A stretch of DNA of 64,000 nucleotides from Phallusia mammillata (taxonomy: Eukaryota), in contig OZ281497.1 in NCBI GenBank assembly GCA_965637545.1, positions 29,884,001 to 29,948,000 on the forward strand, read 5' to 3'. Both the position numbers and the translations under genes were made by a program. Below the pieces are notes generated by a model. That model had not been told where the DNA came from, did not search any database, and saw nothing but the letters and a program-made list of their open reading frames with translations. Shown piece by piece: positions 1 to 64,000 of the stretch (position 1 is the first letter of the stretch; every line of letters begins with the position of its first letter).

Positions 1-1220
1 AAGCGTAGAATATTGTGTGCAAATTTCAGTATCGTATCTTTTTTAGTTTTAGCGTAAAGCGATTGGGCGCGGGATTCTCTCTGGTCGCTTTTGGGGTGTT
101 TAAATTCAAACGGTTAACCTTCCCAGGAAAAGAGATCACGAGTGAAGCATCAACTGTTTTACAAATGAGCGGTTAATACAGAGCATTTGGTCTCTGTTTT
201 GCTTTACGCATGGGCAGAAATTTTGCTAAGCAGTCTTTACCGTGATTAGAAATCAGCTGTTCTAGCGCAGTAATGTTATGTGATTTATCAAGTTAGCATG
301 CGCAATTTTCCTTTCGTAATGACAGAAACGAATTTTGTAAATGCATGGGGCAGCGTTCTCATAGATAAGTTTTAGAAATCTACACTTGTGTTTTAAACAC
401 TACGTTAAAGGTTTGGCTTGCTACAGTACAGCGCGACTCGATGAGGTTGGTTAGCAGGCAGTAAGTAAAATGAGAAAACTGTTTCACGCGTAAACAGCAG
501 AAATTTCGTGAAAAACATAACGCTGTATTAATGCTTTACTCGTTAGTTATGTTTCGATGCAATGGGCAAAGATTATCTCACAGCTGATAGCGTCTTATTT
601 TGTTTCACCAAGTTATTATCGTCTTTGATGCCTGCATTTGTTCATTGACAGCTGCAGAAACCAAGCTTTTTAATTTCGCTCTTTATTACGTTGCGCTCTT
701 AAAATAGTTTCCAGGAAAATATTTTATTTCTCCATCAATTTTGCGACTGTTTAAATATGTTCTGCTGGGCGTGTCCCGTTCGTGGAGCACTAAACTAAAG
801 ACTCCGCTGTCAAAAACAATTTTTGTAAATTTGTTTCCAGTTCTACGAAACTTTTCTTGCTCTTATTTCCGAGTTCATAACAAATCCTGTCTGGTCCTTA
901 AACACCTGCTTTGTATTGTAATTCGCTTTAAACCAATGACACCTGACGAAAGCGGATTCGACGCTCTTTATTACAAAGCAATTAGTTTGACCTAGCTTAA
1001 ACATTCCCTTATTTGAGAGCAACTGACCTAAAACGAAAAAACCCGAGAAGGTTCGATGGCAAAGATAAGCGCAATATGTTGCGTTCCTTTGATAGTTTGA
1101 CTTCAGTACTTACCAAGCACCACAACATCCTAATGTCTAAACCAGTGAGTGCTTGCCAAACTTTTTTTGAAATGGTTCACCCTTTGAACCTTTACTTGGA
1201 ACTTGTACACACCCGTCATA

Positions 1221-1697
1221 AAGATGAACATTAATTCATAACTGGGTTCAGCCCTGGAGCGTCGATGCAGACCAGCGATCACGGCACACTCATGTATGAA
1301 TCACAGTACTACAGGCCCATTAAAGGCGTCATACCGAATCAGTCCGTCACCAAGCATTCACCACCATATGGCAAGGCGTATGCTAGAAAAATCTAGCCTG
1401 CAGTGGGATTCAAACCCACGACAGGAATCTTTCCGGGACTTGCGCTCTACCAAATGAGCTACGCAGGCTCAGTGGAGAATCCGCCGAAAGTCGAATCGCA
1501 AGCACCGTTGCCTGCCTCCTATGCTGCACATGTCAGGTTCGTAGTAGGGGATCGCCAGTATCAGTGAAGATGAACATTAATTCATAACTGGGATAAGCCC
1601 TGAAGCGTCGATGCAGCCTATGCCTTGCCATATGGTGAATGCTTGGTGACCGACTGATTGGGTATGACGCCTTTAATGGGCCTGGCGTACTGTGATT
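1221..1697 (-). repeat. tRNA-headed ~346-bp repeat, copy 1 (about 1.15 units plus an inverted arm)
   Basis: AAGATGAACATTAATTCATAACTGGG recurs at 1221 and 1567; 1619-1697 is the reverse complement of ~1299-1380; homologous to 10861-11279 and 63894-64000. Confidence 0.88.
1395..1468 (-). ncRNA. tRNA-derived Pol III head (degenerate), not a canonical tRNA
   Basis: Acceptor stem GCCTGCG/TGCAGGC, A box TAGCTCATTTGGTAGAGC, B box GGTTTGAATCC; poorly paired anticodon arm. Confidence 0.75.
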
Positions 1698-4600
1698 GAC
1701 CAGTCAAAAATGTATTCATACACCGAGTTAGACTTAACAAGGCTATGGATGAACACTATGTAAATCATTTAACATTTGTTTTGTGGCAAATAATTTAGTG
1801 AAAACTGCAAGTTATAATTCACTTTATACCGCAAAAAGAATCATTTTCAATGAATATCAAGAGAAACATAGAGTTTTGATGACAAAAATAGAACATAGTA
1901 ACTTACAAACTGCATATACTTGAGATAGATGTTGTACCATGTACTGTACACTCGAGTTAGCCTACTCCAGAAGGTAAACATATTGCAATACCTGGTTGTA
2001 GATGAATTGTACTATTGAATCTGGGTCACCCTAATACACTCCATTAAAGTTGTACACCCATTATAAATTATTGTACACCCTTGAAACCCTTTTATTTTAT
2101 TCACATGTTTTAATAATATTAATGACATCGTAATGTTAGATATGCCATTACCCATGCTTGACATGCTTTTTTCAATCTTGAAAAAAATGTAGTAATCAAT
2201 CTTAACTATAATCATGCTGAAATGATAATATGCATCAAAGCGCTTGGTTCAGTTAGGGTATAATCGAAAGTGCTTGGAAGTTTGGTTTTCATTGGCCGTC
2301 TAAGTTATATTTTGTAAACCCTGTGCCGTCAAAGGATCACACGGTCAATGTGTACCAGTGTTATTTCGTGAAAAGGAGTTTTGTGTAGTCGATTTTTGCA
2401 TAAGAGACCGAATAATGAGCATTTGTTACCAAAATCTACTTGCTGGATGGCAGCTGTAGGAAAAACAAGCAAAGTTAAAAATTAGTGAATGTTGAGGCAA
2501 AGTTGGTTTGAATTCAACAACAGCGATTTGTTGATGGTTTAGTCTTCTGGTTTTTAATTCAACGACCACTGCTTTTGTTTTTATTTCGCCACTTGTTTCA
2601 ATCCAACGAAAAAAAATTTCTTCACGCAGCGAATGTATTTTGTCGATGATTTTACGACGCTGTTTTATTGTATTTGCCTCGATCGAGGCGAGGCGAATGT
2701 CAAACTTCATTTTACAGTTCATGGAACTTTGTCTTACTTGTTTTCATCGAACACATACTATGCCCGTATTTGAGGGTTCATTTTCTGAAGTTCTTTTGTC
2801 CAACGCAGACACATCCAACGCAGTTTTCTGTTTAAACTTTTTCAAACTTACGATTGTTAGCTATCTGAAGTTGATCATTCCAAGTATATATTCCGGATTA
2901 CCCGGCGGTGTATCTACAGGTTTCCTAAACACGTTTTTTAAACGGTCATGATTACCAACGTATATGATTCAGAAGCTTCATAGTTTGTTGGTTATTGCAT
3001 TTTAAAATGTATATTAAAGCATTTTGTAACGTTTTGTTGGATTCAACTTTTTTGCAGCTCCGTTTTTCCAAGAATTCTTTTGGGTTTAAGTCCAACCAAC
3101 AATGCCTAATGTGTTAAAATTTTAAACCGTTGTTTGTAGGCGTTTTTATCCTGTAGCTGCCGAAACCAAGCTAGTTTATTTCGCGTTTTATTACGTTGCG
3201 CTCTTAAACTACTTTTCCGTGAAAGATTTATTACTTTATCAATTTTACGACTGTGTAAATATGATCGGTCGTTTGTCCCGTTCGTCGAGCAAGGTAACTA
3301 AACCACCGCCGCTGTCAAAAACAAGTCTTGCAAATGTGTTCGCAATCATTGAACTTTTACTTGCTCTTATTTTCTGATTCTTAACAAGTCCGATCTGGTC
3401 CCTCAATGTTGACACACCAACTTTGCGTTGTATTCCTCTTTAAACCATTGACACCTAGCGTAAGCGCTTTCGACGCACCGTATTACTAAACTACCGAAAA
3501 TTGTAAAGCAATTTAGATTAAGATAGATTAATCGGAGCACAGTTTAAAAAGCGCATTTGTGATAGGGGTGTTTTTAATAACCGATGCGTGTTTTCAATAC
3601 AAAGCCCGAAATCTGACAGGTGTAAAGTTAGGCGTGAATCAAGCCAGCTTTATTGTCATATAACCCCCAACATGACATAAAAACCCGGCCCGACTTAGAA
3701 CTCTTGTTGACCAGCACTGTAACAAATCAAAATTACAGTTTACATGTTGATTGCTTAACCGACCTTAGCCTCAGTTGTAGTTTGCAATAAATCAATTTTG
3801 CAAAAGCAATTCATAAAAATGTAAAATGTAAAGTGTGACGGAAATATTTGTCCAGAGAAGACAGTGACATCCTTCATAAGCGAATTTGGAATCACAAAGT
3901 CTTGTGGCTTTTCGCGCGCTTTTTATATTCTATTTATGGTAACGTGCTTTTAAAACCCGTCAGGACTTATCAGTGACTTTATGACGATGTGATGGGTTTT
4001 GCTGCCTAGTGTTTGCTTCGTTCGGGGATCACATCGCGACCGTGTATGGAGAATAATGCTAACATATATTATAATAACCAAGACTGTTTGCTAATTTTAA
4101 AGCAACTGACCTAGAAAGCGACTTTCCAAACACCTTTGATGGCAAAGGTACTTGCAATTTGTGTCGATTATTGGTAATAAACTGTATTTTTCTGTTTTGT
4201 GTAAGTTTTCCGGTTCTTAGCTATAAAAACACGCTGTGTCGTAATGTAGTCGGTATGAATGACTTAATACATAACACATTCCAACACACGTTTCTAACAA
4301 CTTATATTTATTGTCAGGACATTACTTGGCCAAATGCGACAGCAAGGACTTTAGCTGCACTTACCATGGTCGACAGCAAGACCTGATCTGCCCTTCTACT
4401 TCTGCATGGTCCAGTTTCTCTGTGTTGGTCAAGAATAAGAGTGGTGAGTTATTTAATTTGCTAAAGCAGTAACAGCGTGTTATTTTACGTTCCTTTATTT
4501 GACGTTACCAAACACCGGAATGTCTAAGCTTAAGTCGTGTACGTAGGACAGAAATGCCATTCAAAAACTTGTTAATAAACAGCAGGTTGTATAAACATGT

Positions 4601-7600
4601 AGGAAAACCTTTCTAGTTTTGTCAGATTTTTCAATAAAGCTAATGTCAATGACACTGTAGTGTCTTATTTAACGTAAACAACAACATTAGATATGTCTTT
4701 ACACATGCTTTTTTATTCTCGGAACAAATCGTAATAATCAATCTTAACTATAATCACCAGCATTCATTCCTAGGTGAGGTATATTTTGCGCTTAGTTGAT
4801 TCGGACGTGCTTGGAAGTTTTTTTTGTAAACACTATGCCGCCACAGTATGACCCGGGCGGTGTTTAACAGCTTTTATGTTTGTTTCGCTACTTGTTTCAA
4901 CCCAATTATTGTCATCTATCACGTCACCAATGTGGTCATTAAAAACTGCTTTGGGCTAATCTAATTTTTAAATCGACGAGGCCTAATTTGATCGCAGCAG
5001 ATACCGCTTTGCCTAAATTTAGTCTTGTTGGTTTTCCACTGCAAAGTGGTGTTAACAGTTTTGTCAGGAAGCGACTGTTTTCGGTGGTTTTACGACGCTG
5101 TTTTATTGTGTTTGCCTCGATCGAGGACCGATACCTTATATGGCGATGCTAAAGCCAAACTCCATTTTACAGGTCAATGAACTTTGTCTTACTTGATTTC
5201 ATCGAACCAATTCAATACCTGTATTCATGTGTCCCTTTTCTGAAGTTAAAATTTACGCACATGATTGTTAGCTGTTTAAAGCTGATCCCTCCAATGTTTA
5301 ACCTCGAATGAGCCAACGGTTCATCCACAGGTTTCCCAAACTCTATTTCTTTGAAACATATTGATGTTACCAATGCACATGATCCAGGAGTTTTATAGTT
5401 TGTTGGTTGGTGCAAGTATTTTAAAGGATTTTGTAACTCTATGTTTGATTTGCCCGTTTTTTTAATGCTAATTTTAAACGTTTACTAAACCTCCCCATGC
5501 CACAGAAGTCGCAAGGGAGAGATTTAGTGCTTTATGATTCTGGCTTGCTTCACTCATGGACAGAAATTTTACCAAGAAGTCTTTACCGTGATCAGAAATC
5601 AGCTGTTTTAGCGCAGGAATGTTATATTATTTATCAAGTTAGCATGCGCATGTTTACCTACGCAATGACAGGAAACGAAGTTTTTAAAAGCATGGGGCAC
5701 CGTTGCCATTGATAAGTTTTTAGAAACTAAAACTTTTTTAAACCTTAAGGTAAAGGTTTTGCTTGTGATTGTGTGGCGAGACTCGGTGAGGTTAGTTGAC
5801 AGTCAGTAAGTAAATGTTTGCTGAATAGAAATAAGGCTATATTTATGTAGCGTTAGCTTTACTTGTTAGTTATGTTTCGATGCAATAGGCAAAGATTGTC
5901 TCACAGCATATAGTTGTTTCACCAAGTTATTATCGTAATTGATCACCTGCATTTGTTCATTGGGTTACTGCAGAAACCAGGCTATTAAGTTCCCATTTTC
6001 TTACGATCTAAAAACAGTTTTCAGAAAAAGATTTTACTACATCATTAATTTTACGACTGTGTAAATATGTTCTGCTGTGTGTGACCCGTTTGTGGAGCAC
6101 AAGGTAATTAGGAACGCCGCTGACAAAAAATTCTTGGAAATTTGTTATCATGTTAAACTTTTTCTTGCTCTTATTTTCGGGTTCTTAACAAGACCAATCT
6201 GGTCCCTTAATGTTAAAACACCAACATCGAAATGTATTCCGCTCCTGATGTGAGCGCATTCGACGTATTGTATTACAAAACTATCGAAAAGTGTAAAGCA
6301 ATTTGGATTAAGACAGATTAACCGGAGCAAAGTTTGTATAGCGCATTTGTTATACAGGTGCTTTTATTAAGCTTGATATTTTTCCTAAAGTTGTCGGAGG
6401 GTCCGAAATTAGGCATAAACTCAAATGTACAAGCCTGAAACTTGGACTTAACCCGTTGGTTTCGTTCGTTAACATCGCAATCTCGGCGCTGGCTTAAGAT
6501 CTCGACAATCTCATGATAATTGACTGGTCGGTTGCAGACGCATTTATATGTACAATATAAATTCTGCTTGGCAAAATATTTTATTGTCCCGCGTGTGTAA
6601 TTCATTGGGAGATAATTTTCCGAATGGGTCTAACCACTTACATTGGTTGACAGGACAGACCAACCTGCGCTTACCAAGTGCAGCATCGAGACCTGATCTG
6701 CCCATCTACTTCTCCATTGTCCAGTTTCTCAGTGCTTGTCTAAAAGGTTGGTCTGCTTTTTCGTTGCTAATGCTGTTAAGCGTGTTCCAAGCTCACGTCG
6801 TGTGCGCATAACAGTAATGCAACTTAAATCTATGTCAGAAAGTGCTTGAAAGGCTCATTTTCTCTTTCTAGATTTTTCAAAAACTACGCCGTCAAAGTAT
6901 CATAAGGGTTCCATAAACGTTCTTTTGTAAAAAGAGTTATTTCGGGGTAAGGGTATTTGTATTTTGGTGTTGCATCGGTGCTTTCAGTGAGATCCCTGCT
7001 GAAACTAAAAGTAAACCGTAACCATATACAATGCGAAATTTGTACAAAGTATTAACCGCATATAGACGGTAATAATAAACATGCAAATGTAAAACATGAG
7101 CAATAAATATTTCCTTAACTGATTTTGACAAGTGTACGGCGCATGTTAGTAACTCCTAATTTTTATAGGACCGTATTTTGCTCACAGACCCTTCTGTCCA
7201 GAGACGGAAGCCCTAATAATGCAAACGTGCCAATACCTATTGATTAACTTTAAGATTCTACAACTGTGTTTTACAAGTTGAAGGTTTAACCCACGCCGCA
7301 ACGCGTTAAAGGTGTGTTGACAGGCAGTAAGTAAAATGCGATCGCTGCTTACGCTTACACAGCAGAAGTTGAATAAAATAAAGTTATGTAGCATTAGCTT
7401 CCACAAATACAAATTCCCAATGGACTGCAATTTTAAACATTTGTTTGTTTGTTGTTGCTTCTTTCTTATTTAAAATTTTAGCTCATTTGGGCTTGTGTAG
7501 TGGTTCTCAAAGTTTTTATCATGTTCCTCCGTTACATGCTAAAATATTATCACATCTCCCTGGGTGCAAACCTGTTTGATTGACATGTGATAGCCCGGCC

Positions 7601-9099
7601 CGACACCTCTGCTTTACCATCACTGTAACTTAAACACAGTAAAAATGCAAATTGCTTAACCGATCTTAGCCTCAGTTATAGTTCACAACGAATAGTTTTT
7701 GCGACAGATTGGATGAAAATGTTGTTTGTTCTGGATAAATTATTTGTCTATTGAAGGCAGCAACATTGTTTTTTTTGTTTGTTTTTCTTGTTGATTCAAA
7801 TAAAAATTTAGAATCGTGAAGTCGAGTTTGCACCATCTTGTTATCGCTATTTTTTGCGTTGGTGTTTGCAATTCGTCGCTTTATAAGAAATTCTTCTTGC
7901 TGGATATGTCATTATCCTGGTGAAGGCCCCTTGTATAGGATGTGGAAACGTCGATTATTTATAATAAAACTGCTGGGTGAGCAATTCTCGGTTTTTAATG
8001 GCCATGTTAGAAATTTATTGACTTTTGATAATGTAACGCGTTAATCCGCCTTGATTTTGTTTGTGACTTTACCACAATACGTTGATAGGATTTTGCCTGA
8101 TAGTGTTTGCCTCGTAGTGAACACTGTGACCGTAAATGGCGGTGCCAAGCACCATGCCCTCGTTTATTCTCCTGTTCACCTGTCCGTGACTTGCTTGTTT
8201 GCTTCCACAAAATATAAGTGGCAAATACGTCTGAAAAGTGTGTCGTAATGAAATTTGTATGGCGTGCATCCCAAGCCAAAATATTTACATAACATAAGTT
8301 CCTAGTAACTACTAGAGACGCATCGAATCGGTCTAATTGGGTTCAGAGCGCCACTCGTTGATAACCCTTCATATATCATGATTAAAGTAATTTTTTTAAC
8401 CTCTTTGTAACAGGACACCCAAGTGTTACTATATAGAAGGGCACAATTCCTGACCGACCCCTGGCATTTTTCCTGGTGGAATTTTTTCTTGGCCAGCACT
8501 TATTGGCAACAACGGTGAGTTTTGTATTTATCTTCGTGAGATTAGTTAGAAAGGGAAACCTTGAAATATTTTCAGGCATACGATATCCACTTTTTGGTAA
8601 ATACTAATATTTTTATTTTAAGAATACTTCTAAGGAAGAAAATTGCTGTAGGAATATCTGGCTCTTCAGAGTTTTTGCATTTTCACGACTAAGTTATGCA
8701 GTAAACTTCTGTACTTGTTCTGCAGGCCAAGTCATCTGGAAAACACAATCCTGAAGCACAGATGCCGACCGGACAAATGAGCCGTTGGATTGCGACATGA
8801 AACCCCACAAACTGTCTGACTGCAAACTCTGTGATCTTGGTTGAGTGTTTGGATGCAAGGTACGTTTTAAGTCGTTTAATCTGCAATATTACACAAGCAT
8901 TACACAGTTGCGATGTTTGCAAAATGTGATTACAATGTGTGACTATGGTGGTTTTTGTTGCTGCCTTCAATCTGCGACAAAACGCAAACCACTTTCAGCC
9001 GATTTTAGTTGTTTGTGAACTGTCGCAAAATAATTTTCCGGGGGGTACTAAATTTGTTTAGCGAAAAGAAAACCGGCAGAAAAAAGTAATACATTTATT

Positions 9100-9660
9100 A
9101 CACAACAGCAACTGCGTGTCTAACAAATCTGTCGTTGAAATGGTGTATTGCTAAACAAATACAGTTGGTAATTGAGAACTTGTGTTTTAGCTAACGCTTC
9201 GTCCACCAGAACGGTAGGGCTTCTTCAGGGCAATGAATGATATATTGCGAGCACACAAGCGAAAATGCACAAGCGCAGCGGGATAAATCGAGAAATAATT
9301 ACACAAAGGCTTTCCGTGAAAGATTGCGTGTGCTACATTATGACGGTGCGTAACTAGTGTCCGACATTTGATAAGGAAGTGGAACGCAAAATATAACGAA
9401 AAACCGGGCTTAGGCTTTTGCCGTCATTGCGATTTAGAACACTAGAATTTGAATTTATAAGGCAACTTTCAAAAACTAACCTTTTAGACCAATTGGGTTC
9501 TCGTTTCAAAATTCTGGCATCGTTTTAATTAATGTGGTGGTCGCATTCCAAAACGTGTTCACATAAGGAGGACTTTTTATTTTCCATATTTTTAACAGCC
9601 ACTTGGTGCTCTTGAGGCGTGTATTGAAATTCCGCTCGGCTTGTCCAAGGTGCCTGGTAA
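9100..9660 (-). mobile_element. Penelope-like element 3' fragment (degenerate GIY-YIG endonuclease end and terminal region)
   Basis: Broken frames: LGQAERNFNTRL / EHQVAVKNMENKKSSLCEHVLECDHHIN*NDARILKREPNWSKRLVFESCLIN; terminal CTGAAGA...GAAGCGTT hammerhead-like remnant at 9190-9232. Confidence 0.8.
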
Positions 9661-10860
9661 ACTAACAATTGAGTGTGTGTAAAACACATGTGTTTTCGGA
9701 AACCAATCAAAATTGAGCAAAGCTTTTGTTAAACCTCTATTTTATTTGTGGGAATGTAATAATAATGGCAGGTAATTCAAAGTGACCAAGCCAACGCAAT
9801 TGTTAGCAATCGTCTGTTAAACTTGTTTTATCCGCCCTGAGTACTAGTTTGTTTTAGCGCTATTCCTACTTAGGCTTCCTTATGTTAAATACAACTTTGG
9901 GCGAGACTTATGCCTACCTTTTAAAAAGCTTTAATGATAAGTTCGATAATCTTTGTTAAAACTAAAGTTGTGCGTAGTTTGTTGTTGTTCATTTCACACA
10001 AGAAAACAGTTGTGATGGAGACCATAGTCCAATCTTTAAACGCGGGTAGATGGTGGAACGCGGGTAGATGGTGGAACGCGGGTTAAGTTTGCTGTTGTTC
10101 AGATTCTTCAATTGTGATTAAATGCATCCGCTGCTGGTGTTGTTGGCTGGTGCCATAGCGTTTCTAAAATAATCTTTGGTTACAAGAACTATTTTGTGAA
10201 CAATTGGGTCAACTTAACTAGTTGTGCTAGTTTGTTGACTTCCGTGCCTCAAATATCTGGGAAATTTGTAGTTAACACTGAACGAACGTTCCATACACGT
10301 CCCTCATTTAATAAAGTGCTTAGTCCAACTGGTGAAATTTATGCAAATTAGTCGACCTTTATTCCTTTAACACACAAGAAACTCCAATGAATCAAAGTGT
10401 AACAGATTGGTATTGTCAGAATTTTTAATGTGCTAATGTATGGCCTGAAAGTACAATATAATTTCAGAACATTTAATTTAGAATTCACTACTGTATTTTT
10501 ACTTATTGACAAAGATCTATACGTTTTGAATGTTTCGTGACGTGACGTCACATAATGCACCAGTTGATTTGATCGGGACAACAGTAATAATATACGGTGC
10601 TATTTAATGCTATAGATTTACACTCCACATATTAGTTCAACACAGAAACAATACGTTTACCCTTGGCTAGACTTAGACAACTAGATTTTTTTCGATTTTT
10701 TAAATTAGATTAAAAGAGCACCTCAATTTAAGACTGATATTGTGTCAGCCAAAAGTCCGTCGCTCTGAATTGATAATTCATCGTTAATAAGTAAATTTTG
10801 GAGCTTTTCATAATTGGAAGACAATATCGGGTTTTTGAATTTCTTGGCAAGAAAAACTGT

Positions 10861-11279
10861 ACACAGTACGCCAGGCCTATTAAAGGCATTATACCGAATC
10901 AGCTGGTCTCCCAAGCATTCACATATGGCAAGGCATAGGCTAGAAAAATCTAGCCTGCGGTGGGATTCGAACCCACGACAGGAGTCTTTCCGGTACTCGC
11001 GCTCTACCAACTGAGCTACACAGGCTCAGTGGAGAAGCCGCCGAAAGTCGGATCACAATCACCGTTGCCTGCCTGGTATGCTGCACATGTCCGCTTCGTA
11101 GTAGGGGATCGCCAGTCCGTATCAAGCAGCTAAGATGAATATTTTCATACTGGGATCAGCCCTGAAGCATCGATTCAGACCTGCGATCACGGCATACTTA
11201 TCGATAATACACAGTACGCCAGGCCTATTAAAGGCATTATACCGAATCAGCTGGTCTCCCAAGCATTCACATATGGCAA
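10861..11279 (-). repeat. tRNA-headed 348-bp repeat, copy 2 (about 1.2 units, identical 71-bp terminal redundancy)
   Basis: ACACAGTACGCCAGG...CACATATGGCAA is identical at 10861 and 11209. Confidence 0.9.
10952..11025 (-). ncRNA. tRNA-derived Pol III head with intact A/B boxes followed by T5
   Basis: GCCTGTG TAGCTCAGTTGGTAGAGC ... GTGGGTTCGAATCCCAC CGCAGGCT AGATTTTT; the anticodon arm has only 4 bp and a 9-nt loop without U33. Confidence 0.8.
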
Positions 11280-11777
11280 AACTGATTACATTTTATGCCG
11301 CACATAACAGCTGCGTATGTGTAAAAATAACGTTTCATGGGGACAGATTCAAACGCTGTAACATATTTTGGAAAATATCTTCTTTGTTTATTTGTTGCCT
11401 GATATTATTATGGTAAACAAGTGACAAACACAACGTGGTTATTACTTAAAAGTGTGTATTGTAACTTTGATGTATGTTGCCTCAGTGCACTTGTTAACTT
11501 TTAATGGGTAAAGTTGTTTCAATTTATCAGATTTGGTTTTACCTCTCTCTTTCAATTATACATAAACTTTTAGCGGTAGTTGTACGCAGGTTTGTCAGCC
11601 ATAAAATAAGTAATTTGGAACTGTATCGTATATTGAATTCTGATATTTCCTTTGTTTATAACTCGACGCTGATGGAACACCCTCATGTTTTGTACAGTTT
11701 AACAGAGGAATGGTCGAGTGTTCACAGATTTACTGTCGAAATATTTACATGTTAAATAATATGAATTAATTTTGAAA

Positions 11778-11946
11778 CAGTAAACCTCGGTCAAACCGGA
11801 ATATGTTAATCCGGATCTTCGATCGCATAATTCGGACGAAACTTGAGGTACAAAAGATTTGTAATGTGGTCAGACTTTAACTGATCGACATCGGTTAATC
11901 CGAATTTTGTTAGTCCGAACGAGTCCGGATCAACTGATGTTTACCG
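11778..11946. mobile_element. pogo/Tigger-like MITE
   Basis: Imperfect TIRs CAGTAAACCTCGGTCAAACCGGA / TCCGGATCAACTGATGTTTACCG, with TA on the right. Confidence 0.55.
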
Positions 11947-12469
11947 TAGTATTATCAGCCAATATAGACTTGTTACTTTCGAGACGAGAAACGTCTCTTC
12001 TCTAAAAAATAATTTACTGCTTTCATGGTTACATGTAGATTCTTTGATATTGACTAACCGCCACCTGGCGTCCTCCTACCAAACGATTTCTTTTGCAATA
12101 TTCGCGACAGGCAACTGTGTATGTGATCAATACAAACATTTTTTTGCAGAAAGCGTTCACGGCTTTGACATTGTCGCAAATTTTTCCGGCAATTCTAGCT
12201 CTGGTCTGACACCTGGCGGTAAAAGACACACGTTGAGAGGAAAACTGATTGACTTAGGTCGGAGGCGATTCACGCTGGCTCTGAGGTAGATGTGAAACAT
12301 ACTTAGTTGAGTGAATTGTAAAACCTTAACTATGTCATATATTCGAAAAAATATCATCTTTTCTTAGTGCTGTATGCGTCACCGGCATAACGTAACAAAG
12401 TCCAGTTTTAACAGTTTCTCATTTAATGCTCATTGGTCGCAAAAAACACGTTTCTATTTAATGCACAAA

Positions 12470-12615
12470 AAACACGTTTCTAATCACCTATATTTGTTGA
12501 CAGGACATTATGTGCACGCCCAAGTGCGACAGCAGGACCTGATCTGCCCTTCTACTTCTCCATGCTCCAGTTTCTCTGCGTTGGTCAAGAATAAGAGTGG
12601 TGAGCTTTTGTGTTC
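12470..12615 (+). mobile_element. Gypsy RT N-terminal fragment inside the repeat family (other copies ~4300-4450, 6640-6770, 61310-61465, 62330-62495, 62900-62975)
   Basis: QVRQQDLICPSTSPCSSFSALVKNKSGELLC resembles the Gypsy RT start motif PSxSPWSSPVVLVKKKxG. Confidence 0.65.
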
Positions 12616-15369
12616 ATATATTATATAAACGGTAGTAAACTATAATTATGGGTCCCCTTCCACGAAGAGGACACAAATTGTTTTTGTCCGTATTTTTTTC
12701 TTTTTTCTGTCTAACGCTGGTTTGTGAGACACATTTGGTCAAGAAAGAGTTCTTCAAATTTACAGAGATGTTAGTTAATAATCCAAATTTGATCCTCCTG
12801 AAGTTTAACCCCGAATTACCCAGCGGTTCACCCACAGGTCCCCGAAACGTAAAATTTTTATTGCTGGTTTTATCGCTCGTGTGGTAAAGAAGGAGTGACA
12901 TATGTTAGTTATCAATCTAAACTTGATCCTCTAGAAGTTTTACGAGACGTCGCTTCGGTGATTAGAAATTAGCTGTTTTGCACAGCAATGCTATTTCGTT
13001 TTATTAAGTTATCACTCACATTTTTAGTCTTGGCGAAGGTTTTACACCTATGACGTGATTTAAACCGAAATAACTGCTCGGTTTTGTATATGTCAAGCAA
13101 AACTTTGTTAATCAAAGTAAAGATAAAAAAATGAACTTGACTTTTTTGCAAAATGAATGTTTTTAAATGCTCGTTGTCAGGTTGCCCGCCGCATGATCAA
13201 GGGTTACTTAAGGTCAACTAGTAGGTATTGCAAACACAGTTCAGAACTTTCTTTCGTCATAACGTTGCGTTTTTTGTTGACAATCAATTTAGGAATCAAT
13301 ACTCAAGGCATGCATAAATTAGGCTTGATGGTATTGTTGAACACTCAGGACGGCATGATATTGAAAATGGTATCATAAGGTCAAACAGTCGTTTGGAGTG
13401 TGCACCCTGAGAGGTTACTACAGGTCGACGGTACTCGTTTTGTTATGTATACACTGGTAGCAAATTGCTTTTTAATTCAAAGTGTCTGTAACACAACTGT
13501 TACAGTTTTCTAAAAAAAATGTGTTTAAAACCCGACCTTGGACGACAATATCTCGGTCAAAGCAAGAAATTAGATTGTAGTATTTGTTACGTTTTTTAAT
13601 GTTTTTGTGCATACATGACAATAATGGTGCAAAAAGAATACCAAGATTTTTTTTTTATTGTTGGGTAAATGCTTTCTGTAAATTTGTCCTTAAGAATCTA
13701 AAAATCACCGCAACATTTGTTTACTGTAAATCCGCACAAACGCGCGTGTGGGGACCCATTAGTTTTTGTGTATAAAAACAATCATATGTGTAGATTAAAT
13801 GATGTGTAAAGTAAATTGGTAAATATCGTATAGAATATATAAAATGGAAATATATCAGGACGCCACTGTTACAGTATTTATTTTGTTATTTTCAACAGAT
13901 GAGTGTGATCTTTGCCTAAAAGGTTTTACACAGGGCCATTGTTGTTATTTTTTTTAATTATGTTTTCTAATTCATGTTGATGACTTTTATTTTGATGGTT
14001 TTGATGCAGAACTAGCGTAAGGTTCACTCTGTGCTTGGTTTTCTTTATGCCTTAAACTGGAAAGCGAAAATACTAATATGCATTTCTCAGCTCTACGTGT
14101 TGTGAGTTTGATCGCTGTTGTGCGGATTGTCCATTCACACAAAGTACAATGATATAAACCAGTGTTTCTATATAATAAGGGTCTTATTGCTTAATAAAAT
14201 TCAGTCGCATTCGTATTGAAGTTTGCATCAACGAATTTAACCTAAAAGTCACCACCGAAATCAGTGTTAAGGGCCGGTTGTCGTTGGAAACGAGTTGTCG
14301 CGAAATATTTAACTTGTCATCGTGGTAAGGTAGCGGCTTCGCGGATTAATCATGAATGTCTGGGTAATAAAAGCTTTCGTAAACATTGCCCGCTGATAAC
14401 AAATACAATTCTCTGGTTAGCTTGGTTATTGTGACCAATTCGGCAAAATGTCCCGAAATCTAACCTGTGGACAGAGCATGCTATAATCTTAAAACGCAAA
14501 CCCTATACAGCGCATTTCCTCCTTTAACTTTGCATTGCTAATTTTATCTCTCATGTCTTGGTCTTGTCGTCAAATGGCATGTTTTGGCATCCGACCTTGC
14601 ATTTGTTGTACGCTTTGCAACGAATTTCGCTTGGTCATGCCAATCGTTGTGTTTCCAACTGTCTGTGTCGGACATATACATGGACCTGGGCTTTAAATGT
14701 TTCTTTAATTGCATGACAACATAACTTTGTAGATGTTTGAACGGATTGTACCACATACTCCACGCAGGCAACGTCACAGACAACACCTACAGTGCACGAA
14801 CTTGATAAGACATTTGCAAAACGCTGATTGGATATTCGCATTCAGTCTCCTTTGCATTTAGTTTTGCAATTTGTTTTAGAAACACAAAGTTTTCCTAAAG
14901 TCGTTACGTGATGCTACAACTTTTTACCCTTTAACCTACCTGAAGATAATACGAGTAATATGAATTTGCTGTGCATTGAAATTTGCAGTAACTTGTTTTT
15001 ATGATAAAATGTTAATCCAAAGGTCGGAAGTAAAGTAGTTGCCAGTGCATGTTGTTGGCGCAAGTTGTCACGGAAATGTTTGCCTGGTTATCGTAGAATA
15101 CTAGCAATATTTCTGATTAATCATGGATGTCTTGGTAATAAGAGCTTTTGCAAACATTTTCCGCTGAAAACAAAATATTGAACAAATTAGCTTTAAAGCT
15201 TCATCTTTCAACGTCAGTCTCTTTATGGTACAACAATTTCGTGTTTTTAAACGCAAATATTTCACACCAGCAGTTGTTGTTTGAAACTGGAGGTCGTATT
15301 TGGTCCACATTATTTCCCCACATTTCATACGGACCTAAAATGTTTTACGTTGTTGCATGGTTGAATATT

Positions 15370-15790
15370 AAACAATAATCGTCGATACAATGAAGTCATC
15401 TTGAGTAACGTATGATGATGCTTTGTGGTGGACTTTAAAAGTTCTGATTTGTGGATTCGGTAAACAAAGAAAAAAAAGAATTAAACGCAAGCACGTCACA
15501 ACGCAACGAAAACACCGCGCGTTAACGAATGATTGGGCCTCTAATTTTTTAAGCAGGTGCCTGTAGCACGCTGAAAGCATCACGTCTGTTTTGAAGTTCA
15601 TTGTGTTGCCCCGGGTGAATATTCCATGACTCAAAAAATAGTCTGTTCCTGTAATCAGGCTCCCGGGCCACAACAGACGTCGCATTAAAATCAATACGGT
15701 GGTCCAGTGATACCTCGTGGTTGGAATCGGCCGACTTCTTCGCGTCGCTGTTGGCAACATCCCATTGGTGTTCTTTAAGAGTTTAGAATT
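15370..15790 (-). mobile_element. Penelope-like element 3' fragment
   Basis: KEHQWDVANSDAKKSADSNHEVSLDHRIDFNATSVVAREPDYRNRLFFESWNI, typical of the PLE GIY-YIG C-terminus; related to 54648-55230. Confidence 0.75.
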
Positions 15791-17305
15791 GTAATGACGC
15801 CACAAACACAAATGATAAAAATAATTAAAATCCTCACTTTTACGTTTATGGCTAAGTGATAGATTGTGGGTGTGCACAAAAACGAACTTTTATCGATCCA
15901 CAATAAAAGGTGAAATCAACAAAACCATCTATCCATCACATTGAAGGTGCAATCGACTTTCTTCAGTCTAATGTGTGTTTTTTGCCTGCCAAGCCACCCG
16001 AACGAAATTAAATATATCGCTGGTAAATGCTCATCTGGCTTTAAACATGCCTTAGTTAACGATGTACTAATACAGAAGTCGTCCTGATCCAGATTCTATT
16101 TGAATAAGGACTGACGATGCCATATATTTGGGCGAATGCGATTTTCGAAAGGTTTTGCAATAAGAAGTACACAGACTGATTAAAGTGTGTGCTGAATTTG
16201 TCAGCTCATTAATGCTTTAGTTAGTGATAGCACACATACTAAAACGCAATGATGTCACTTAAATTATATTTTTATATGCAGACCTTATGACTTAAAGACG
16301 TTGAGAACGTTACAGACAATATTTGCTCTGGTGGGACATCTTGCGGCAAACGACTTTAAAGTGAGACACGAGCCGGGAACGAAGCACTCAAAAGCTGAGA
16401 ACCAGAACCAAGTATTTTATACTAGAACATTATAACAACTATAGACAAAAATGTGGACAAACCTATTTGGGATGGTGCTTTCTGATAATTTGTCGTATTG
16501 AATCTAAAATGATTCGAACCATGCTGTTACTATTTTCCACAAATGTTTTCGCAAAAAATTTCCCTAGTAGATCTAATGATAAGCATCGTTAAATAAGATG
16601 TTAAATATAAAATGGAAATTTATAGGAAAGTTACTTTCCAATTTTTTAACTGTTTCTTTCTACATTTTCCAGGCATGATTTTAGTTTAATTAAGTTTAAG
16701 TGTAACAAGAACTTTGGCTTAATTTCAGGACTTTTTGGGACTTCGATTAGAAAGTTATTGTTAAAACCAGACCTCGAGGGACTATTTTAACATTTTGCAT
16801 TTTGATTCGTCGGCACATGTTTGGCTTGCGCATCACAAATAACTGCAATCTTTTTTTTGATTTTGCAGATAAACGTTTTAATCTAGTGTCATTGCCACAA
16901 AATATAACTAGTTAAGTTGATGTACACGTTCCTTTCGTGACTGGAAAACATTTGTACATGATTTCAAAACTTTACTTCATCAGGATATTTTCATAAGGTA
17001 AGCATCTGGCACTATGACCGGTTGCCCCTTATGCCTGAGAAACATCCTATGGTTTTGAGGCGGATCCCACCCTGCTTTGATAACTTGTTGGCTCCCGGAA
17101 AACATTAGTTGACTCACCAGAAAGTTGGCTTTAGAACGTTTACTCACCTTTTCCGTTACCACGCTTTATGTTAAAGCCAAATCTCGACAGTTACGCATCA
17201 GTAAGTTTTCGACGGCTACGCATCTTTACCTGCCGAACCCGTGAGATCGCCCAAGAACTTTTCACCAAACTGAAGACTGTGAGATCTGTTGATTTCGGTC
17301 TACAT

Positions 17306-17471
17306 CAGGGGTCGGCAATCTTATTTGCACTGCGGACCGTTTTTGAAACTCAATTTTTATCGCGGACCGACCTTAAAAAAACTACTCATATTTAGCAATA
17401 AAACCACTTAGCATTTAACGTGAAAATGATACGGACCGGTAACGAACTCCTCGCGGACCGGCGGTTGCCGA
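17306..17471. mobile_element. hAT-Charlie-type MITE; related partial copy at ~32490-32590
   Basis: CAGGGGTCGGCAA ... TTGCCGA (right TIR clipped), with TCTACAT flanking both sides. Confidence 0.7.
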
Positions 17472-19677
17472 TCTACATGACCAAGAGGGCGAAAAGTAAT
17501 TATCAAGAAACACCACCAGGTTTCCGTTGATGACGTGCGAAACTACGTCGTTGGGAGGTACGAAGCGTAGGAACAGCAGGGGCGTCCAAGGTGGCAAACG
17601 GTTCATCGGTCCAAAAATCGGAATGGGGGCTTCTCCTATATGTAAAATAACTGTTTAATGTTTTGTCTTTACAGAATTAGAAAACATGTATTCGGAACCC
17701 GTAATGAGAACTTTTCCGCTCGTGACGAAAACGTTGATGTCAATGCAGCGACTACTTCAACTCCGATTACTGAGGCAACAACAGTTTAGAAAACACAAGG
17801 TGACAGTTTGATTGTACTTAATGCTTGTTTGGATTTCGTACAAGAGACCACTTCGTGCGTGGATTAGAATACTAGCGGGGCGCGATCCCGTACATCGAGA
17901 TAATGAAGATAGCCGTTAAAAAAATGACTGGATTTCAAACAGCCCGATCCCGCTTATGGACAAAGTGGACCGAGATTTTAAGCTATCCACCTCGGACGGA
18001 GATGACACCAATGCACGTGAAACAGATCAAGTAGACCCGCCAGCCAACAACATCTAACATCCTGGGGGCCGGGCCTCGGACCCCTCGCTAAAAAACCAAA
18101 CAAGGTGAAAACACACCAGGTTTAACTGTCGAGCCTCCTTAGACCGACTCGGACTTAATTAAGGAATTAAGGCTGATCACAAAGTCGGTAGATATTAGCA
18201 CGAGTAATAGGGAGGGGGAGGTAGAGGCCTTCCTTAAGAAGGTCCACTCCTCCCAAGAGGCCTTCTTTACCAAGAAGGTCCACTCCTTCCTTATCGTCAT
18301 CAAGCGGTGGCACGAAAAATTGTAATTGTGGCGCAGATTTACATGTGTCGCCTGGTAATGGGGATGCTTTTGCCCAAAATGCGCAAGTTATTTTTAACGT
18401 TATAAAGTATGTGAAGAAATTACGTTACTTAAGGAAGCACATAGCGATTTTTGCTGGTGCTGTGGTAACCTGGTACACCCAGACCCCAAACATAATTTTA
18501 ACAACACGCACTGATGTCATTTCTCTCAGCGCGTTTACTTGTTTATTTTTATCCCATTACGAAAGTAAATAACATCGTCTTTTCCACCCCGTTTCCCTTG
18601 CATGATTTATTTATATAAACCATGCTCATTGGCTAATATTGTCAGCCAATTAGAGCCCTAATGTGAATAATAAGCCCTTAAATCACAGTTATAATGCTTG
18701 ATTGCGCCTAACTTTCGTGATTTGTTCCCCTGACCATGATTGGATAGTCCGGTAAGCAATCGCAGACCGTTTTTGAGTAAAACAACCAACAAACTTAAAC
18801 TTCAACTATTAACCTCGCCAATGTATATAGTCGTGCTTTTTATAAGAACATGGTTACGTTATTTTTTTTTCTTCCTAGTTGTGTCCAGTTTATTATACGA
18901 TCCCGCTTGAGACTTCTAGCCCCCTGATTGGCCGATATTCCACCAATGAGGGACTTTTGTCCTAAGTTTATTTTATCGCCATTTTGTTTCTTTACCACCA
19001 GCTACCGAAACGCGGACTCATGCATATCTTCCGAGCACAAGCGCGCGTCTGCCTTTCTATTTTTCTGGTTCCAATTAGTGGCCCACTTGTGTTTGATTGT
19101 GTATCGTCGTTTCGCCATTGCATTTATTGTTGTGTTTCCGCCATTTCATTTCATTGCGACCTGCTATCAAGACGCGGACTCAAGCATATCCACTTAGCCA
19201 GGAAGCAAAAGCCCATGTGTACCCTTTGATTTTTCTTGGTGTGTATTAGCTTGTGAACCAGTAGTTTACATCGCTTTATTGCCCTAAAATAATAACAGTT
19301 AGTTATCCACAATTGTGTTTTTATTCTTTTTTAAATGTTACACAGCTCCACACGTTTGCATTTTGATGAAGGTTCGTATTGTATTACAACCTCAATGACT
19401 TTATTTATATTTTTGTTCCTCGTGTTTGTAACTTTACTCTCTTTGTGTAGGTGTTTAGGTCAGCATTGTAGTAACCTCGACATTTTAACTTTAACTACAG
19501 GCGTGCTGCGTTTTTACGACTAATGCTGTATTTATCAATTCTTTGGGAAGTTCTCAAGCACCAGCGACACTGACTATTTGTGATAAAAAATAAACTTGTT
19601 ACATAGAACAAATCAAACAAATAGAAGGTGAACGCAAACCTTGTTACAATCACGTAAAAACAACCTAGTTCTTTACA

Positions 19678-19884
19678 ATGGACGATCCGGGTAAGGTTGG
19701 ACCCCAACTTCGCTTGACCCAAGGACCAGATGATGCTGAACCCCAATCAAACACAGTCGAAAGCCAGGGTGACGTTGTACCTCAGCACAGCGCAACGGAA
19801 GAATCCAGGGCTATGATACCCCAACTAAGCTCAGGCCATCCTTTGCCGGTTGGTGTACAGGGCAGGCATTTGGTTTTCAACTTG
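19678..19884 (+). CDS. NLR exon 1 (69 aa, MDDPGK...HLVFNL), low-complexity
   Basis: ATG with in-frame TAG at 19666; strong donor TTG|GTAAGA at 19885; a 55-nt intron to TTTTTGTACAG joins in phase 0. Confidence 0.65.
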
Positions 19885-22800
19885 GTAAGAATTGTACAAA
19901 ATCATACCGTTTACTACTTCAAATCTTCTTTTTGTACAGGAAAGCGAACAAGCACCTCAGATTGGAGACACAAACATTCACACAACTGGATCAGTTTACA
20001 ACGCTCCAGTCTATCAACAACACATCACACAACATGTAACGGTGTATCAGACATACGAACAAGCTCATTGCTCGTCTCAGTTGCCTGCTCCACACCATTT
20101 AGATGAAGAAACTGCACCCAAACTCCCTACTACGGCCCACTCTTCCGAACAAGCTCATTGCTTGTCACAGTTGCCTGCTTCACACCATTTAGATAAAGAA
20201 ACTACACCCAAACTCCCTACTACGGCCCACTCATTCCAACAACCTCACTGCTCGTCTCAGTTACCTGCTCCACATGACTTTGGTGAAGAAAGGCTATCCA
20301 AACTCCCTCCTGCATCTCCCTCAACCAGGCCAAGGCAAACATCTTCTGAACATCAAACTTCCACATCAACGCAACAATACACTCAACCAAAAGTGGCTGC
20401 AACCAATCTTCGTACAACTGGATTTTCTACACTTTTTTCATTCTTACGTAAACTAAGGTGCTGATTTTTTTCTACTAATTGTCGCACTTCAAATTGTTTA
20501 TTTTACCATATTAAATTAGAAGTACAATAAGCACCAAGTGTTATTGTAAACACTAACTTAACTTTATTGTAATGTTTATGTAGGCAAAACCCCAAACGAA
20601 ATCTTAAGACTTTGCTTAAAGAGAGAACAGAAGCCATCGCCGATGAACAACCGTCGCTAGCGGATTTCACTAAACGGAAAATAACTCCTGTCAACCTTGC
20701 CATAGTGGACAAACCACAGAAAATTGATAACGAGTTTCAAGCAGAAGGACATTATCGCAGCAGAAAGGAACTTGCCAAGGTTTACAACATACAACAAAGT
20801 GACATCACTGGTGAAGAAATGTTTGGTCGTGCAAAAGAAACAGCACAACAAGAAGCGGAATGGAAATTCAAAATAAATGAGAAAAAAGCAAAACAAGATT
20901 ATGTTGAAAAACATGGAAGCGTGGTCGGTGTGGTTGGACAAGCTGGAATAGGAAAGACAACTTCAGCCAAAAAGTGGGCCATGCAAGGTTTAAGGGGAAA
21001 GTTGTTCGGTAAGATTTCCTACTTCTTCTACATTGTGATCAGGCATATCGACTTCACAAGGAAAATGACACTTCTTCAGTTTCTTCTCTCATCAATGTCG
21101 ATTGAACCAGATTACACCCCAGAACAAGAAAAAAGCATTATCAACGCTATCTGCAATGATCCAAATGTTGTGATGATTTTCGACGGTTTCGACGAGGCAG
21201 CTTTTCAATCATTTTCGAAACAAGTTCCCCAACCCCGACTGCATTCGAAATACAAGGCGGAAAACTACCTTAAACATTTGGCGGGAGGAAACTTGCTTCC
21301 ACGTGCTCGGAAGATTTTCACGTCACGACCAACTCAGCTATACAAGCTCCATCCTTCATATCGACCCAGGTTCATCGTTCAAATACTTGGATTGACCCAA
21401 ACATCACAAGATGAACTTGGACTTCAGATATGCGGAGATAGATACGGCGATATACAACAAAAGCTAGAGCAAAACCGCAATGTATTTGCATACTGTTATG
21501 TTCCAGTCAATTTTATATTGACACTTGTCTACTTGATGAATTACGATGGAGATATGCAGGTTGTTTCCCTCACTCGAGTCCTTGCTTTTACTTGTGGCCA
21601 ATATACAAGGACAGAACATCTGAAAGGCGAAGATCGTCAGTTGAACACATTGGCAAAATTGGCATATGATGCATTTCTAAAGATGGAGATCGTATTCAAG
21701 GCAATGGCATTCGAGCAAGCAGGCATCAAGGAATCCACAGCCGATGCATTTACAAACACGTCAGTCACAAAGCACGGGAATTTCAAGCTGACGATATTGG
21801 ATGGTGACAAAGTTCGATACTTCTCTCATCTCATTTGGCAAGAATTTTTTGCTGGTTTCTACCTGATGATGATCATGTCCCTTGACGAGTTTGAAAAAAT
21901 CCTCAAACAACTTTCAGACGACAGATGGGAAGTTGTTTCCAAGTTTGTTTTCGGAATTTGCGATTCTTCGGTTTTCAATCAACTCGAGCCACTTGTTCCT
22001 GAAAGTTCCTTTGATATTTGGAAGCAAAAGAAATCTTTGCTTTTGAAATTCATCCAGTTCAAGCCGAAGCTCAGCAATGACGGAGAAATCTTGCAGGTTT
22101 GTAGCTGGGCTCATGAGTCAAATGATCCGGAGATTGCTTCATCCGTGGCCTCCCTACTTCCTGATCAGCTCGACTTTCGTGGTTCATCTCTCCTCCCAGT
22201 TGACTACGAAAGCCTTTTGTTCGTGATTCAACACAGAGCGAAACCGGTAATACTGTGTTATTGTGAAGTGTGCGTTAAACTAGTTGCTGAGAAACAATGT
22301 AAAATTATTCTACAACAAAACACTTTACCTACATGTTTTTATCACGTTAAATTGTAAGCAAACCTATTTGCTGTTTTTTTGTTTTCTAATTTTCAAAATT
22401 AAAGACTTACTTTCAGTCAGACCTGTTCACAATTATGTGGAGATCACAGAACCTAACTCGGTCAGTACCAGCGTGGCACGGTCACAACAAACAGGGTTTA
22501 AACTGTAAACAACCTTAGACCAGGGGCGGTTCGTGCGAGGGGGCTGCTGAGCTGCAGCGCCCCCTAGATATTTTTACTTAATATAATATTAATGATATTC
22601 CTAAATAATATTCCAATATTACGGATAACTGTCAAAAAAAATTTATGTTATCTATGGTGGAGCTGCAGCTCCAGTTTCGTGGCGTTTCATGACTTTTTCA
22701 GTTGTGCGCATGCGCACTTGGAAAACTACATGCCGGGCGAAAGAGGCGAGAGGGGGCTGTGGCTCGCGCAGCACCTCCCGTGACGTAGCGCTAGTTGTGT

Positions 22801-25800
22801 TGTCTGCTTCGCGTCAGTGAACTTCAAAGCCATACCCGTGTACTGTATATTTAAGTTTGACAGTGAGTGCAGTTAAATAATTATTTTGTTATCATTAAAT
22901 TTATTGTTTGACTGTTAGTCATGACTTTGACTGTAAGTTAGATGACTGTAAGTGGGTTTCAGTTTTTACAGTTATCAATGAATTAACTAAGTGTATCTAA
23001 CACCTTGGAAAAAAAAGTCATCTAACACCTTGAAAAGTCACAATTAACCCTTATAATAAATAACTGAAGTAAAAGGTTTTGTGAAAGTATGGGACAAAAC
23101 ATCTGCTATACTCCAATGTCATGCAGGAATGAGCAACAACAAGAAATGCTACTAAAGAAAAAATAAATGTGTGACTGTGAAGTAAAATGTCTCATTGAAA
23201 TTCAGGCAATATTAAATGCAGAAGAAACAATTGCAGAAGCAACAGGAATTTTGAAATACCTGATTGAAGACAATTTATTAACACACCATGTGGACAGTAT
23301 TTGCAACCAAGTGCAATCATGTGTATTGATATAATGGACATGTACTGTTTGTCTAAAGTTTAGACTCTAAACCGTAGCTGCTAAATTGCTTCACAGAAAG
23401 TGTTTCGTAAGAGTGAACATTCTACAGACAAGATAGTAGTGACTCCGCAAGCACATCCTATTGTTGACAGAGAAAATCTAGTTACTCAAATGAGTATGTT
23501 TCTGTAGATCCGATGTTCATGATTACTTTGAAAATAATTAATCTAGAGATGATGTTTTGACAAGTTAAATTACTAGGATGAAAAATCTTTGTTGCTGTTT
23601 CCTTGAGAAAAAGGCGACTCTTTTTGAAACACTGAAAAAGATGCAAACTTTTCTGAGGAACACCATTATTTCCAAAAGACTTGCACTTGCACTGCTAGTA
23701 CTAAATAGAAAAATAGTTTTTTAGTTGTCATTTGGAATTAAGGAAGAAGCTATCAATCATCATGCCCAAACTATACCTTTATGATTTATTTCGGTTGTTA
23801 AAAGGTAGCACAAGATCTAATAATATGGTTTAAATTTAAGTGCGAGTGTTGCAAATTTTAAAGCTTGAAGAAGTTTTGCACTTAAAAAAGAAATTATAAG
23901 CTATGTGTCAGCAAGCAGCAATTATAGCAATTAAGAAAAAAGATAAAAGAAAAAATCTAAAAGACAATTAATAATCTGTACACAAAAATTCAAAGAAAAC
24001 ATGTTTAAATGAACAAGTTCTGAAACAAATGTAATGTGGTTGTTAAATTTGTCAGTTGTGATACCAATAAAAAGCTGTATTGCTAGTTTTTTTGTGTGAC
24101 AATAATCTGTGAAGTGTCATAGAATATGTTGAAAACGCTGACTGTGACTAAATTTACTTATATGAAACACGATATTTTTTTAATGTTGTCTAACTGAAAT
24201 ACTTCGACCTTTTTCGACTCATACTATTTTTTACTACCTTTTATTTCTACATTCCTGTTGTGTTTTACCGTATTTACAACCGCTTCGTTTCGAGTCTGTG
24301 CCACGTGTGTTTTTGTTTTTCACATTTTTACTGAACGTTATTGTGTTTGGCTCGTCGCTGTGCAACCAAACAAAATACACAAAAGATGCCGTCTGCTGTT
24401 CACACTCGTATACATTATTGCGTAACAAAAATTACGTCACAATGGAGTTGCAAATTAAGATTTGTATTGCTCGTTTTTCTGCACAAAACAATGGCTAGAA
24501 AACTAGAAATGTAGGTTTTCGATATATTGCCGACTTACATATGTTCATTAAATGCTAAAATTTGGAGCAGCACCCCCACAAATTTTAGGCACGAGCCGCC
24601 ACTGCCTTAGACAAAATCCAAACCATTAAAATATAGACTAAACAAAATAGACTAAACAAAACTATTTAAAATTCAAGCATAACCTAATGAAGGGAAACTC
24701 CATAAATTGTTTATATTTGATTTAAAATTGTTATATTTAATTTTGCTTCCAAGCCGAAGCTCTGCAGGGAAAAAGACATCCTGCGAGTTTGCAGCTGGGC
24801 TCATGAGTCAAATGATCCGGAGATTGCTTCATCTGTGGCCTCCCTACTTCCCGATGAGCTCGACTTTCGTGATTCATCTCTCCTCCCAGTTGACTACGAG
24901 ACTCTTTCGTTCGTGATTCAACACAGAGCGAAACCGGTAATACTGTGTTTTGTAAAGTGTGTGCTTAATTAGTTGCTGAAAAAAATGTTAAGTATGACAA
25001 AAGCCAATATATCTTTTTGTTTCTATAATGTCGATTTGTAAGCAAACCTATTTGTGACATTTTCAGAAGAATGCACCTTTTATTTTTATATTGTTCCCTC
25101 ACTTTTAAATTTGAAGTAGTTTGTTCAGTCAGCCCTATTTACAATTATGTCGATATCACAGAACCTAACGCGGTCACTACCAGGGTTTTGAAATCAAGGT
25201 TAAATCAAGGCAAAAACTGTGGAACTTTAACGTTTACCAACAGCATATCTGCGAAATAATCATGTTTACAATCATAAAACAGTAAAATTGTTACCGAACT
25301 TTTTTGGTAACCTATAAATTTAGAGAAAGTTGTTTGAGTGGGAGATCTTTAAAGCGACACCTTTCCAACTATCCCGCTTGTATTCTAATAACCGAGGCTA
25401 TCTCCTAATTCGTAACACGGTCCAAGACCATGCACTAACGGCTTATCGCTAAAACCAAATGTGATTCCACTACTGGTCAAAAATAATACATTATATTGCA
25501 TAAAACTTGAAACGTACTGTCCAATCACGTATCGCTAAGTTACACAACGCCACAGCAACACAACAACACAACAGCACCAAAAAAAATAACGCACACTTCA
25601 CCGGGGCCAGCTAGAGAACCGGTCCACACATCACGAGGGAAAAACACGTCACACGCTTCTAGTAAAGTAGTCAATCACGACGCGCCATGCGAAATTACTG
25701 AAGCGGGGATGCGTTCGAATTTTACTGGGGGGGGGGGACAATATACTTAATGCGTCACAAGGTGGCGCGATATACATTACAATAAATATATCCAAGCAAA

Positions 25801-28800
25801 TTATTCGTGTCAACAAAACAAACAAACATTATATTTATTAATAGACAAATAAGATTATTGTGAAAAACAAGTGCAATGACTAGATAATAAATAAGCGTGT
25901 AAACGAAGGTGCGAATTTAACAGTAAATAACGAAACTAAGTGAATACTGGTTCACGTTACAACATCATAACATCTCTATGGAAGGAAAGTCAATAAAACG
26001 TCACATGACTATCATCCAATCATTACCGACCACGTCTGTCGTGTCAATTTTTTTTTACTTGTGCATTAGGCTGACTAAAATTGATGGTTACATGTTTCGG
26101 TATATAATGGTGTCGTTGCAGGCTGAGAAGTAAGCATAGCTGTATATATCATATAAATATAAGGGTAAATATAAACAAAGAAGGCGTGGAAAATAAAGTG
26201 AAATGTGAAATTGTCCAAAGAAAAGTGTTAAGTTCGAGAAACACAAGATCAAGAACAAATGCATTAAAACATATAAAGTGCGCAAATACACAGACAAAAC
26301 AAAACTGTTGAAAGTCAAAGCACAACTTAATAAAGTAAAACTGAAAACAGTCTTGGTGCACAATACAAAAAGAAAATAACAATATTCGTATGCGATTATT
26401 GCAAGTGTCACAACAGACCAAAGTATTAATGCAACTTGAGCCAATATGTAGAATCGCCATGTGTATCGGTTGCCGATCATATGTCTGTAGCAGAAGTAGA
26501 ATCGTGTTGTCTATTTCTCTGTGTCTTGGTGGCAATATGCGCTTAAAATATACGAATATTTATTGAAATTTATACACATAACCAACTTGTATATCTGCCA
26601 TCTTGTCACACTTGTCAGTCTGTGATATTTTTTTATTAGTTTCATAACCTCTTTAACACTTCTATGACTTAAAGTTGCCATACATTTTTTGATAAAATAA
26701 AGTGTGTGCACGCAATGATATAAAAATATTCATTCAGAAACGTGCATAAAACCATTGCTACGCAAATGCGCCGCTTTAATTCGTTTGGAAATAAATACAC
26801 CCATTATTACTGAAAAGCAAATATTCTATCCAGGTATATTTTTCTTCTGACAACCGGCGTCTTCAAATGGTTATCTTGGGGCAAACGATTTAAAATTGTT
26901 AGGATAAAAAAATGTTATTTAATTTAGTAAATTAACTTTTGTGACGCCAGAATTTAATTTTGTCGTCACAATTGAAAGGACTCTTTCAATGAACTGGGAT
27001 AGTGAAAGACAAACAAGAAATACAAACCGTTATTTCGTTCCTAGTTTACCCGCATGCCAGAATGAAACAATAAACACAATTTAACAACAAACACATTTAA
27101 AAAAAAAATGCAAATCTAATGCTGGTTTTAAATAAATCCGGCCATGAAAAGTCGTAGCATTTATAGCAAGGAGCAATCCGAAGCGGTTGTGGTTTGTCTA
27201 TTTTTATTTACTAGCATTCGTCACTACGATCAATGTAATAACATTTGTTGTAAAAAAATTAGCTGAAGAAACTCAACCTCTCCGACAACAAGATCGGCAA
27301 CACGGGAGCAGCTTCGCTCGCTCCTTGCCTTCACAACATGGAAGAACTTATACTGAGAAGATGTGAGATCGGAAGTGAAGGCGTCGAGAAACTCTGCGAT
27401 GGAGTAAAAAAGCTAACAAAGCCGGTAAAAGTTGGTGAAATATGTGTTGTGTAAACTTTTTTAACAGCAAACATATCTGTTTGAGAAACGATAAACTATT
27501 TGCGCCAAAGCAAAATCCCAAATGCGCCAAATGAAAATAAATGTTTTGCATAATACAAACATCAGCATAAAAAAACGTTGATAGTATGGACTGATTTATT
27601 AGAAGAAGCAATGCAAGCCACACAGTGGTAACCAAATGACACCAGTATTATTGAGTAAAAAAAGCTGTAAAAATGGGTGGTATATAACACAGCATATAAA
27701 TGTAAATGTAATTTTTCTCAACTCACATATTTAGTTCTGTGCAAAGCAGTATTCACTTTTTTCTACAGGATTGACAATTATAAACACTGGCACAATGGCT
27801 AACAGTATACATTTACTGTCTTTGTAGCGAAAACTAGTCAGCTATATATTTAAGTATTTAAAAACCTTGGTCGCTATGACATATGCTGTACAGACGACTC
27901 CAGTTAACGGCATAATCCGGTTATTCGCAAAATCAATATGCCAATCCATTTGATGCGAATATACGAAATATGCTGTTAAAAGGTATGCGATTAACCAGTC
28001 GATTTTTTAATTAGCTACGGTTTAGGATTCACCATCTGTATGCAATTAATCGGATTGGGCGATTACCCTGTATTGGATTAACTGAATTCGTCTGCCAAGA
28101 ACTGAAATGAAACATACAACAAAACAATATTATGTAAAAGCCTATATCATACATGTGTCAAGGAACAGCATCAACGTATTGCGGTTAAACAACGTCCTTG
28201 GCTGCATATCTATTCGGGCGCTGGATAAAATTCTGGCTGTTATATCTGACGATGTGGCCGTTCGCCAAAGGTGTTGTAGAATAGTAGCCGATTGTCCAGT
28301 ATCTATATAAAGTGGAGTTGAAAAAAGACCAAGCTAATCTGATAAAACTTCAAACGAAGCACAGTGTTTTGCAATTACTTGTTAGATTGCGTCATTGTCT
28401 TGTTTTTGCAAAGACATCTGGAAAAACGAAGTTTGCTAAGCAGCTTTTGGTGTTCATCATTCCCCAAACACTGTTTGTTTGCAACTTACTGCAATATCGT
28501 TAAAACACGCTTCCATGTATCTCTCGATCACTACAGAGGAATCGGTAAAATCCATGGTTTAGGTAACAAGGGCACTGTCCCATCATTTCCGGACCGCGTC
28601 ATCAACTTGTATTTAACCACACAGTGTTAAAAAATGCACTTCTCGACGACATCCGACGACACATAAACAGAAGCAGAGGTTTTGATACCAGCAACGCTAA
28701 AATAAACACTTATAAGCCCTTCTATTCGAATGCGGCTACCGTTGGCACCAACAAAGCGGTGAGATGGTCACACCAAACAGGGTTTCAACTGTAAACAACC

Positions 28801-31800
28801 TTACACAAATATAAACAATTAAAATCAAGGCAAAACTGCGTAACTTCAACGTTAATAAACAGCACGATTGCGACACTCTATATCACCACGTTTACAACCA
28901 TTCATAAAAGGAAATTCAATAAAACGTAACATGACTAATATCCAATCATTACCAAGCACGCATGTCGGGTAAAAACTCTACTTGTGCGTTAGGCTGGCTG
29001 AAAATGATTGTTACATGTTTCGGCATAATGGTGTCGTTGCAGGCTGAGAAGTAAACATAGTTGTATATATCATATAAATATAAGGGTAAATATAAGCAAA
29101 GAAGAAATGTGAAATTGTCCAAATAAAAGTGTTAAGTTCGATATACACAAGAGCAAGAACAAATGCATTAAAAGATAAAAAGTGCGCAAAAACACAGACA
29201 AAACAAAACTGTTGAAAGTAAAACTGAAAACAGTCTTGGTGCACAATACAAAAAGAAAATAACAATATTCGTATGCGATTATTGCAAGTGTCACAACAGA
29301 CCAAAGTATTAATGCAACTTGAGCCAATATGTAGAATCGCCATGTGTATCGGTTGCCGATCATATGTCTGTAGCAGAAGTAGAATCGTGTTGTCTATATT
29401 TCTGGTGGCAATACACGAATATTTATTGAAATTCATTCACATAACCAACTTGTATATCGGCCATCTTGTCACACTTGTCAGTCTATAATTATTTGCTATT
29501 TGTTTCATATCCTCTTTAGCACTTCTATGACTTAAAGTTTGCATACATTTTTTGATAAAATAAAGTGTTTGCACGCAATGATATAAAAATGTTTATTCAG
29601 AAACGTGAATAAAACCATTGCTACGCAAATGCGCCACTGTAAATCGTTTGGAAATAAATAAAACCATTATTATTGAAAAAGCAAACATTCTTTCCAGGTA
29701 TATTTTTCTTCTGACAACCGGCGTCTTATAGCGATTGATTTTGGGCAAAAGATTTTAAAATGTTAGGATAAAAAAATGTTTTTTTAGTCAATCAACTTTT
29801 GTGATCCCAGAATTTTGTTTTGTCGTCACATTTGAAAGGACTCTTTGTATAAACCGGAATAGTGAAAGACAAACGAAAAATACAAACCGTTATTTCGTTC
29901 TTAGATTACCCGCATGCCAGAATGATAATTTAGCTTCGAAAAGCTTAAAAAACACAAATTAGAAATGCGCAAAAAGTCTCTTTCCCATAAAATGCTAAAA
30001 ACTTAATAAACTTAATAATTTGGTCGCAACAACCAACACAAAATTTCAACAACATATAAAGGTAGAAAACACAGTCATTATGTCGCCATTTAAAATTGAT
30101 TGTGGTGTTTTCATACTAGCCATTATGTCGTCATTCATTTAGGAGAAAAACCAAACGCTTTGTACAACCACGAAAGAAATAAGTTTTCCAATAAACGAAA
30201 CAAATGAGGTCAAAGTTTAGTTTTTGCAATATACGCCAAGATTTTATCGAATTTGATCAACATTTATCAAAATATGAGCGTAAGAAGAGCAAATACTGTA
30301 GGTCAATATCATCTAGTAATCATAGGCAAAATACACATACGTAACCAACTGCTTTTTGCATTAAAGGCCAATAAGTCCCTCTTATGGTGTTGCTGTGTTG
30401 TTTTTTGTTACAATTTGTTTGGTTGGTTTTACGAAGGTTCAAGCCGTAATCCCGGCGCCAACAGGTATTTGTTGAAATAATGTCAAAGTTAGACTCAAAA
30501 TTCAGATTTACCACGGCCAAATGTGATCTAATGGTAGAGTCAGGCCCGAATCTAGCCTGTTTCATTGAAACTCAAACCTGGCACTATTTCCAACTTAAGG
30601 TTATAATTGCCGGTCCAAACCAAACTAACTGACTTGTCCGAAAAAGCAAATAAACAAACATGCAAACTATAGTTTTAAAAAAGTATCAGGCGAAAACGAC
30701 GCTAGTTTAGATCTAAAACAAACAACTTTGTCACAGCCTGGTGTTTCTATAGCACGGTGGGCAACCTTTTAGCGCCGCGATCCAAATAAAGTGCTGATAG
30801 TGGGAAGGCGCGCCCGAAAAACATAAAAATTTGCGCACAATGTTCAATAGTGGAGGAACCTTGGTGGGACCAGTTGAGTGGGCACTATATGCCACCCACC
30901 CGTATTAGGGAAAGAAGGTGGGGTTTGACGGGAAAAGAAATCTTGCCGAAGACTTTTAGAACAAATCATGTTATTAATACACTAAGATATGAATGACAAA
31001 AGAATAAATAACGAAAGTAAAAAGAAATTAAAGCAATTTAAATAAACATAAAGATAATAAAAAAATAAAAAAATAAAACACGGCGCAAGTTTTGGTTGAC
31101 CAGCTTAGATCATTATATTTTGTCTTTGTGTCGTCTTTGGTTTGTCAACAACATAAACTTAAACTACGAATTGTAAAATGGCAAATCACAAAACTCACAC
31201 TACGCATATAAACCTTGCGGAAGTTTGTGCCGTGGGAAATAGAAGTATCGTTATATGCTTATCCAACTTCTGGGGGAAGTTGTGTAGCGACTCTACAGAC
31301 CCGCGACTGGCGAAGCATCTTAATTGTGTCTTTCATGTTTGTCGCGCTTTGGGAATCATTCTGTTTTTGATCTTCACCAAATAAACAGCGAACGCTCGCT
31401 TTAGGTGTATTTTCTTAAGAGCAACGATTTCGGCGGGTTTGCAAAATGAAAAAATATAACAATATGTTTCAACGATATAAGCAATGTTTGGCAAAGCACA
31501 AGCTTCAGAAAAAACACAAATCTGATGGCAGGTTTTAATTAAATCCGTCAATGAAAAGTCGCAGCATTTATAACAAGGCGTAATCAGAATTTGTGTTGGT
31601 TTGTCTATTTTGATTTACTAGCATTTGTCACTACGATAAACATGATGATATTTGTTGTATTAAAATCAGCTGAAGACACTCGACCTCTTCCACAACAAGA
31701 TCGGCAACACGGGAGCATCTTCACTGGCTCCTTGCCTTCACAACATGGAACAACTTATACTGTGGGAATGTGAGATCGAAAGTGAAGGTGCCGAGAAACT

Positions 31801-34800
31801 CTGCGATGGAGTGAAAAAGCTAACTAAGCCGGTAAAATTGTTGAATTTCGATTTAAGTTATATACAAGATTTTATACGATTACAAATGTTGCAACCGGTT
31901 TATTTCAACCTCATTTATTCTAAAAAAAATGCATTTTATAAGCATGTAATTGTTCTTTACAGATATTTTTGTACTGACAACGGGCGGTTTAAAATAGTTG
32001 CTCTGGGTGCGAAAGATTTTTAAATATTAAAGGCAGTAATTGTCACTCTAACATACCTTTGTTGCGACAGCATTCGAATATGTCGTCACAATTAAATCAA
32101 CTGTAAAGTTAAAAGTAAAATTTTACACAACACAAAAAAGGTAGAAGACCAAGCAGTTCTGTCTTTGTTAAAAATTTATTGTTGTGTTAATTAATATTGA
32201 CATAAACGCAAACCGCCTTAAAGCAGAATTTGACATCAAAACAATTGTAGCGTAACTTCGGTAAATTAAAAAACATAATAAAAATAAAATATGTTTGGTG
32301 GGAATTAGTGACGCAACAGCAAAGACAATGTTATGTTAATGACTGAAATTTATTTTTGACCTGTTTCTCAACACAATTTAAACTAAACAATCAACTTTAC
32401 ACCATAACTATTTATTTCCATTTTTTGTTAAATTGTGTGTTCATTACAAGCAGTTGGTGATCTAAATTCCGTAATTGTATGTGACTTAGCACATGGGTCG
32501 GCAACCTTTTTGCACTGCGGACCGTTGTTGAAACTGGAATTTTATCGCGGACCAACCTTCAAAAAAATACAAATAGTTAGGAATAATAACGCCTAAATTA
32601 GTTTACAATCCCCGGGAAACACGGGAAAATGTATCAAAGCATCTGGCCTGAAACCGAAACTACTCGCGGACCTGACTCAGCATGTGACGCCAAAGAAGAA
32701 TCGTTTAAATGTAACTTTACTTAACTTGCGAATACTACCTGGTATATCTGTTGTGTAGATGTGAAACCGAAAAAGAAATGTTCCGTTGATTGACTGATAT
32801 TTATTTGAGTAGAAAGCAATTTAACCATTTTTTACATAATTGGAAATATAAACAGCACATGTATCTAAAATCCATGGTCGCTATGACATATGCTGTACAG
32901 ATAAATCCACTTTATCACATAATCATTATACAAAGCTTTCTTGTGAAGCGGTCGAAGTTTATTGAGCAGCGGCGTCATGTCCGAGTTATGTTATAGCGTG
33001 TAAGAGATAGAGCAAACCGGCCTTTAAACAAGGCAATGGCGATTAAAAGTAAACGGCAAATAGCACGCTTCGATGCGCACAAGCGAACACGGTAGTGAGG
33101 TCGCTACACTGGTGCGATGAATTATGCGAAAATCTGGATGGAAAACAGAAGTACTAATTTCCACTTCCGTAGTTAAAATGAAGTTACTACTACACCCGTT
33201 TACATCCCAGAGATGCTTCCTTTCTCTTTTTTGTAGCATGGCGTAAAAAAAAAACTTTCTCAGAACCAGATCAACTCTCACAAAACAGCGCAAAGTGTGC
33301 CTGTAATAGTTTGGACTGATTTATTGGAAAAAAAACAATTCAAGCCACACAGTGGTAACAAAATGACACCAGTATTATTGAGTAACAAACCGCTTTTGTA
33401 TGTAAAAATGGGTGGTATGTGACACACAATGAAAGAGTAAATGTAATTTTTTTCAACTCACATATTTGAATCTGTACAAAAGCAGTATTCACATTTTTCT
33501 TCAGGATTGACAATTATGAACACTGACACACTGGCTAACAGTATATATTTACTGTCTTTGCAGCGAAAACTAGGCAGCTATATATTTAAGAATCTCAAAT
33601 CCTTGGTTCCTATGACATATGCTGTACAGATGACTCCAGTTAATGGCATAATCCGGTTTTCGCATATTCAAAATGCCAATCCTTTTTATTCGAATATACG
33701 GATTATGCTATTAAAAAGGTTTGCGATTCCCAGTATTGGATTAACTTGATTTTTTTGCGTTTAACTGAAATGCAACATACAACAAAACAGTATTAACCTA
33801 AAGTATGTGTCATACGTGTGTCAAGTAGCAGCTCAAATGTATAGCGTATAAACAATACACCGTTCTTTGGCTGCATATCTGTTTGGGGACTCGATAATCA
33901 TCTGGCTGTCGTATTTGATGAAGTGGTCGTTCGTTAATGGTCGGCCATGCCCTGTTATGAGTCGATTGTCCAATATCTATATTAAGTGTAGTTAAGAAAT
34001 GACCAAGATAATCTAACGTAATTGCAAATGCAGCACGATGTTTTGCAAAACCTTGTTCGAGTGCATCCTTTTCTTGTTTTGCAATGACATCTGGAAAGCA
34101 CAAAGTTCGCTTAGCAGCATTTGATGTTCATCATTCCTTAACACTGTTTGTTTGCAACTTTTGTGTTCGTCACATACTCGACTGCTGCAACATCGGTAAT
34201 ACACGCTCGCAGTTTCTCTCAAACACTACTGAGAAATCGGTAAAATCCCTGGTTTAAGTAACAAGGAGATTGTTTGACCATTTTCGACTGCGTTATCAAC
34301 TTGTAGTTTACCACACAGTGTTGATTTCGCATAATAACTATGCCTAAAGTGCACTCTTCCACGACATCCAAAGACACCTAAACAGAAGCGGTTGTTTTAA
34401 TACAAGCCACGCTAAAACAAACGTTTATTAGTTCTTCCATTCGTATACGGTCACATTTTGCCCCGACAACGCGCAAATTACTTCGGCAAGACTCAATCTT
34501 GACGTTTGTGAGTTTCTTATTTACAGCACTTGACACTACACTGAGGGTGGCCCCGGTATCAATTAATGCGAACACAGAAATGCCATTGATGTTTACGTTA
34601 GCATACTTATACAGCACACTCGCGTTGGTGTTTATCCTATGAGTTATCGTATTTTGACGCTTGATCTCAGGCTCCTGATAGAGAAACGGTGTCGGTTGTT
34701 GGGCACTTGTTTGCAATTTACAGTCCTGTATACGCAATCTTCTTTGCCTGCGATTTCTCGCAAAATGCTTTTTGCCATTACAATTATAGCACTGACAAGA

Positions 34801-37800
34801 GGAAAATTTCTTGCTCTCATTTCGCACATCGCTTAGTTCGAGTCGCAGTTGTTTGATTTCCTCAGCCAAGCGTTTTAACTGATCGGTGACTGGGTCAACT
34901 TCAGGCTTTAGCAGGGCAACATCGATATACCGCGACGTTGTGCTGTTAACAACAAAATCCTCCGCGGCCCTTGCTCGACGCGACGCGTTTTCTTCGAGCA
35001 ATTTTCGCGGAGTCAGGTATATGCGAAGCGTGTGTCTCTAGGGCCGTTAAGCAGAGAAGTGTACAGCATTGAACTTTTTTTCAAATCGAACTAACTGGCT
35101 TGTCTAACAAAGACTCTTGTCAACAAAAACGACATGCAAACCAAACTAAAAGTCCTTACAAGGCGATGGTGTCGCTCATATAGGCTACCTCAATTTTTTT
35201 AACAAACCATCAACTTTGTCGCAGCCCAGTGTTGCTCTAACTGTTTGAGTCTAACACCAAGTCGCTCGATACACGCACAAGGTCTGATGTAAAAGTTATT
35301 GTTGGAAACAAGGCCAGTGCGTTAACACGCTATTTAATCACTGCAATCGAACTATTTGTGGTAAGAATCGGCATATTTATGAGTTATGATAAGAACTATG
35401 GTTCAGGCCAGAATTGTAATCTGACATGAATTTGGACCAAACCCGAAACTGCAGTTCCGAAATCCGGTCGGAACCAAACTTTTTCAACACACAAAAAGTT
35501 TCTTTGTACCAATAATCATTGCGTGTATCAGATTCGTGGTATGTCTTGGTCCAACAAGCGCTCCAGTCGTTGCAATTACATCCTGATTTTTGCATCTGAC
35601 GCGTTGTTCCGACATAACACCCAGAAAGAAAGCAACGTGTGTTTTGTTTGAACAATGCAACATACTGAGTTTGTGCCGGGAGTTATCGAGTACACTGGGC
35701 AACAAAAAAATATTTTTTTCCTGGTGTCTAGAATGTTTTAAATGATTTTGACTAATTCTAGTGCCCTGATTTCAAAAATGCAATCAGTTTATCTGTATCA
35801 CGTCTAGTTTTCCTGTTATGGTTCATCCACATTTGAAAAACAATCTATATGTATACACTATAGTGAAACTGGTTTTGAGTATTTTATTTGGAATTAACGT
35901 TGTTGCAAGAACAAAATTTCGAATTTAATTTTAAATGTAACAGGTGGACACACCTAACTAACAAAATTCAACACAAAAAAACAAAAAAATGTTTCAAATT
36001 TGTAAGTTATCAGGTATACCCCTACACATGTACTTTGGTAACTTTCGAAACTGAGTGGCAACAATACCGTCCCGTTTAATTGACCAAACCCGTTTTGCCC
36101 CTTCCCTGACCCGTTTTGTTTTACTGATATCCTGTTGGAACCTTTTAGCTGACTTCTCATCATTCATATCCCCTACGTTTTAAGGGCAGTGTAGCTTTAT
36201 ACTCATTTTCGTGCCGAATGTTTCAGACCGCCTAATGACTTAATTATGTACTCTTTCTAATAATTTCAGTCCCTTTCTACTGTTTTTGTCCATTACTGCA
36301 ATATTCCAGCCAACATTAGGTAAGTGGAGCCCATTGCTTGTCCTAAACTCCTAAGGCCAGATCGAAGTGTGCAAGATATGCATATTTGAACAGATCTTTT
36401 TTACTTTTTTGTTGTGTTGTATGGGTGTACACCAAAACATCTTGGTAATTCATGCAACAACGTATAGATGACCTAGCCACTATTAATTTAGTTTTACCAC
36501 CTTGCTTTACTAGCCTGAAAATCACTCCATAAAACACGTATATTTTAAAGTTACCGCTAGCCCGCACCAACCATTTTTAGACAGACCATAAGCATAGAAC
36601 GCATGTTCATGCTATAAAACTGACTGCACTGTAAAAAATGATGTGTATAATGTAACAAAACTTTAACAAACACAAAAAAGCATGATTTAAAAGTCATTGA
36701 ATCAATATGGTCAAAAATTTTGATTTTGTAAATAACTTAAAAAATTGATCTGATTGAAGAAAACCGTAATGATTTTTGAAATCAGCACCCCGAAATTAGT
36801 CAATATCAATTTTAACATTAAAGACACCAAAAATTGTGTTGGCCAGTGTCATCGATTAGACATTTTTTTTCACAACATCCACCACTAGAAGGAATGTGGG
36901 ATAGTAAGAAAACATTGAAAACCGATAAATTGTTTTAGCACTGGTGACGTCATAACAAAAAAGCGACAATAACATTTTTTTCAAATTTGAACGCAACTAA
37001 ACTTTGTAACTAACTTGCAACTACCGTATGCTCTCTAAATGGAAGTTTATGCTGCAAAAACAATTCCGTCGTGTCAAGTTGTCAAATATTTTCTTAATAA
37101 AATGTTGAATTTAAAATGGATAATAAATAAGTGTCCGCTTGCAATAATACAAAAATGTTTAATCGAATGCGTGTAGTCAACTAATGCTTAAAAAAACTAA
37201 AAAAATAAAATATTGAATGTTTTAAATTAATTTTCTGGGTTAAACAAGTCAAACGTTTGCATCAATGCGTAATCCAAAGATGTGTTGCGATGTCTATTTG
37301 TGTTTACCTCAATTTGTCTCTAGGGTAAATGTGATAATATTTGTTGCCTTACAATTAGCTTAAGACACTGAACCTCTCCCACAACAAGATCGGCAACACG
37401 GGAGCAGCTTCACTGGCACCTTGCCTTAACAACATGGAACAACTTATACTGATTAATTGTGGGATCGAAAGTGAAGGCGTCGAGAAACTCTGCGATGGAG
37501 TGAAAAAGCTAACAAAGCCGGTAAAAGTTGTTAAATTTTGATCTCAGTGATGTACAAGATTTTATATAATGACAAACGTTGCAACCTGGTTATTTAAACC
37601 TAATTATATTTGAAAATATTGTTCCATTTTTATAAGCATCTACACGTTATTTGCAGATATGTTTTTACCGGTGTCAGTCAGTTCAATTAAATTCCCTCCT
37701 GCAGTTTGCAAGCTATTAACTTCTGATTAGGCTTTCATGCATCATGCCACATAATTCCATAAACTGGGTAAAAAATGCTTTTGTTGATGTTTTCATGATG

Positions 37801-40800
37801 TGTTTTGAATCTTACCTACCCCCTTTACGAGGAAAGTTTTGGTTAAGCTCGCGGGATTTGCGTTTTATTTTTGTTGTTGAAAGAACAGGGTAAATTACTC
37901 TAAATTACACGAATGAATTTGTGCATGTAAACATGCTTAATAATCTAAAAGTACCTGAGAGATATCAAATTTTGAAACAGTTCATTTACCAATAGTTGTA
38001 ATTGTCCATAAAAAACTAAAATTCCTTGGATAATAATAGTAATAGGACAATGTAGAGTCCGGGAAACAAATCAATGCGGAACAAAAACAAATTAAATAAA
38101 ACGCACTGATTTGAGCAATGCAACACATACTGCGGTTGTTTAATGCCGCCAAAATATCGATTAGTAAAACATTGTATAGCAATATCGATTACAGTGAAAA
38201 AGCTGACAAAGCATGTAAACCTTGGGGAGTCACTACAATTGCAGTTTGTTTCAAACTTTAAGATTATAATTGCTGAATCAAACCAAAATAACAACAAGCA
38301 AACCATCATACGGAAAATCTGTACAAGTCGATACTGTCCCTCATACACACACTTTGTTTCAGCGATGGAGTGAAAAAGCTAACAAAGCCGGAAAAAATGT
38401 TGAATTTGTTTGCTTTATAGCAAAGATTTCTGTTGGTTTCGGAAACGATAAACTAATAACTATCAGACCTTATAAAATATTTTGCAAAATGCAATGATTA
38501 ATAGTATAATGGAAAATAATTACAACATAATTATTCCAAAACTTGATGAAATATTTTAAGGTATATGGTTATGTTTCACAAAAACGGTTTATGCAACTCT
38601 ATGTGTCAGCTCTAATAAGTCAGATTTATATTTGTCGGCTAATTATTTATTTCTACCCGGCCTAGCATGCCTAATGAACACATACGAAGGCTCGAGGTCA
38701 GGGTCGCCATTTTGGTTTGGCCGGCAATCAAGGGTCTCTGATCCACGAGCAAATTTTAGTTAATATTGGCCAATTTCGCGACCCTCGAGTTAAACTCAAA
38801 CACTTTGGAATTATTTGAGCATACCCTAAACTGACGGAGGTTAGCCTTTTCTTTAGCTCCCACCTATCCAAACTTTAACATTAAATTGACCTGTTTTTTT
38901 TAAATGGCGGTATATACTGGTGTGTGTGGGGAATTTCAACCGATGTGGTCGGTCCAGGGGTAATGATTGGTCAGGATGGGCTTTGGCGCATAACGCGCGA
39001 GAGCGGTGTACAATCTATGACGTCACGAAGCTATTTTTCTAGCCTGAAACACGTGCTTTCCTTGAGGAAAAAACTATACAATATAGCGGCTATTGGGCAT
39101 GGGCACGTAATGGTGTCATCGGTAACGTGTGTTTCAAGAATACTCAGCAACACAAATAAAAATATATAAAACGCCCGTTCGTGTCGACAGAGATGACGCC
39201 CTTTCTCATCGACAGAGATGCTTCCTTTCCCTTCACTGTAGCACGGCGTAAATAAAATTACTTTCTCAGAACCAGATCAACTCTCACAAAACGGCGCAAA
39301 GTCGTGATTTAGCAATGTACGCACACATTCTACAACATGGCACAAACCGTTTAGTCTTTGTGTTTTTATAGTTGTTTTTGTCCTTATACAGATGTTCGGA
39401 CTTATTGCCCACGAAAGTTTTCTTTGACAAAATTCAAAAGCAAAAAAGTGTGTTACGAAAATGTAGAAGAGAAAAAGATGAAGAGGCCTGTCTCATCTCC
39501 CACTCAGCAAGTCAAACTTTTGAACCATGGCCGATGAGTTACGTTTACTGTGTTTTGAGAAATCATTTACATAGAAATCCACTTTCCAGTTAGTCACATA
39601 TTTTGTTCAAAATCTATCCGATTATATAGATTATGTTATGAAGAGGTGTGCGATTAACCGGGCGATTTTATCATCAAATGAGCTACCGTTTTGGATTACG
39701 GTGTATATGCAACTAAACGGATTGTGCGACTAAACAGTATTGGATTAACTGGATTCGTCTGTAGCTGCGTCATAGCATGTTCAGGCATTTTTGGTTTGCC
39801 ATTTTATGATCTACCATCAAGTGCAAAACTCGTAGTGAAACAAACATGTTTTACGCCTTTTCTTGGTTCTGCTGCAATAACGGGCTGACAGTACCCAGTT
39901 CAAATTCTTATTAAAATAGCAAAATATAAAGCGATAAAAGACAAGCAGCGACAGTTATGAAGCCCCGACACAACCCAAGCTCATATCCAACTGCCGTCTT
40001 TCAAACCTCGTGGGGCCACGTCACGTTCAAAATTGGCTACAGAGACGTAACATATACATACAATGCAAATTTTGACGTTAACACTGCGTCTTTTCACTGT
40101 TAACAACAAACTCGTTCGCGTTAATTGCTCGACCCGACACATCTCTGAAGCTTGGTTCTTCCTTCGAGCAATTTTCGCGCGGTAAGGTCTCTGCAAGGCG
40201 TTTGTCCGGTTAGCACAGGAGGCAGAGAAGTGTACAGGATGGTGTTTCTTAGTTTGTTGTCTTGGTATCCAAGCGTTACAAGAGCTAATACGAAATCTCG
40301 GTTGGTTTCATTCACTGTTTGAGTGCGTCTCGCCAGTCGGAGCCTTACCCTTCTTTTCGTATAATTGCATGCAACTACGGCGGTGGCTCGTTTCTTGAAC
40401 TCCTCATAAGCCACAGTTTTCATTTTCAGTTTTCTAGAATGTCAAACTTGTGTAATATTGTTAACGATATGAATTGAAATTTCTTCTTCTCACAACAGCA
40501 GTCCTGGCATGCTCGCTAATTTTTGTAACGGCCTTTTTAGATTCTGTAGCAATAACGGGCTGTCAGTACTTAAATCGAACTGTATTGAAATGATAAAGTC
40601 TAAAAACGATAAAAAGCAAGCAGCACATATATAACAGTCCCGACACAACCACCTCTAGATTCTAACTCCAACTGCCGGCCTCTACCCTCCCTTGGCCCAC
40701 GTATCTTCGGCAATTCGCTACAGCAGTGGTTCTCAAACTTTGTTTGCTGCGAAGCTTCTCGAAAAAGTTTTCTAGATTTGCGACGCACCAGCAAATAAAA

Positions 40801-43800
40801 GTTAATGAGGATACTTTTTATTAGTTATGTTTATTGATACAACAACAAAAATCCACGAAACGGAACTATTCTGCGATCCCCTTGGAAAATTAAAACGACG
40901 CACCAGAGCGTTGCGACGCACAGTTTGGAAACTACTGCGCTACAGCGACGCAGCATAGAAATGCATTAATGATGTCATAGGACTGTGCCAGAATAAAAAC
41001 GTAAATTTTTTATCCTGACTCCATGGTCGCTATGAAATATGAATCCTACGCATATGAATCCAGAGCAGAGCAAAAAACGTTGTCGAGCCCTGGTATAATG
41101 AATATACCCAGCTTTCTTAGAAGATTAACTGGATTATGCGATAATCTGAATGCAACACACGTTGTTAACAGAAGTGCTACACTTCCATAGCTGAAATTAC
41201 GTTACGGCGCTCGTATACGTCGACAGAGATGCTTCCTTTCTTTTCTTTGTAGCATAGAACAAATGAAAATTTTCTTTCAGAGCCAGATCAACTCTTAAAT
41301 CACAGAGCAAAATGTAGATTAATCTTTCAATAGATCTTTGGATGGTGCAAATGTTGTGTTTAAAGATTAGCAATCTACTTTAGAAAATCTTTTGAAGGCG
41401 ACACTGTCCCTTATACACACATTTTGTTTCTAACAAACCACTATTTCAAAGCTTTTTTTGGAATCTAGCATGGCGTACAACAAAGTATAGTGAAACGAAC
41501 GTGCAGCGCATACTTTTTACTCGTGTGTTGCTATAACACCACATCACCCGACACACGGATGTGAAATTTAATAGAAGAAGCAAGGCCTGGGCGCTTAATC
41601 ACGGAATTTGAAGAACGCAATTAACTTAAATAAATTTCTTGCATTAAGCTAGAAAAGCCAGGATTGGTTTGTAAATTCTCTTTAACAAAAATAGTGTGAA
41701 CATTCTACAGCTTAATTTTCATGTTTTCATGTCTTACTTTATCTTTAATTGATGAAATGCCAAATTTAAAGTTTAACAGAAATTATGTGTAAAAAAGTCG
41801 TAGCATTTATAACAATGCGTAAACTTAATTTGTGTTGTTTATTTCTAGTTACTTAAATTTGTCACTATCTAGTTACTTAAATTTGTCACGATGAGTGTGA
41901 TAATAATTGTTGCATTAAAATCAGCTGAAGAGACTCGACCTCTCCTGCAACAAGATCGGCAACACGGGAGCAGCTTCGCTGGCTCCTTGCCTTCACAACA
42001 TGGAAGAGCTTAAACTGTTGAAATGTGAGATCGGAAGTACAGGCGTCAAGAAACTCTGCGATGGAGTGAAAAAGCTAAGAAAGCCGGTAAATATTGTTAA
42101 ATTCTATCTTGCGGAAAATATTTTTTTTGCTTTATAACAAAGATTTACTATTTGTTTTGGAAACGATAAACTAATAACTAGTGATGTACCGATTCGTTTA
42201 AATTTCGGTTCGCCGAAACCCAAAATTCGGCGTTTTGCCGATTAAATTCGGCCGAATCAACCGAATCATTCATGACGTCACGCAAAGAGGTACGCTAAGC
42301 GTTTAAACGAAAAAATGTTTATCTACCAGGTAATTAGTACAGAATGGTTGTATTTTGTCGTCATTTTAGTCATATGGGGTTGAAAAAAGCATGATTGGCA
42401 ACCTGCCGAAGAATTACTTTTTTTTACTACAGTGGGAAAAACAATAATGTGTTGAAAAAGATAAAAATTGAAGCGATTTTGGTTATGTTTGGGCTTTTGA
42501 ATGATTGTGTGGACCTTAATAAGCAGAAAAGACACGTTTAACGCTTTAAATTTGTGCTCGTAAAAGATTTGGTTTACCGAATCTTTGCAAAAATGAACTA
42601 TTCGGCCGAATAAGTTAGGCAAACCGAATATTCAGTACATCCCTAATAATAACCATCAGACCCAAAAAAATATTTCGCATCGTACAAGCACTATTAATAG
42701 TATAGAACGTTTTAATGGAAAATAATCATAACATGATTGTTCCAAAACTTGGTATGTGGTTATGTTTCAAAAAACGGTTATGTATCACCTTGCAACTCTA
42801 TGTCTCAGCTCTAATGAATCCGATTTATATTTGCCGGCTAATAAATTATTTGTGCTTGGTCTAGCATATCTAATAACCACATACGAAGGCTCGAGGTCAG
42901 GGCCGCCATTTAGGTTTGGCCGACAATCAAGGTCCGCTTGCCCTCGCGCAGATTTTAATTAAAATTGACCAAGTCCGCAACCCTCAAGTTAAACTCAAAC
43001 ACTTTGGAATTATTTTAGCATGGCCTAAACTGACGCAGGTTAGCCTTTTCTTTAGCTCCCACCTATCCATACTTTAACATTAAATTGACTTGTTTTACTA
43101 AAATCGCGGTATATACTGGTGTGTGTGGGGAATTTCAACCGATGTGGTCGGTCCAGGGGTAATGATTGGTCAGGATGGACTTTGGCGCATAACGCGCGAG
43201 AGCGGTGTACAATCTATGACGACACGAAGCTATTTTTTAGGCTGCAGCACGTGCTTTCGTTGAGGAAATAACTACACAATATGGCGGCTTTTGGGCATGT
43301 TGCTGAGGCAGATATTTATTGTAGTACAAAACAATTCAATCCCTTACTTACATTACTAATAATAGAAGCAGTACTTTTATCCTGAATTCATGATCACTAT
43401 GATATATGCTGCACATAATAACCAGTTAATGGTGGAATCAATATGACAAGTTCTAATTTCCACTTCCATAGCTGAAATTGCGTTACTACGACGTTTGTTT
43501 ACACCAACAGAGATGCTTCCTTATTCTTTTGTAACATATAACTTTACTATCAGCAGGCAAGCATGGCGTTGCTGCATATGAATAGTTGCCAGTCTGCTGA
43601 TAACATAACTGACGTTTTGTATGAGTGACCGTAATGATAGGTTTCATTAGTAGTAGATAATATTTTAGAAGATTGTGTGGTGATTAGGCAGAATAGACAC
43701 GTTTTATGCTTTCGAATTTTGATTGTAAAATATTCGGTTTGGGCTGAAACGCAGCATATTATATAGCCAAATCCGGGTATTAGTCAAATTATCTGTTTCA

Positions 43801-45588
43801 GCTGAATCAGTAGGGCAAACCGAATATTCGGTACATAGTTTTAGTTAAAACTAATAATAATATGCAGAAGACATAGTGGTTACCAATTGCTATTTGCATT
43901 GTGGGCTAACAACTAGTTTTCTACGTAATATTGGATGATATCTGACACAACAAGACACGTAGGTGGTAATAAAATTCTGCAATTGCGCCACGTAGGATAT
44001 CAACGATGTGTTTTCATCGTCCGCTAAACTTCCGCACAAGGCGCATCCCGGGTTCGAACTCCTTAAAACTAAAACATAAAAGTTTGTGCCGATCTACAAG
44101 TTTCAACCTGTACATCTTTCTGTTCGTTTTCTGCTACATAAAATCACATTTTACTGACATTTTGCTTCACTCCATAATAGGGTTGGACAATTTTTTCCCA
44201 TTACACGTCACTCCGCACAACACACATAACTAATGACAAAACTGTCACATACAGATGGGAAAGTCTTAAGTTTAAACACCACAGCAGGGGTGCATAACCT
44301 TTACACAATGGTGGCCGTATCACAGGTTCTTATTTCACCAAGGACCGCCAAATATTTGGGTATTTTCATTTACATTTTGCTGATGCAAAGAAACGTGAAT
44401 TATCTTATTATATCTTATCTACTGGTTACTCAAGTCCAATTTAATATTTTTTATAAATTGAATCTGAACGATTTAGTTATCACTTTTACGTCACAATCTG
44501 TATCGAAACGTTGTTAGAAAAATCCGGTTAAAATGGCTACTGGGCTTGTAGTATCTATTAATTCCCATAAGGTCCATTTAGGCCAGTTTTTAAGGCCGTA
44601 TGTCTAGGAAACGAGTTTTAATTTAATTTACGGTCACCAGCAGGGACGTATCCAGAAATTTTTAAAGAGGGGTCCAACATTTTCTGTTGGGAATTTCCCT
44701 AATGACGTCATATACGTCATAAGATCGCTTTGAAAAATTTCCCACACAAATGTCCGCACGATACGAAACTAGACCGCACGAGACTGAATACGTAATTTAC
44801 ACTTCAAAATGTCACTAACTTGCCCCGTTGCCTAATAAGTTTTCTGGTTCAAAACAGCGTGTTAAGCGGCAAAGCGCTTTGTTCAATTCTAAGCAGGCTC
44901 AAACCAAAAAGTACCAAAACCGAAACACGGCCTATCTTTCGACTTTGACGCTTTCTCTACCCGTCCAATTCACAGAAAGAACAAATAATTCTCGCGAAAG
45001 CTTTGTAGTTTCCTGATTTCGCCGCTGCTATCTAGCTTTCTCAGCAAAACTGCAGCTGAAAGATAAGCGTGAAAGTCAGGAGTCAAAAAATGCACACTAA
45101 GTTAACTTATTTTGTGATTGTTGATGTAATAAAGTGGTGTGATTTTATTAGTTACTGACACATATTATATGCATTCTAAACGACAATTGAAAAATGGTAC
45201 TTTTAATTGGTGATTTTCATGTGATTACGAACAACCCGAGAAAATCTACACATCAGTAGTTGTTTGTTTGTTAATCTTATCTTATAGTGTTAATTATTTT
45301 TTACACTTCACAACACGTGACATCCGTTTTTCACTCAAAAACATTTTGTACTATGTCGTCATACTGCATTATTTATTACAACATACCAGAGTGTTACTTG
45401 TGTTTAACTTATTCTTGTTTTAGATGGAACTTCTTGATCTATCTTGGAACAAGCTGACAGATGAAAGTGCTGAGTCATTGGCAGGATCGGTCCACAACAT
45501 CATTTTTTTGAAGGTTTCGGGCAATCACTTTACAGCAGCAGGGAAGAATCTCATCAGATCAAAGTCGCGAGGAGAAGTCAAGTTTTAA
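19678..45588 (+). CDS. NLR (NACHT-LRR) immune receptor-like gene; model join(19678-19884,19940-20457,20584-22246,27263-27424,31670-31831,37359-37520,41925-42086,45424-45588), ~1066 aa
   Basis: All junctions are GT-AG and keep frame (exons 2+3 = 2181 nt; LRR exons are 162 nt, phase 0). Walker A GQAGIGKTT, Walker B VMIFDGFDE, IFTSRP, CYVP and FSHLIWQEFFAG NACHT/WHD motifs are present, followed by RI-like LRRs. There is an in-frame stop upstream of ATG 19678 and AATAAA after the stop. Confidence 0.88.
19940..20457 (+). CDS. NLR exon 2: RHIM-like motif plus three 30-aa repeats
   Basis: Open frame ESEQAPQIGDTN...FLRKL; donor AG|GTGCTG at 20458 joins in phase 2 to TATGTAG|G at 20584. Confidence 0.7.
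20057..20320 (+). repeat. Coding tandem repeat, 90 nt (30 aa) x ~3
   Basis: Units start at 20057, 20147 and 20237: EQAHCSSQLPAPHHLDEETAPKLPTTAHSS / EQAHCLSQLPASHHLDKETTPKLPTTAHSF / QQPHCSSQLPAPHDFGEERLSKLP. Confidence 0.92.
20584..22246 (+). CDS. NLR exon 3: NACHT NTPase, helical domains and WHD
   Basis: ORF 20612-22357 of the track; Walker A at 20936-20962; donor CCG|GTAATA at 22247 (the ORF tail beyond it is intronic). Confidence 0.95.
22521..24604 (+). mobile_element. hAT DNA transposon (decayed) in NLR intron 3
   Basis: 16-bp TIRs CAGGGGCGGTTCGTGC / GCACGAGCCGCCACTG; perfect 8-bp TSD CCTTAGAC; remnant FETLKKMQTFLRNTIISKRLALALL (~23622-23700) resembles the hAT C-terminal dimerisation motif. 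Confidence 0.9.
24754..24936 (+). other. Duplicated 3' end of the NACHT exon (61 open codons, intact donor); possible cassette exon or pseudo-exon
   Basis: Paralog of ~22067-22246: PKLCREKDILRVCSWAHESNDPEIASSVASLLPDELDFRDSSLLPVDYETLSFVIQHRAKP|GTAATA, preceded by TTTTGCTTCCAAG. Confidence 0.75.
27263..27424 (+). CDS. NLR LRR exon A (2 LRRs, 54 aa)
   Basis: TTAG|LKKLNLSDNKIGNTGAASLAPCLHNMEELILRRCEIGSEGVEKLCDGVKKLTKP|GTAAAA. Confidence 0.92.
28130..28770 (-). mobile_element. Ty3/Gypsy protease C-terminus and pre-RT remnant
   Basis: VGANGSRIRIEGLISVYFSVAGIKTSASVYVSSDVVEKCI and LYIDTGQSATILQ; paralogous to 33810-34480. Confidence 0.75.
31670..31831 (+). CDS. NLR LRR exon B
   Basis: TCAG|LKTLDLFHNKIGNTGASSLAPCLHNMEQLILWECEIESEGAEKLCDGVKKLTKP|GTAAAA. 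Confidence 0.92.
33810..35150 (-). mobile_element. Ty3/Gypsy gag (Zn-knuckle remnant), aspartic protease and pre-RT remnant
   Basis: CYNCNGKKHFARN and ALIDTGATLSVVS (ORF 34378-35001); KDALEQGFAKHRAAFAITLDYLGH...IDIGQS (ORF 33810-34103). Confidence 0.88.
35693..36848. mobile_element. Non-autonomous TIR element (long imperfect TIRs starting CACTGG, Transib-like)
   Basis: CACTGGGCAACA...TGGTGTCT...TTGACTAATT...CTGATTTCAAAAAT mirrored at the right end; no clean TSD seen. Confidence 0.65.
37359..37520 (+). CDS. NLR LRR exon C
   Basis: TTAG|LKTLNLSHNKIGNTGAASLAPCLNNMEQLILINCGIESEGVEKLCDGVKKLTKP|GTAAAA. Confidence 0.92.
38362..38390 (+). pseudogene. Truncated LRR exon remnant with a dead donor
   Basis: GCGATGGAGTGAAAAAGCTAACAAAGCCG matches the LRR exon 3' end but is followed by GA instead of GT; the downstream intron is paralogous to the one after exon D. 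Confidence 0.85.
40040..40423 (-). mobile_element. Gypsy gag-like fragment
   Basis: Nucleotide similarity to 35000-35070 (GAGCAATTTTCGCG...GCAGAGAAGTGTACAG); RLARRTQTVNETNRDFVLAL. Confidence 0.55.
40724..40937. mobile_element. hAT-Charlie-type MITE
   Basis: TIRs CAGTGGTTCTCAAACT / AGTTTGGAAACTACTG; 8-bp TSD CGCTACAG on both sides. Confidence 0.9.
41925..42086 (+). CDS. NLR LRR exon D
   Basis: TCAG|LKRLDLSCNKIGNTGAASLAPCLHNMEELKLLKCEIGSTGVKKLCDGVKKLRKP|GTAAAT. Confidence 0.92.
42179..42645. mobile_element. hAT MITE (TAGGGATG-type TIR)
   Basis: TAGTGATGTACCGATT / ATTCAGTACATCCCTA; TSD CTAATAAC/ATAATAAC; empty paralogous site at ~38450-38468. Confidence 0.85.
45424..45588 (+). CDS. NLR terminal LRR exon
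   Basis: TTCTTGTTTTAG|MELLDLSWNKLTDESAESLAGSVHNIIFLKVSGNHFTAAGKNLIRSKSRGEVKF*. Confidence 0.85.
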   Translation: MELLDLSWNKLTDESAESLAGSVHNIIFLKVSGNHFTAAGKNLIRSKSRGEVKF

Positions 45589-45629
45589 ATCTAAAGTAAA
45601 ACTTGAACATTTGTTTCCGTAACAATCCT

Positions 45630-45635
45630 AATAAA
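45630..45635 (+). terminator. Candidate polyadenylation signal of the NLR gene
   Basis: AATAAA 42 nt after the stop codon; a second lies at ~45660. Confidence 0.5.
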
Positions 45636-48600
45636 CTTAATCCGTGAAACAATCCTTACAATAAATGCTTGACCAGACGGTGGGTCAAAGTGACATTACT
45701 TCATTACTAATGATGGCATTGGAATAAGTCATTATTGACCATTGCTGTCTGGGTCAGTATCTTTTCCTGATGATTATCAACTGTCATGTTTGTTTCAAAC
45801 ATTATTATTTGCGTTTAACACTGACAAGCATAGGCGCCGAACATGAGTGTGTGCAAGATATTTTGTATCAATGTAAAAATCCCAAGATTAATCGACTTTT
45901 TGTGTCAAAACGATTTAATGCATTACCTGTCGCAAAACGCGCAGTGCGTTCAATTAAACTATAACAAGAAATTGATGTTCTTCATAAACGGCATTTAAAT
46001 AACAATACGTTTACATGAATGTAAACCATTTCTCAAATCATTTTTATATTTTGACTTTCTACCCTTCCTACCTTTTTACTGACGTTTATGACAGTTGCTT
46101 TTCGCTGCGTAGACTAACTGTCAACATGGGTGTTGATGTGTATCTCATTATGGCGAAGTTTGTGCCTGTTTGTTGTTTAAACATCGTGACGTAAGTTGTC
46201 TGACGTCACATTCACATCTGTTAAAAATCCTGGCATAAAGTTCGGCGTCTATACTGACCACTTATTTGTGATTACAACGTTATGAAAATCAGTAAGAAAT
46301 CATACCGATGTTAACTGCAAAGTTTCGATGCTTGTGTTATGAAAATTAATTAGACGTATCATTTTTGAGATGTTTTTGTTGCGTAAATGACCTGAAGTAG
46401 CCTTTGTAGATGTATATGAACGTAAACACTGGTGATAAATCATAAGTTATTACTCTAGTGAGTGACAACTGATTTGTGTTCTGCAAAATCCAGTGTTGTT
46501 TAATGTTGCGAACGATTTTTTTCCTTTGATTTCCAGGTAACAATGCGTTTTCGTTGTTTCGTTAAAAAGTTTTGTTGCAAATGTCAAATTTTGTGTAGAG
46601 GTAAAACTTTAAACCCAACCTACTTGTCTGAGACCAATACCATGTTTTTAACTTTTCAATCGAAATTACAATTATGTGACACGTTAATAAAACAAGTTTT
46701 GAATTTGCGTTTAACATCGTTTTTCGTCATAAAAAGTCTGAAGTTGTCACATATCTCGCACACCATCTAGTGTCGTCTCTACTTTTAAGTTTCTTAAATT
46801 GTTTTCAACAAATTATGTCGCCCATATGCCTTATATAATGTATATTCACATATTTTTATGCTTAGCGTAGCCTTTTTGCATTGCATATCTGTGCATATTG
46901 TGTTGAAATGTTTCCTTTATTCTGTAACTATTGTGTTATTTTATCAAATGTTTCCTGCGTCCCTGACTTATGAAGCAAGGGACGCCGGACTTAGTACTCT
47001 GCATCGTTTTAACTCTCCGCTTGTAGTGTTTATCTGTACAACCTAATTTAAATGTGAACACTAAGTCATTATCCTTGTATAATTTGTAGGACGTTTTATG
47101 TGGCTACTTTGCGTGACATTTTTGTGCCTTTCTGTTTTCTTCCTTTGTAACTGCTTTTATAAATGGAGACGACATGATAATTTGTTTTATCGGCCGGTCG
47201 TCACATGTTGAGGAGGGGAGGGGCCTCTGCAAATAAAAATTAACTTTATCGCATCATTATTACAAGCTCAGATTAAACCAATATTTCTTTGTGACGTTAC
47301 GCCAAACCATTCATCAGGGAACACTTGACCCAAGCAGTAATTTAAACAATAACGTAGAAGCACAAAATAGTGAGCACGACGTGATAAACAGGAAATGTAG
47401 AAATACCTGGCTGTGCAATACTGATAAGCCAAACCAACAGTTGTGTGTATGGGGGGTTCAACAACAATCGGTTCAGGGACGCGAGAAACGAAGTTTTGTG
47501 TTCATAGTGTTGCGTAGCTCGACAGGCCTCAGGAGACTGGGATTCGGCTGGTTCGCTGCCACAGGGCCTTGAATATCAAATTTCAAAACTGAATTGAGAT
47601 TTTTAACAAAGTTGTTAGGGTTTGTCACCACAACAACATTTTAATTCAATCTCAGATACCTCTTTGTTGCGGCGTTCGACGATCTTTTCAGTCTCAAGAC
47701 AAACTCGCTTATGGTTTCGATTCCTAAGCAAAACCAAACTACACAGCCATCAAAATATTTGTGTTGTGCAAACCTATGTTGCCAAAGAATCTGCCCAAAG
47801 AAAAAAAATCTTTTAGGGTCGTAGAACATTCTCTCGGGCGCTGTAAACAATGAACTTTAAAACCGATTTTCTAATTTCGATTAGCTATCGGTCGCTTTTA
47901 CACCTCTAAACTATAGTTTTGTCAACGTGGCATCACTGCTTTTGTGCCAGTTATGTTTGATGCCATGAGACAAGGGTTGTGGAGTGTACCCTATAGAAGA
48001 CACTCCAAATGAGAGGCTGAAACGTCAGATAAGTTGTATGTTGTCTGTTAAACAAAAGCTAAAATTCTTCAATTTGAACTGTGAGTTTAGTTATTTGAGT
48101 TTTCTAGATTGCAGAGGGTACTTTCTCCAATAAACGTAAGTAAAATCTGAACTTTAGTCTAGCGCTCCTGGGCGTTGGCAAAGTAAGTCGGCTGGTATGT
48201 AAGCAGCGGTGGGATTCAGTCGGTTCGCACCGTTTTTTGTAGAACCGTCTCACGAAATTTTATGAGATCAACGAACCGGTTAGCATTACTGGTTACCGTC
48301 AATGGACTTTTAAGAACAGACCTGGCTGAAACATATGACTTCTGTGATATAACCTCCTGACAAAAAAAAAAAAATTAGGTCATAAATATATTGTTTCTAA
48401 TATTTCTACTTTGTTCAGAAGTTGAAAATGTCGCAAATGCTTCGTACTTCCATATGATTTTTGGCCGAAAATTATTCAATTTAAAAATACCCGATCCAAG
48501 TACAAAAAGTCGTCACGCTTTAATAAGTTCCGTTTTTTTGCATTAATGAACAGCGGTACGCATGATTAATCCCAGGTTTTCTTTTAAATAATGTTTTGAA

Positions 48601-49492
48601 GTTAATAATTATTGTTTACTGTTCATGTTTTAACAAAACTTTTAGCTATCAGCAAACGTGTTAAGTGGTTTAACGTTACAGTAATAAAACCACAAATTGT
48701 AATGGATAAGTCTGTTACTGTCTATGTTTATCAACACAACAGTAGTGTGGTGGCTGTAAAAATACATATTTTAAAATTTAAAAGGAAATGGTAAAACTGT
48801 ATTTTTTAATCCAGTTTATCTTTAAGTTTGATGTAAGTAAAGCTTTAATTATTGATTTGAGCCCAATACTCACCAAGATTTTACCAGGACCTTTATGGTC
48901 ATGACACTGCAAAACTTAAAAAAGTGCACAACAGCTGGGCTGGCCCAAAGTTTCCATAAATATGTACAATGTCTGCAGAGCGCATATGTTATGAGAACAA
49001 ATCATGTCGGGTACATCGTACGCACACATAGCATTGAATATACTTTGTTAAAAAATGTTAACGGTTTATTTCCATGCATAAGTCAGTGTTAAAAATGCAG
49101 ACAGACAATAGTTTTGCAACAAACAATTGTATTGAGAATATCATGAACTGCATTGTTTTGTCCGGTTAAACTATTTTCCTACATATTTGAACTGCTTTGA
49201 TCTGGTATAATGCCAATCATTAACATTCAACATATTGTTTCATTCAGTAGTGAGGATACGGTGAGGTATTTTCTAGTACTCAATTTATCATAATTTTTTT
49301 TATCCTCAGTCCATGGCACCATGTAGATTTATTGTTTTCTTATTTGTTGTAAATATATTTGATGATTTTATTTGGTTTATGTTATTTCATGCATATAAAA
49401 ATAAAAATTAGAAGTAAATTTGCAGTTTGCACATTAGAAAAAATGTGATAATATTTGATTCTTCTTAACGTAAACTTTGGAAGTGTTTGTAG

Positions 49493-49686
49493 ATTCACAA
49501 AGCTGAAAACCTGCTGAGGAAAACCCCCCAGGGAAATGGAGGTGTGCAAAAAGTGGAGAGTCGCAAGCAGTTGTTGTCATCCAACCTGAAAAAGCTACAA
49601 GAATCAACAGTATTGATATCGGCAATGATGGATCGGCATTTGTGGAAGTTCTTGTATCAAGATCAAGCAATGACCAAGATTATCAG
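49493..49686 (+). CDS. XRCC1: XRCC1 exon 2 with a frameshift at the C-run 49524-49529
   Basis: 194 nt between two phase-0 junctions; IHKAENLLRKT is in one frame and GKWRCAKSGESQAVVVIQPEKATRINSIDIGNDG...DYQ in another. Confidence 0.85.
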
Positions 49687-51066
49687 GTATATTATTTGGG
49701 AATCTGCAATCAACGAAGTGTTTTCGGATGATAAACTGATGATAGTCCACAGTTTGGAATTCAGTGTGCGATAGGAATTTGATATTACAGAATTGAATTT
49801 GGAGAAATCTGTTGAATTGTAATTTGATTGTTTTTTATTCTTATACTGTATATATATTTTAACTTTTTGGATTCATAGCACAGATGATTCTGAACACCAA
49901 CACATTTAATTTTATCACATGAGTACATAACTTTATTTTATGTTTTGAAAAACGTATGCCTGATAGCTACACTTTGCTTTAACTTTAATTATTCTATTAA
50001 ATTTGAGATTGATAAAATACCACTAAACTCCAAACAGTAGTTTGCATTGTGTGCTAGATTTCCAGTGGTTTTGTTGCAGGTGTTGTTGGTCGCTTCATCT
50101 TTTATGACGCCCAGTGAAGCTCGAATTGGAAATGGAAGCAACAAAGTTTGGATGTTTTCCAAAGAACAACTTCAGTCTGAAATTGCCAAGCAATCGTGGG
50201 ACAGAGTGAAACTGGTTTGCACTCAACCATTTAACAAGGTTGGCAGACTTCTACTGTATGTTGTTGAAAAGGAAATGTTTGTTTGGTATAAATAATCACC
50301 ATATACAGCTGATGTCTTCCCACCAGCTGCTCCAATGAGACTTTCTAGTTTGAAGCAAGGTATACTGTTTGCAGCTTATCACTGTCACATACAAAAGATT
50401 AGAGTTTGTGAATTTGTGTTCACCCTATTTGTGTCAAATTATTTATAGTACAGGGCCATAGAAATTTATGAGTTATGAGTAGAACTGTTTTTACTAATAA
50501 ATTTACTGGTTTTATAATAAATTTTACTTTATTACCAGCACACAACTTATGGACTAAGCTTCATAAATCTGCACTCCAAAGAAACTGAGGAAAAATCAGA
50601 CAATACAGAAAATACTTCTTCTCAAGTAAGTTTGCTTGGCTCAGATTGATAAGAAATGTGGTTTATTTGCAGAACACAGTTGGTTTAGCATAAGTGTTTG
50701 TATGGTGTGCGGCTTAGTATACCACATGTCGGTTGGTATGTGAAGTTAAAAGCCCCAACAAGGTACATGAGGCCAAATTCTTGTGTTATTTTAATTACAA
50801 ACCCTTTCCCAACCTGAGACCGCTGTCTGTGACTGCTTTTAAAAATCCAAAATTAAATCTGTTACAAAGTAGATTTGTGTCCACTAAAACTACTTACCAT
50901 ATAATAACATGCGGTATACTATATGGTATCATATGTTGTTTATGACCACTGGTGTTTGATTATAATAGATAATTATCTATCTGTACAAAGTATACTGACA
51001 ACAAAAATGGTCTAACTTACACAATTCTCTGTGAATTATTCGATGAGCTTCACTGTATTGTTTCAG

Positions 51067-51230
51067 ATGCGCTTTCGCAAACACCCCAAAGTTTCGACAG
51101 GTCATGGGCGACCCACGTGGTCGAATCGTGCGCGCTGATTGGATAATCGACTGCGCCGCGCAGAAGAAGCGGTTGCCGTGGAAACCATACAGCATGGATC
51201 CGAATACGTCAGATGATGATGACGTCGACG
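51067..51230 (+). CDS. XRCC1: XRCC1 exon encoding the second half of BRCT1
   Basis: TTTCAG|a CAFANTPKFRQVMGDPRGRIVRADWIIDCAAQKKRLPWKPYSMDPNTSDDDDVD g|GT. Confidence 0.9.
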
Positions 51231-51997
51231 GTTGGTGACGTTTTGTTTCATTTCAACTTTGCTTGCTCAGTTCCAAATTAAAACTCGCAGAAATTCACAT
51301 TATAGGTGGAGCTGGGATTTGAACCGACAACCGTGAAAGGTTGCACTTACCTTTGCTGGATTATGCTTGAATCTCTCTGCAGTTATGTGTGTTGTATGGG
51401 TTTCTAATAGTAATATATTAATTGATAAAATTCGTGGTTTATATTTGCTCACTGCCCCAAATAAAAAAATATCTTACGTCACCATACCCATCATATGACG
51501 TAGTTGCCAAAATCAACCAGACAAAGTGAAATGTCAGTAATTCTGATCCGGTTTCCAATTTGTTGTCAACTCGTTTTAACCGCTGACTTGGTTTATAGAT
51601 GGGAAACCACCAGATGACGTCGACGACCCGTTTGATGCGAGCACTGACGAAGAAGATGACGTCATAGATACTGATGACGAAATAGAGAGGTGACGACAGC
51701 ACCGATGTGTTTGTCATCGCACACTTAATGTCACCGATTAACGTATTCTTGTGCTCAGGGTGAAACAAGACATCAAGGTTGAAAGCCCTGGGGCGCCACC
51801 TGTTGACTCGTATGACGTCAGCACTGATAACGAGGAAGAGTCACCTGTGACGTCATCAGGTGCTTCATCAGTTATTTACTTGTCATAAGCATTTAGCATT
51901 ACATGTCACGTGATCTGACCAGCTATTTTTTCGAGCGATTCAATGTGACGTCACAATGATACAACAATTATTTTATTGTTTCTATTTTTCCCCACAG

Positions 51998-52429
51998 ACG
52001 GAATTCCCGAACTTCCCGATTATTTCAGCGGAAAAACATTTTTTCTTTACGGGGATTCCCCTCCAGGAACCGAGCGAACGTTGAAACGTCACATTATCAC
52101 GTGTAACGGGTGAGCAGTGAAGCGGAACGTTCTAATAATACGCTGCTTATTTTGACATCACACCTGTTAACATCATAACAAAGTTTCGTCGTTCAAACTT
52201 GCTTTTTTAATTATTTTTGTGATGAAACTTTGTTGTTCACAGCACGTTGGAGGAATATATGAGTGATGACGTCAGATATGTGGTGACGCAGCGCTCATGG
52301 GATTCAAGTTTTGATGACGCACTAACATCGAATAGTTCGCTTGTGTTTGTGAAACCGAGCTGGGTTTTCGAATGTGGTCATTCAAAGTCATTGTTACCTC
52401 ACAATCGACACATTGTGCATTCGAATTAG
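51998..52429 (+). CDS. XRCC1: XRCC1 BRCT2 exons (51998-52109, 52243-52429)
   Basis: GIPELPDYFSGKTFFLYGDSPPGTERTLKRHIITCNG|TLEEYMSDDVRYVVTQRSWDSSFDDAL...KPSWVFEC...HSN*. Confidence 0.92.
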
Positions 52430-54647
52430 GTGATTGTTTACGATACTTTTTGGTTTTTGTTTCTTTTGGGTAACCTAGCGCGCATTTGTTTCAGCTTTGA
52501 CGATGACGAGCTTTGTGTAGACAACCATAGCAGTTATTACACGCTGACTATTAAGTTGTTATGTTTGCACGTGGAAAAGTATTTTTTCAGTGATCGGAAA
52601 TTTGTTTGCATGGCTGTGTTACAAATATTATTTCTATCTGTTTGTTACAAAGTTTTCATTTTTTCGCTTTTGTTTGTTGCTTCGTCACCATATAACTTAT
52701 ATTTATTTCATTTTGCTTTCACATTGGTGTTTTGTTTTACTTTGATTTTACTTTTTTTACCTTTATTCATTTCATGCTTGTTTCAATTAGTGTTCTGTTT
52801 TCAATCTGTTTGCGTTTGTTAGTTTTTATTAACATCACTTTTTTTATTTGTCGTTTTAAACGCAACTGTCGCACCGACTTGACATTCCGGCGCGTTGACC
52901 TAATTTACACGTCTTCACCTTTCTTGGGGACATTTGTTAATTAGCTTTTAGAATAACTATTTTTCCCCTAGCGGCTTCCCAAACGAGAGGACGGTGTAAC
53001 TTAAATTTTGAGAATTACAAACCCAAGAATTGCTTATCCGCTTCTGTGTTCGCGAAAGCATTATGTGTAGAGTGTGGTCTATTGATTGGTTCAACCGGCT
53101 AGCTGTTAGAGCAGCGTCCTGAACCTTCGGCACTGAAATAATAGCGCTATAAATGGAAACAGCGAAGTTTACTACGACAATCGGCATCAGTTTTGTCACT
53201 TGGTGGTGCAACATGCGACTTTACACACACATTGGAAAGTTGCTGTCAGGTAGGGCAGGAACTTGGCCGAATGGTCCAGCGCGCCTGACCCATATACAGA
53301 ATAAAAAAAAAATGATCGGGATTCGTCCCCGGGAGTGTCCTGGGTTCGAAACTCGTGAAAAAAAACGTTGCTATCTGGTAGAATTTCACATTGACTTATC
53401 GCATCAGCTTCCTGCTTGTGTTATTTCACGTGTCGTGATGAGTCTGACTTGAAACCAAGATTGTCAGTTTGAATGTTCAAGTCTGGCTCATAACCGTTCA
53501 GTGTTAGTTGTGTAACCACTTCGCTCGTACCTGAGGGCCACAGTTGTTATCACTTCACGTTCACAGTTGCACCTTTTTGGATGTTTGTCGTATTATTACT
53601 TTAAATACTAATTAGTTATTCACGATTGATTCAATTAAAAAATCCTCTCATAAAATCATCATACATTTGTATTTTTAACGCATCGAATATTATTTCCATC
53701 TTTTAGACAACGTGTATAGGACGTCGGAATAAAATTACATTTGCCAAAAGAGCTCTATAAACTTGATATTTTTCCTGACAGCAATAGCATATAATTTACT
53801 GTGTGAACTTAGTTTGTACAACTTTCGGCGATGTAGGTTTCGGTTTAACTTCTTGCCACCACAAATGTTTAGCGTAATTTGTGCTGTTTTGTAGTCAAAG
53901 TTATCATATTGTGCAGAACGGCGCTTTCACATGAGCGTGATACGAAACGGCGTCGCATCTCACATCAATGTAGCCTCATTTGCATACAAGTTTTGCCGCT
54001 TAATGGGGTTAAAGTGCAATCAGTTTAGCAAGTTCTGCAACCTGACCATTTGAGCTGAGGTGCTCGATCCATGCGACAGAATCTGACCTGAATTCGATTT
54101 TACGGGATCCGTTTTTTATAAACCAGATAAAACTCTTTAAACACAACCCAACAAGTGGAAAGAACTTTTAATTCAGCTGCAAACAGTGCAGAACGTTTCG
54201 AATTTTAAGTTCTCTCATGAGTCCCGATTTCATTCAGTTTGTCTGTAAGATAGAACAAACATAGAAAAACCAGAAACGTTTGGTGAGACTTCTGATCACA
54301 AATGGGTTTATAACCCGTGAGTAAAACCGTTTTGACTTGAAAATGCAATACATTGGGCTACGCAACGACTATAGACAGGAGGTGGATTTTAAGCGAAGAT
54401 CTGACAAGATCGCAGTTTTCATTTCTTTAACCGAATTTGGTTGCATTCTAATGTTGCAAGTTTGCTCAGTAACAAGTTTGGTGTTTGAAGCTTTCTCGCA
54501 AACTCAAGTGCATCACTTTTATGGTTTCCAGCACTTTTTGTTTTCGCCATTTCCTAACATTATTGTTGTTTTTGAAAACTGCAATTGATTAACACTCTCC
54601 GCAAGCTACTGAGTCAGCCGAAAAATCACATTAATACAGTTGCACAA

Positions 54648-55230
54648 CTAGGTGTTGTATAATAAATATACTCCCGCTAATATATATCGGGGAGACTGGA
54701 AGGTCGCTCAACCACCGACGAAAAGAACATCAACCGGTTGTTGAAAACAACGAAGCGAAGAAATCGGCCCCTTCGAATCACAAGACCACCATATTGATTT
54801 CAGTGGGGCGTCTGTTATGGCCCCTGACTACATGATAGGGGATAAAACAGGGACAACACAATGAACATCAAAACAGATGTGGTCAGTGCCGGAATAACCA
54901 CAAGGTAAAGTAGGCACGTGCCTACAGGCCAGTCAAAAATCCAGGCCACTTCTTTGTAACAATGATTTGGCAACACTGATAATTCTATTTTTATAGTCGA
55001 CAACCCTGATTTTCGAGCCACTTCTAAATGTGCCTACAGGCCAGCAGACCCTTAATCCTGCACTGAATGTGGTGCCTTCAGCATTACAGGCACCTACTCA
55101 AAGATTAGAGGCCCAATCATTCGTTATCACACCGTGCTTGCGTTTCATCCTTTTTTCCCTTTGTTTCACTGTACTAATCGCATTCACTGTAATTTACCCT
55201 GATAAGACGTTGAAACGTCGGTATAAACAC
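54648..55230 (+). mobile_element. Penelope-like element 3' fragment
   Basis: GVVY*...YIGETGRSLNHRRKEHQ...KKSA...HHIDF; ends with a minimal hammerhead-like motif at 55195-55223. Confidence 0.8.
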
Positions 55231-58200
55231 AATTGCCAGTAGAGCTCTTCAAGGTTGGTATTATGCTTGGCAGCAACAGCTTACATATTGTCTGTATTTA
55301 TAAGCTCTATATTATACCAAATTGCTACCTGTGTGTTACAAAAACATAGGTAGGCTAATTGTGGTTTATTGTTGCAATAGAAGTTTGTCAATTGTATTCA
55401 CCAATAGCACATTCAGTTGCTGGTGCAGTCGGTTGCGTTTTACTCCCACTTCAGTGAAAGCAAACTCCATGCATTTGAACAAGAATAAAGCTGGAACAAA
55501 GGTTTAAGCAACATGCTGCAACAGTTTTTGTTACTAAAGTAAGTTCATGAGTTAGATTTTTGTGAATAATGTCTTTTTAAAACCGATAATTGTTTAAAAT
55601 GGATATTTGCTGACCAATTTAGGGATTTTCCGGTTTAGTAACCTATACCTCTAAACTATTTAGTTTTTAAGATTTTTGTTCATTTTATGCTTGCATGATA
55701 TCGAGCTTCGAGCATTCAACAAATGTTTGAAATTCCGCCGAAAATTGTTTGATATTATTGTTAGTGATGTACTTTTGGTTCCACTTCGTTAACATCTTAA
55801 ATATTTTTAGTTGAAACTTTTTGTGTTTAAATCACGTGAAGACATCAGGTTTTTCATAGGAGCGAGATTCGTGATACAAAACGGGGTCGCATTTTACAAT
55901 CACGCGCTGTTGCCTCATTTGCATACAAGTTTTGCCGCTTGGTGGAGACAAAGTGCAGTTTTACCAGTTCTGCAACTTTGCCGTGTGCGCTGAACGGGCT
56001 CGATCCATGCGGGAAAAAACTGACCGAGATTTGGTTTCACGGGATTTTTAAATCAAACCACGTTGAGATTATGTTTCAAACACAACGCAGTTGGCAGAGA
56101 TGCATTTCAATTTAACTGCTGACAGTGCACGATGTTTTAACATTTGTGTTTACATCAGTGCAGCTGGTGACAAGACATTGGACAAAACATTGTGCACTGC
56201 AGCTATCTTATCCTTGTTATTGCCCATCGATTTATACTTATCACAGAGTTTGTGTAAAATCGATCGACCACAGGACAAACTCGAAACTTTATTTGTCGAT
56301 ACTTTAACTCTCCCATTGTTGCTCATTTTGAACTTTAACCTTGCTGCGCGGTGTTGCGTGCAGTTGTGGAACTTATATCCCTTTTGTATGCTACAAATTT
56401 ATGATGAGCGTGCATAAATGACACGGCCGATAAAGTTAAGATACCCATCTTACACCATATATATTTACAATTCTACATCGTGTTAATTTCAAAATTTCCT
56501 ACATATTGTATGAGTGACGTTATCGTTTGTCGAAATAAATTCTGCAGGGTAAATATGTGAAAGTATAAACAAAACGTTGTCAGTCTGTGGTTCGATTGGT
56601 TCTCAACCTGTTAATTGTTATCAACCCGAAATGGGTAGTTTGACATTTTTCAGGGGTAACTACATCTTAATGAGTAAAATGACGGCCCAATTAGACCAAT
56701 GAGCGACATGCTACAGTATATTTAGGCCATTGTTTTTCTCATTAAACTTATGGTCAGATGTGTAATATTCTAACTACATATTATCGTATTTTATTTTCGT
56801 GACGTTTTGCTCCTGAGTTTAAACTCCGACTTTTCCAGTACGGGCCGAGTTCGAGCTTAATTCGGGCTTGACTTCACACTCGGCGTCATTTGTGTCGTAT
56901 ATTTACTATTTCGATGGAAAAGGCAATTCGGGCCTTGTATTTTCTTTATAATTTGGGTTCAGGTTAGCCTTCAGATCAATTGTAAAGTTATTAGCTATTG
57001 CCGCGAGAAGAAATGGGCGTTAAGCTTTCATATCACGCTCTCTTTAGACTCATGTTGTTGTTTTGGTGAATTTGAGTTAATGCATTACCTTGCAGCACGC
57101 AGGGAAACTCCGTCTATTAATATATCAGGTCTGTGCGACTGAAATCGATTGATGGCTCCACATCGAAAGTTTGCGAATTCCCAAACAATCGCCGACTCAC
57201 TACGCGCCCTCGATCAATAGAGATGACGCGTTTCCTGACAGGAAATATTGGCTTGGACTAATTAGGGTTGTCTACAGTGGAAAGTTTTTAAGGAAGTTAA
57301 CCTAAGATGACCAGGTTTCAGGCTTGCTGGATGACAAGTGAGTTTCTGTTGATTTCGAGGGAAATTATCTGATGCGCTTATTTATTAACCACAAATAACA
57401 CAAGTAACACTGAATATCTATACACCACTTACGTTGTTACACCCAATCGCGTTTTGCGCCCCTCGCTTCTCCAACGAGATCCCCAATTTCTCTGCCACGT
57501 GTTATTTGTAAATAGTCTTAAGGGTGCGGCTGCTGCGTGTTTTGTTGTTGTCTCCAATTTATCTCACACTGGCGTAATATTAACCACAAGGTTTTTGCAG
57601 CTGTTTTTCGATTCTGTGGCACTAGTGTAGTGTTTCTGTACTGTTATGAACCATTTTTATGTCCATGTTTTTCAATTAATACAATACAATAGTTCAATCA
57701 CAATGCGTCAGGTCCATTGAAGGCGCCATTAACGAATTAACACAATACAATACGTTACTTTCATGTTTCACAGCTGAAAAGTTTGCGCTTACATCACCAC
57801 GCATGTAAATCTGTTTCGATAGTAAACAAATAAAAGTTAAATTGTCCGGGTGGCGCAATTATGTTTGTAATGTGTAAGTGTGATGTCATTTTTGCAATAG
57901 GCGCTAGGTGTTTCATGCATGGCTTTTTAGGGTTTGGTTTGGGTGACCGCTATGTAGTTTTAAGAGACCGCAAGTCTTTCATTTAAATACCAAAAAAAAC
58001 AAGTCCAAATTTTGGGAAACCGCTGAAGAAATTTGAAACGGTCCCTCAAAACACCTTAAAAAGCACTGGTTTCATGTATGCTGTGTTTACAACACAAAAC
58101 CGAGTTCCAAACTTACGAGTCAAACGCTGCTGCTTTCATCAGACGTGAAAACTCACCATAAAGTGTCGCTGTGTTTTCTAGCGATAGTGACGTATCGCGG

Positions 58201-61200
58201 CACCGAGATGCATTCTTCAGCCCAACTTCCTTGATCAACCTGAATGAAAGAATGTGTTTGGCGTTATGCTTGTGGTGTTCAAAACTGTGGTGGTTAACTA
58301 TTGCAGACATAAAACTTTCTTAGGCGCTATGTTGCTTTTATGGAATTGCTTTATCACCAAATCCGACTCAATTAATTACAATTTTGAGGGCGAAAATTTG
58401 CATGTATTCCAGGTTCCAAATACAGATGTGGGCAACACTTACGAAACTTATTACTTGATTGTTGTGTTTAAATGGGATCTTTCGTTTTGATAAAAATTGT
58501 TAACACGTAGGCTTACCACACGCCCTATCGCCTTTTCATGTAGCGCTTCACAGTACGAATAAGGGAATACAATCACTATAGTTGGTTGCAATGTGGTTTG
58601 TTCGGTTTAAGAGACACCATGTCAATTTATGTGGAAAATGGACTTAACCAAGGAAATCAGTACATAAACGAAACTCTTAAATCCGATGATTTGCTTTGTT
58701 TGCCTTCTTGTTCGAAAGCGTCCCGCGGTCAAGCTTAAACTTTCTAACATATACAGGATAAACGCCACCATGTTCAGAGGCTCAAATTATGGTGATGAAA
58801 AACTTGAAATATGTTTTATGCCTAAAATAATTTATGAGAAAACAAAGCGAGGACAAGGCACTTCCAGGCATTGAGTAACACCCTTGTTTCTTATCGTATT
58901 TTACATCTGGCATTCAACGTGTTAAACAAGTTGTTCTCTACAATTGGTAATAACTTTAATTTTAAACAGGAATTGTAGCACCGTCGTGGAGGAAACGTGT
59001 TTTCAATTCTTCACTGAGGTGGGAAAAAAGCAACGTTCAGCTCTCAGTCGTGGCGCGAGAAACAAAATGGCGGTTTGCAGTTTCCTATAAATTTGGCTGC
59101 AAATGCTTGATGTCGACTAAAGAAGCGCGAACTTGGCTGAGTTAAGGAATCGTGGAGAAGAAAAGATGTGAAGTAAGTTTTGCTTAACTTAAGTACTTAT
59201 ATGTGCTATTGAACTTTGTTCGGTTTCCAGTAAATATTTGGACAAACCATTGTAACCAGGAGCCACAATTAATTCTATATGTAATGTTATAAGTCCGTGT
59301 TTAGTGTTGTCATGTCGTTTTTGGGTGATTGCAAAAGGTATTGTTATACATTGTAGGAATGCGTACTGTTTGTGTTTGATTTTATTACTAGTACTGCCAA
59401 AATGTGCCAGAATTTATATCCATTTCACTGAACCTCCACGTTTTAAGCTTGCTACTAGAAACCAACCCTATAAATATTGCGTAAGATTGGTGTTTGACAG
59501 AACGTGGTTATTGGAACGTTGCAACGACGCATTTCGTGTTTTTCGGCACAATTTTCGGATGGTAACTGTGACTTTTTGGATTTCGCAATCGCTCAGATAA
59601 CAACGATTTGCAACAAGCCTTGAGGAGTTTAGGTGCTTGTTGGCACAAACTCGGCGATGAAAGGCTTGAAAAGCGCAGTTCAGTGGTGTAAGTGTGCGTG
59701 TGTGTCTCATAAATACGTGGAGACGGATGCTTGTTTTTCTGTTATCTTGCTGTAGTGTAAATGTGTGTGACTGAACTCTCATTAATAGTTTGACATTTCA
59801 ACATGATGCATATATACGACCCAACTCAAATTGTATTAATCTACTTTCACTAGTGATGCATTTGGCAGCACCGGAAATTATAGGAAACTGCCTGTAACTA
59901 TAGTTTGAATACATTTCATTTTCTTCGGCTATGGCAGTCCGATATGCCACTGTGATAAGCGTAATAGTTATGTTATTGGGCTTCCAAAAGCGGTTTTCAA
60001 GTTGACAGCAAACAATACAAGATGAAAAATATAATGACGTTTTTCATCACTGGTTCCTCCTGAAACGGAAAAATGCCGTAATTTATTCATTTTTATATTA
60101 CTAGCGTTCCCATTTTTGGTGACCAAAATACAGTTATATTTTTTCCGTTCAAGGGCACTTCAAATGAGAAACGCATTTCTATGGTGTTGCCAAACGAAAC
60201 AAACTTCTACTGAAACCGGACATTTGGCTCGCGTGGCTACCACATGTGGTGTTTATGGCGGAATTTGTGAATGTTGAAAGCTGATTTCTTTGCAACTGAA
60301 ACATCGTTTTATTAGTAAAGAAATTATCAATCATTAAGTTCTTTCCAAACCGCAACCAATTTACAATTACACTAGTGTGCTGGCAGACACTTTTTTGATG
60401 CAAATTACGTAGAAAAATAAGGTACCTTTTGCGGATTGGTTTGGCGCCTGCATCGCTAGAGGCAACCGTCAACCGCGTCTGGTGTGCAGAGCGCCTTCAT
60501 TCGGATAATCATCACACGTTAGCTTAATTTACAGCTTGTCTGAAAAGCTGTCTTGAAGAAGCAGGTGGTTTACTGTTTTCATTTTATTCGGTTATTTTAG
60601 GTTTCACTACTTGATCTCCATCATGTGTTTGTTGGTTTGTGGATCACTTTATTGCAAGGGTGATAAAATGGAAAGGCAACCCCGGGTATTTGATATATAG
60701 TTGGTTGCAGAGCTTATTGGGTTTGACAAAGTTGATATTGCTTCTCAACTGCTCAGACAAACTCCCAAAAAATCTCAGTAACACGTGCGTGGTAGATAAA
60801 CACGTGAACGCGATTTGTACTTATATTGTGTCGGCGAAACGCCAAATTTGGCAGTGCTTATCAGGTCCATTTGTTTGCAACGAAACATCACTTGTTTTTC
60901 GGGTTTGAGTTTATGGTTTAACATGTACATTTGTTGTTTGACTTGATATCAAGTGACAACACGTCACCTGGTTAAACTCAATAACACTCGCTGGTAAATG
61001 TATTGACTCTCTCAACTTACAAAAAACATCTTTTTGCAAGTATACTGTTCCATTATCTTAAGCAAGCCTAGTTACTTGGCGATTGTTTTTAAATATACAC
61101 GCAATGTTTTGAGCATGTCGACCTATTTCGATTTTGCCAAACAAAATAGTTAAGTGTAACTGAAACCGCCACGAATTGTCGCTAGAGTTTCTTGTCGGTT

Positions 61201-61309
61201 TGGCCATCGCACGGTCATAGGAAGGTCTGTTGGACGTGTGTATTGTCTTGCACCCGCCAATCCGCAACTGGTAACGCTCACTTCCCGGTTTCAGGCATGA
61301 CTTTACACA

Positions 61310-63350
61310 ACTGACATTCCAACGCACGTTTCTAACCACTTATATTTGTTGACAGGACATTACCTGCGCTTACCAAGTGCGACAGCAAGGCCTGATCTGC
61401 CCTTCTGCTTCTCTATGATCCAGTTTTTCTGTGTTGGTCAAGAAGAAAAGTGGTGAGCTTTTGTGTTGCTTATCTGATGATAAATATAGATTTCAAGAAT
61501 TTTTTCCTTTTCTTCATTTTAACACATGGCCTGGGCTCTACCCGTCTGTAAATATTTTGTTTAGTTTGGAAGTTAAAATGTCACCAAAACATCTGTTATT
61601 ATGTTTGCACTTGGACATATAACGTAGGTGAATGTGTTGTTGCAACCAAACGTGTTTGCGGCAAACTTTTCAGTGTTTGTTTTTGCACACCCCTTATAAC
61701 TGCTAGTGTTTATTTATGCTTTATGCAAGTCTTACTCTAAACTGATTTGGTAAAAAACTTAAATTTGAAATACGAGTTGACGGTGCATTGGTATGACCTA
61801 ATCTGTCCATCTAACTCCATGGTCCAGTTCTGTTGAATTGCTTTTGCCGCTTTTGGTTGGATTGGAGCAACTTTGTTCTTCGGTGTAATTTGCAACAAAA
61901 GCAACATTTGAGCAACTGCAAAGAACGCGACATTTCGCGAAAGTTTTATTGCTTTGCTTATATTGCTTTATATTCCATGTGGAGGCCGCCATTTCGGGGC
62001 CAGTTGGACAAATCCAGGAACTTTGCAGTCAAGATTTGCTCTGGTGTGACACCTGGCGGTATACGACGTTAAGATGAGACGAAGGCCGAAAGCGAAGCAC
62101 TCGAATGCAACTCCTCGTCGCAATGTCCTTCCTATTCTACCAGTATGTCTTACTTTTTTTAATGGGCCAGACAGAATAACTACAAATGTAATGTCAAATC
62201 TCCGTTTTTAGTTTTGTGATAGAATTAGTACAATTTGTCATTTTTCTGTTGGGTGTCTGCATTGTCTTGCACCCGCCAATCCGGAACTGGTAACGTTCAC
62301 TTGCTAGTTTTTACTGATAACCTCACAACCGACATTCCAACACACGTTTTTAACCACTTATATTCGTTGACAGGACATTTATACCTGCACTTATCAACTG
62401 CGACAGCAAGACCTGATCTACTCCCCTTCTACTCCGTCATGCTCTAGTTTCTCTGTGTTGGTCAAGAAGAAGAGTGGTGAGCTCTTGTGTTGCTTATATT
62501 CTGATAAATAGATTGCAATATTTTTTGTTGCATTTCTTTAATTTCAACACACAGCCTGGGCTCTACCCGTCTGTTGTAGCAAATAATTTGTTTAGTCTAG
62601 AATTTGCCATCAACTGCCATCAAAGCATCTGTTATTATATTTGCACTTGGAGATATAATGTCAATGTGTCGGGTGCAACCAAAAGTGTTTGTAGCTATCT
62701 TTTTAGTGTTATTTTTGCACCACCCCTTACAACTGTCAGTGTTTATCTTTGGTTAATGTTAGTCTTATTCTTAACTGATTTGGTAGAAAACTTAAATTTG
62801 TAATTCGAGTTGACGGTGTATTGGTATGACTTGGATGATGTGTAATTATTTATTTGTTGTTATAATTTGCAACCTGTTTAATAACTTGCACTCACACATG
62901 GAAAAGGTAAGACCTGATTTGCCCATCTACCCCTCCATGATCAAGTTGTATTGGATTGGCCGAGCAGAAGAGAGATGGGCTTTGTGTCAATACGTTTAAA
63001 ACACAAACAGTAAAAATGTTTTACCGCTTTTAGTTGGATTAGAGCAACTTTGTTTTTTTGGTTTAATTTGCTAAAAAAGCAACATTTGAGCAACTGTAAA
63101 AAAGACAAAGTTTCGCAAAAGTTTTATTGCTTTCCTTACATTGCTCTATATTCCATGTAGTGTTCCATATTTGGCGGTGGTACGTTCAGTAACTCACACT
63201 TTTTTGTACAGGCCGCCTTGTTGAACGATATTTGGAACTTTGTGGTCTATGATTGCTCTGGTGTGACACCTGGCGGCATTCAAGATTAGACGAAGGCCGG
63301 AAGCGAAGCACTCGAATGCAGACGCACTGTGTTGGATAAAGGACAAACTG
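61310..63350 (+). repeat. Two to three tandem diverged copies of the RT-fragment composite repeat
   Basis: 61310-61800 aligns by eye with 62330-62830; 61830-62115 aligns with 63030-63325. Confidence 0.8.
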
Positions 63351-63893
63351 TTGAGGTACTGATGTTAAAAGAAAAACTGTTTTGTTTATTTCTCAACAAA
63401 CCGTTGCAAACACGCTTTACTTCTGGTTAACACCTCACACACGCCAACTAGATTCAAGATTTTTTATTAAGAGGGATTTTATGCAGCCGTGCCACAACGC
63501 AGCTTTTTTTACTTGGTAACAGAATGTCGGTGTTTTGTAAAAGTGGTGACTTTAACTAGCTTTAAGTTATAAAGTTCGCTTCTAAAGCAACCTAATTGTC
63601 GTAATGATGGTCATTTTGAGATGTTAAAAATACTTTTTTTCTTGTGGCTTTGTAGTTAAAAAGAATATCTATAACCGCGATTTTGTGTGTGAAGCGTTTT
63701 CATTTTGGGGATTTTAAATTACCAATGCAAAATTATTGCCATGAATTAAATTCAAAAAACTTGTTGCCATTTCCGTTTTAAATCCGATTAGCACCGTTAC
63801 AAGTTTGCACAAGCACATGTTTGGGTACACATGGGTTCCAGTTGCAGAAAATATCCACTGTATAAAATGCACACAAGTAGTAGCGATGTGAAT

Positions 63894-64000
63894 AAATCAT
63901 AGTACTGCAGGCCTATTAAAGGCGTTATAACGAATCAGTCGGTTACCATGCATTCCCATATATGGCAAGGTATAGGCTAGAAAAATCTAACTTGTGGTAG
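63894..64000 (-). repeat. tRNA-headed repeat, copy 3 (cut by the window end)
   Basis: AGTACTGCAGGCCTATTAAAGGCG...ATGGCAAGGTATAGGCTAGAAAAATCTA matches the same unit. Confidence 0.8.

Follow-up and report, generated by a model that had tools for sequence, protein, structure and literature searches.

The literature describes several systems close to the element reported here. Animal non-LTR retrozymes are defined there by the type I hammerhead that every unit carries (PMC7229834; bioRxiv 10.64898/2026.07.22.740005), and the latter preprint contains no occurrence of 'tRNA'. In Schistosoma, the Sm-alpha repeat has a polymerase III promoter inside its tandem unit together with an active hammerhead, according to a review (PMC6765202). 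MRC1 and other non-autonomous Chlamys elements are presented as non-coding, arranged in partial tandems, dependent on Penelope-like elements (PLEs) and devoid of a canonical hammerhead (PMC8557442). The TRIMp3 elements Helenus and Cassandra rely on LTR-retrotransposon machinery (PBS, PPT), have fixed ends and make 4-5 bp duplications; a Cassandra transcript begins within one copy of the promoter and terminates within the following copy (PMC10886601). A feature of PLE insertions is an inverted, 5′-truncated arm with a tail at one end only (PMC8557442, PMC3846280). Knowledge of how PLEs choose a template and where they begin to copy it comes from a single in vitro study, on a Poseidon element, which established internal initiation at two sites (PMC11167929).

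Set against these systems, the repeat analysed here shares with animal non-LTR retrozymes short tandem units of ~350 nt, long target duplications and a proposed PLE origin, but no type I hammerhead was found in its unit. Its promoter lies within the tandem unit as in Sm-alpha, so that transcribing the whole unit needs more than one unit; unlike Sm-alpha, it has no hammerhead, a run of five T in a hairpin after the tRNA, and two-site Penelope ends. It resembles MRC1 and the non-autonomous Chlamys elements in being non-coding, partially tandem, probably PLE-dependent, lacking a canonical hammerhead and matching its partner at the 3′ end, and differs from them in its likely Neptune-type partner, its built-in tRNA-like module and the mostly structural nature of the resemblance. 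With Helenus and Cassandra it has in common a small-RNA-derived polymerase III promoter in a terminally redundant non-autonomous element, but it lacks a pair of fixed-ended LTRs and duplications of 4-5 bp. The Neptune/Nematis-type PLEs of the same genome show the same inverted arms, single tailed end, ~79-nt tail, 13-bp duplication and bulged GAU/AUC stem with the same spacings, whereas they encode an RT and a GIY-YIG domain and carry, 30-50 nt ahead of the stem, a hammerhead in the place where the repeat has its tRNA module.

Copies of the repeat in the window

The window is the whole 64,000-nucleotide stretch of DNA that was analysed. Descriptions follow the tRNA sense (window minus strand), and sites A and B are the proximal and distal positions at which copies end.

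1218..1616, minus strand: copy 1, main arm; monomer 199-355 then 1-251, 1.15 units; 3′ end at distal site B
1615..1697, plus strand: copy 1, inverted arm; monomer 85-170; 5′-to-5′ junction with the main arm; 3′ end at proximal site A
1395..1468, minus strand: copy 1, tRNA-like module, read from the sequence by alignment to copy 2; ARAGORN makes no call
10861..11279, minus strand: copy 2, one arm of 1.21 units that runs from monomer 95 to the unit end and on through 1-167; 3′ end at site A
10952..11025, minus strand: copy 2, tRNA-like module; ARAGORN and Rfam tRNA (51.8 bits); consensus A and B boxes, paired acceptor stem
10937..10956, minus strand: copy 2, hairpin in the trailer that overlaps the 3′ end of the tRNA; loop with a run of five T
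11172..11259, minus strand: copy 2, internal conserved stem (predicted outer helix, bulged U, GAU/AUC, inner helix) enclosing site A; common to Neptune-type PLEs
11130..11134, minus strand: copy 2, internal site B; no end of copy 2 here
63892..64000, minus strand: copy 3, a piece of 0.32 unit covering monomer 59-173, with its 3′ end at site A; extends 4 bases beyond the window edge
57690..57735, minus strand: old 45-bp remnant; monomer 132-176, ending at site A; nhmmer E 0.002

Alignment of the copies bore out the original prediction that homology wraps around the unit and that copies 1 and 2 are terminally redundant and slightly longer than a monomer, the redundancies being 50 nt (94%) in copy 1 and 72 nt (100% identical) in copy 2. 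Other parts of that prediction needed amendment: the main arm of copy 1 was recognized but its inverted second arm was overlooked; copy 3 belongs to the same family but is a mere fragment without an A box; and the proposed tRNA-derived head is present as a module but lies on the minus strand inside the unit. ARAGORN labels copies of the repeat tRNA-Ser, reading the anticodon of the copy 2 module as GGA, and we take the A and B boxes of the module to fit the consensus. Such elements inflate tRNA gene counts. The flanks of copy 2 match over 7 bp only. By eye, about 10 of 13 bases are alike in the flanks of copy 1, a possible decayed target duplication.

Layout of insertions across the genome

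The repeat forms a dispersed family with a unit of 348-355 bp, at least 1,129 exact 17-mer matches in the genome and 5,107 first-look candidates. Its 3′ ends fall overwhelmingly (118/133) at sites A and B, ~80 nt apart and 95 and 175 nt beyond the tRNA, although the two end windows make up 13% of the unit; 5′ ends are scattered. The proposed circular permutation is therefore one-sided: copies do begin and stop mid-body, but on the 3′ side they keep to two fixed sites. An inverted second arm was present in 41 of 92 insertions, and these combined ends as A+B in 33 cases, A+A in 1, B+B in 0 and otherwise in 7 (P=2e-9 for 33/34). Target duplications of at least 9 bp (mode 13-14 bp) flanked 37/92 insertions, compared with 0.35% of shuffled flank pairs; an exact duplication of this length was missing in 55/92. 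The longest arm was below 1 unit in 59 insertions, 1-1.3 units in 14 and above 1.3 units in 19, so that a 1.15-1.2-mer fails as a family-wide format. Arms of at least 1 unit (33/92) are partial tandems with pseudo-LTR-like terminal redundancy.

These data bear on two other element classes. LINE insertions too show 5′ truncation and inversion, and an ordinary tRNA SINE under LINE mobilization, in which twin priming causes the inversions and tandem copies arise occasionally, would account for these features along with the consensus A and B boxes and the target duplications. The insertions do contain the A/B-box module of a tRNA SINE, but they neither start at the tRNA 5′ end nor have a single tailed 3′ end: arms pass the tRNA start into the preceding unit, neither end carries poly(A) or a simple repeat, and the element shares a stem with PLEs. 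The two fixed ends in strict A+B pairs largely refute the SINE reading, which we regard as highly improbable; the original claim that this is not an ordinary SINE survived the insertion survey, where 5′ ends were not enriched at the tRNA start. Scattered satellite fragments, or a Helenus-type miniature LTR element, have next to no likelihood. Tandem units exist, and tRNA-like sequence is present in Helenus LTRs (PMC10886601), but among the 40 best trimer candidates, scored out of 5,107, the longest array reached 4.05 units, placement was dispersed among the first 100 matches listed of three pattern searches, and the repeat has neither the fixed LTR ends nor the 4-5 bp duplications of Helenus. 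The long-array check of these 40 candidates likewise upheld the earlier view that the repeat is not a satellite.

A predicted stem and a tail length in common with Neptune-type elements

We use 'Neptune-type' for zinc-linker PLEs, taking Neptune and Nematis together. Their domain order is RT, CX2-5CxxC linker and C-terminal GIY-YIG, and the linker was found at 16/16 Neptune-type loci tested compared with 0/4 Poseidon-type loci. Neptune-type insertions include inverted pairs in which one arm ends proximally and the other distally, and their duplications measure 12-16 bp in 15/17 cases (mode 13); Poseidon-type duplications are 12-13 bp, so PLE clades cannot be told apart by the length of the duplication. 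Tail length is 68-87 nt (median 79) in Neptune-type elements, compared with 78-81 nt in the repeat and about 30-35 nt in Poseidon-type elements. When a profile was made exclusively from PLE tails, the segment of the repeat that ends at B scored z 5.1 (0/400 shuffles, 11 sequences), and z 3.9 with a wider set (1/1000, 14 families); when 238 windows from the two strands were scored, the best one ended at site B, and 2/400 random segments from the window scored as high. Six Poseidon tails gave z of at most 0.7, and a Poseidon profile is no fit for the repeat. By eye, site A resembled the tail of one Poseidon-type family, a resemblance ruled out by this profile control.

The resemblance holds at the level of the clade, where 3′-end likeness to autonomous PLEs was found without a single partner family. 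When the unit was compared by blastn with 107 PLE loci, only inserted copies and tRNAs came up and no specific partner family, and pairwise scores with PLE families were weak: one family reached z 4.5, and the other 13 at most 2.2. HMMs of the whole pLTR including the hammerhead did not detect the repeat at significance (4/500; 320/2000), and a combined pattern of hammerhead core plus the motif of the repeat matched 1 decayed locus only.

A covarying stem enclosing site A was common to the repeat and 11 Neptune-type families, two of which are close relatives. Its motifs were first spotted by eye and segments were cut on the GAT/ATC anchors, leaving out 4 families without the GAT/ATC core. In the RNAalifold stem 12/17 pairs were compensatory, pairing occupied 89.5% of alignment cells compared with 29-52% for slid registers, and the spacings were 37/21/57-60 nt in the repeat compared with PLE medians of 37/20/59. 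Since both the insertion layout and the predicted stem around the likely copying start are common to Neptune-type PLEs, the repeat was likely copied by their enzyme. We are highly confident in this reading of a non-coding mobile repeat, likely copied and inserted by a Neptune-type RT-endonuclease that would recognize the common predicted stem. The three PLE remnants in the window were confirmed, but they are Poseidon-type; the suggestion of Penelope RT as the copier is thus supported as to type of enzyme, with the likely partner lying in the Neptune type instead.

The absence of a hammerhead core reported earlier was confirmed. A motif search of both strands for CTGANGA gave no exact instance, and no one-mismatch instance with GAAA after it, and Rfam models run on copy 2 and 7 multimer loci matched no ribozyme family, tRNA giving the only matches above the family threshold. 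Positions 85-115, considered as a decayed hammerhead, were rejected, as 38-175 of 500 shuffles scored as well (z at most 1.6). These results suggest that a parasite of Penelope elements can succeed, with about 5,100 first-look candidates, even if it has no hammerhead. They also suggest that Penelope enzymes, besides LINEs and LTR elements, can serve as carriers of elements with a tRNA promoter. Retrozyme screens requiring a hammerhead would miss elements of this kind.

In the mechanism that we propose, the enzyme would nick both target strands ~13 bp apart and start cDNA internally, with site A, in the stem loop, as the start for one strand and site B, ~60 nt beyond the stem, as the start for the other. 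A single finished cDNA would leave a single-arm copy, and two a head-to-head pair. Copying from mid-unit would proceed upstream into the preceding unit, which would explain why copies look permuted, and multimers may be rebuilt from a single unit-length template. Because the repeat kept little of a pseudo-LTR beyond one covarying stem and two start sites, it would mark a minimal Neptune-type cis signal, which is directly testable with a 130-nt RNA.

Template RNA and the tRNA-like module

Tandem units of one insertion shared the minor allele in 38/41 comparisons at 14 loci (null 0.13). This agreement of subfamily variants suggests that one unit was copied more than once per insertion. The original proposal of a non-autonomous element derived from multi-unit or circular RNA, neither ordinary SINE nor satellite, is supported by the analysis as a whole. 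As to the form of that RNA, a closed circle of ~355 nt with a hammerhead-free origin, copied by rolling-circle reverse transcription and mobilized in the same Penelope-type manner, would fit the shared variants, as well as a locus with four units of one rare haplotype (L281), another whose units differ at 1 of 347 nt while its nearest sampled relative differs at 7 (L008), the lack of any 5′ wall on the unit, and the size of animal retrozyme circles, with examples of 353 nt (PMC7229834). However, no ribozyme was found that would produce monomers, the whole-unit fold is only slightly better than shuffles (z -1.5), private variants occurred in both units in only 7/90 cases, and a terminally redundant linear RNA with strand transfer predicts the identical DNA pattern; we consider a circle rather doubtful. 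The circle is a sub-case of Neptune-type mobilization and concerns the form of the RNA.

A second way to obtain monomers, put forward in the original prediction, is that RNase P or RNase Z frees them at the tRNA fold, with copying or ligation to follow. The acceptor stem is indeed intact in 64/75 copies read, and an 81-nt RNA of the tRNA portion is predicted to fold as a cloverleaf, but in thermodynamic predictions for RNA longer than ~90 nt the trailer hairpin displaces the acceptor stem, whose probability falls to 0.00 with the trailer present. Copy ends do not pile up at the tRNA (9 observed, 6.8 expected, P=0.25), no 5′ wall was found at the tRNA start or anywhere on the unit, and 3′ ends lie well past the tRNA rather than at it. 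Two internal reverse-transcription start sites account for the ends, so that no cutting is required, and processing by RNase P/Z appears improbable.

Under Neptune-type mobilization, our tentative choice of template is a linear polymerase III RNA with tRNA at both ends, which would allow strand transfer; it would start at one tRNA box, read through the first run of five T and stop at the next. This run, in the trailer hairpin, is the sole run of at least four T in the unit. Placed directly after the tRNA it would stop polymerase III, and together with the missing 5′ wall at the tRNA start it weakens the simplest polymerase III model. A long host read-through RNA is a somewhat unlikely source. 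It is conceivable, at somewhat less than an even chance, that the repeat represents a SINE-like class with a Penelope partner, in which a tRNA promoter replaced the pseudo-LTR hammerhead and brought a fold switch (transcripts that stop taking the tRNA fold, those that read through hiding the acceptor stem), one unit-length RNA, circular or terminally redundant, is copied repeatedly, and the GAU/AUC stem is an undescribed signal for template choice and the two start sites of Neptune-type, telomerase-related RTs.

Comparison with host tRNA genes gave no clear best source for the module, seven genes showing 42-51 identities over 74 nt. Contigs of four runs, presumed to be RNA, contain pieces of the repeat, many within longer unrelated contigs and with no strand or ends, and they carry no weight in our reading. 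A variant tRNA-like sequence in those contigs, considered as a sister family, maps to one old genomic copy.

Copies of the repeat and the ends of its insertions

The window was found to contain two larger copies of the tRNA-bearing repeat, one truncated copy and one remnant, and the tRNA-like module, called by Rfam (51.8 bits) and by ARAGORN, lies on the minus strand.

Copies of the repeat in the window
1218-1616: copy 1, main arm; 1.15 units, then an inverted arm
1615-1697: copy 1, inverted arm; directly after the main arm
10861-11279: copy 2; 1.21 units, with an identical redundancy of 72 nt
Copy 3: 0.32 unit, extending 4 bases beyond the window end

The original prediction had described copy 1 without a second arm, overlooking the inverted arm. 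Positions within the repeat are numbered from the tRNA start, in tRNA sense, on the natural 355-bp unit of locus L071. Searches of the 240 Mb genome gave exact matches to 17-mers at positions 71-87 (603) and at site A, the proximal fixed 3′ end (1,129), and 777 matches to a gapped tail pattern; reversed controls of all three patterns gave none. DNA searches returned 4,076 and 5,107 first-look candidates. The repeat is a real, abundant element and, as far as scored, no satellite, because the longest array among the best 40 trimer candidates reached only 4.05 units.

Insertion ends were mapped on 131 sequences (DNA and pattern searches plus the window's first 3 kb), giving 158 hit groups; 92 insertions were kept after removal of 31 groups below 85% identity, a further 27 that were duplicates, 6 that lay at edges or gaps and 2 that were short. 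In these samples, which are biased (one search favours long copies and the site A 17-mer set requires site A), site A (160-180) or the distal site B (238-261) accounted for 118 of 133 outer 3′ ends. Single-arm insertions (n=51) ended at A in 30 cases, at B in 14 and elsewhere in 7. Insertions with an inverted arm joined 5′-to-5′ (n=41) combined A with B in 33 cases, A with A in one and B with B in none (A+B pairing 33/34, P=2e-9), the remaining seven having one or both ends outside A and B. Both ends were likewise seen in the set picked by the 71-87 pattern, and older copies picked by the tail pattern (n=20) also ended mostly at B or A. The 5′ ends were scattered: 9 lay close to the start of the tRNA, where 6.8 were expected. 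As a rule neither 3′ end of the repeat carried a poly(A) or repeat tail, and exact flank repeats of at least 9 bp were present at 37/92 insertions (null 0.35%), most often 13-14 bp long.

According to two reports, 5′-truncated inverted arms with a tail on one end only are a mark of Penelope-like elements (PLEs) (PMC8557442, PMC3846280). A third describes a Poseidon PLE in vitro, where both strands are cut, cDNA begins inside the RNA at two tail-defining sites, and the element's own hammerhead is dispensable for both cutting and the two-site start (PMC11167929). Reverse transcription of the repeat RNA would begin internally, at two sites; because such cDNA starts are internal, the permuted appearance of the copies would need no RNA cutting. 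The repeat very probably belongs among the non-autonomous Penelope-like elements, as a new variant. It is by definition no retrozyme, and no ordinary SINE.

The tRNA module and the template RNA

In line with the original prediction, both strands of the doubled consensus lacked a hammerhead core, and Rfam matches above threshold comprised tRNA only, with no ribozyme. A candidate decayed hammerhead at the PLE-equivalent stretch failed to fit the hammerhead profile. The acceptor stem of the tRNA module was kept in 64/75 copies, and the sole run of at least four T in the unit lies 3 nt after the module (the search pattern introduces a bias into the T5 count). An 81-nt RNA was predicted to fold as a cloverleaf, and from about 95 nt up a trailer hairpin was predicted to capture the 3′ acceptor strand. 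On this folding model, polymerase III products that stop would resemble tRNA, and RNase P and Z would be kept off those that read through; the predicted capture in read-through RNA would contradict the earlier proposal that these enzymes cut monomers at the tRNA fold. The single old copy L279 (G000:C6 15.71 Mb), whose anticodon arm is changed, is present in contigs of 2.4-2.8 kb; these belong to runs, guessed to be RNA, of four studies.

At seven subfamily sites in 54 young loci, tandem units shared the minor allele in 38/41 comparisons (null 0.13), versus 20/30 for the two arms of one insertion (Fisher P=0.01, with within-locus comparisons not independent). Homogeneous multimers occur in each of several subfamilies and, together with the alleles shared between units, this suggests that multimers are rebuilt from one unit; the two arms of an insertion may sometimes derive from different RNAs. 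A circular template would yield the observed unit-sharing pattern, as would strand transfer along an RNA bearing a tRNA at each end, the two being indistinguishable from DNA alone. Arms or units within one insertion differ at subfamily sites in L086, L284 and L105, hinting that a single insertion can draw on two RNA molecules. Run X17, which carries the label of a second organism, contains about half of the repeat words sampled.

Neptune-type elements as candidate partners

Numerous PLE families in the genome have long open frames. Three PLE remnants had been reported in the window, and tblastn with Poseidon-type proteins recovered all three as matches to that type.

PLE remnants in the window
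9357-9680 (-): decayed hammerhead-like pseudo-LTR (pLTR) kept downstream
15567-15779 (-): PLE remnant
54677-54820 (+): PLE remnant

In Poseidon-type families the tail measures about 30-35 nt. A second group carries a CX2-5CxxC linker before the C-terminal GIY-YIG in 16/16 loci, versus 0/4 Poseidon-type loci, a layout that PMC8557442 assigns to Neptune/Nematis. In inverted insertions of these zinc-linker PLEs, one proximal and one distal end are combined at a distance of 68-87 nt, and 15/17 inverted pairs carry duplications of 12-16 bp (ends read by eye); the tail of the repeat measures 78-81 nt, against 68-87 nt in this group. No exact partner family came to light among the PLEs: blastn of the repeat against 107 PLE loci of the genome gave no homology, and whole-pLTR HMMs gave no significant match.

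Copies of a zinc-linker family lie within tRNA gene arrays (Leu/Met; Lys/Pro/Thr/Glu) at L168-L171 and L175 (G000:C4 7.39-8.33 Mb), which may be how a pLTR acquired a tRNA, with no targeting implied. L223 (G000:C8 5.58-5.60 Mb) holds at least five zinc-linker copies in tandem at 3.3 kb spacing, four listed with 942-aa frames, and an inverted arm. A hammerhead-like stretch at 16106-16136 (+) of the window (zinc-linker PLE profile, E 0.004) resembles the L230/L254 family and is likely a solo pLTR remnant. Poseidon-type sequence adjoins the repeat at two loci: in L009, from 1906 on, a PLE end meets it near site B in opposite orientation, and in L275 a copy begins immediately after a hammerhead. 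Two neighbouring decayed hammerhead-plus-motif units at L238 (G000:C1 33.63 Mb) are possibly a true retrozyme relic of Neptune type.

A predicted stem around site A and other features of the window

A profile made from the final 128 nt of PLE tails, with the repeat left out, gave the repeat segment that ends at B a score of z 5.1 (0/400), z 4.9 in a second build in which one family was about 20 nt short (0/1000), and z 3.9 in the corrected build (1/1000). True PLE families left out one at a time gave z 0.6-9.3, Poseidon tails (n=6) z ≤0.7, and 2/400 random window segments reached the repeat's score. The shared signal is one predicted helix: outer stem, bulged U, invariant GAU/AUC, U-G pair, bulge and inner stem. 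In an alignment of 11 PLE sequences and three repeat subfamilies (four further families without the core being excluded), RNAalifold on the MAFFT alignment predicted the stem unaided. Both sides had changed in 12/17 pairs and 89.5% of cells paired, versus 29-52% in slid registers, counts biased towards the structure since segments were cut at the invariant core. Site A falls within the loop of the predicted stem, and the core-to-A, A-to-core and core-to-B distances are 37, 21 and 57-60 nt in the repeat versus PLE medians of 37, 20 and 59. This predicted RNA signal, open to direct testing, is the main point of interest.

Earlier literature describes non-autonomous PLEs, retrozymes derived from PLEs and polymerase III repeats that carry hammerheads. 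Neither a tRNA-bearing, hammerhead-less PLE parasite nor the GAU/AUC stem appeared in the full text searched; Repbase, Dfam, SINEBase and supplements, outside that scope, may record either.

Elsewhere in the window, a 594-aa open frame with a NACHT domain (20573-22357, +) marks an NLR-like gene, with a 90-bp tandem coding repeat upstream (20056-20308). Several large direct repeats at 26200-43600, spaced 2.9-5.7 kb apart, suggest a tandem gene cluster.

What the first reader, a model, noticed from the sequence alone, without database searches (positions are those of the whole stretch)
27263..42086. Array of interchangeable phase-0 LRR exons with hypervariable ligand-facing residues
Seen: four 162-nt exons (two alternating N-type and C-type RI-like repeats each), spaced 4407, 5689 and 4566 bp apart. 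The framework is almost invariant (AAC AAG ATC GGC AAC ACG GGA GCA is identical in all four). The x positions of LxxLxLxxN/C vary strongly: KKLNLSD/KTLDLFH/KTLNLSH/KRLDLSC and EELILRRC/EQLILWEC/EQLILINC/EELKLLKC, and codons 32-33 differ in every copy by multi-base changes. By my count 16 positions vary in amino acid versus about 8 silent sites. Established: these positions form the concave binding surface, and exon-per-repeat LRR shuffling is known in other animal NLR expansions. Inference: a modular receptor-diversification system (unequal crossover or gene conversion plus diversifying selection, with combinatorial splicing possible) in an invertebrate innate receptor.
Basis: partly seen in the sequence, partly recalled or inferred. 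Interest (0 to 1): 0.85.

Follow-up and report, generated by a model that had tools for sequence, protein, structure and literature searches.

The report
Duplicated sensor exons in sea-squirt NLR
Four near-identical 162-base exons form the leucine-rich-repeat sensor of one intact sea-squirt NLR immune-receptor gene; they arose by tandem duplication and recombination, and their ligand-facing residues change faster than silent sites, a known way for innate receptors to diversify that I found no paper describing in sea squirts.

Summary
Four 162-nt, AG/GT-flanked, phase-0 exons lie at 27263, 31670, 37359 and 41925, with the stated spacing. The 24-nt core is identical in all four, and 16 codons vary in amino acid against 7 that vary only silently.

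They are the LRR exons of one intact gene of about 1066 aa: an N-terminal region without a Pfam match, a NACHT domain, four exons of two RI-type LRRs each, and a terminal LRR exon. The closest protein is Phallusia mammillata COS1.5 (72%).

- **Recombination:** flanking-intron homology and a switch of phylogenetic signal across the exon show unequal crossover or gene conversion.
- **Selection:** variation sits on the predicted concave face (8 of 10 x positions against 8 of 44 others, p=4e-4). A fixed-partition codon model gives omega_x=3.4 (p=0.004), but this rests largely on codons 32-33.
- **Replication:** two Clavelina lepadiformis NLR loci carry arrays of 162-nt phase-0 exons with the same hot positions (5, 7, 8 of each repeat). 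There omega_x is 4.2 and 9.8.
- **Splicing:** combinatorial splicing is not shown. RNA-like contigs show exons joined in series, but the exon family is multicopy.

Verdict: this is germline diversification of a known kind (compare plant and fungal NLR repeats and vertebrate LRR exon modularity), not a new mechanism.

The parts
19678..19884 (+). Coding exon 1 of the NLR gene (ATG at 19678, donor GT)
   Evidence: Aligns to the N-terminus of Phallusia mammillata COS1.5 (P0001). Sequence and donor seen. The spliced CDS is open.
19940..20457 (+). Coding exon 2: N-terminal region with the conserved QIGDTNIH motif and three 90-nt tandem repeats (20056-20325); no Pfam domain
   Evidence: tblastn to P0001, repeat family D7, no Pfam match. 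The 20457 donor and 20584 acceptor are inferred from frame and GT/AG.
20584..22246 (+). Large exon: NACHT NTPase (Walker A GQAGIGKTT), helical domains and pre-LRR linker, ending ...AAACCG|gt in phase 0
   Evidence: Pfam NACHT E=1.2e-18. 297 homologues, best 72% to P. mammillata COS1.5. Donor seen.
24754..24936 (+). Duplicate of the last 183 nt of the NACHT exon: open, phase 0-0, followed by GT; possible extra exon or pseudo-exon
   Evidence: Repeat D5/D13 and blastn 22060-22474 vs 24750-25186. Sequence. pS 0.19 vs pN 0.04 over codons 10-61. Including it keeps the frame open. Its use is not shown.
27263..27424 (+). LRR exon 1 (54 aa: one N-type and one C-type RI-like repeat)
31670..31831 (+). 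LRR exon 2
   Evidence: RNA-like contigs cover it and end at its predicted boundaries; some carry its own codon-32 base.
34378..35001 (-). Retroelement fragment (gag/aspartyl-protease ORF) inside the intron between LRR exons 2 and 3; may contribute to that unit's greater length
   Evidence: ORF. Weak Pfam matches to gag-asp_proteas, Asp_protease_2 and RVP, below or near gathering scores.
37359..37520 (+). LRR exon 3
38343..38390 (+). Relic of a further LRR exon: only its last ~28 nt remain, the donor GT is mutated to GA, and it is followed by intron of the unit-4 type
   Evidence: tblastn fragment DGVKKLTKP, sequence, blastn 38359-39101 vs 42055-43299.
41925..42086 (+). LRR exon 4
   Evidence: An RNA-like contig joins an exon with this exon's KLRKP tail to a terminal-exon-like sequence.
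45424..45588 (+). Terminal coding exon (divergent LRR, stop TAA at 45586-45588), with AATAAA signals at 45630 and 45660
   Evidence: HMM hit E=1e-6, sequence, Pfam LRR_6 27 bits, CDS check.

Best explanation
The four exons are the sensor (LRR) domain of one intact germline NLR gene of an ascidian. The gene comprises an N-terminal region without a known death-fold domain, a NACHT ATPase, four exons of two RI-type LRRs each, and a terminal LRR exon, about 1066 aa in all.

Shown:
- Each exon is a 54-aa two-repeat module in phase 0.
- The modules are tandem segmental duplicates that share flanking intron.
- Units have recombined with breakpoints in or beside the exon.
- A relic fifth exon and a duplicated tail of the NACHT exon show continuing unequal exchange in the locus.
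- Amino-acid change is concentrated at positions 5, 7 and 8 of each LxxLxLxxN/C motif. On a model of a homologous array these lie in the second half of the beta strand and the first loop residue.
- Change there exceeds synonymous change, while the framework is under purifying selection.
- The same architecture and the same hot positions recur in independent arrays in Clavelina lepadiformis.

Inferred:
- The exons are spliced in series into one horseshoe whose concave face binds a ligand or a guard partner.
- New specificities arise over generations by unit duplication or loss, short gene-conversion tracts centred on the exons, and diversifying selection on the concave face.
- Activation then follows the usual NLR route (release of LRR autoinhibition, NACHT oligomerisation).

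There is no evidence of somatic or splicing-level diversification.
For: - **Gene model:** open 3201-nt CDS with canonical GT-AG at every junction. NACHT matches at E=1.2e-18 and LRR_6 matches in every LRR exon. Only one NLR gene lies in the window.
- **Taxon:** best hits are ascidian NLRs, with P. mammillata at 72%.
- **Duplication:** flank homology of 66-86% over 300 nt and kb-scale shared intron blocks for some pairs.
- **Mosaic history:** informative sites upstream are 12|34=10 and 14|23=0; downstream they are 14|23=10 and 12|34=3.
- **Concentration of change:** 8 of 10 x positions vary against 8 of 44 others; Fisher p=4e-4, permutation p=4.6e-4.
- **Codon model in the window:** omega_x 3.4 against framework 0.37. 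The test of omega_x=1 gives p=0.004, and two classes against one gives p=5e-8.
- **Replication in Clavelina:** L002 has two tandem genes with 5 exons each, and L003 has 7 near-identical exons. All are 162 nt, AG/GT and phase 0. There omega_x is 4.2 (p=4e-5) and 9.8 (p=2e-9).
- **Hot positions:** summed entropy over the three arrays ranks positions 33, 8, 32, 7, 5 and 30 first.
- **Against neutral proxies:** pN at those six positions is 0.36-0.52, against pS 0.075-0.134 and intron 0.11-0.29. Within the x codons pN exceeds pS.
- **Structure:** the AF2 model of a homologous five-unit array has strands at unit positions 1-7 and 26-34. It matches the LRR domains of NOD2, NLRP3, NLRP14 and ribonuclease inhibitor at TM about 0.7. 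The exon aligns to RI repeats.
- **RNA-like contigs (X3, X12):** they cover only exons and repeats. They show the NACHT-exon tail joined to an LRR-exon head, LRR tails joined to LRR heads, and an exon-4-like tail joined to a terminal-like exon.
Against: - The in-window selection signal rests largely on two multi-base codons. Without codons 32-33, omega_x is 2.2 (p=0.11). Multi-nucleotide changes and recombination are known to inflate omega.
- Measured against the flanking intron (raw 0.20-0.35 upstream), dN at the ten x positions is only about 1-1.3 times neutral in the window.
- The six-position 'core' was picked after seeing the data.
- The RNA-like contigs laid on exon 2 differ from it by 6-7 letters. 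They may come from exon 1, exon 4, other alleles or paralogues. The expected exon 2 to exon 3 joint was not listed. The runs are only guessed to be RNA.
- No ligand, no population data and no full-length transcript are available.
- The closest transcript-derived protein, P. mammillata COS1.5, ends after the NACHT region without any LRR.
Confidence: 0.75

Rival explanations
1. Relaxed constraint only. The framework is held by structural purifying selection and the solvent-exposed x positions simply drift at the neutral rate after duplication. There would then be no diversifying selection, and the pattern is what any young LRR duplication shows.
For: dN at the ten x positions (0.32-0.49) is about equal to the flanking-intron distance (0.23-0.47 JC upstream; 0.36-0.50 for both flanks) in the window. 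Without codons 32-33 the test of omega_x=1 is not significant.
Against: omega_x is significantly above 1 against synonymous sites in three independent arrays. pN at positions 5, 7 and 8 exceeds intron divergence in all three. pN exceeds pS within the same codons. The same positions are hot in different species and genes.
Confidence: 0.15
2. Combinatorial or alternative splicing. Because all units are 162 nt and phase 0, individual cells or conditions would include different subsets or orders of the exons, giving a repertoire of receptor isoforms from one gene.
For: Any subset keeps the frame. Skipping of a modular LRR exon is documented for human NLRP3 (PMC6642158). RNA-like joints were seen that lay an exon-3-type tail before exon-2-type and exon-3-type heads, and no plain exon 2 to exon 3 joint was listed.
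Against: Those joints are equally explained by exon 1 and exon 4 (not in the laid stretch) or paralogues being placed on exons 2 and 3. The laid contigs differ from exon 2 at 6-7 positions, and 7 is the number by which exon 1 differs over the same span. No docking or selector complementarity was found. Serial LRR-to-LRR joints rule out mutually exclusive use. The Clavelina five-unit 'isoform' difference is a read-through model over two genes.
Confidence: 0.07
3. Decaying or non-functional array. The gene would be one of many recent NLR copies, and the exons would be on their way to pseudogenisation, with differences reflecting neutral decay.
For: The family is highly multicopy: exon bins are tens-fold deeper than unique-looking intron bins and at least 16 distinct DNA contigs cover one exon position. 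A relic exon and a partial exon duplicate lie in the locus. The nearest transcript in Phallusia lacks LRRs.
Against: All eight coding exons are open with canonical splice sites. Framework omega is 0.37 with 38 of 54 residues invariant. RNA-like contigs carry exon-2-specific bases.
Confidence: 0.03

Closest known systems
Exon-modular RI-type LRR domains of vertebrate NLRs (NLRP3 and relatives; ribonuclease inhibitor RNH1)
   Same: One exon encodes two alternating LRRs. The exon border sits at a fixed point of the repeat, and exons are symmetric, so skipping or duplication keeps the frame (PMC6642158). The fold of a homologous ascidian array matches NOD2, NLRP3, NLRP14 and RI, and the exon aligns to RI repeats.
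   Different: The exon is 162 nt (25+29 aa) rather than 171 nt (28+29 aa). The units are 76-85% identical to each other, far more alike than the LRR units of the related Phallusia and Clavelina proteins P0043, P0058 and P0025 (26-48% to LRR exon 1 of the window). No PYD, CARD or other death-fold domain was found at the N-terminus.
Zebrafish NLR-B30.2 (NLR-C) family
   Same: A large lineage-specific NLR expansion. The NACHT domain lies on one large exon and each LRR unit on its own exon. Unit number varies (0-6, or more than 20 of another type). There is a fixed distinct C-terminal LRR, and gene conversion and exon shuffling are inferred (PMC4852459).
   Different: The authors found the zebrafish LRRs 'not particularly variable' and placed recognition in the B30.2 domain. 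Here there is no B30.2 domain, and the LRR concave positions are the variable part.
Fungal NLRs with highly internally conserved repeats (Podospora het-d/het-e NWD family)
   Same: A NACHT protein whose C-terminal repeats are near-identical to each other. A few hypervariable positions on the interaction surface are under positive selection, and repeats are exchanged by unequal crossover or conversion (PMC1805685, PMC4986451).
   Different: The fungal repeats are WD, ANK or TPR, not LRR, and are contiguous in one exon. Here each unit is a separate exon with 4-6 kb introns. Internal identity (76-85% aa) is at or below the 85% cut-off used for fungi. Repeat-number polymorphism and a role in allorecognition are untested here.
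Plant NLR and receptor-like R genes (LRR xxLxLxx hypervariability)
   Same: Solvent-exposed beta-strand residues of LRRs show dN above dS, and LRR number changes by unequal crossing-over.
   Different: Plant NLRs use NB-ARC rather than NACHT, a different LRR class, and LRRs that are mostly not one unit per exon.
Lamprey VLR and insect Dscam
   Same: These are diversified recognition surfaces built from interchangeable LRR cassettes (VLR) or from alternative exons (Dscam).
   Different: VLR is assembled somatically from an incomplete germline gene. Here the germline gene is complete and spliceable. Dscam uses mutually exclusive exons with docking and selector RNA pairing. Here exons are joined in series and no such pairing was found.

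Membership tests
Animal NLR (NACHT-LRR) | NACHT NTPase domain with Walker A | tested here: met
   Pfam PF05729 E=1.2e-18, 67.9 bits against a cut-off of 26.7. The GQAGIGKTT motif is in the ORF 20612-22357.
Animal NLR (NACHT-LRR) | C-terminal RI-type leucine-rich repeats in the same gene | tested here: met
   LRR_6 scores above gathering in all four exons and in the terminal exon. The spliced CDS is open. An RNA-like contig joins the NACHT-exon tail to an LRR-exon head, but its assignment to this locus is not certain.
Animal NLR (NACHT-LRR) | N-terminal death-fold effector domain (PYD, CARD, DD or BIR) | tested here: not met
   No Pfam family matches residues encoded by 19678-20457. Only a short conserved QIGDTNIH motif and 30-aa repeats are present.
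Exon-modular RI-type LRR (two repeats per symmetric exon) | Equal-length exons, each encoding one N-type and one C-type repeat, with the same phase at both ends | tested here: met
   Four exons of 162 nt in phase 0-0. The same holds for 18 exons in Clavelina loci L002 and L003. The length is 162 nt rather than the vertebrate 171 nt.
Highly internally conserved repeats with diversifying selection (fungal NLR type) | Repeats of one protein at least 85% identical over at least 100 aa (criterion of PMC4986451) | tested here: inconclusive
   Amino-acid identity between the four units is 76-85% over 216 aa, at or just under the cut-off.
Highly internally conserved repeats with diversifying selection (fungal NLR type) | Positive selection confined to a few surface positions of each repeat | tested here: met
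   omega_x is 3.4, 4.2 and 9.8 in three arrays, with framework omega 0.37-0.75. The hot positions are 5, 7 and 8 of each repeat. The in-window test is fragile.
Highly internally conserved repeats with diversifying selection (fungal NLR type) | Exchange of repeats within and between loci (concerted evolution) and repeat-number polymorphism | tested here: inconclusive
   Within-locus recombination is shown. Exon pS is lower than intron divergence in all three arrays, and homology between some units is limited to the exon plus about 100 nt either side. Exchange between loci and polymorphism among individuals could not be tested.
Dscam-type mutually exclusive alternative exon cluster | Only one exon of the cluster per transcript, with docking and selector RNA complementarity | tested here: not met
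   LRR-tail to LRR-head joints occur in RNA-like contigs. There is no shared complementary site between the first intron and the four upstream elements.
VLR-type somatic LRR assembly | Incomplete germline gene completed by copying flanking cassettes | tested here: not met
   The germline gene is complete, with canonical splice sites at every exon. Somatic change itself was not tested.

The most novel reading that the evidence does not exclude
Ascidian NLRs with arrays of near-identical single-exon LRR modules could be an animal counterpart of the fungal het-d/het-e type receptors. That would be a large, rapidly reshuffled germline repertoire in which unit number and hypervariable concave residues differ between individuals, possibly extended by exon choice. 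It might serve strain-specific pathogen recognition or even allorecognition in the closest invertebrate relatives of vertebrates.
Probability: 0.15. Interest if true: 0.8.

Novelty: new member of a known kind. Interest (0 to 1): 0.45.

Why it matters
Tunicates are the sister group of vertebrates and lack adaptive immunity, so how they widen innate recognition is a live question. This locus, together with the Clavelina arrays found from it, shows three things. Ascidian NLRs share a conserved 162-nt phase-0 two-LRR exon. Some genes carry arrays of near-identical copies of it. Positions 5, 7 and 8 of each repeat are the fast-evolving sites. That gives a concrete and testable set of candidate ligand-contact residues. 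It also gives a family in which repeat-number polymorphism, concerted evolution and isoform use can be measured with long reads. The mechanism itself (duplication, unequal exchange and selection on LRR surfaces) is well known from plants, fungi and vertebrates.

Tried and rejected
- **Word-indexed protein search with one 54-aa exon:** no candidate was found. It is limited to proteins of 30-94 aa, so the blank says little.
- **Metagenome contig L001 (a 41%-identical NACHT relative):** only one LRR unit lies within 10 kb downstream, so it was not informative.
- **The look-up of encoding contigs for P0025, P0125 and P0136:** not on record. The longest isoforms P0272 and P0271 worked.
- **RefSeq isoforms of Clavelina as evidence of unit skipping:** rejected. 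L002 holds two tandem NLR genes, with a second NACHT exon at 34386-36176, and the 10-unit product is a read-through model.
- **Global MAFFT alignment of the downstream flanks as a neutral reference:** partly rejected. Units 1 and 4 and units 2 and 3 carry different downstream sequence types, so cross-type distances are inflated.
- **Dscam-like docking and selector search:** nothing beyond shuffles.
- **Searches of this scan's notes:** by sequence, blank; by words, only other NLR-type genes of the same genome.
- **Paper search for 'COS1.5':** nothing relevant.
- **Folding the window's own spliced LRR domain:** not done, because a spliced protein has no reference and I did not type long sequences. 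A homologous Clavelina array (P0136:660-960) was folded instead.
- **Read laying:** usable once and for at most 6 kb, so only 31600-37560 was laid. Exons 1 and 4 were outside it, and their reads were necessarily placed on exons 2 and 3.

Full report
**Observation**

Shuffled sequence gives none, even with three mismatches allowed. Reading the four places and translating them gives four 162-nt segments: 27263-27424, 31670-31831, 37359-37520 and 41925-42086. Each is preceded by AG, followed by GTAAA and open in frame 0. Spacing is 4407, 5689 and 4566. Pairwise nucleotide identity is 87-90%. Sixteen codons vary in amino acid and seven only synonymously, and codons 32 and 33 differ in every copy, mostly by two or three bases. 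Each exon matches Pfam LRR_6, the ribonuclease-inhibitor type of repeat, in two stretches above the gathering score.

**What it belongs to**

Upstream, a 581-aa ORF (20612-22357) carries a NACHT domain (E=1.2e-18) with the Walker A motif GQAGIGKTT. Its best relative among 297 hits is Phallusia mammillata 'COS1.5' at 72% identity, followed by many NACHT proteins from ascidian-like contigs and by annotated Clavelina lepadiformis NLRs. The organism is therefore an ascidian. Its family was not determined; the 72% match to a Phallusia protein is the only pointer.

Alignment to COS1.5 and inspection of splice signals give this gene model:
- 19678-19884, 19940-20457 and 20584-22246 (ending AAACCG|gt, phase 0);
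- the four LRR exons;
- a terminal exon 45424-45588 with a stop codon and two AATAAA signals.

The spliced CDS is 3201 nt, open, and GT-AG at every junction. A profile of LRR units finds no further LRR exon in the window, and no second NLR gene is present. The N-terminal 240 residues have no Pfam domain.

**How the array arose**

The units share intron sequence around the exon: 66-86% identity over 300 nt including 142 nt of upstream intron. Some pairs also share kb-scale blocks further out. Units 1 and 2 share about 1.1 kb upstream and about 1.2 kb downstream. Unit 4 shares about 650 nt with sequence behind a relic exon. That relic (38343-38390) keeps only the last 28 nt of an exon and has lost its donor. 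The last 183 nt of the NACHT exon, with its downstream intron, is also duplicated at 24754-24936. The copy is still open and in phase 0.

Counting parsimony-informative sites shows a switch of history across the exon. The upstream flank supports (1,2)(3,4) by 10 sites to 0. The downstream flank supports (1,4)(2,3) by 10 to 3, together with shared indels. The four units thus carry all four combinations of two upstream and two downstream flank types. This is what unequal crossover or gene conversion with end points in or beside the exon produces. A retroelement fragment (34378-35001, minus strand) and high-copy repeats lie in the unit 2-3 intron, which is the longest of the three.

**Where the variation lies**

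I took as 'x' the positions 2, 3, 5, 7 and 8 of both LxxLxLxxN/C motifs, defined before looking at the data. Eight of these ten vary, against eight of the other 44 (Fisher p=4e-4, permutation p=4.6e-4). Nei-Gojobori distances are as follows:

| Measure in the window | Value |
|---|---|
| dN at x positions | 0.32-0.49 |
| dN in the framework | 0.03-0.08 |
| dS | 0.10-0.20 |

A fixed-partition codon model that I wrote (GY-type, F3x4, all branch lengths free, best of the three topologies) gives omega_x=3.4 and omega_framework=0.37. Rejection of omega_x=1 has p=0.004, and rejection of a single omega has p=5e-8.

There are two cautions.
- Without codons 32 and 33, omega_x falls to 2.2 (p=0.11). Multi-base changes are known to inflate such tests.
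- The flanking intron is more diverged than the synonymous sites (raw 0.20-0.35 upstream). Against that yardstick the ten x positions are only about neutral.

From the window alone, diversifying selection is suggested but not established.

**Independent replication**

A profile of the four exons searched against 1.8 billion representative proteins found Clavelina lepadiformis NLRs whose LRR domains are runs of near-identical 54-aa units. I fetched two loci.
- L002 holds two tandem NLR genes, each with five such exons.
- L003 holds seven near-identical exons plus one divergent exon.

All 18 exons are 162 nt, AG/GT-flanked, in phase 0 and end in a proline codon, exactly as in the window. The exon design is therefore shared by both ascidians. 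The units of each array resemble each other far more than units of other genes (26-48% identity to other units).

The same a-priori partition gives omega_x=4.2 (p=4e-5) in L002 and 9.8 (p=2e-9) in L003. Summed entropy over the three arrays ranks positions 33, 8, 32, 7, 5 and 30 first, that is positions 5, 7 and 8 of each repeat.

| Mean pairwise raw divergence | Window | L002 | L003 |
|---|---|---|---|
| Nonsynonymous, six hot positions | 0.42 | 0.36 | 0.52 |
| Synonymous, all codons | 0.134 | 0.083 | 0.075 |
| Intron flanks | about 0.29 | 0.11-0.21 | 0.24-0.29 |

Within the x codons themselves pN exceeds pS, which argues against a purely local mutation hot spot. In all three arrays the exon's synonymous sites are more alike than the flanking introns. 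In the window some unit pairs are alignable only over the exon plus about 100 nt either side. Both observations fit short conversion tracts centred on the exons.

**Structure**

The exon aligns to ribonuclease-inhibitor repeats, NOD2 and NLRP3. I could not fold the window's spliced domain without typing it, so I folded a homologous five-unit Clavelina array (P0136:660-960). The mean pLDDT is 73.5, and the strands fall at unit positions 1-7 and 26-34, alternating with helices. The model matches the LRR domains of NOD2, NLRP14, NLRP3 and RI with TM about 0.7. The hot positions therefore lie in the C-terminal half of each strand and the first loop residue. From the published RI complexes (my own knowledge, not checked here), this is where most ligand contacts are made.

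**Expression and splicing**

One call of read laying was available, on 31600-37560.
- Runs X1 and X2 cover the whole stretch and behave as DNA.
- Runs X3 and X12 cover only the two exons and some repeats and behave as RNA, though that label is a guess.

In the DNA runs the exon bins are tens-fold deeper than unique-looking intron bins. At least 16 distinct contigs cover one exon position, so this exon family is highly multicopy in the genome. Further variants of codons 32-33 appear, encoding ER in a DNA contig and KR in an RNA-like contig.

The RNA-like contigs end at the predicted exon boundaries and show three kinds of junction:
- the NACHT-exon tail joined to an LRR-exon head;
- LRR tails joined to LRR heads;
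- an exon with the KLRKP tail of exon 4 joined to a terminal-type exon differing by one base from 45424 onward.

The exons are therefore used in series, which excludes mutually exclusive splicing. However, the contigs laid on exon 2 differ from it by 6-7 letters. Seven is exactly the number by which exon 1 differs over that span, so they may come from exon 1, exon 4, other alleles or paralogues. The plain exon 2 to exon 3 joint was not listed. Some RNA-like depth does carry exon 2's own base at codon 32.

I found no complementary 'docking' site shared by the four upstream elements. The Clavelina RefSeq product with five extra units is a read-through across two genes, not an isoform. Combinatorial splicing therefore remains possible in principle, because of the frame, but it is unsupported.

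**Comparison with what is known**

- **Vertebrate NLRs.** Strict exon modularity of RI-type LRRs is described for human NLRs. Exons are 171 bp with two repeats each, and the border sits at a fixed point of the strand. Skipping of NLRP3 exon 5 is documented (PMC6642158).
- **Zebrafish.** NLR-B30.2 genes have the NACHT domain on one exon and each LRR unit on its own exon. Unit number is variable, the last LRR is fixed, and gene conversion is inferred. Their LRRs were judged not particularly variable (PMC4852459).
- **Fungi.** The nearest parallel to near-identical repeats with a few selected surface positions is the fungal NACHT-WD family of het-d and het-e, and fungal NLRs more widely (PMC1805685, PMC4986451). 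That work found high internal repeat conservation to be rare in metazoan ANK, TPR and WD proteins.
- **Tunicates.** My literature searches found no description of such LRR arrays in tunicate NLRs. Those searches cover open-access papers only.

I therefore file this as a new member of a known kind. It is an ascidian NLR whose LRR exons duplicate, recombine and diversify at the concave face. The array and the recombination are clear. The selection signal is moderate in this window and strong across the family.

Noticed in passing
window 19940-20060 (also P0001, P0205): The N-terminal region has no Pfam domain but carries a short motif, APQIGDTNIHTTGSVYNAPVYQQH. It is conserved almost exactly in Phallusia mammillata COS1.5, and a related VHIGDTNV occurs in a Clavelina NLR. 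It resembles RHIM or amyloid-type signalling motifs and is the subject of another first-stage note (s1-399139).
   Followed up: partly
window 20056-20325: Three tandem 90-nt (30-aa) repeats (EQAHCSSQLPAPHHLDEETAPKLPTTAHSS-like) lie in the N-terminal exon. P. mammillata COS1.5 appears to have fewer copies.
   Followed up: no
window 24754-24936: This is a duplicate of the last 183 nt of the NACHT exon. It is still open, in phase 0-0, followed by GT and preceded by a possible acceptor. Against the parent, pS is 0.19 and pN 0.04 over codons 10-61, which hints at constraint. It could be an optional extra exon.
   Followed up: partly
window 38343-38462: A relic of a fifth LRR exon keeps its last 28 nt and has its donor mutated. 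It is followed by about 650 nt homologous to the intron behind exon 4.
   Followed up: yes
window 32396-32594 and 35580-36972: These intronic segments have very high summed depth in the DNA runs and some coverage in the RNA-like runs. They are high-copy dispersed repeats, probably transposable elements. A gag/aspartyl-protease ORF fragment lies at 34378-35001 on the minus strand.
   Followed up: no
L002 1001-45741 (Clavelina lepadiformis OX392440.1): The RefSeq 'isoform X1' (XP_076802099.1, 1228 aa) joins LRR exon 5 of one NLR gene to LRR exon 6 of the next tandem NLR gene. It skips the first gene's terminal exon and the second gene's N-terminal and NACHT exons. It is either a read-through transcript or an annotation artefact made possible by the phase-0 exons.
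   Followed up: partly
P0001 (Phallusia mammillata COS1.5, 696 aa): The closest transcript-derived relative ends shortly after the NACHT region (…KPKLSNIKEAL) and has no LRR. It diverges from the window's ORF at about 22093. This may be an LRR-less isoform or an incomplete transcript.
   Followed up: no
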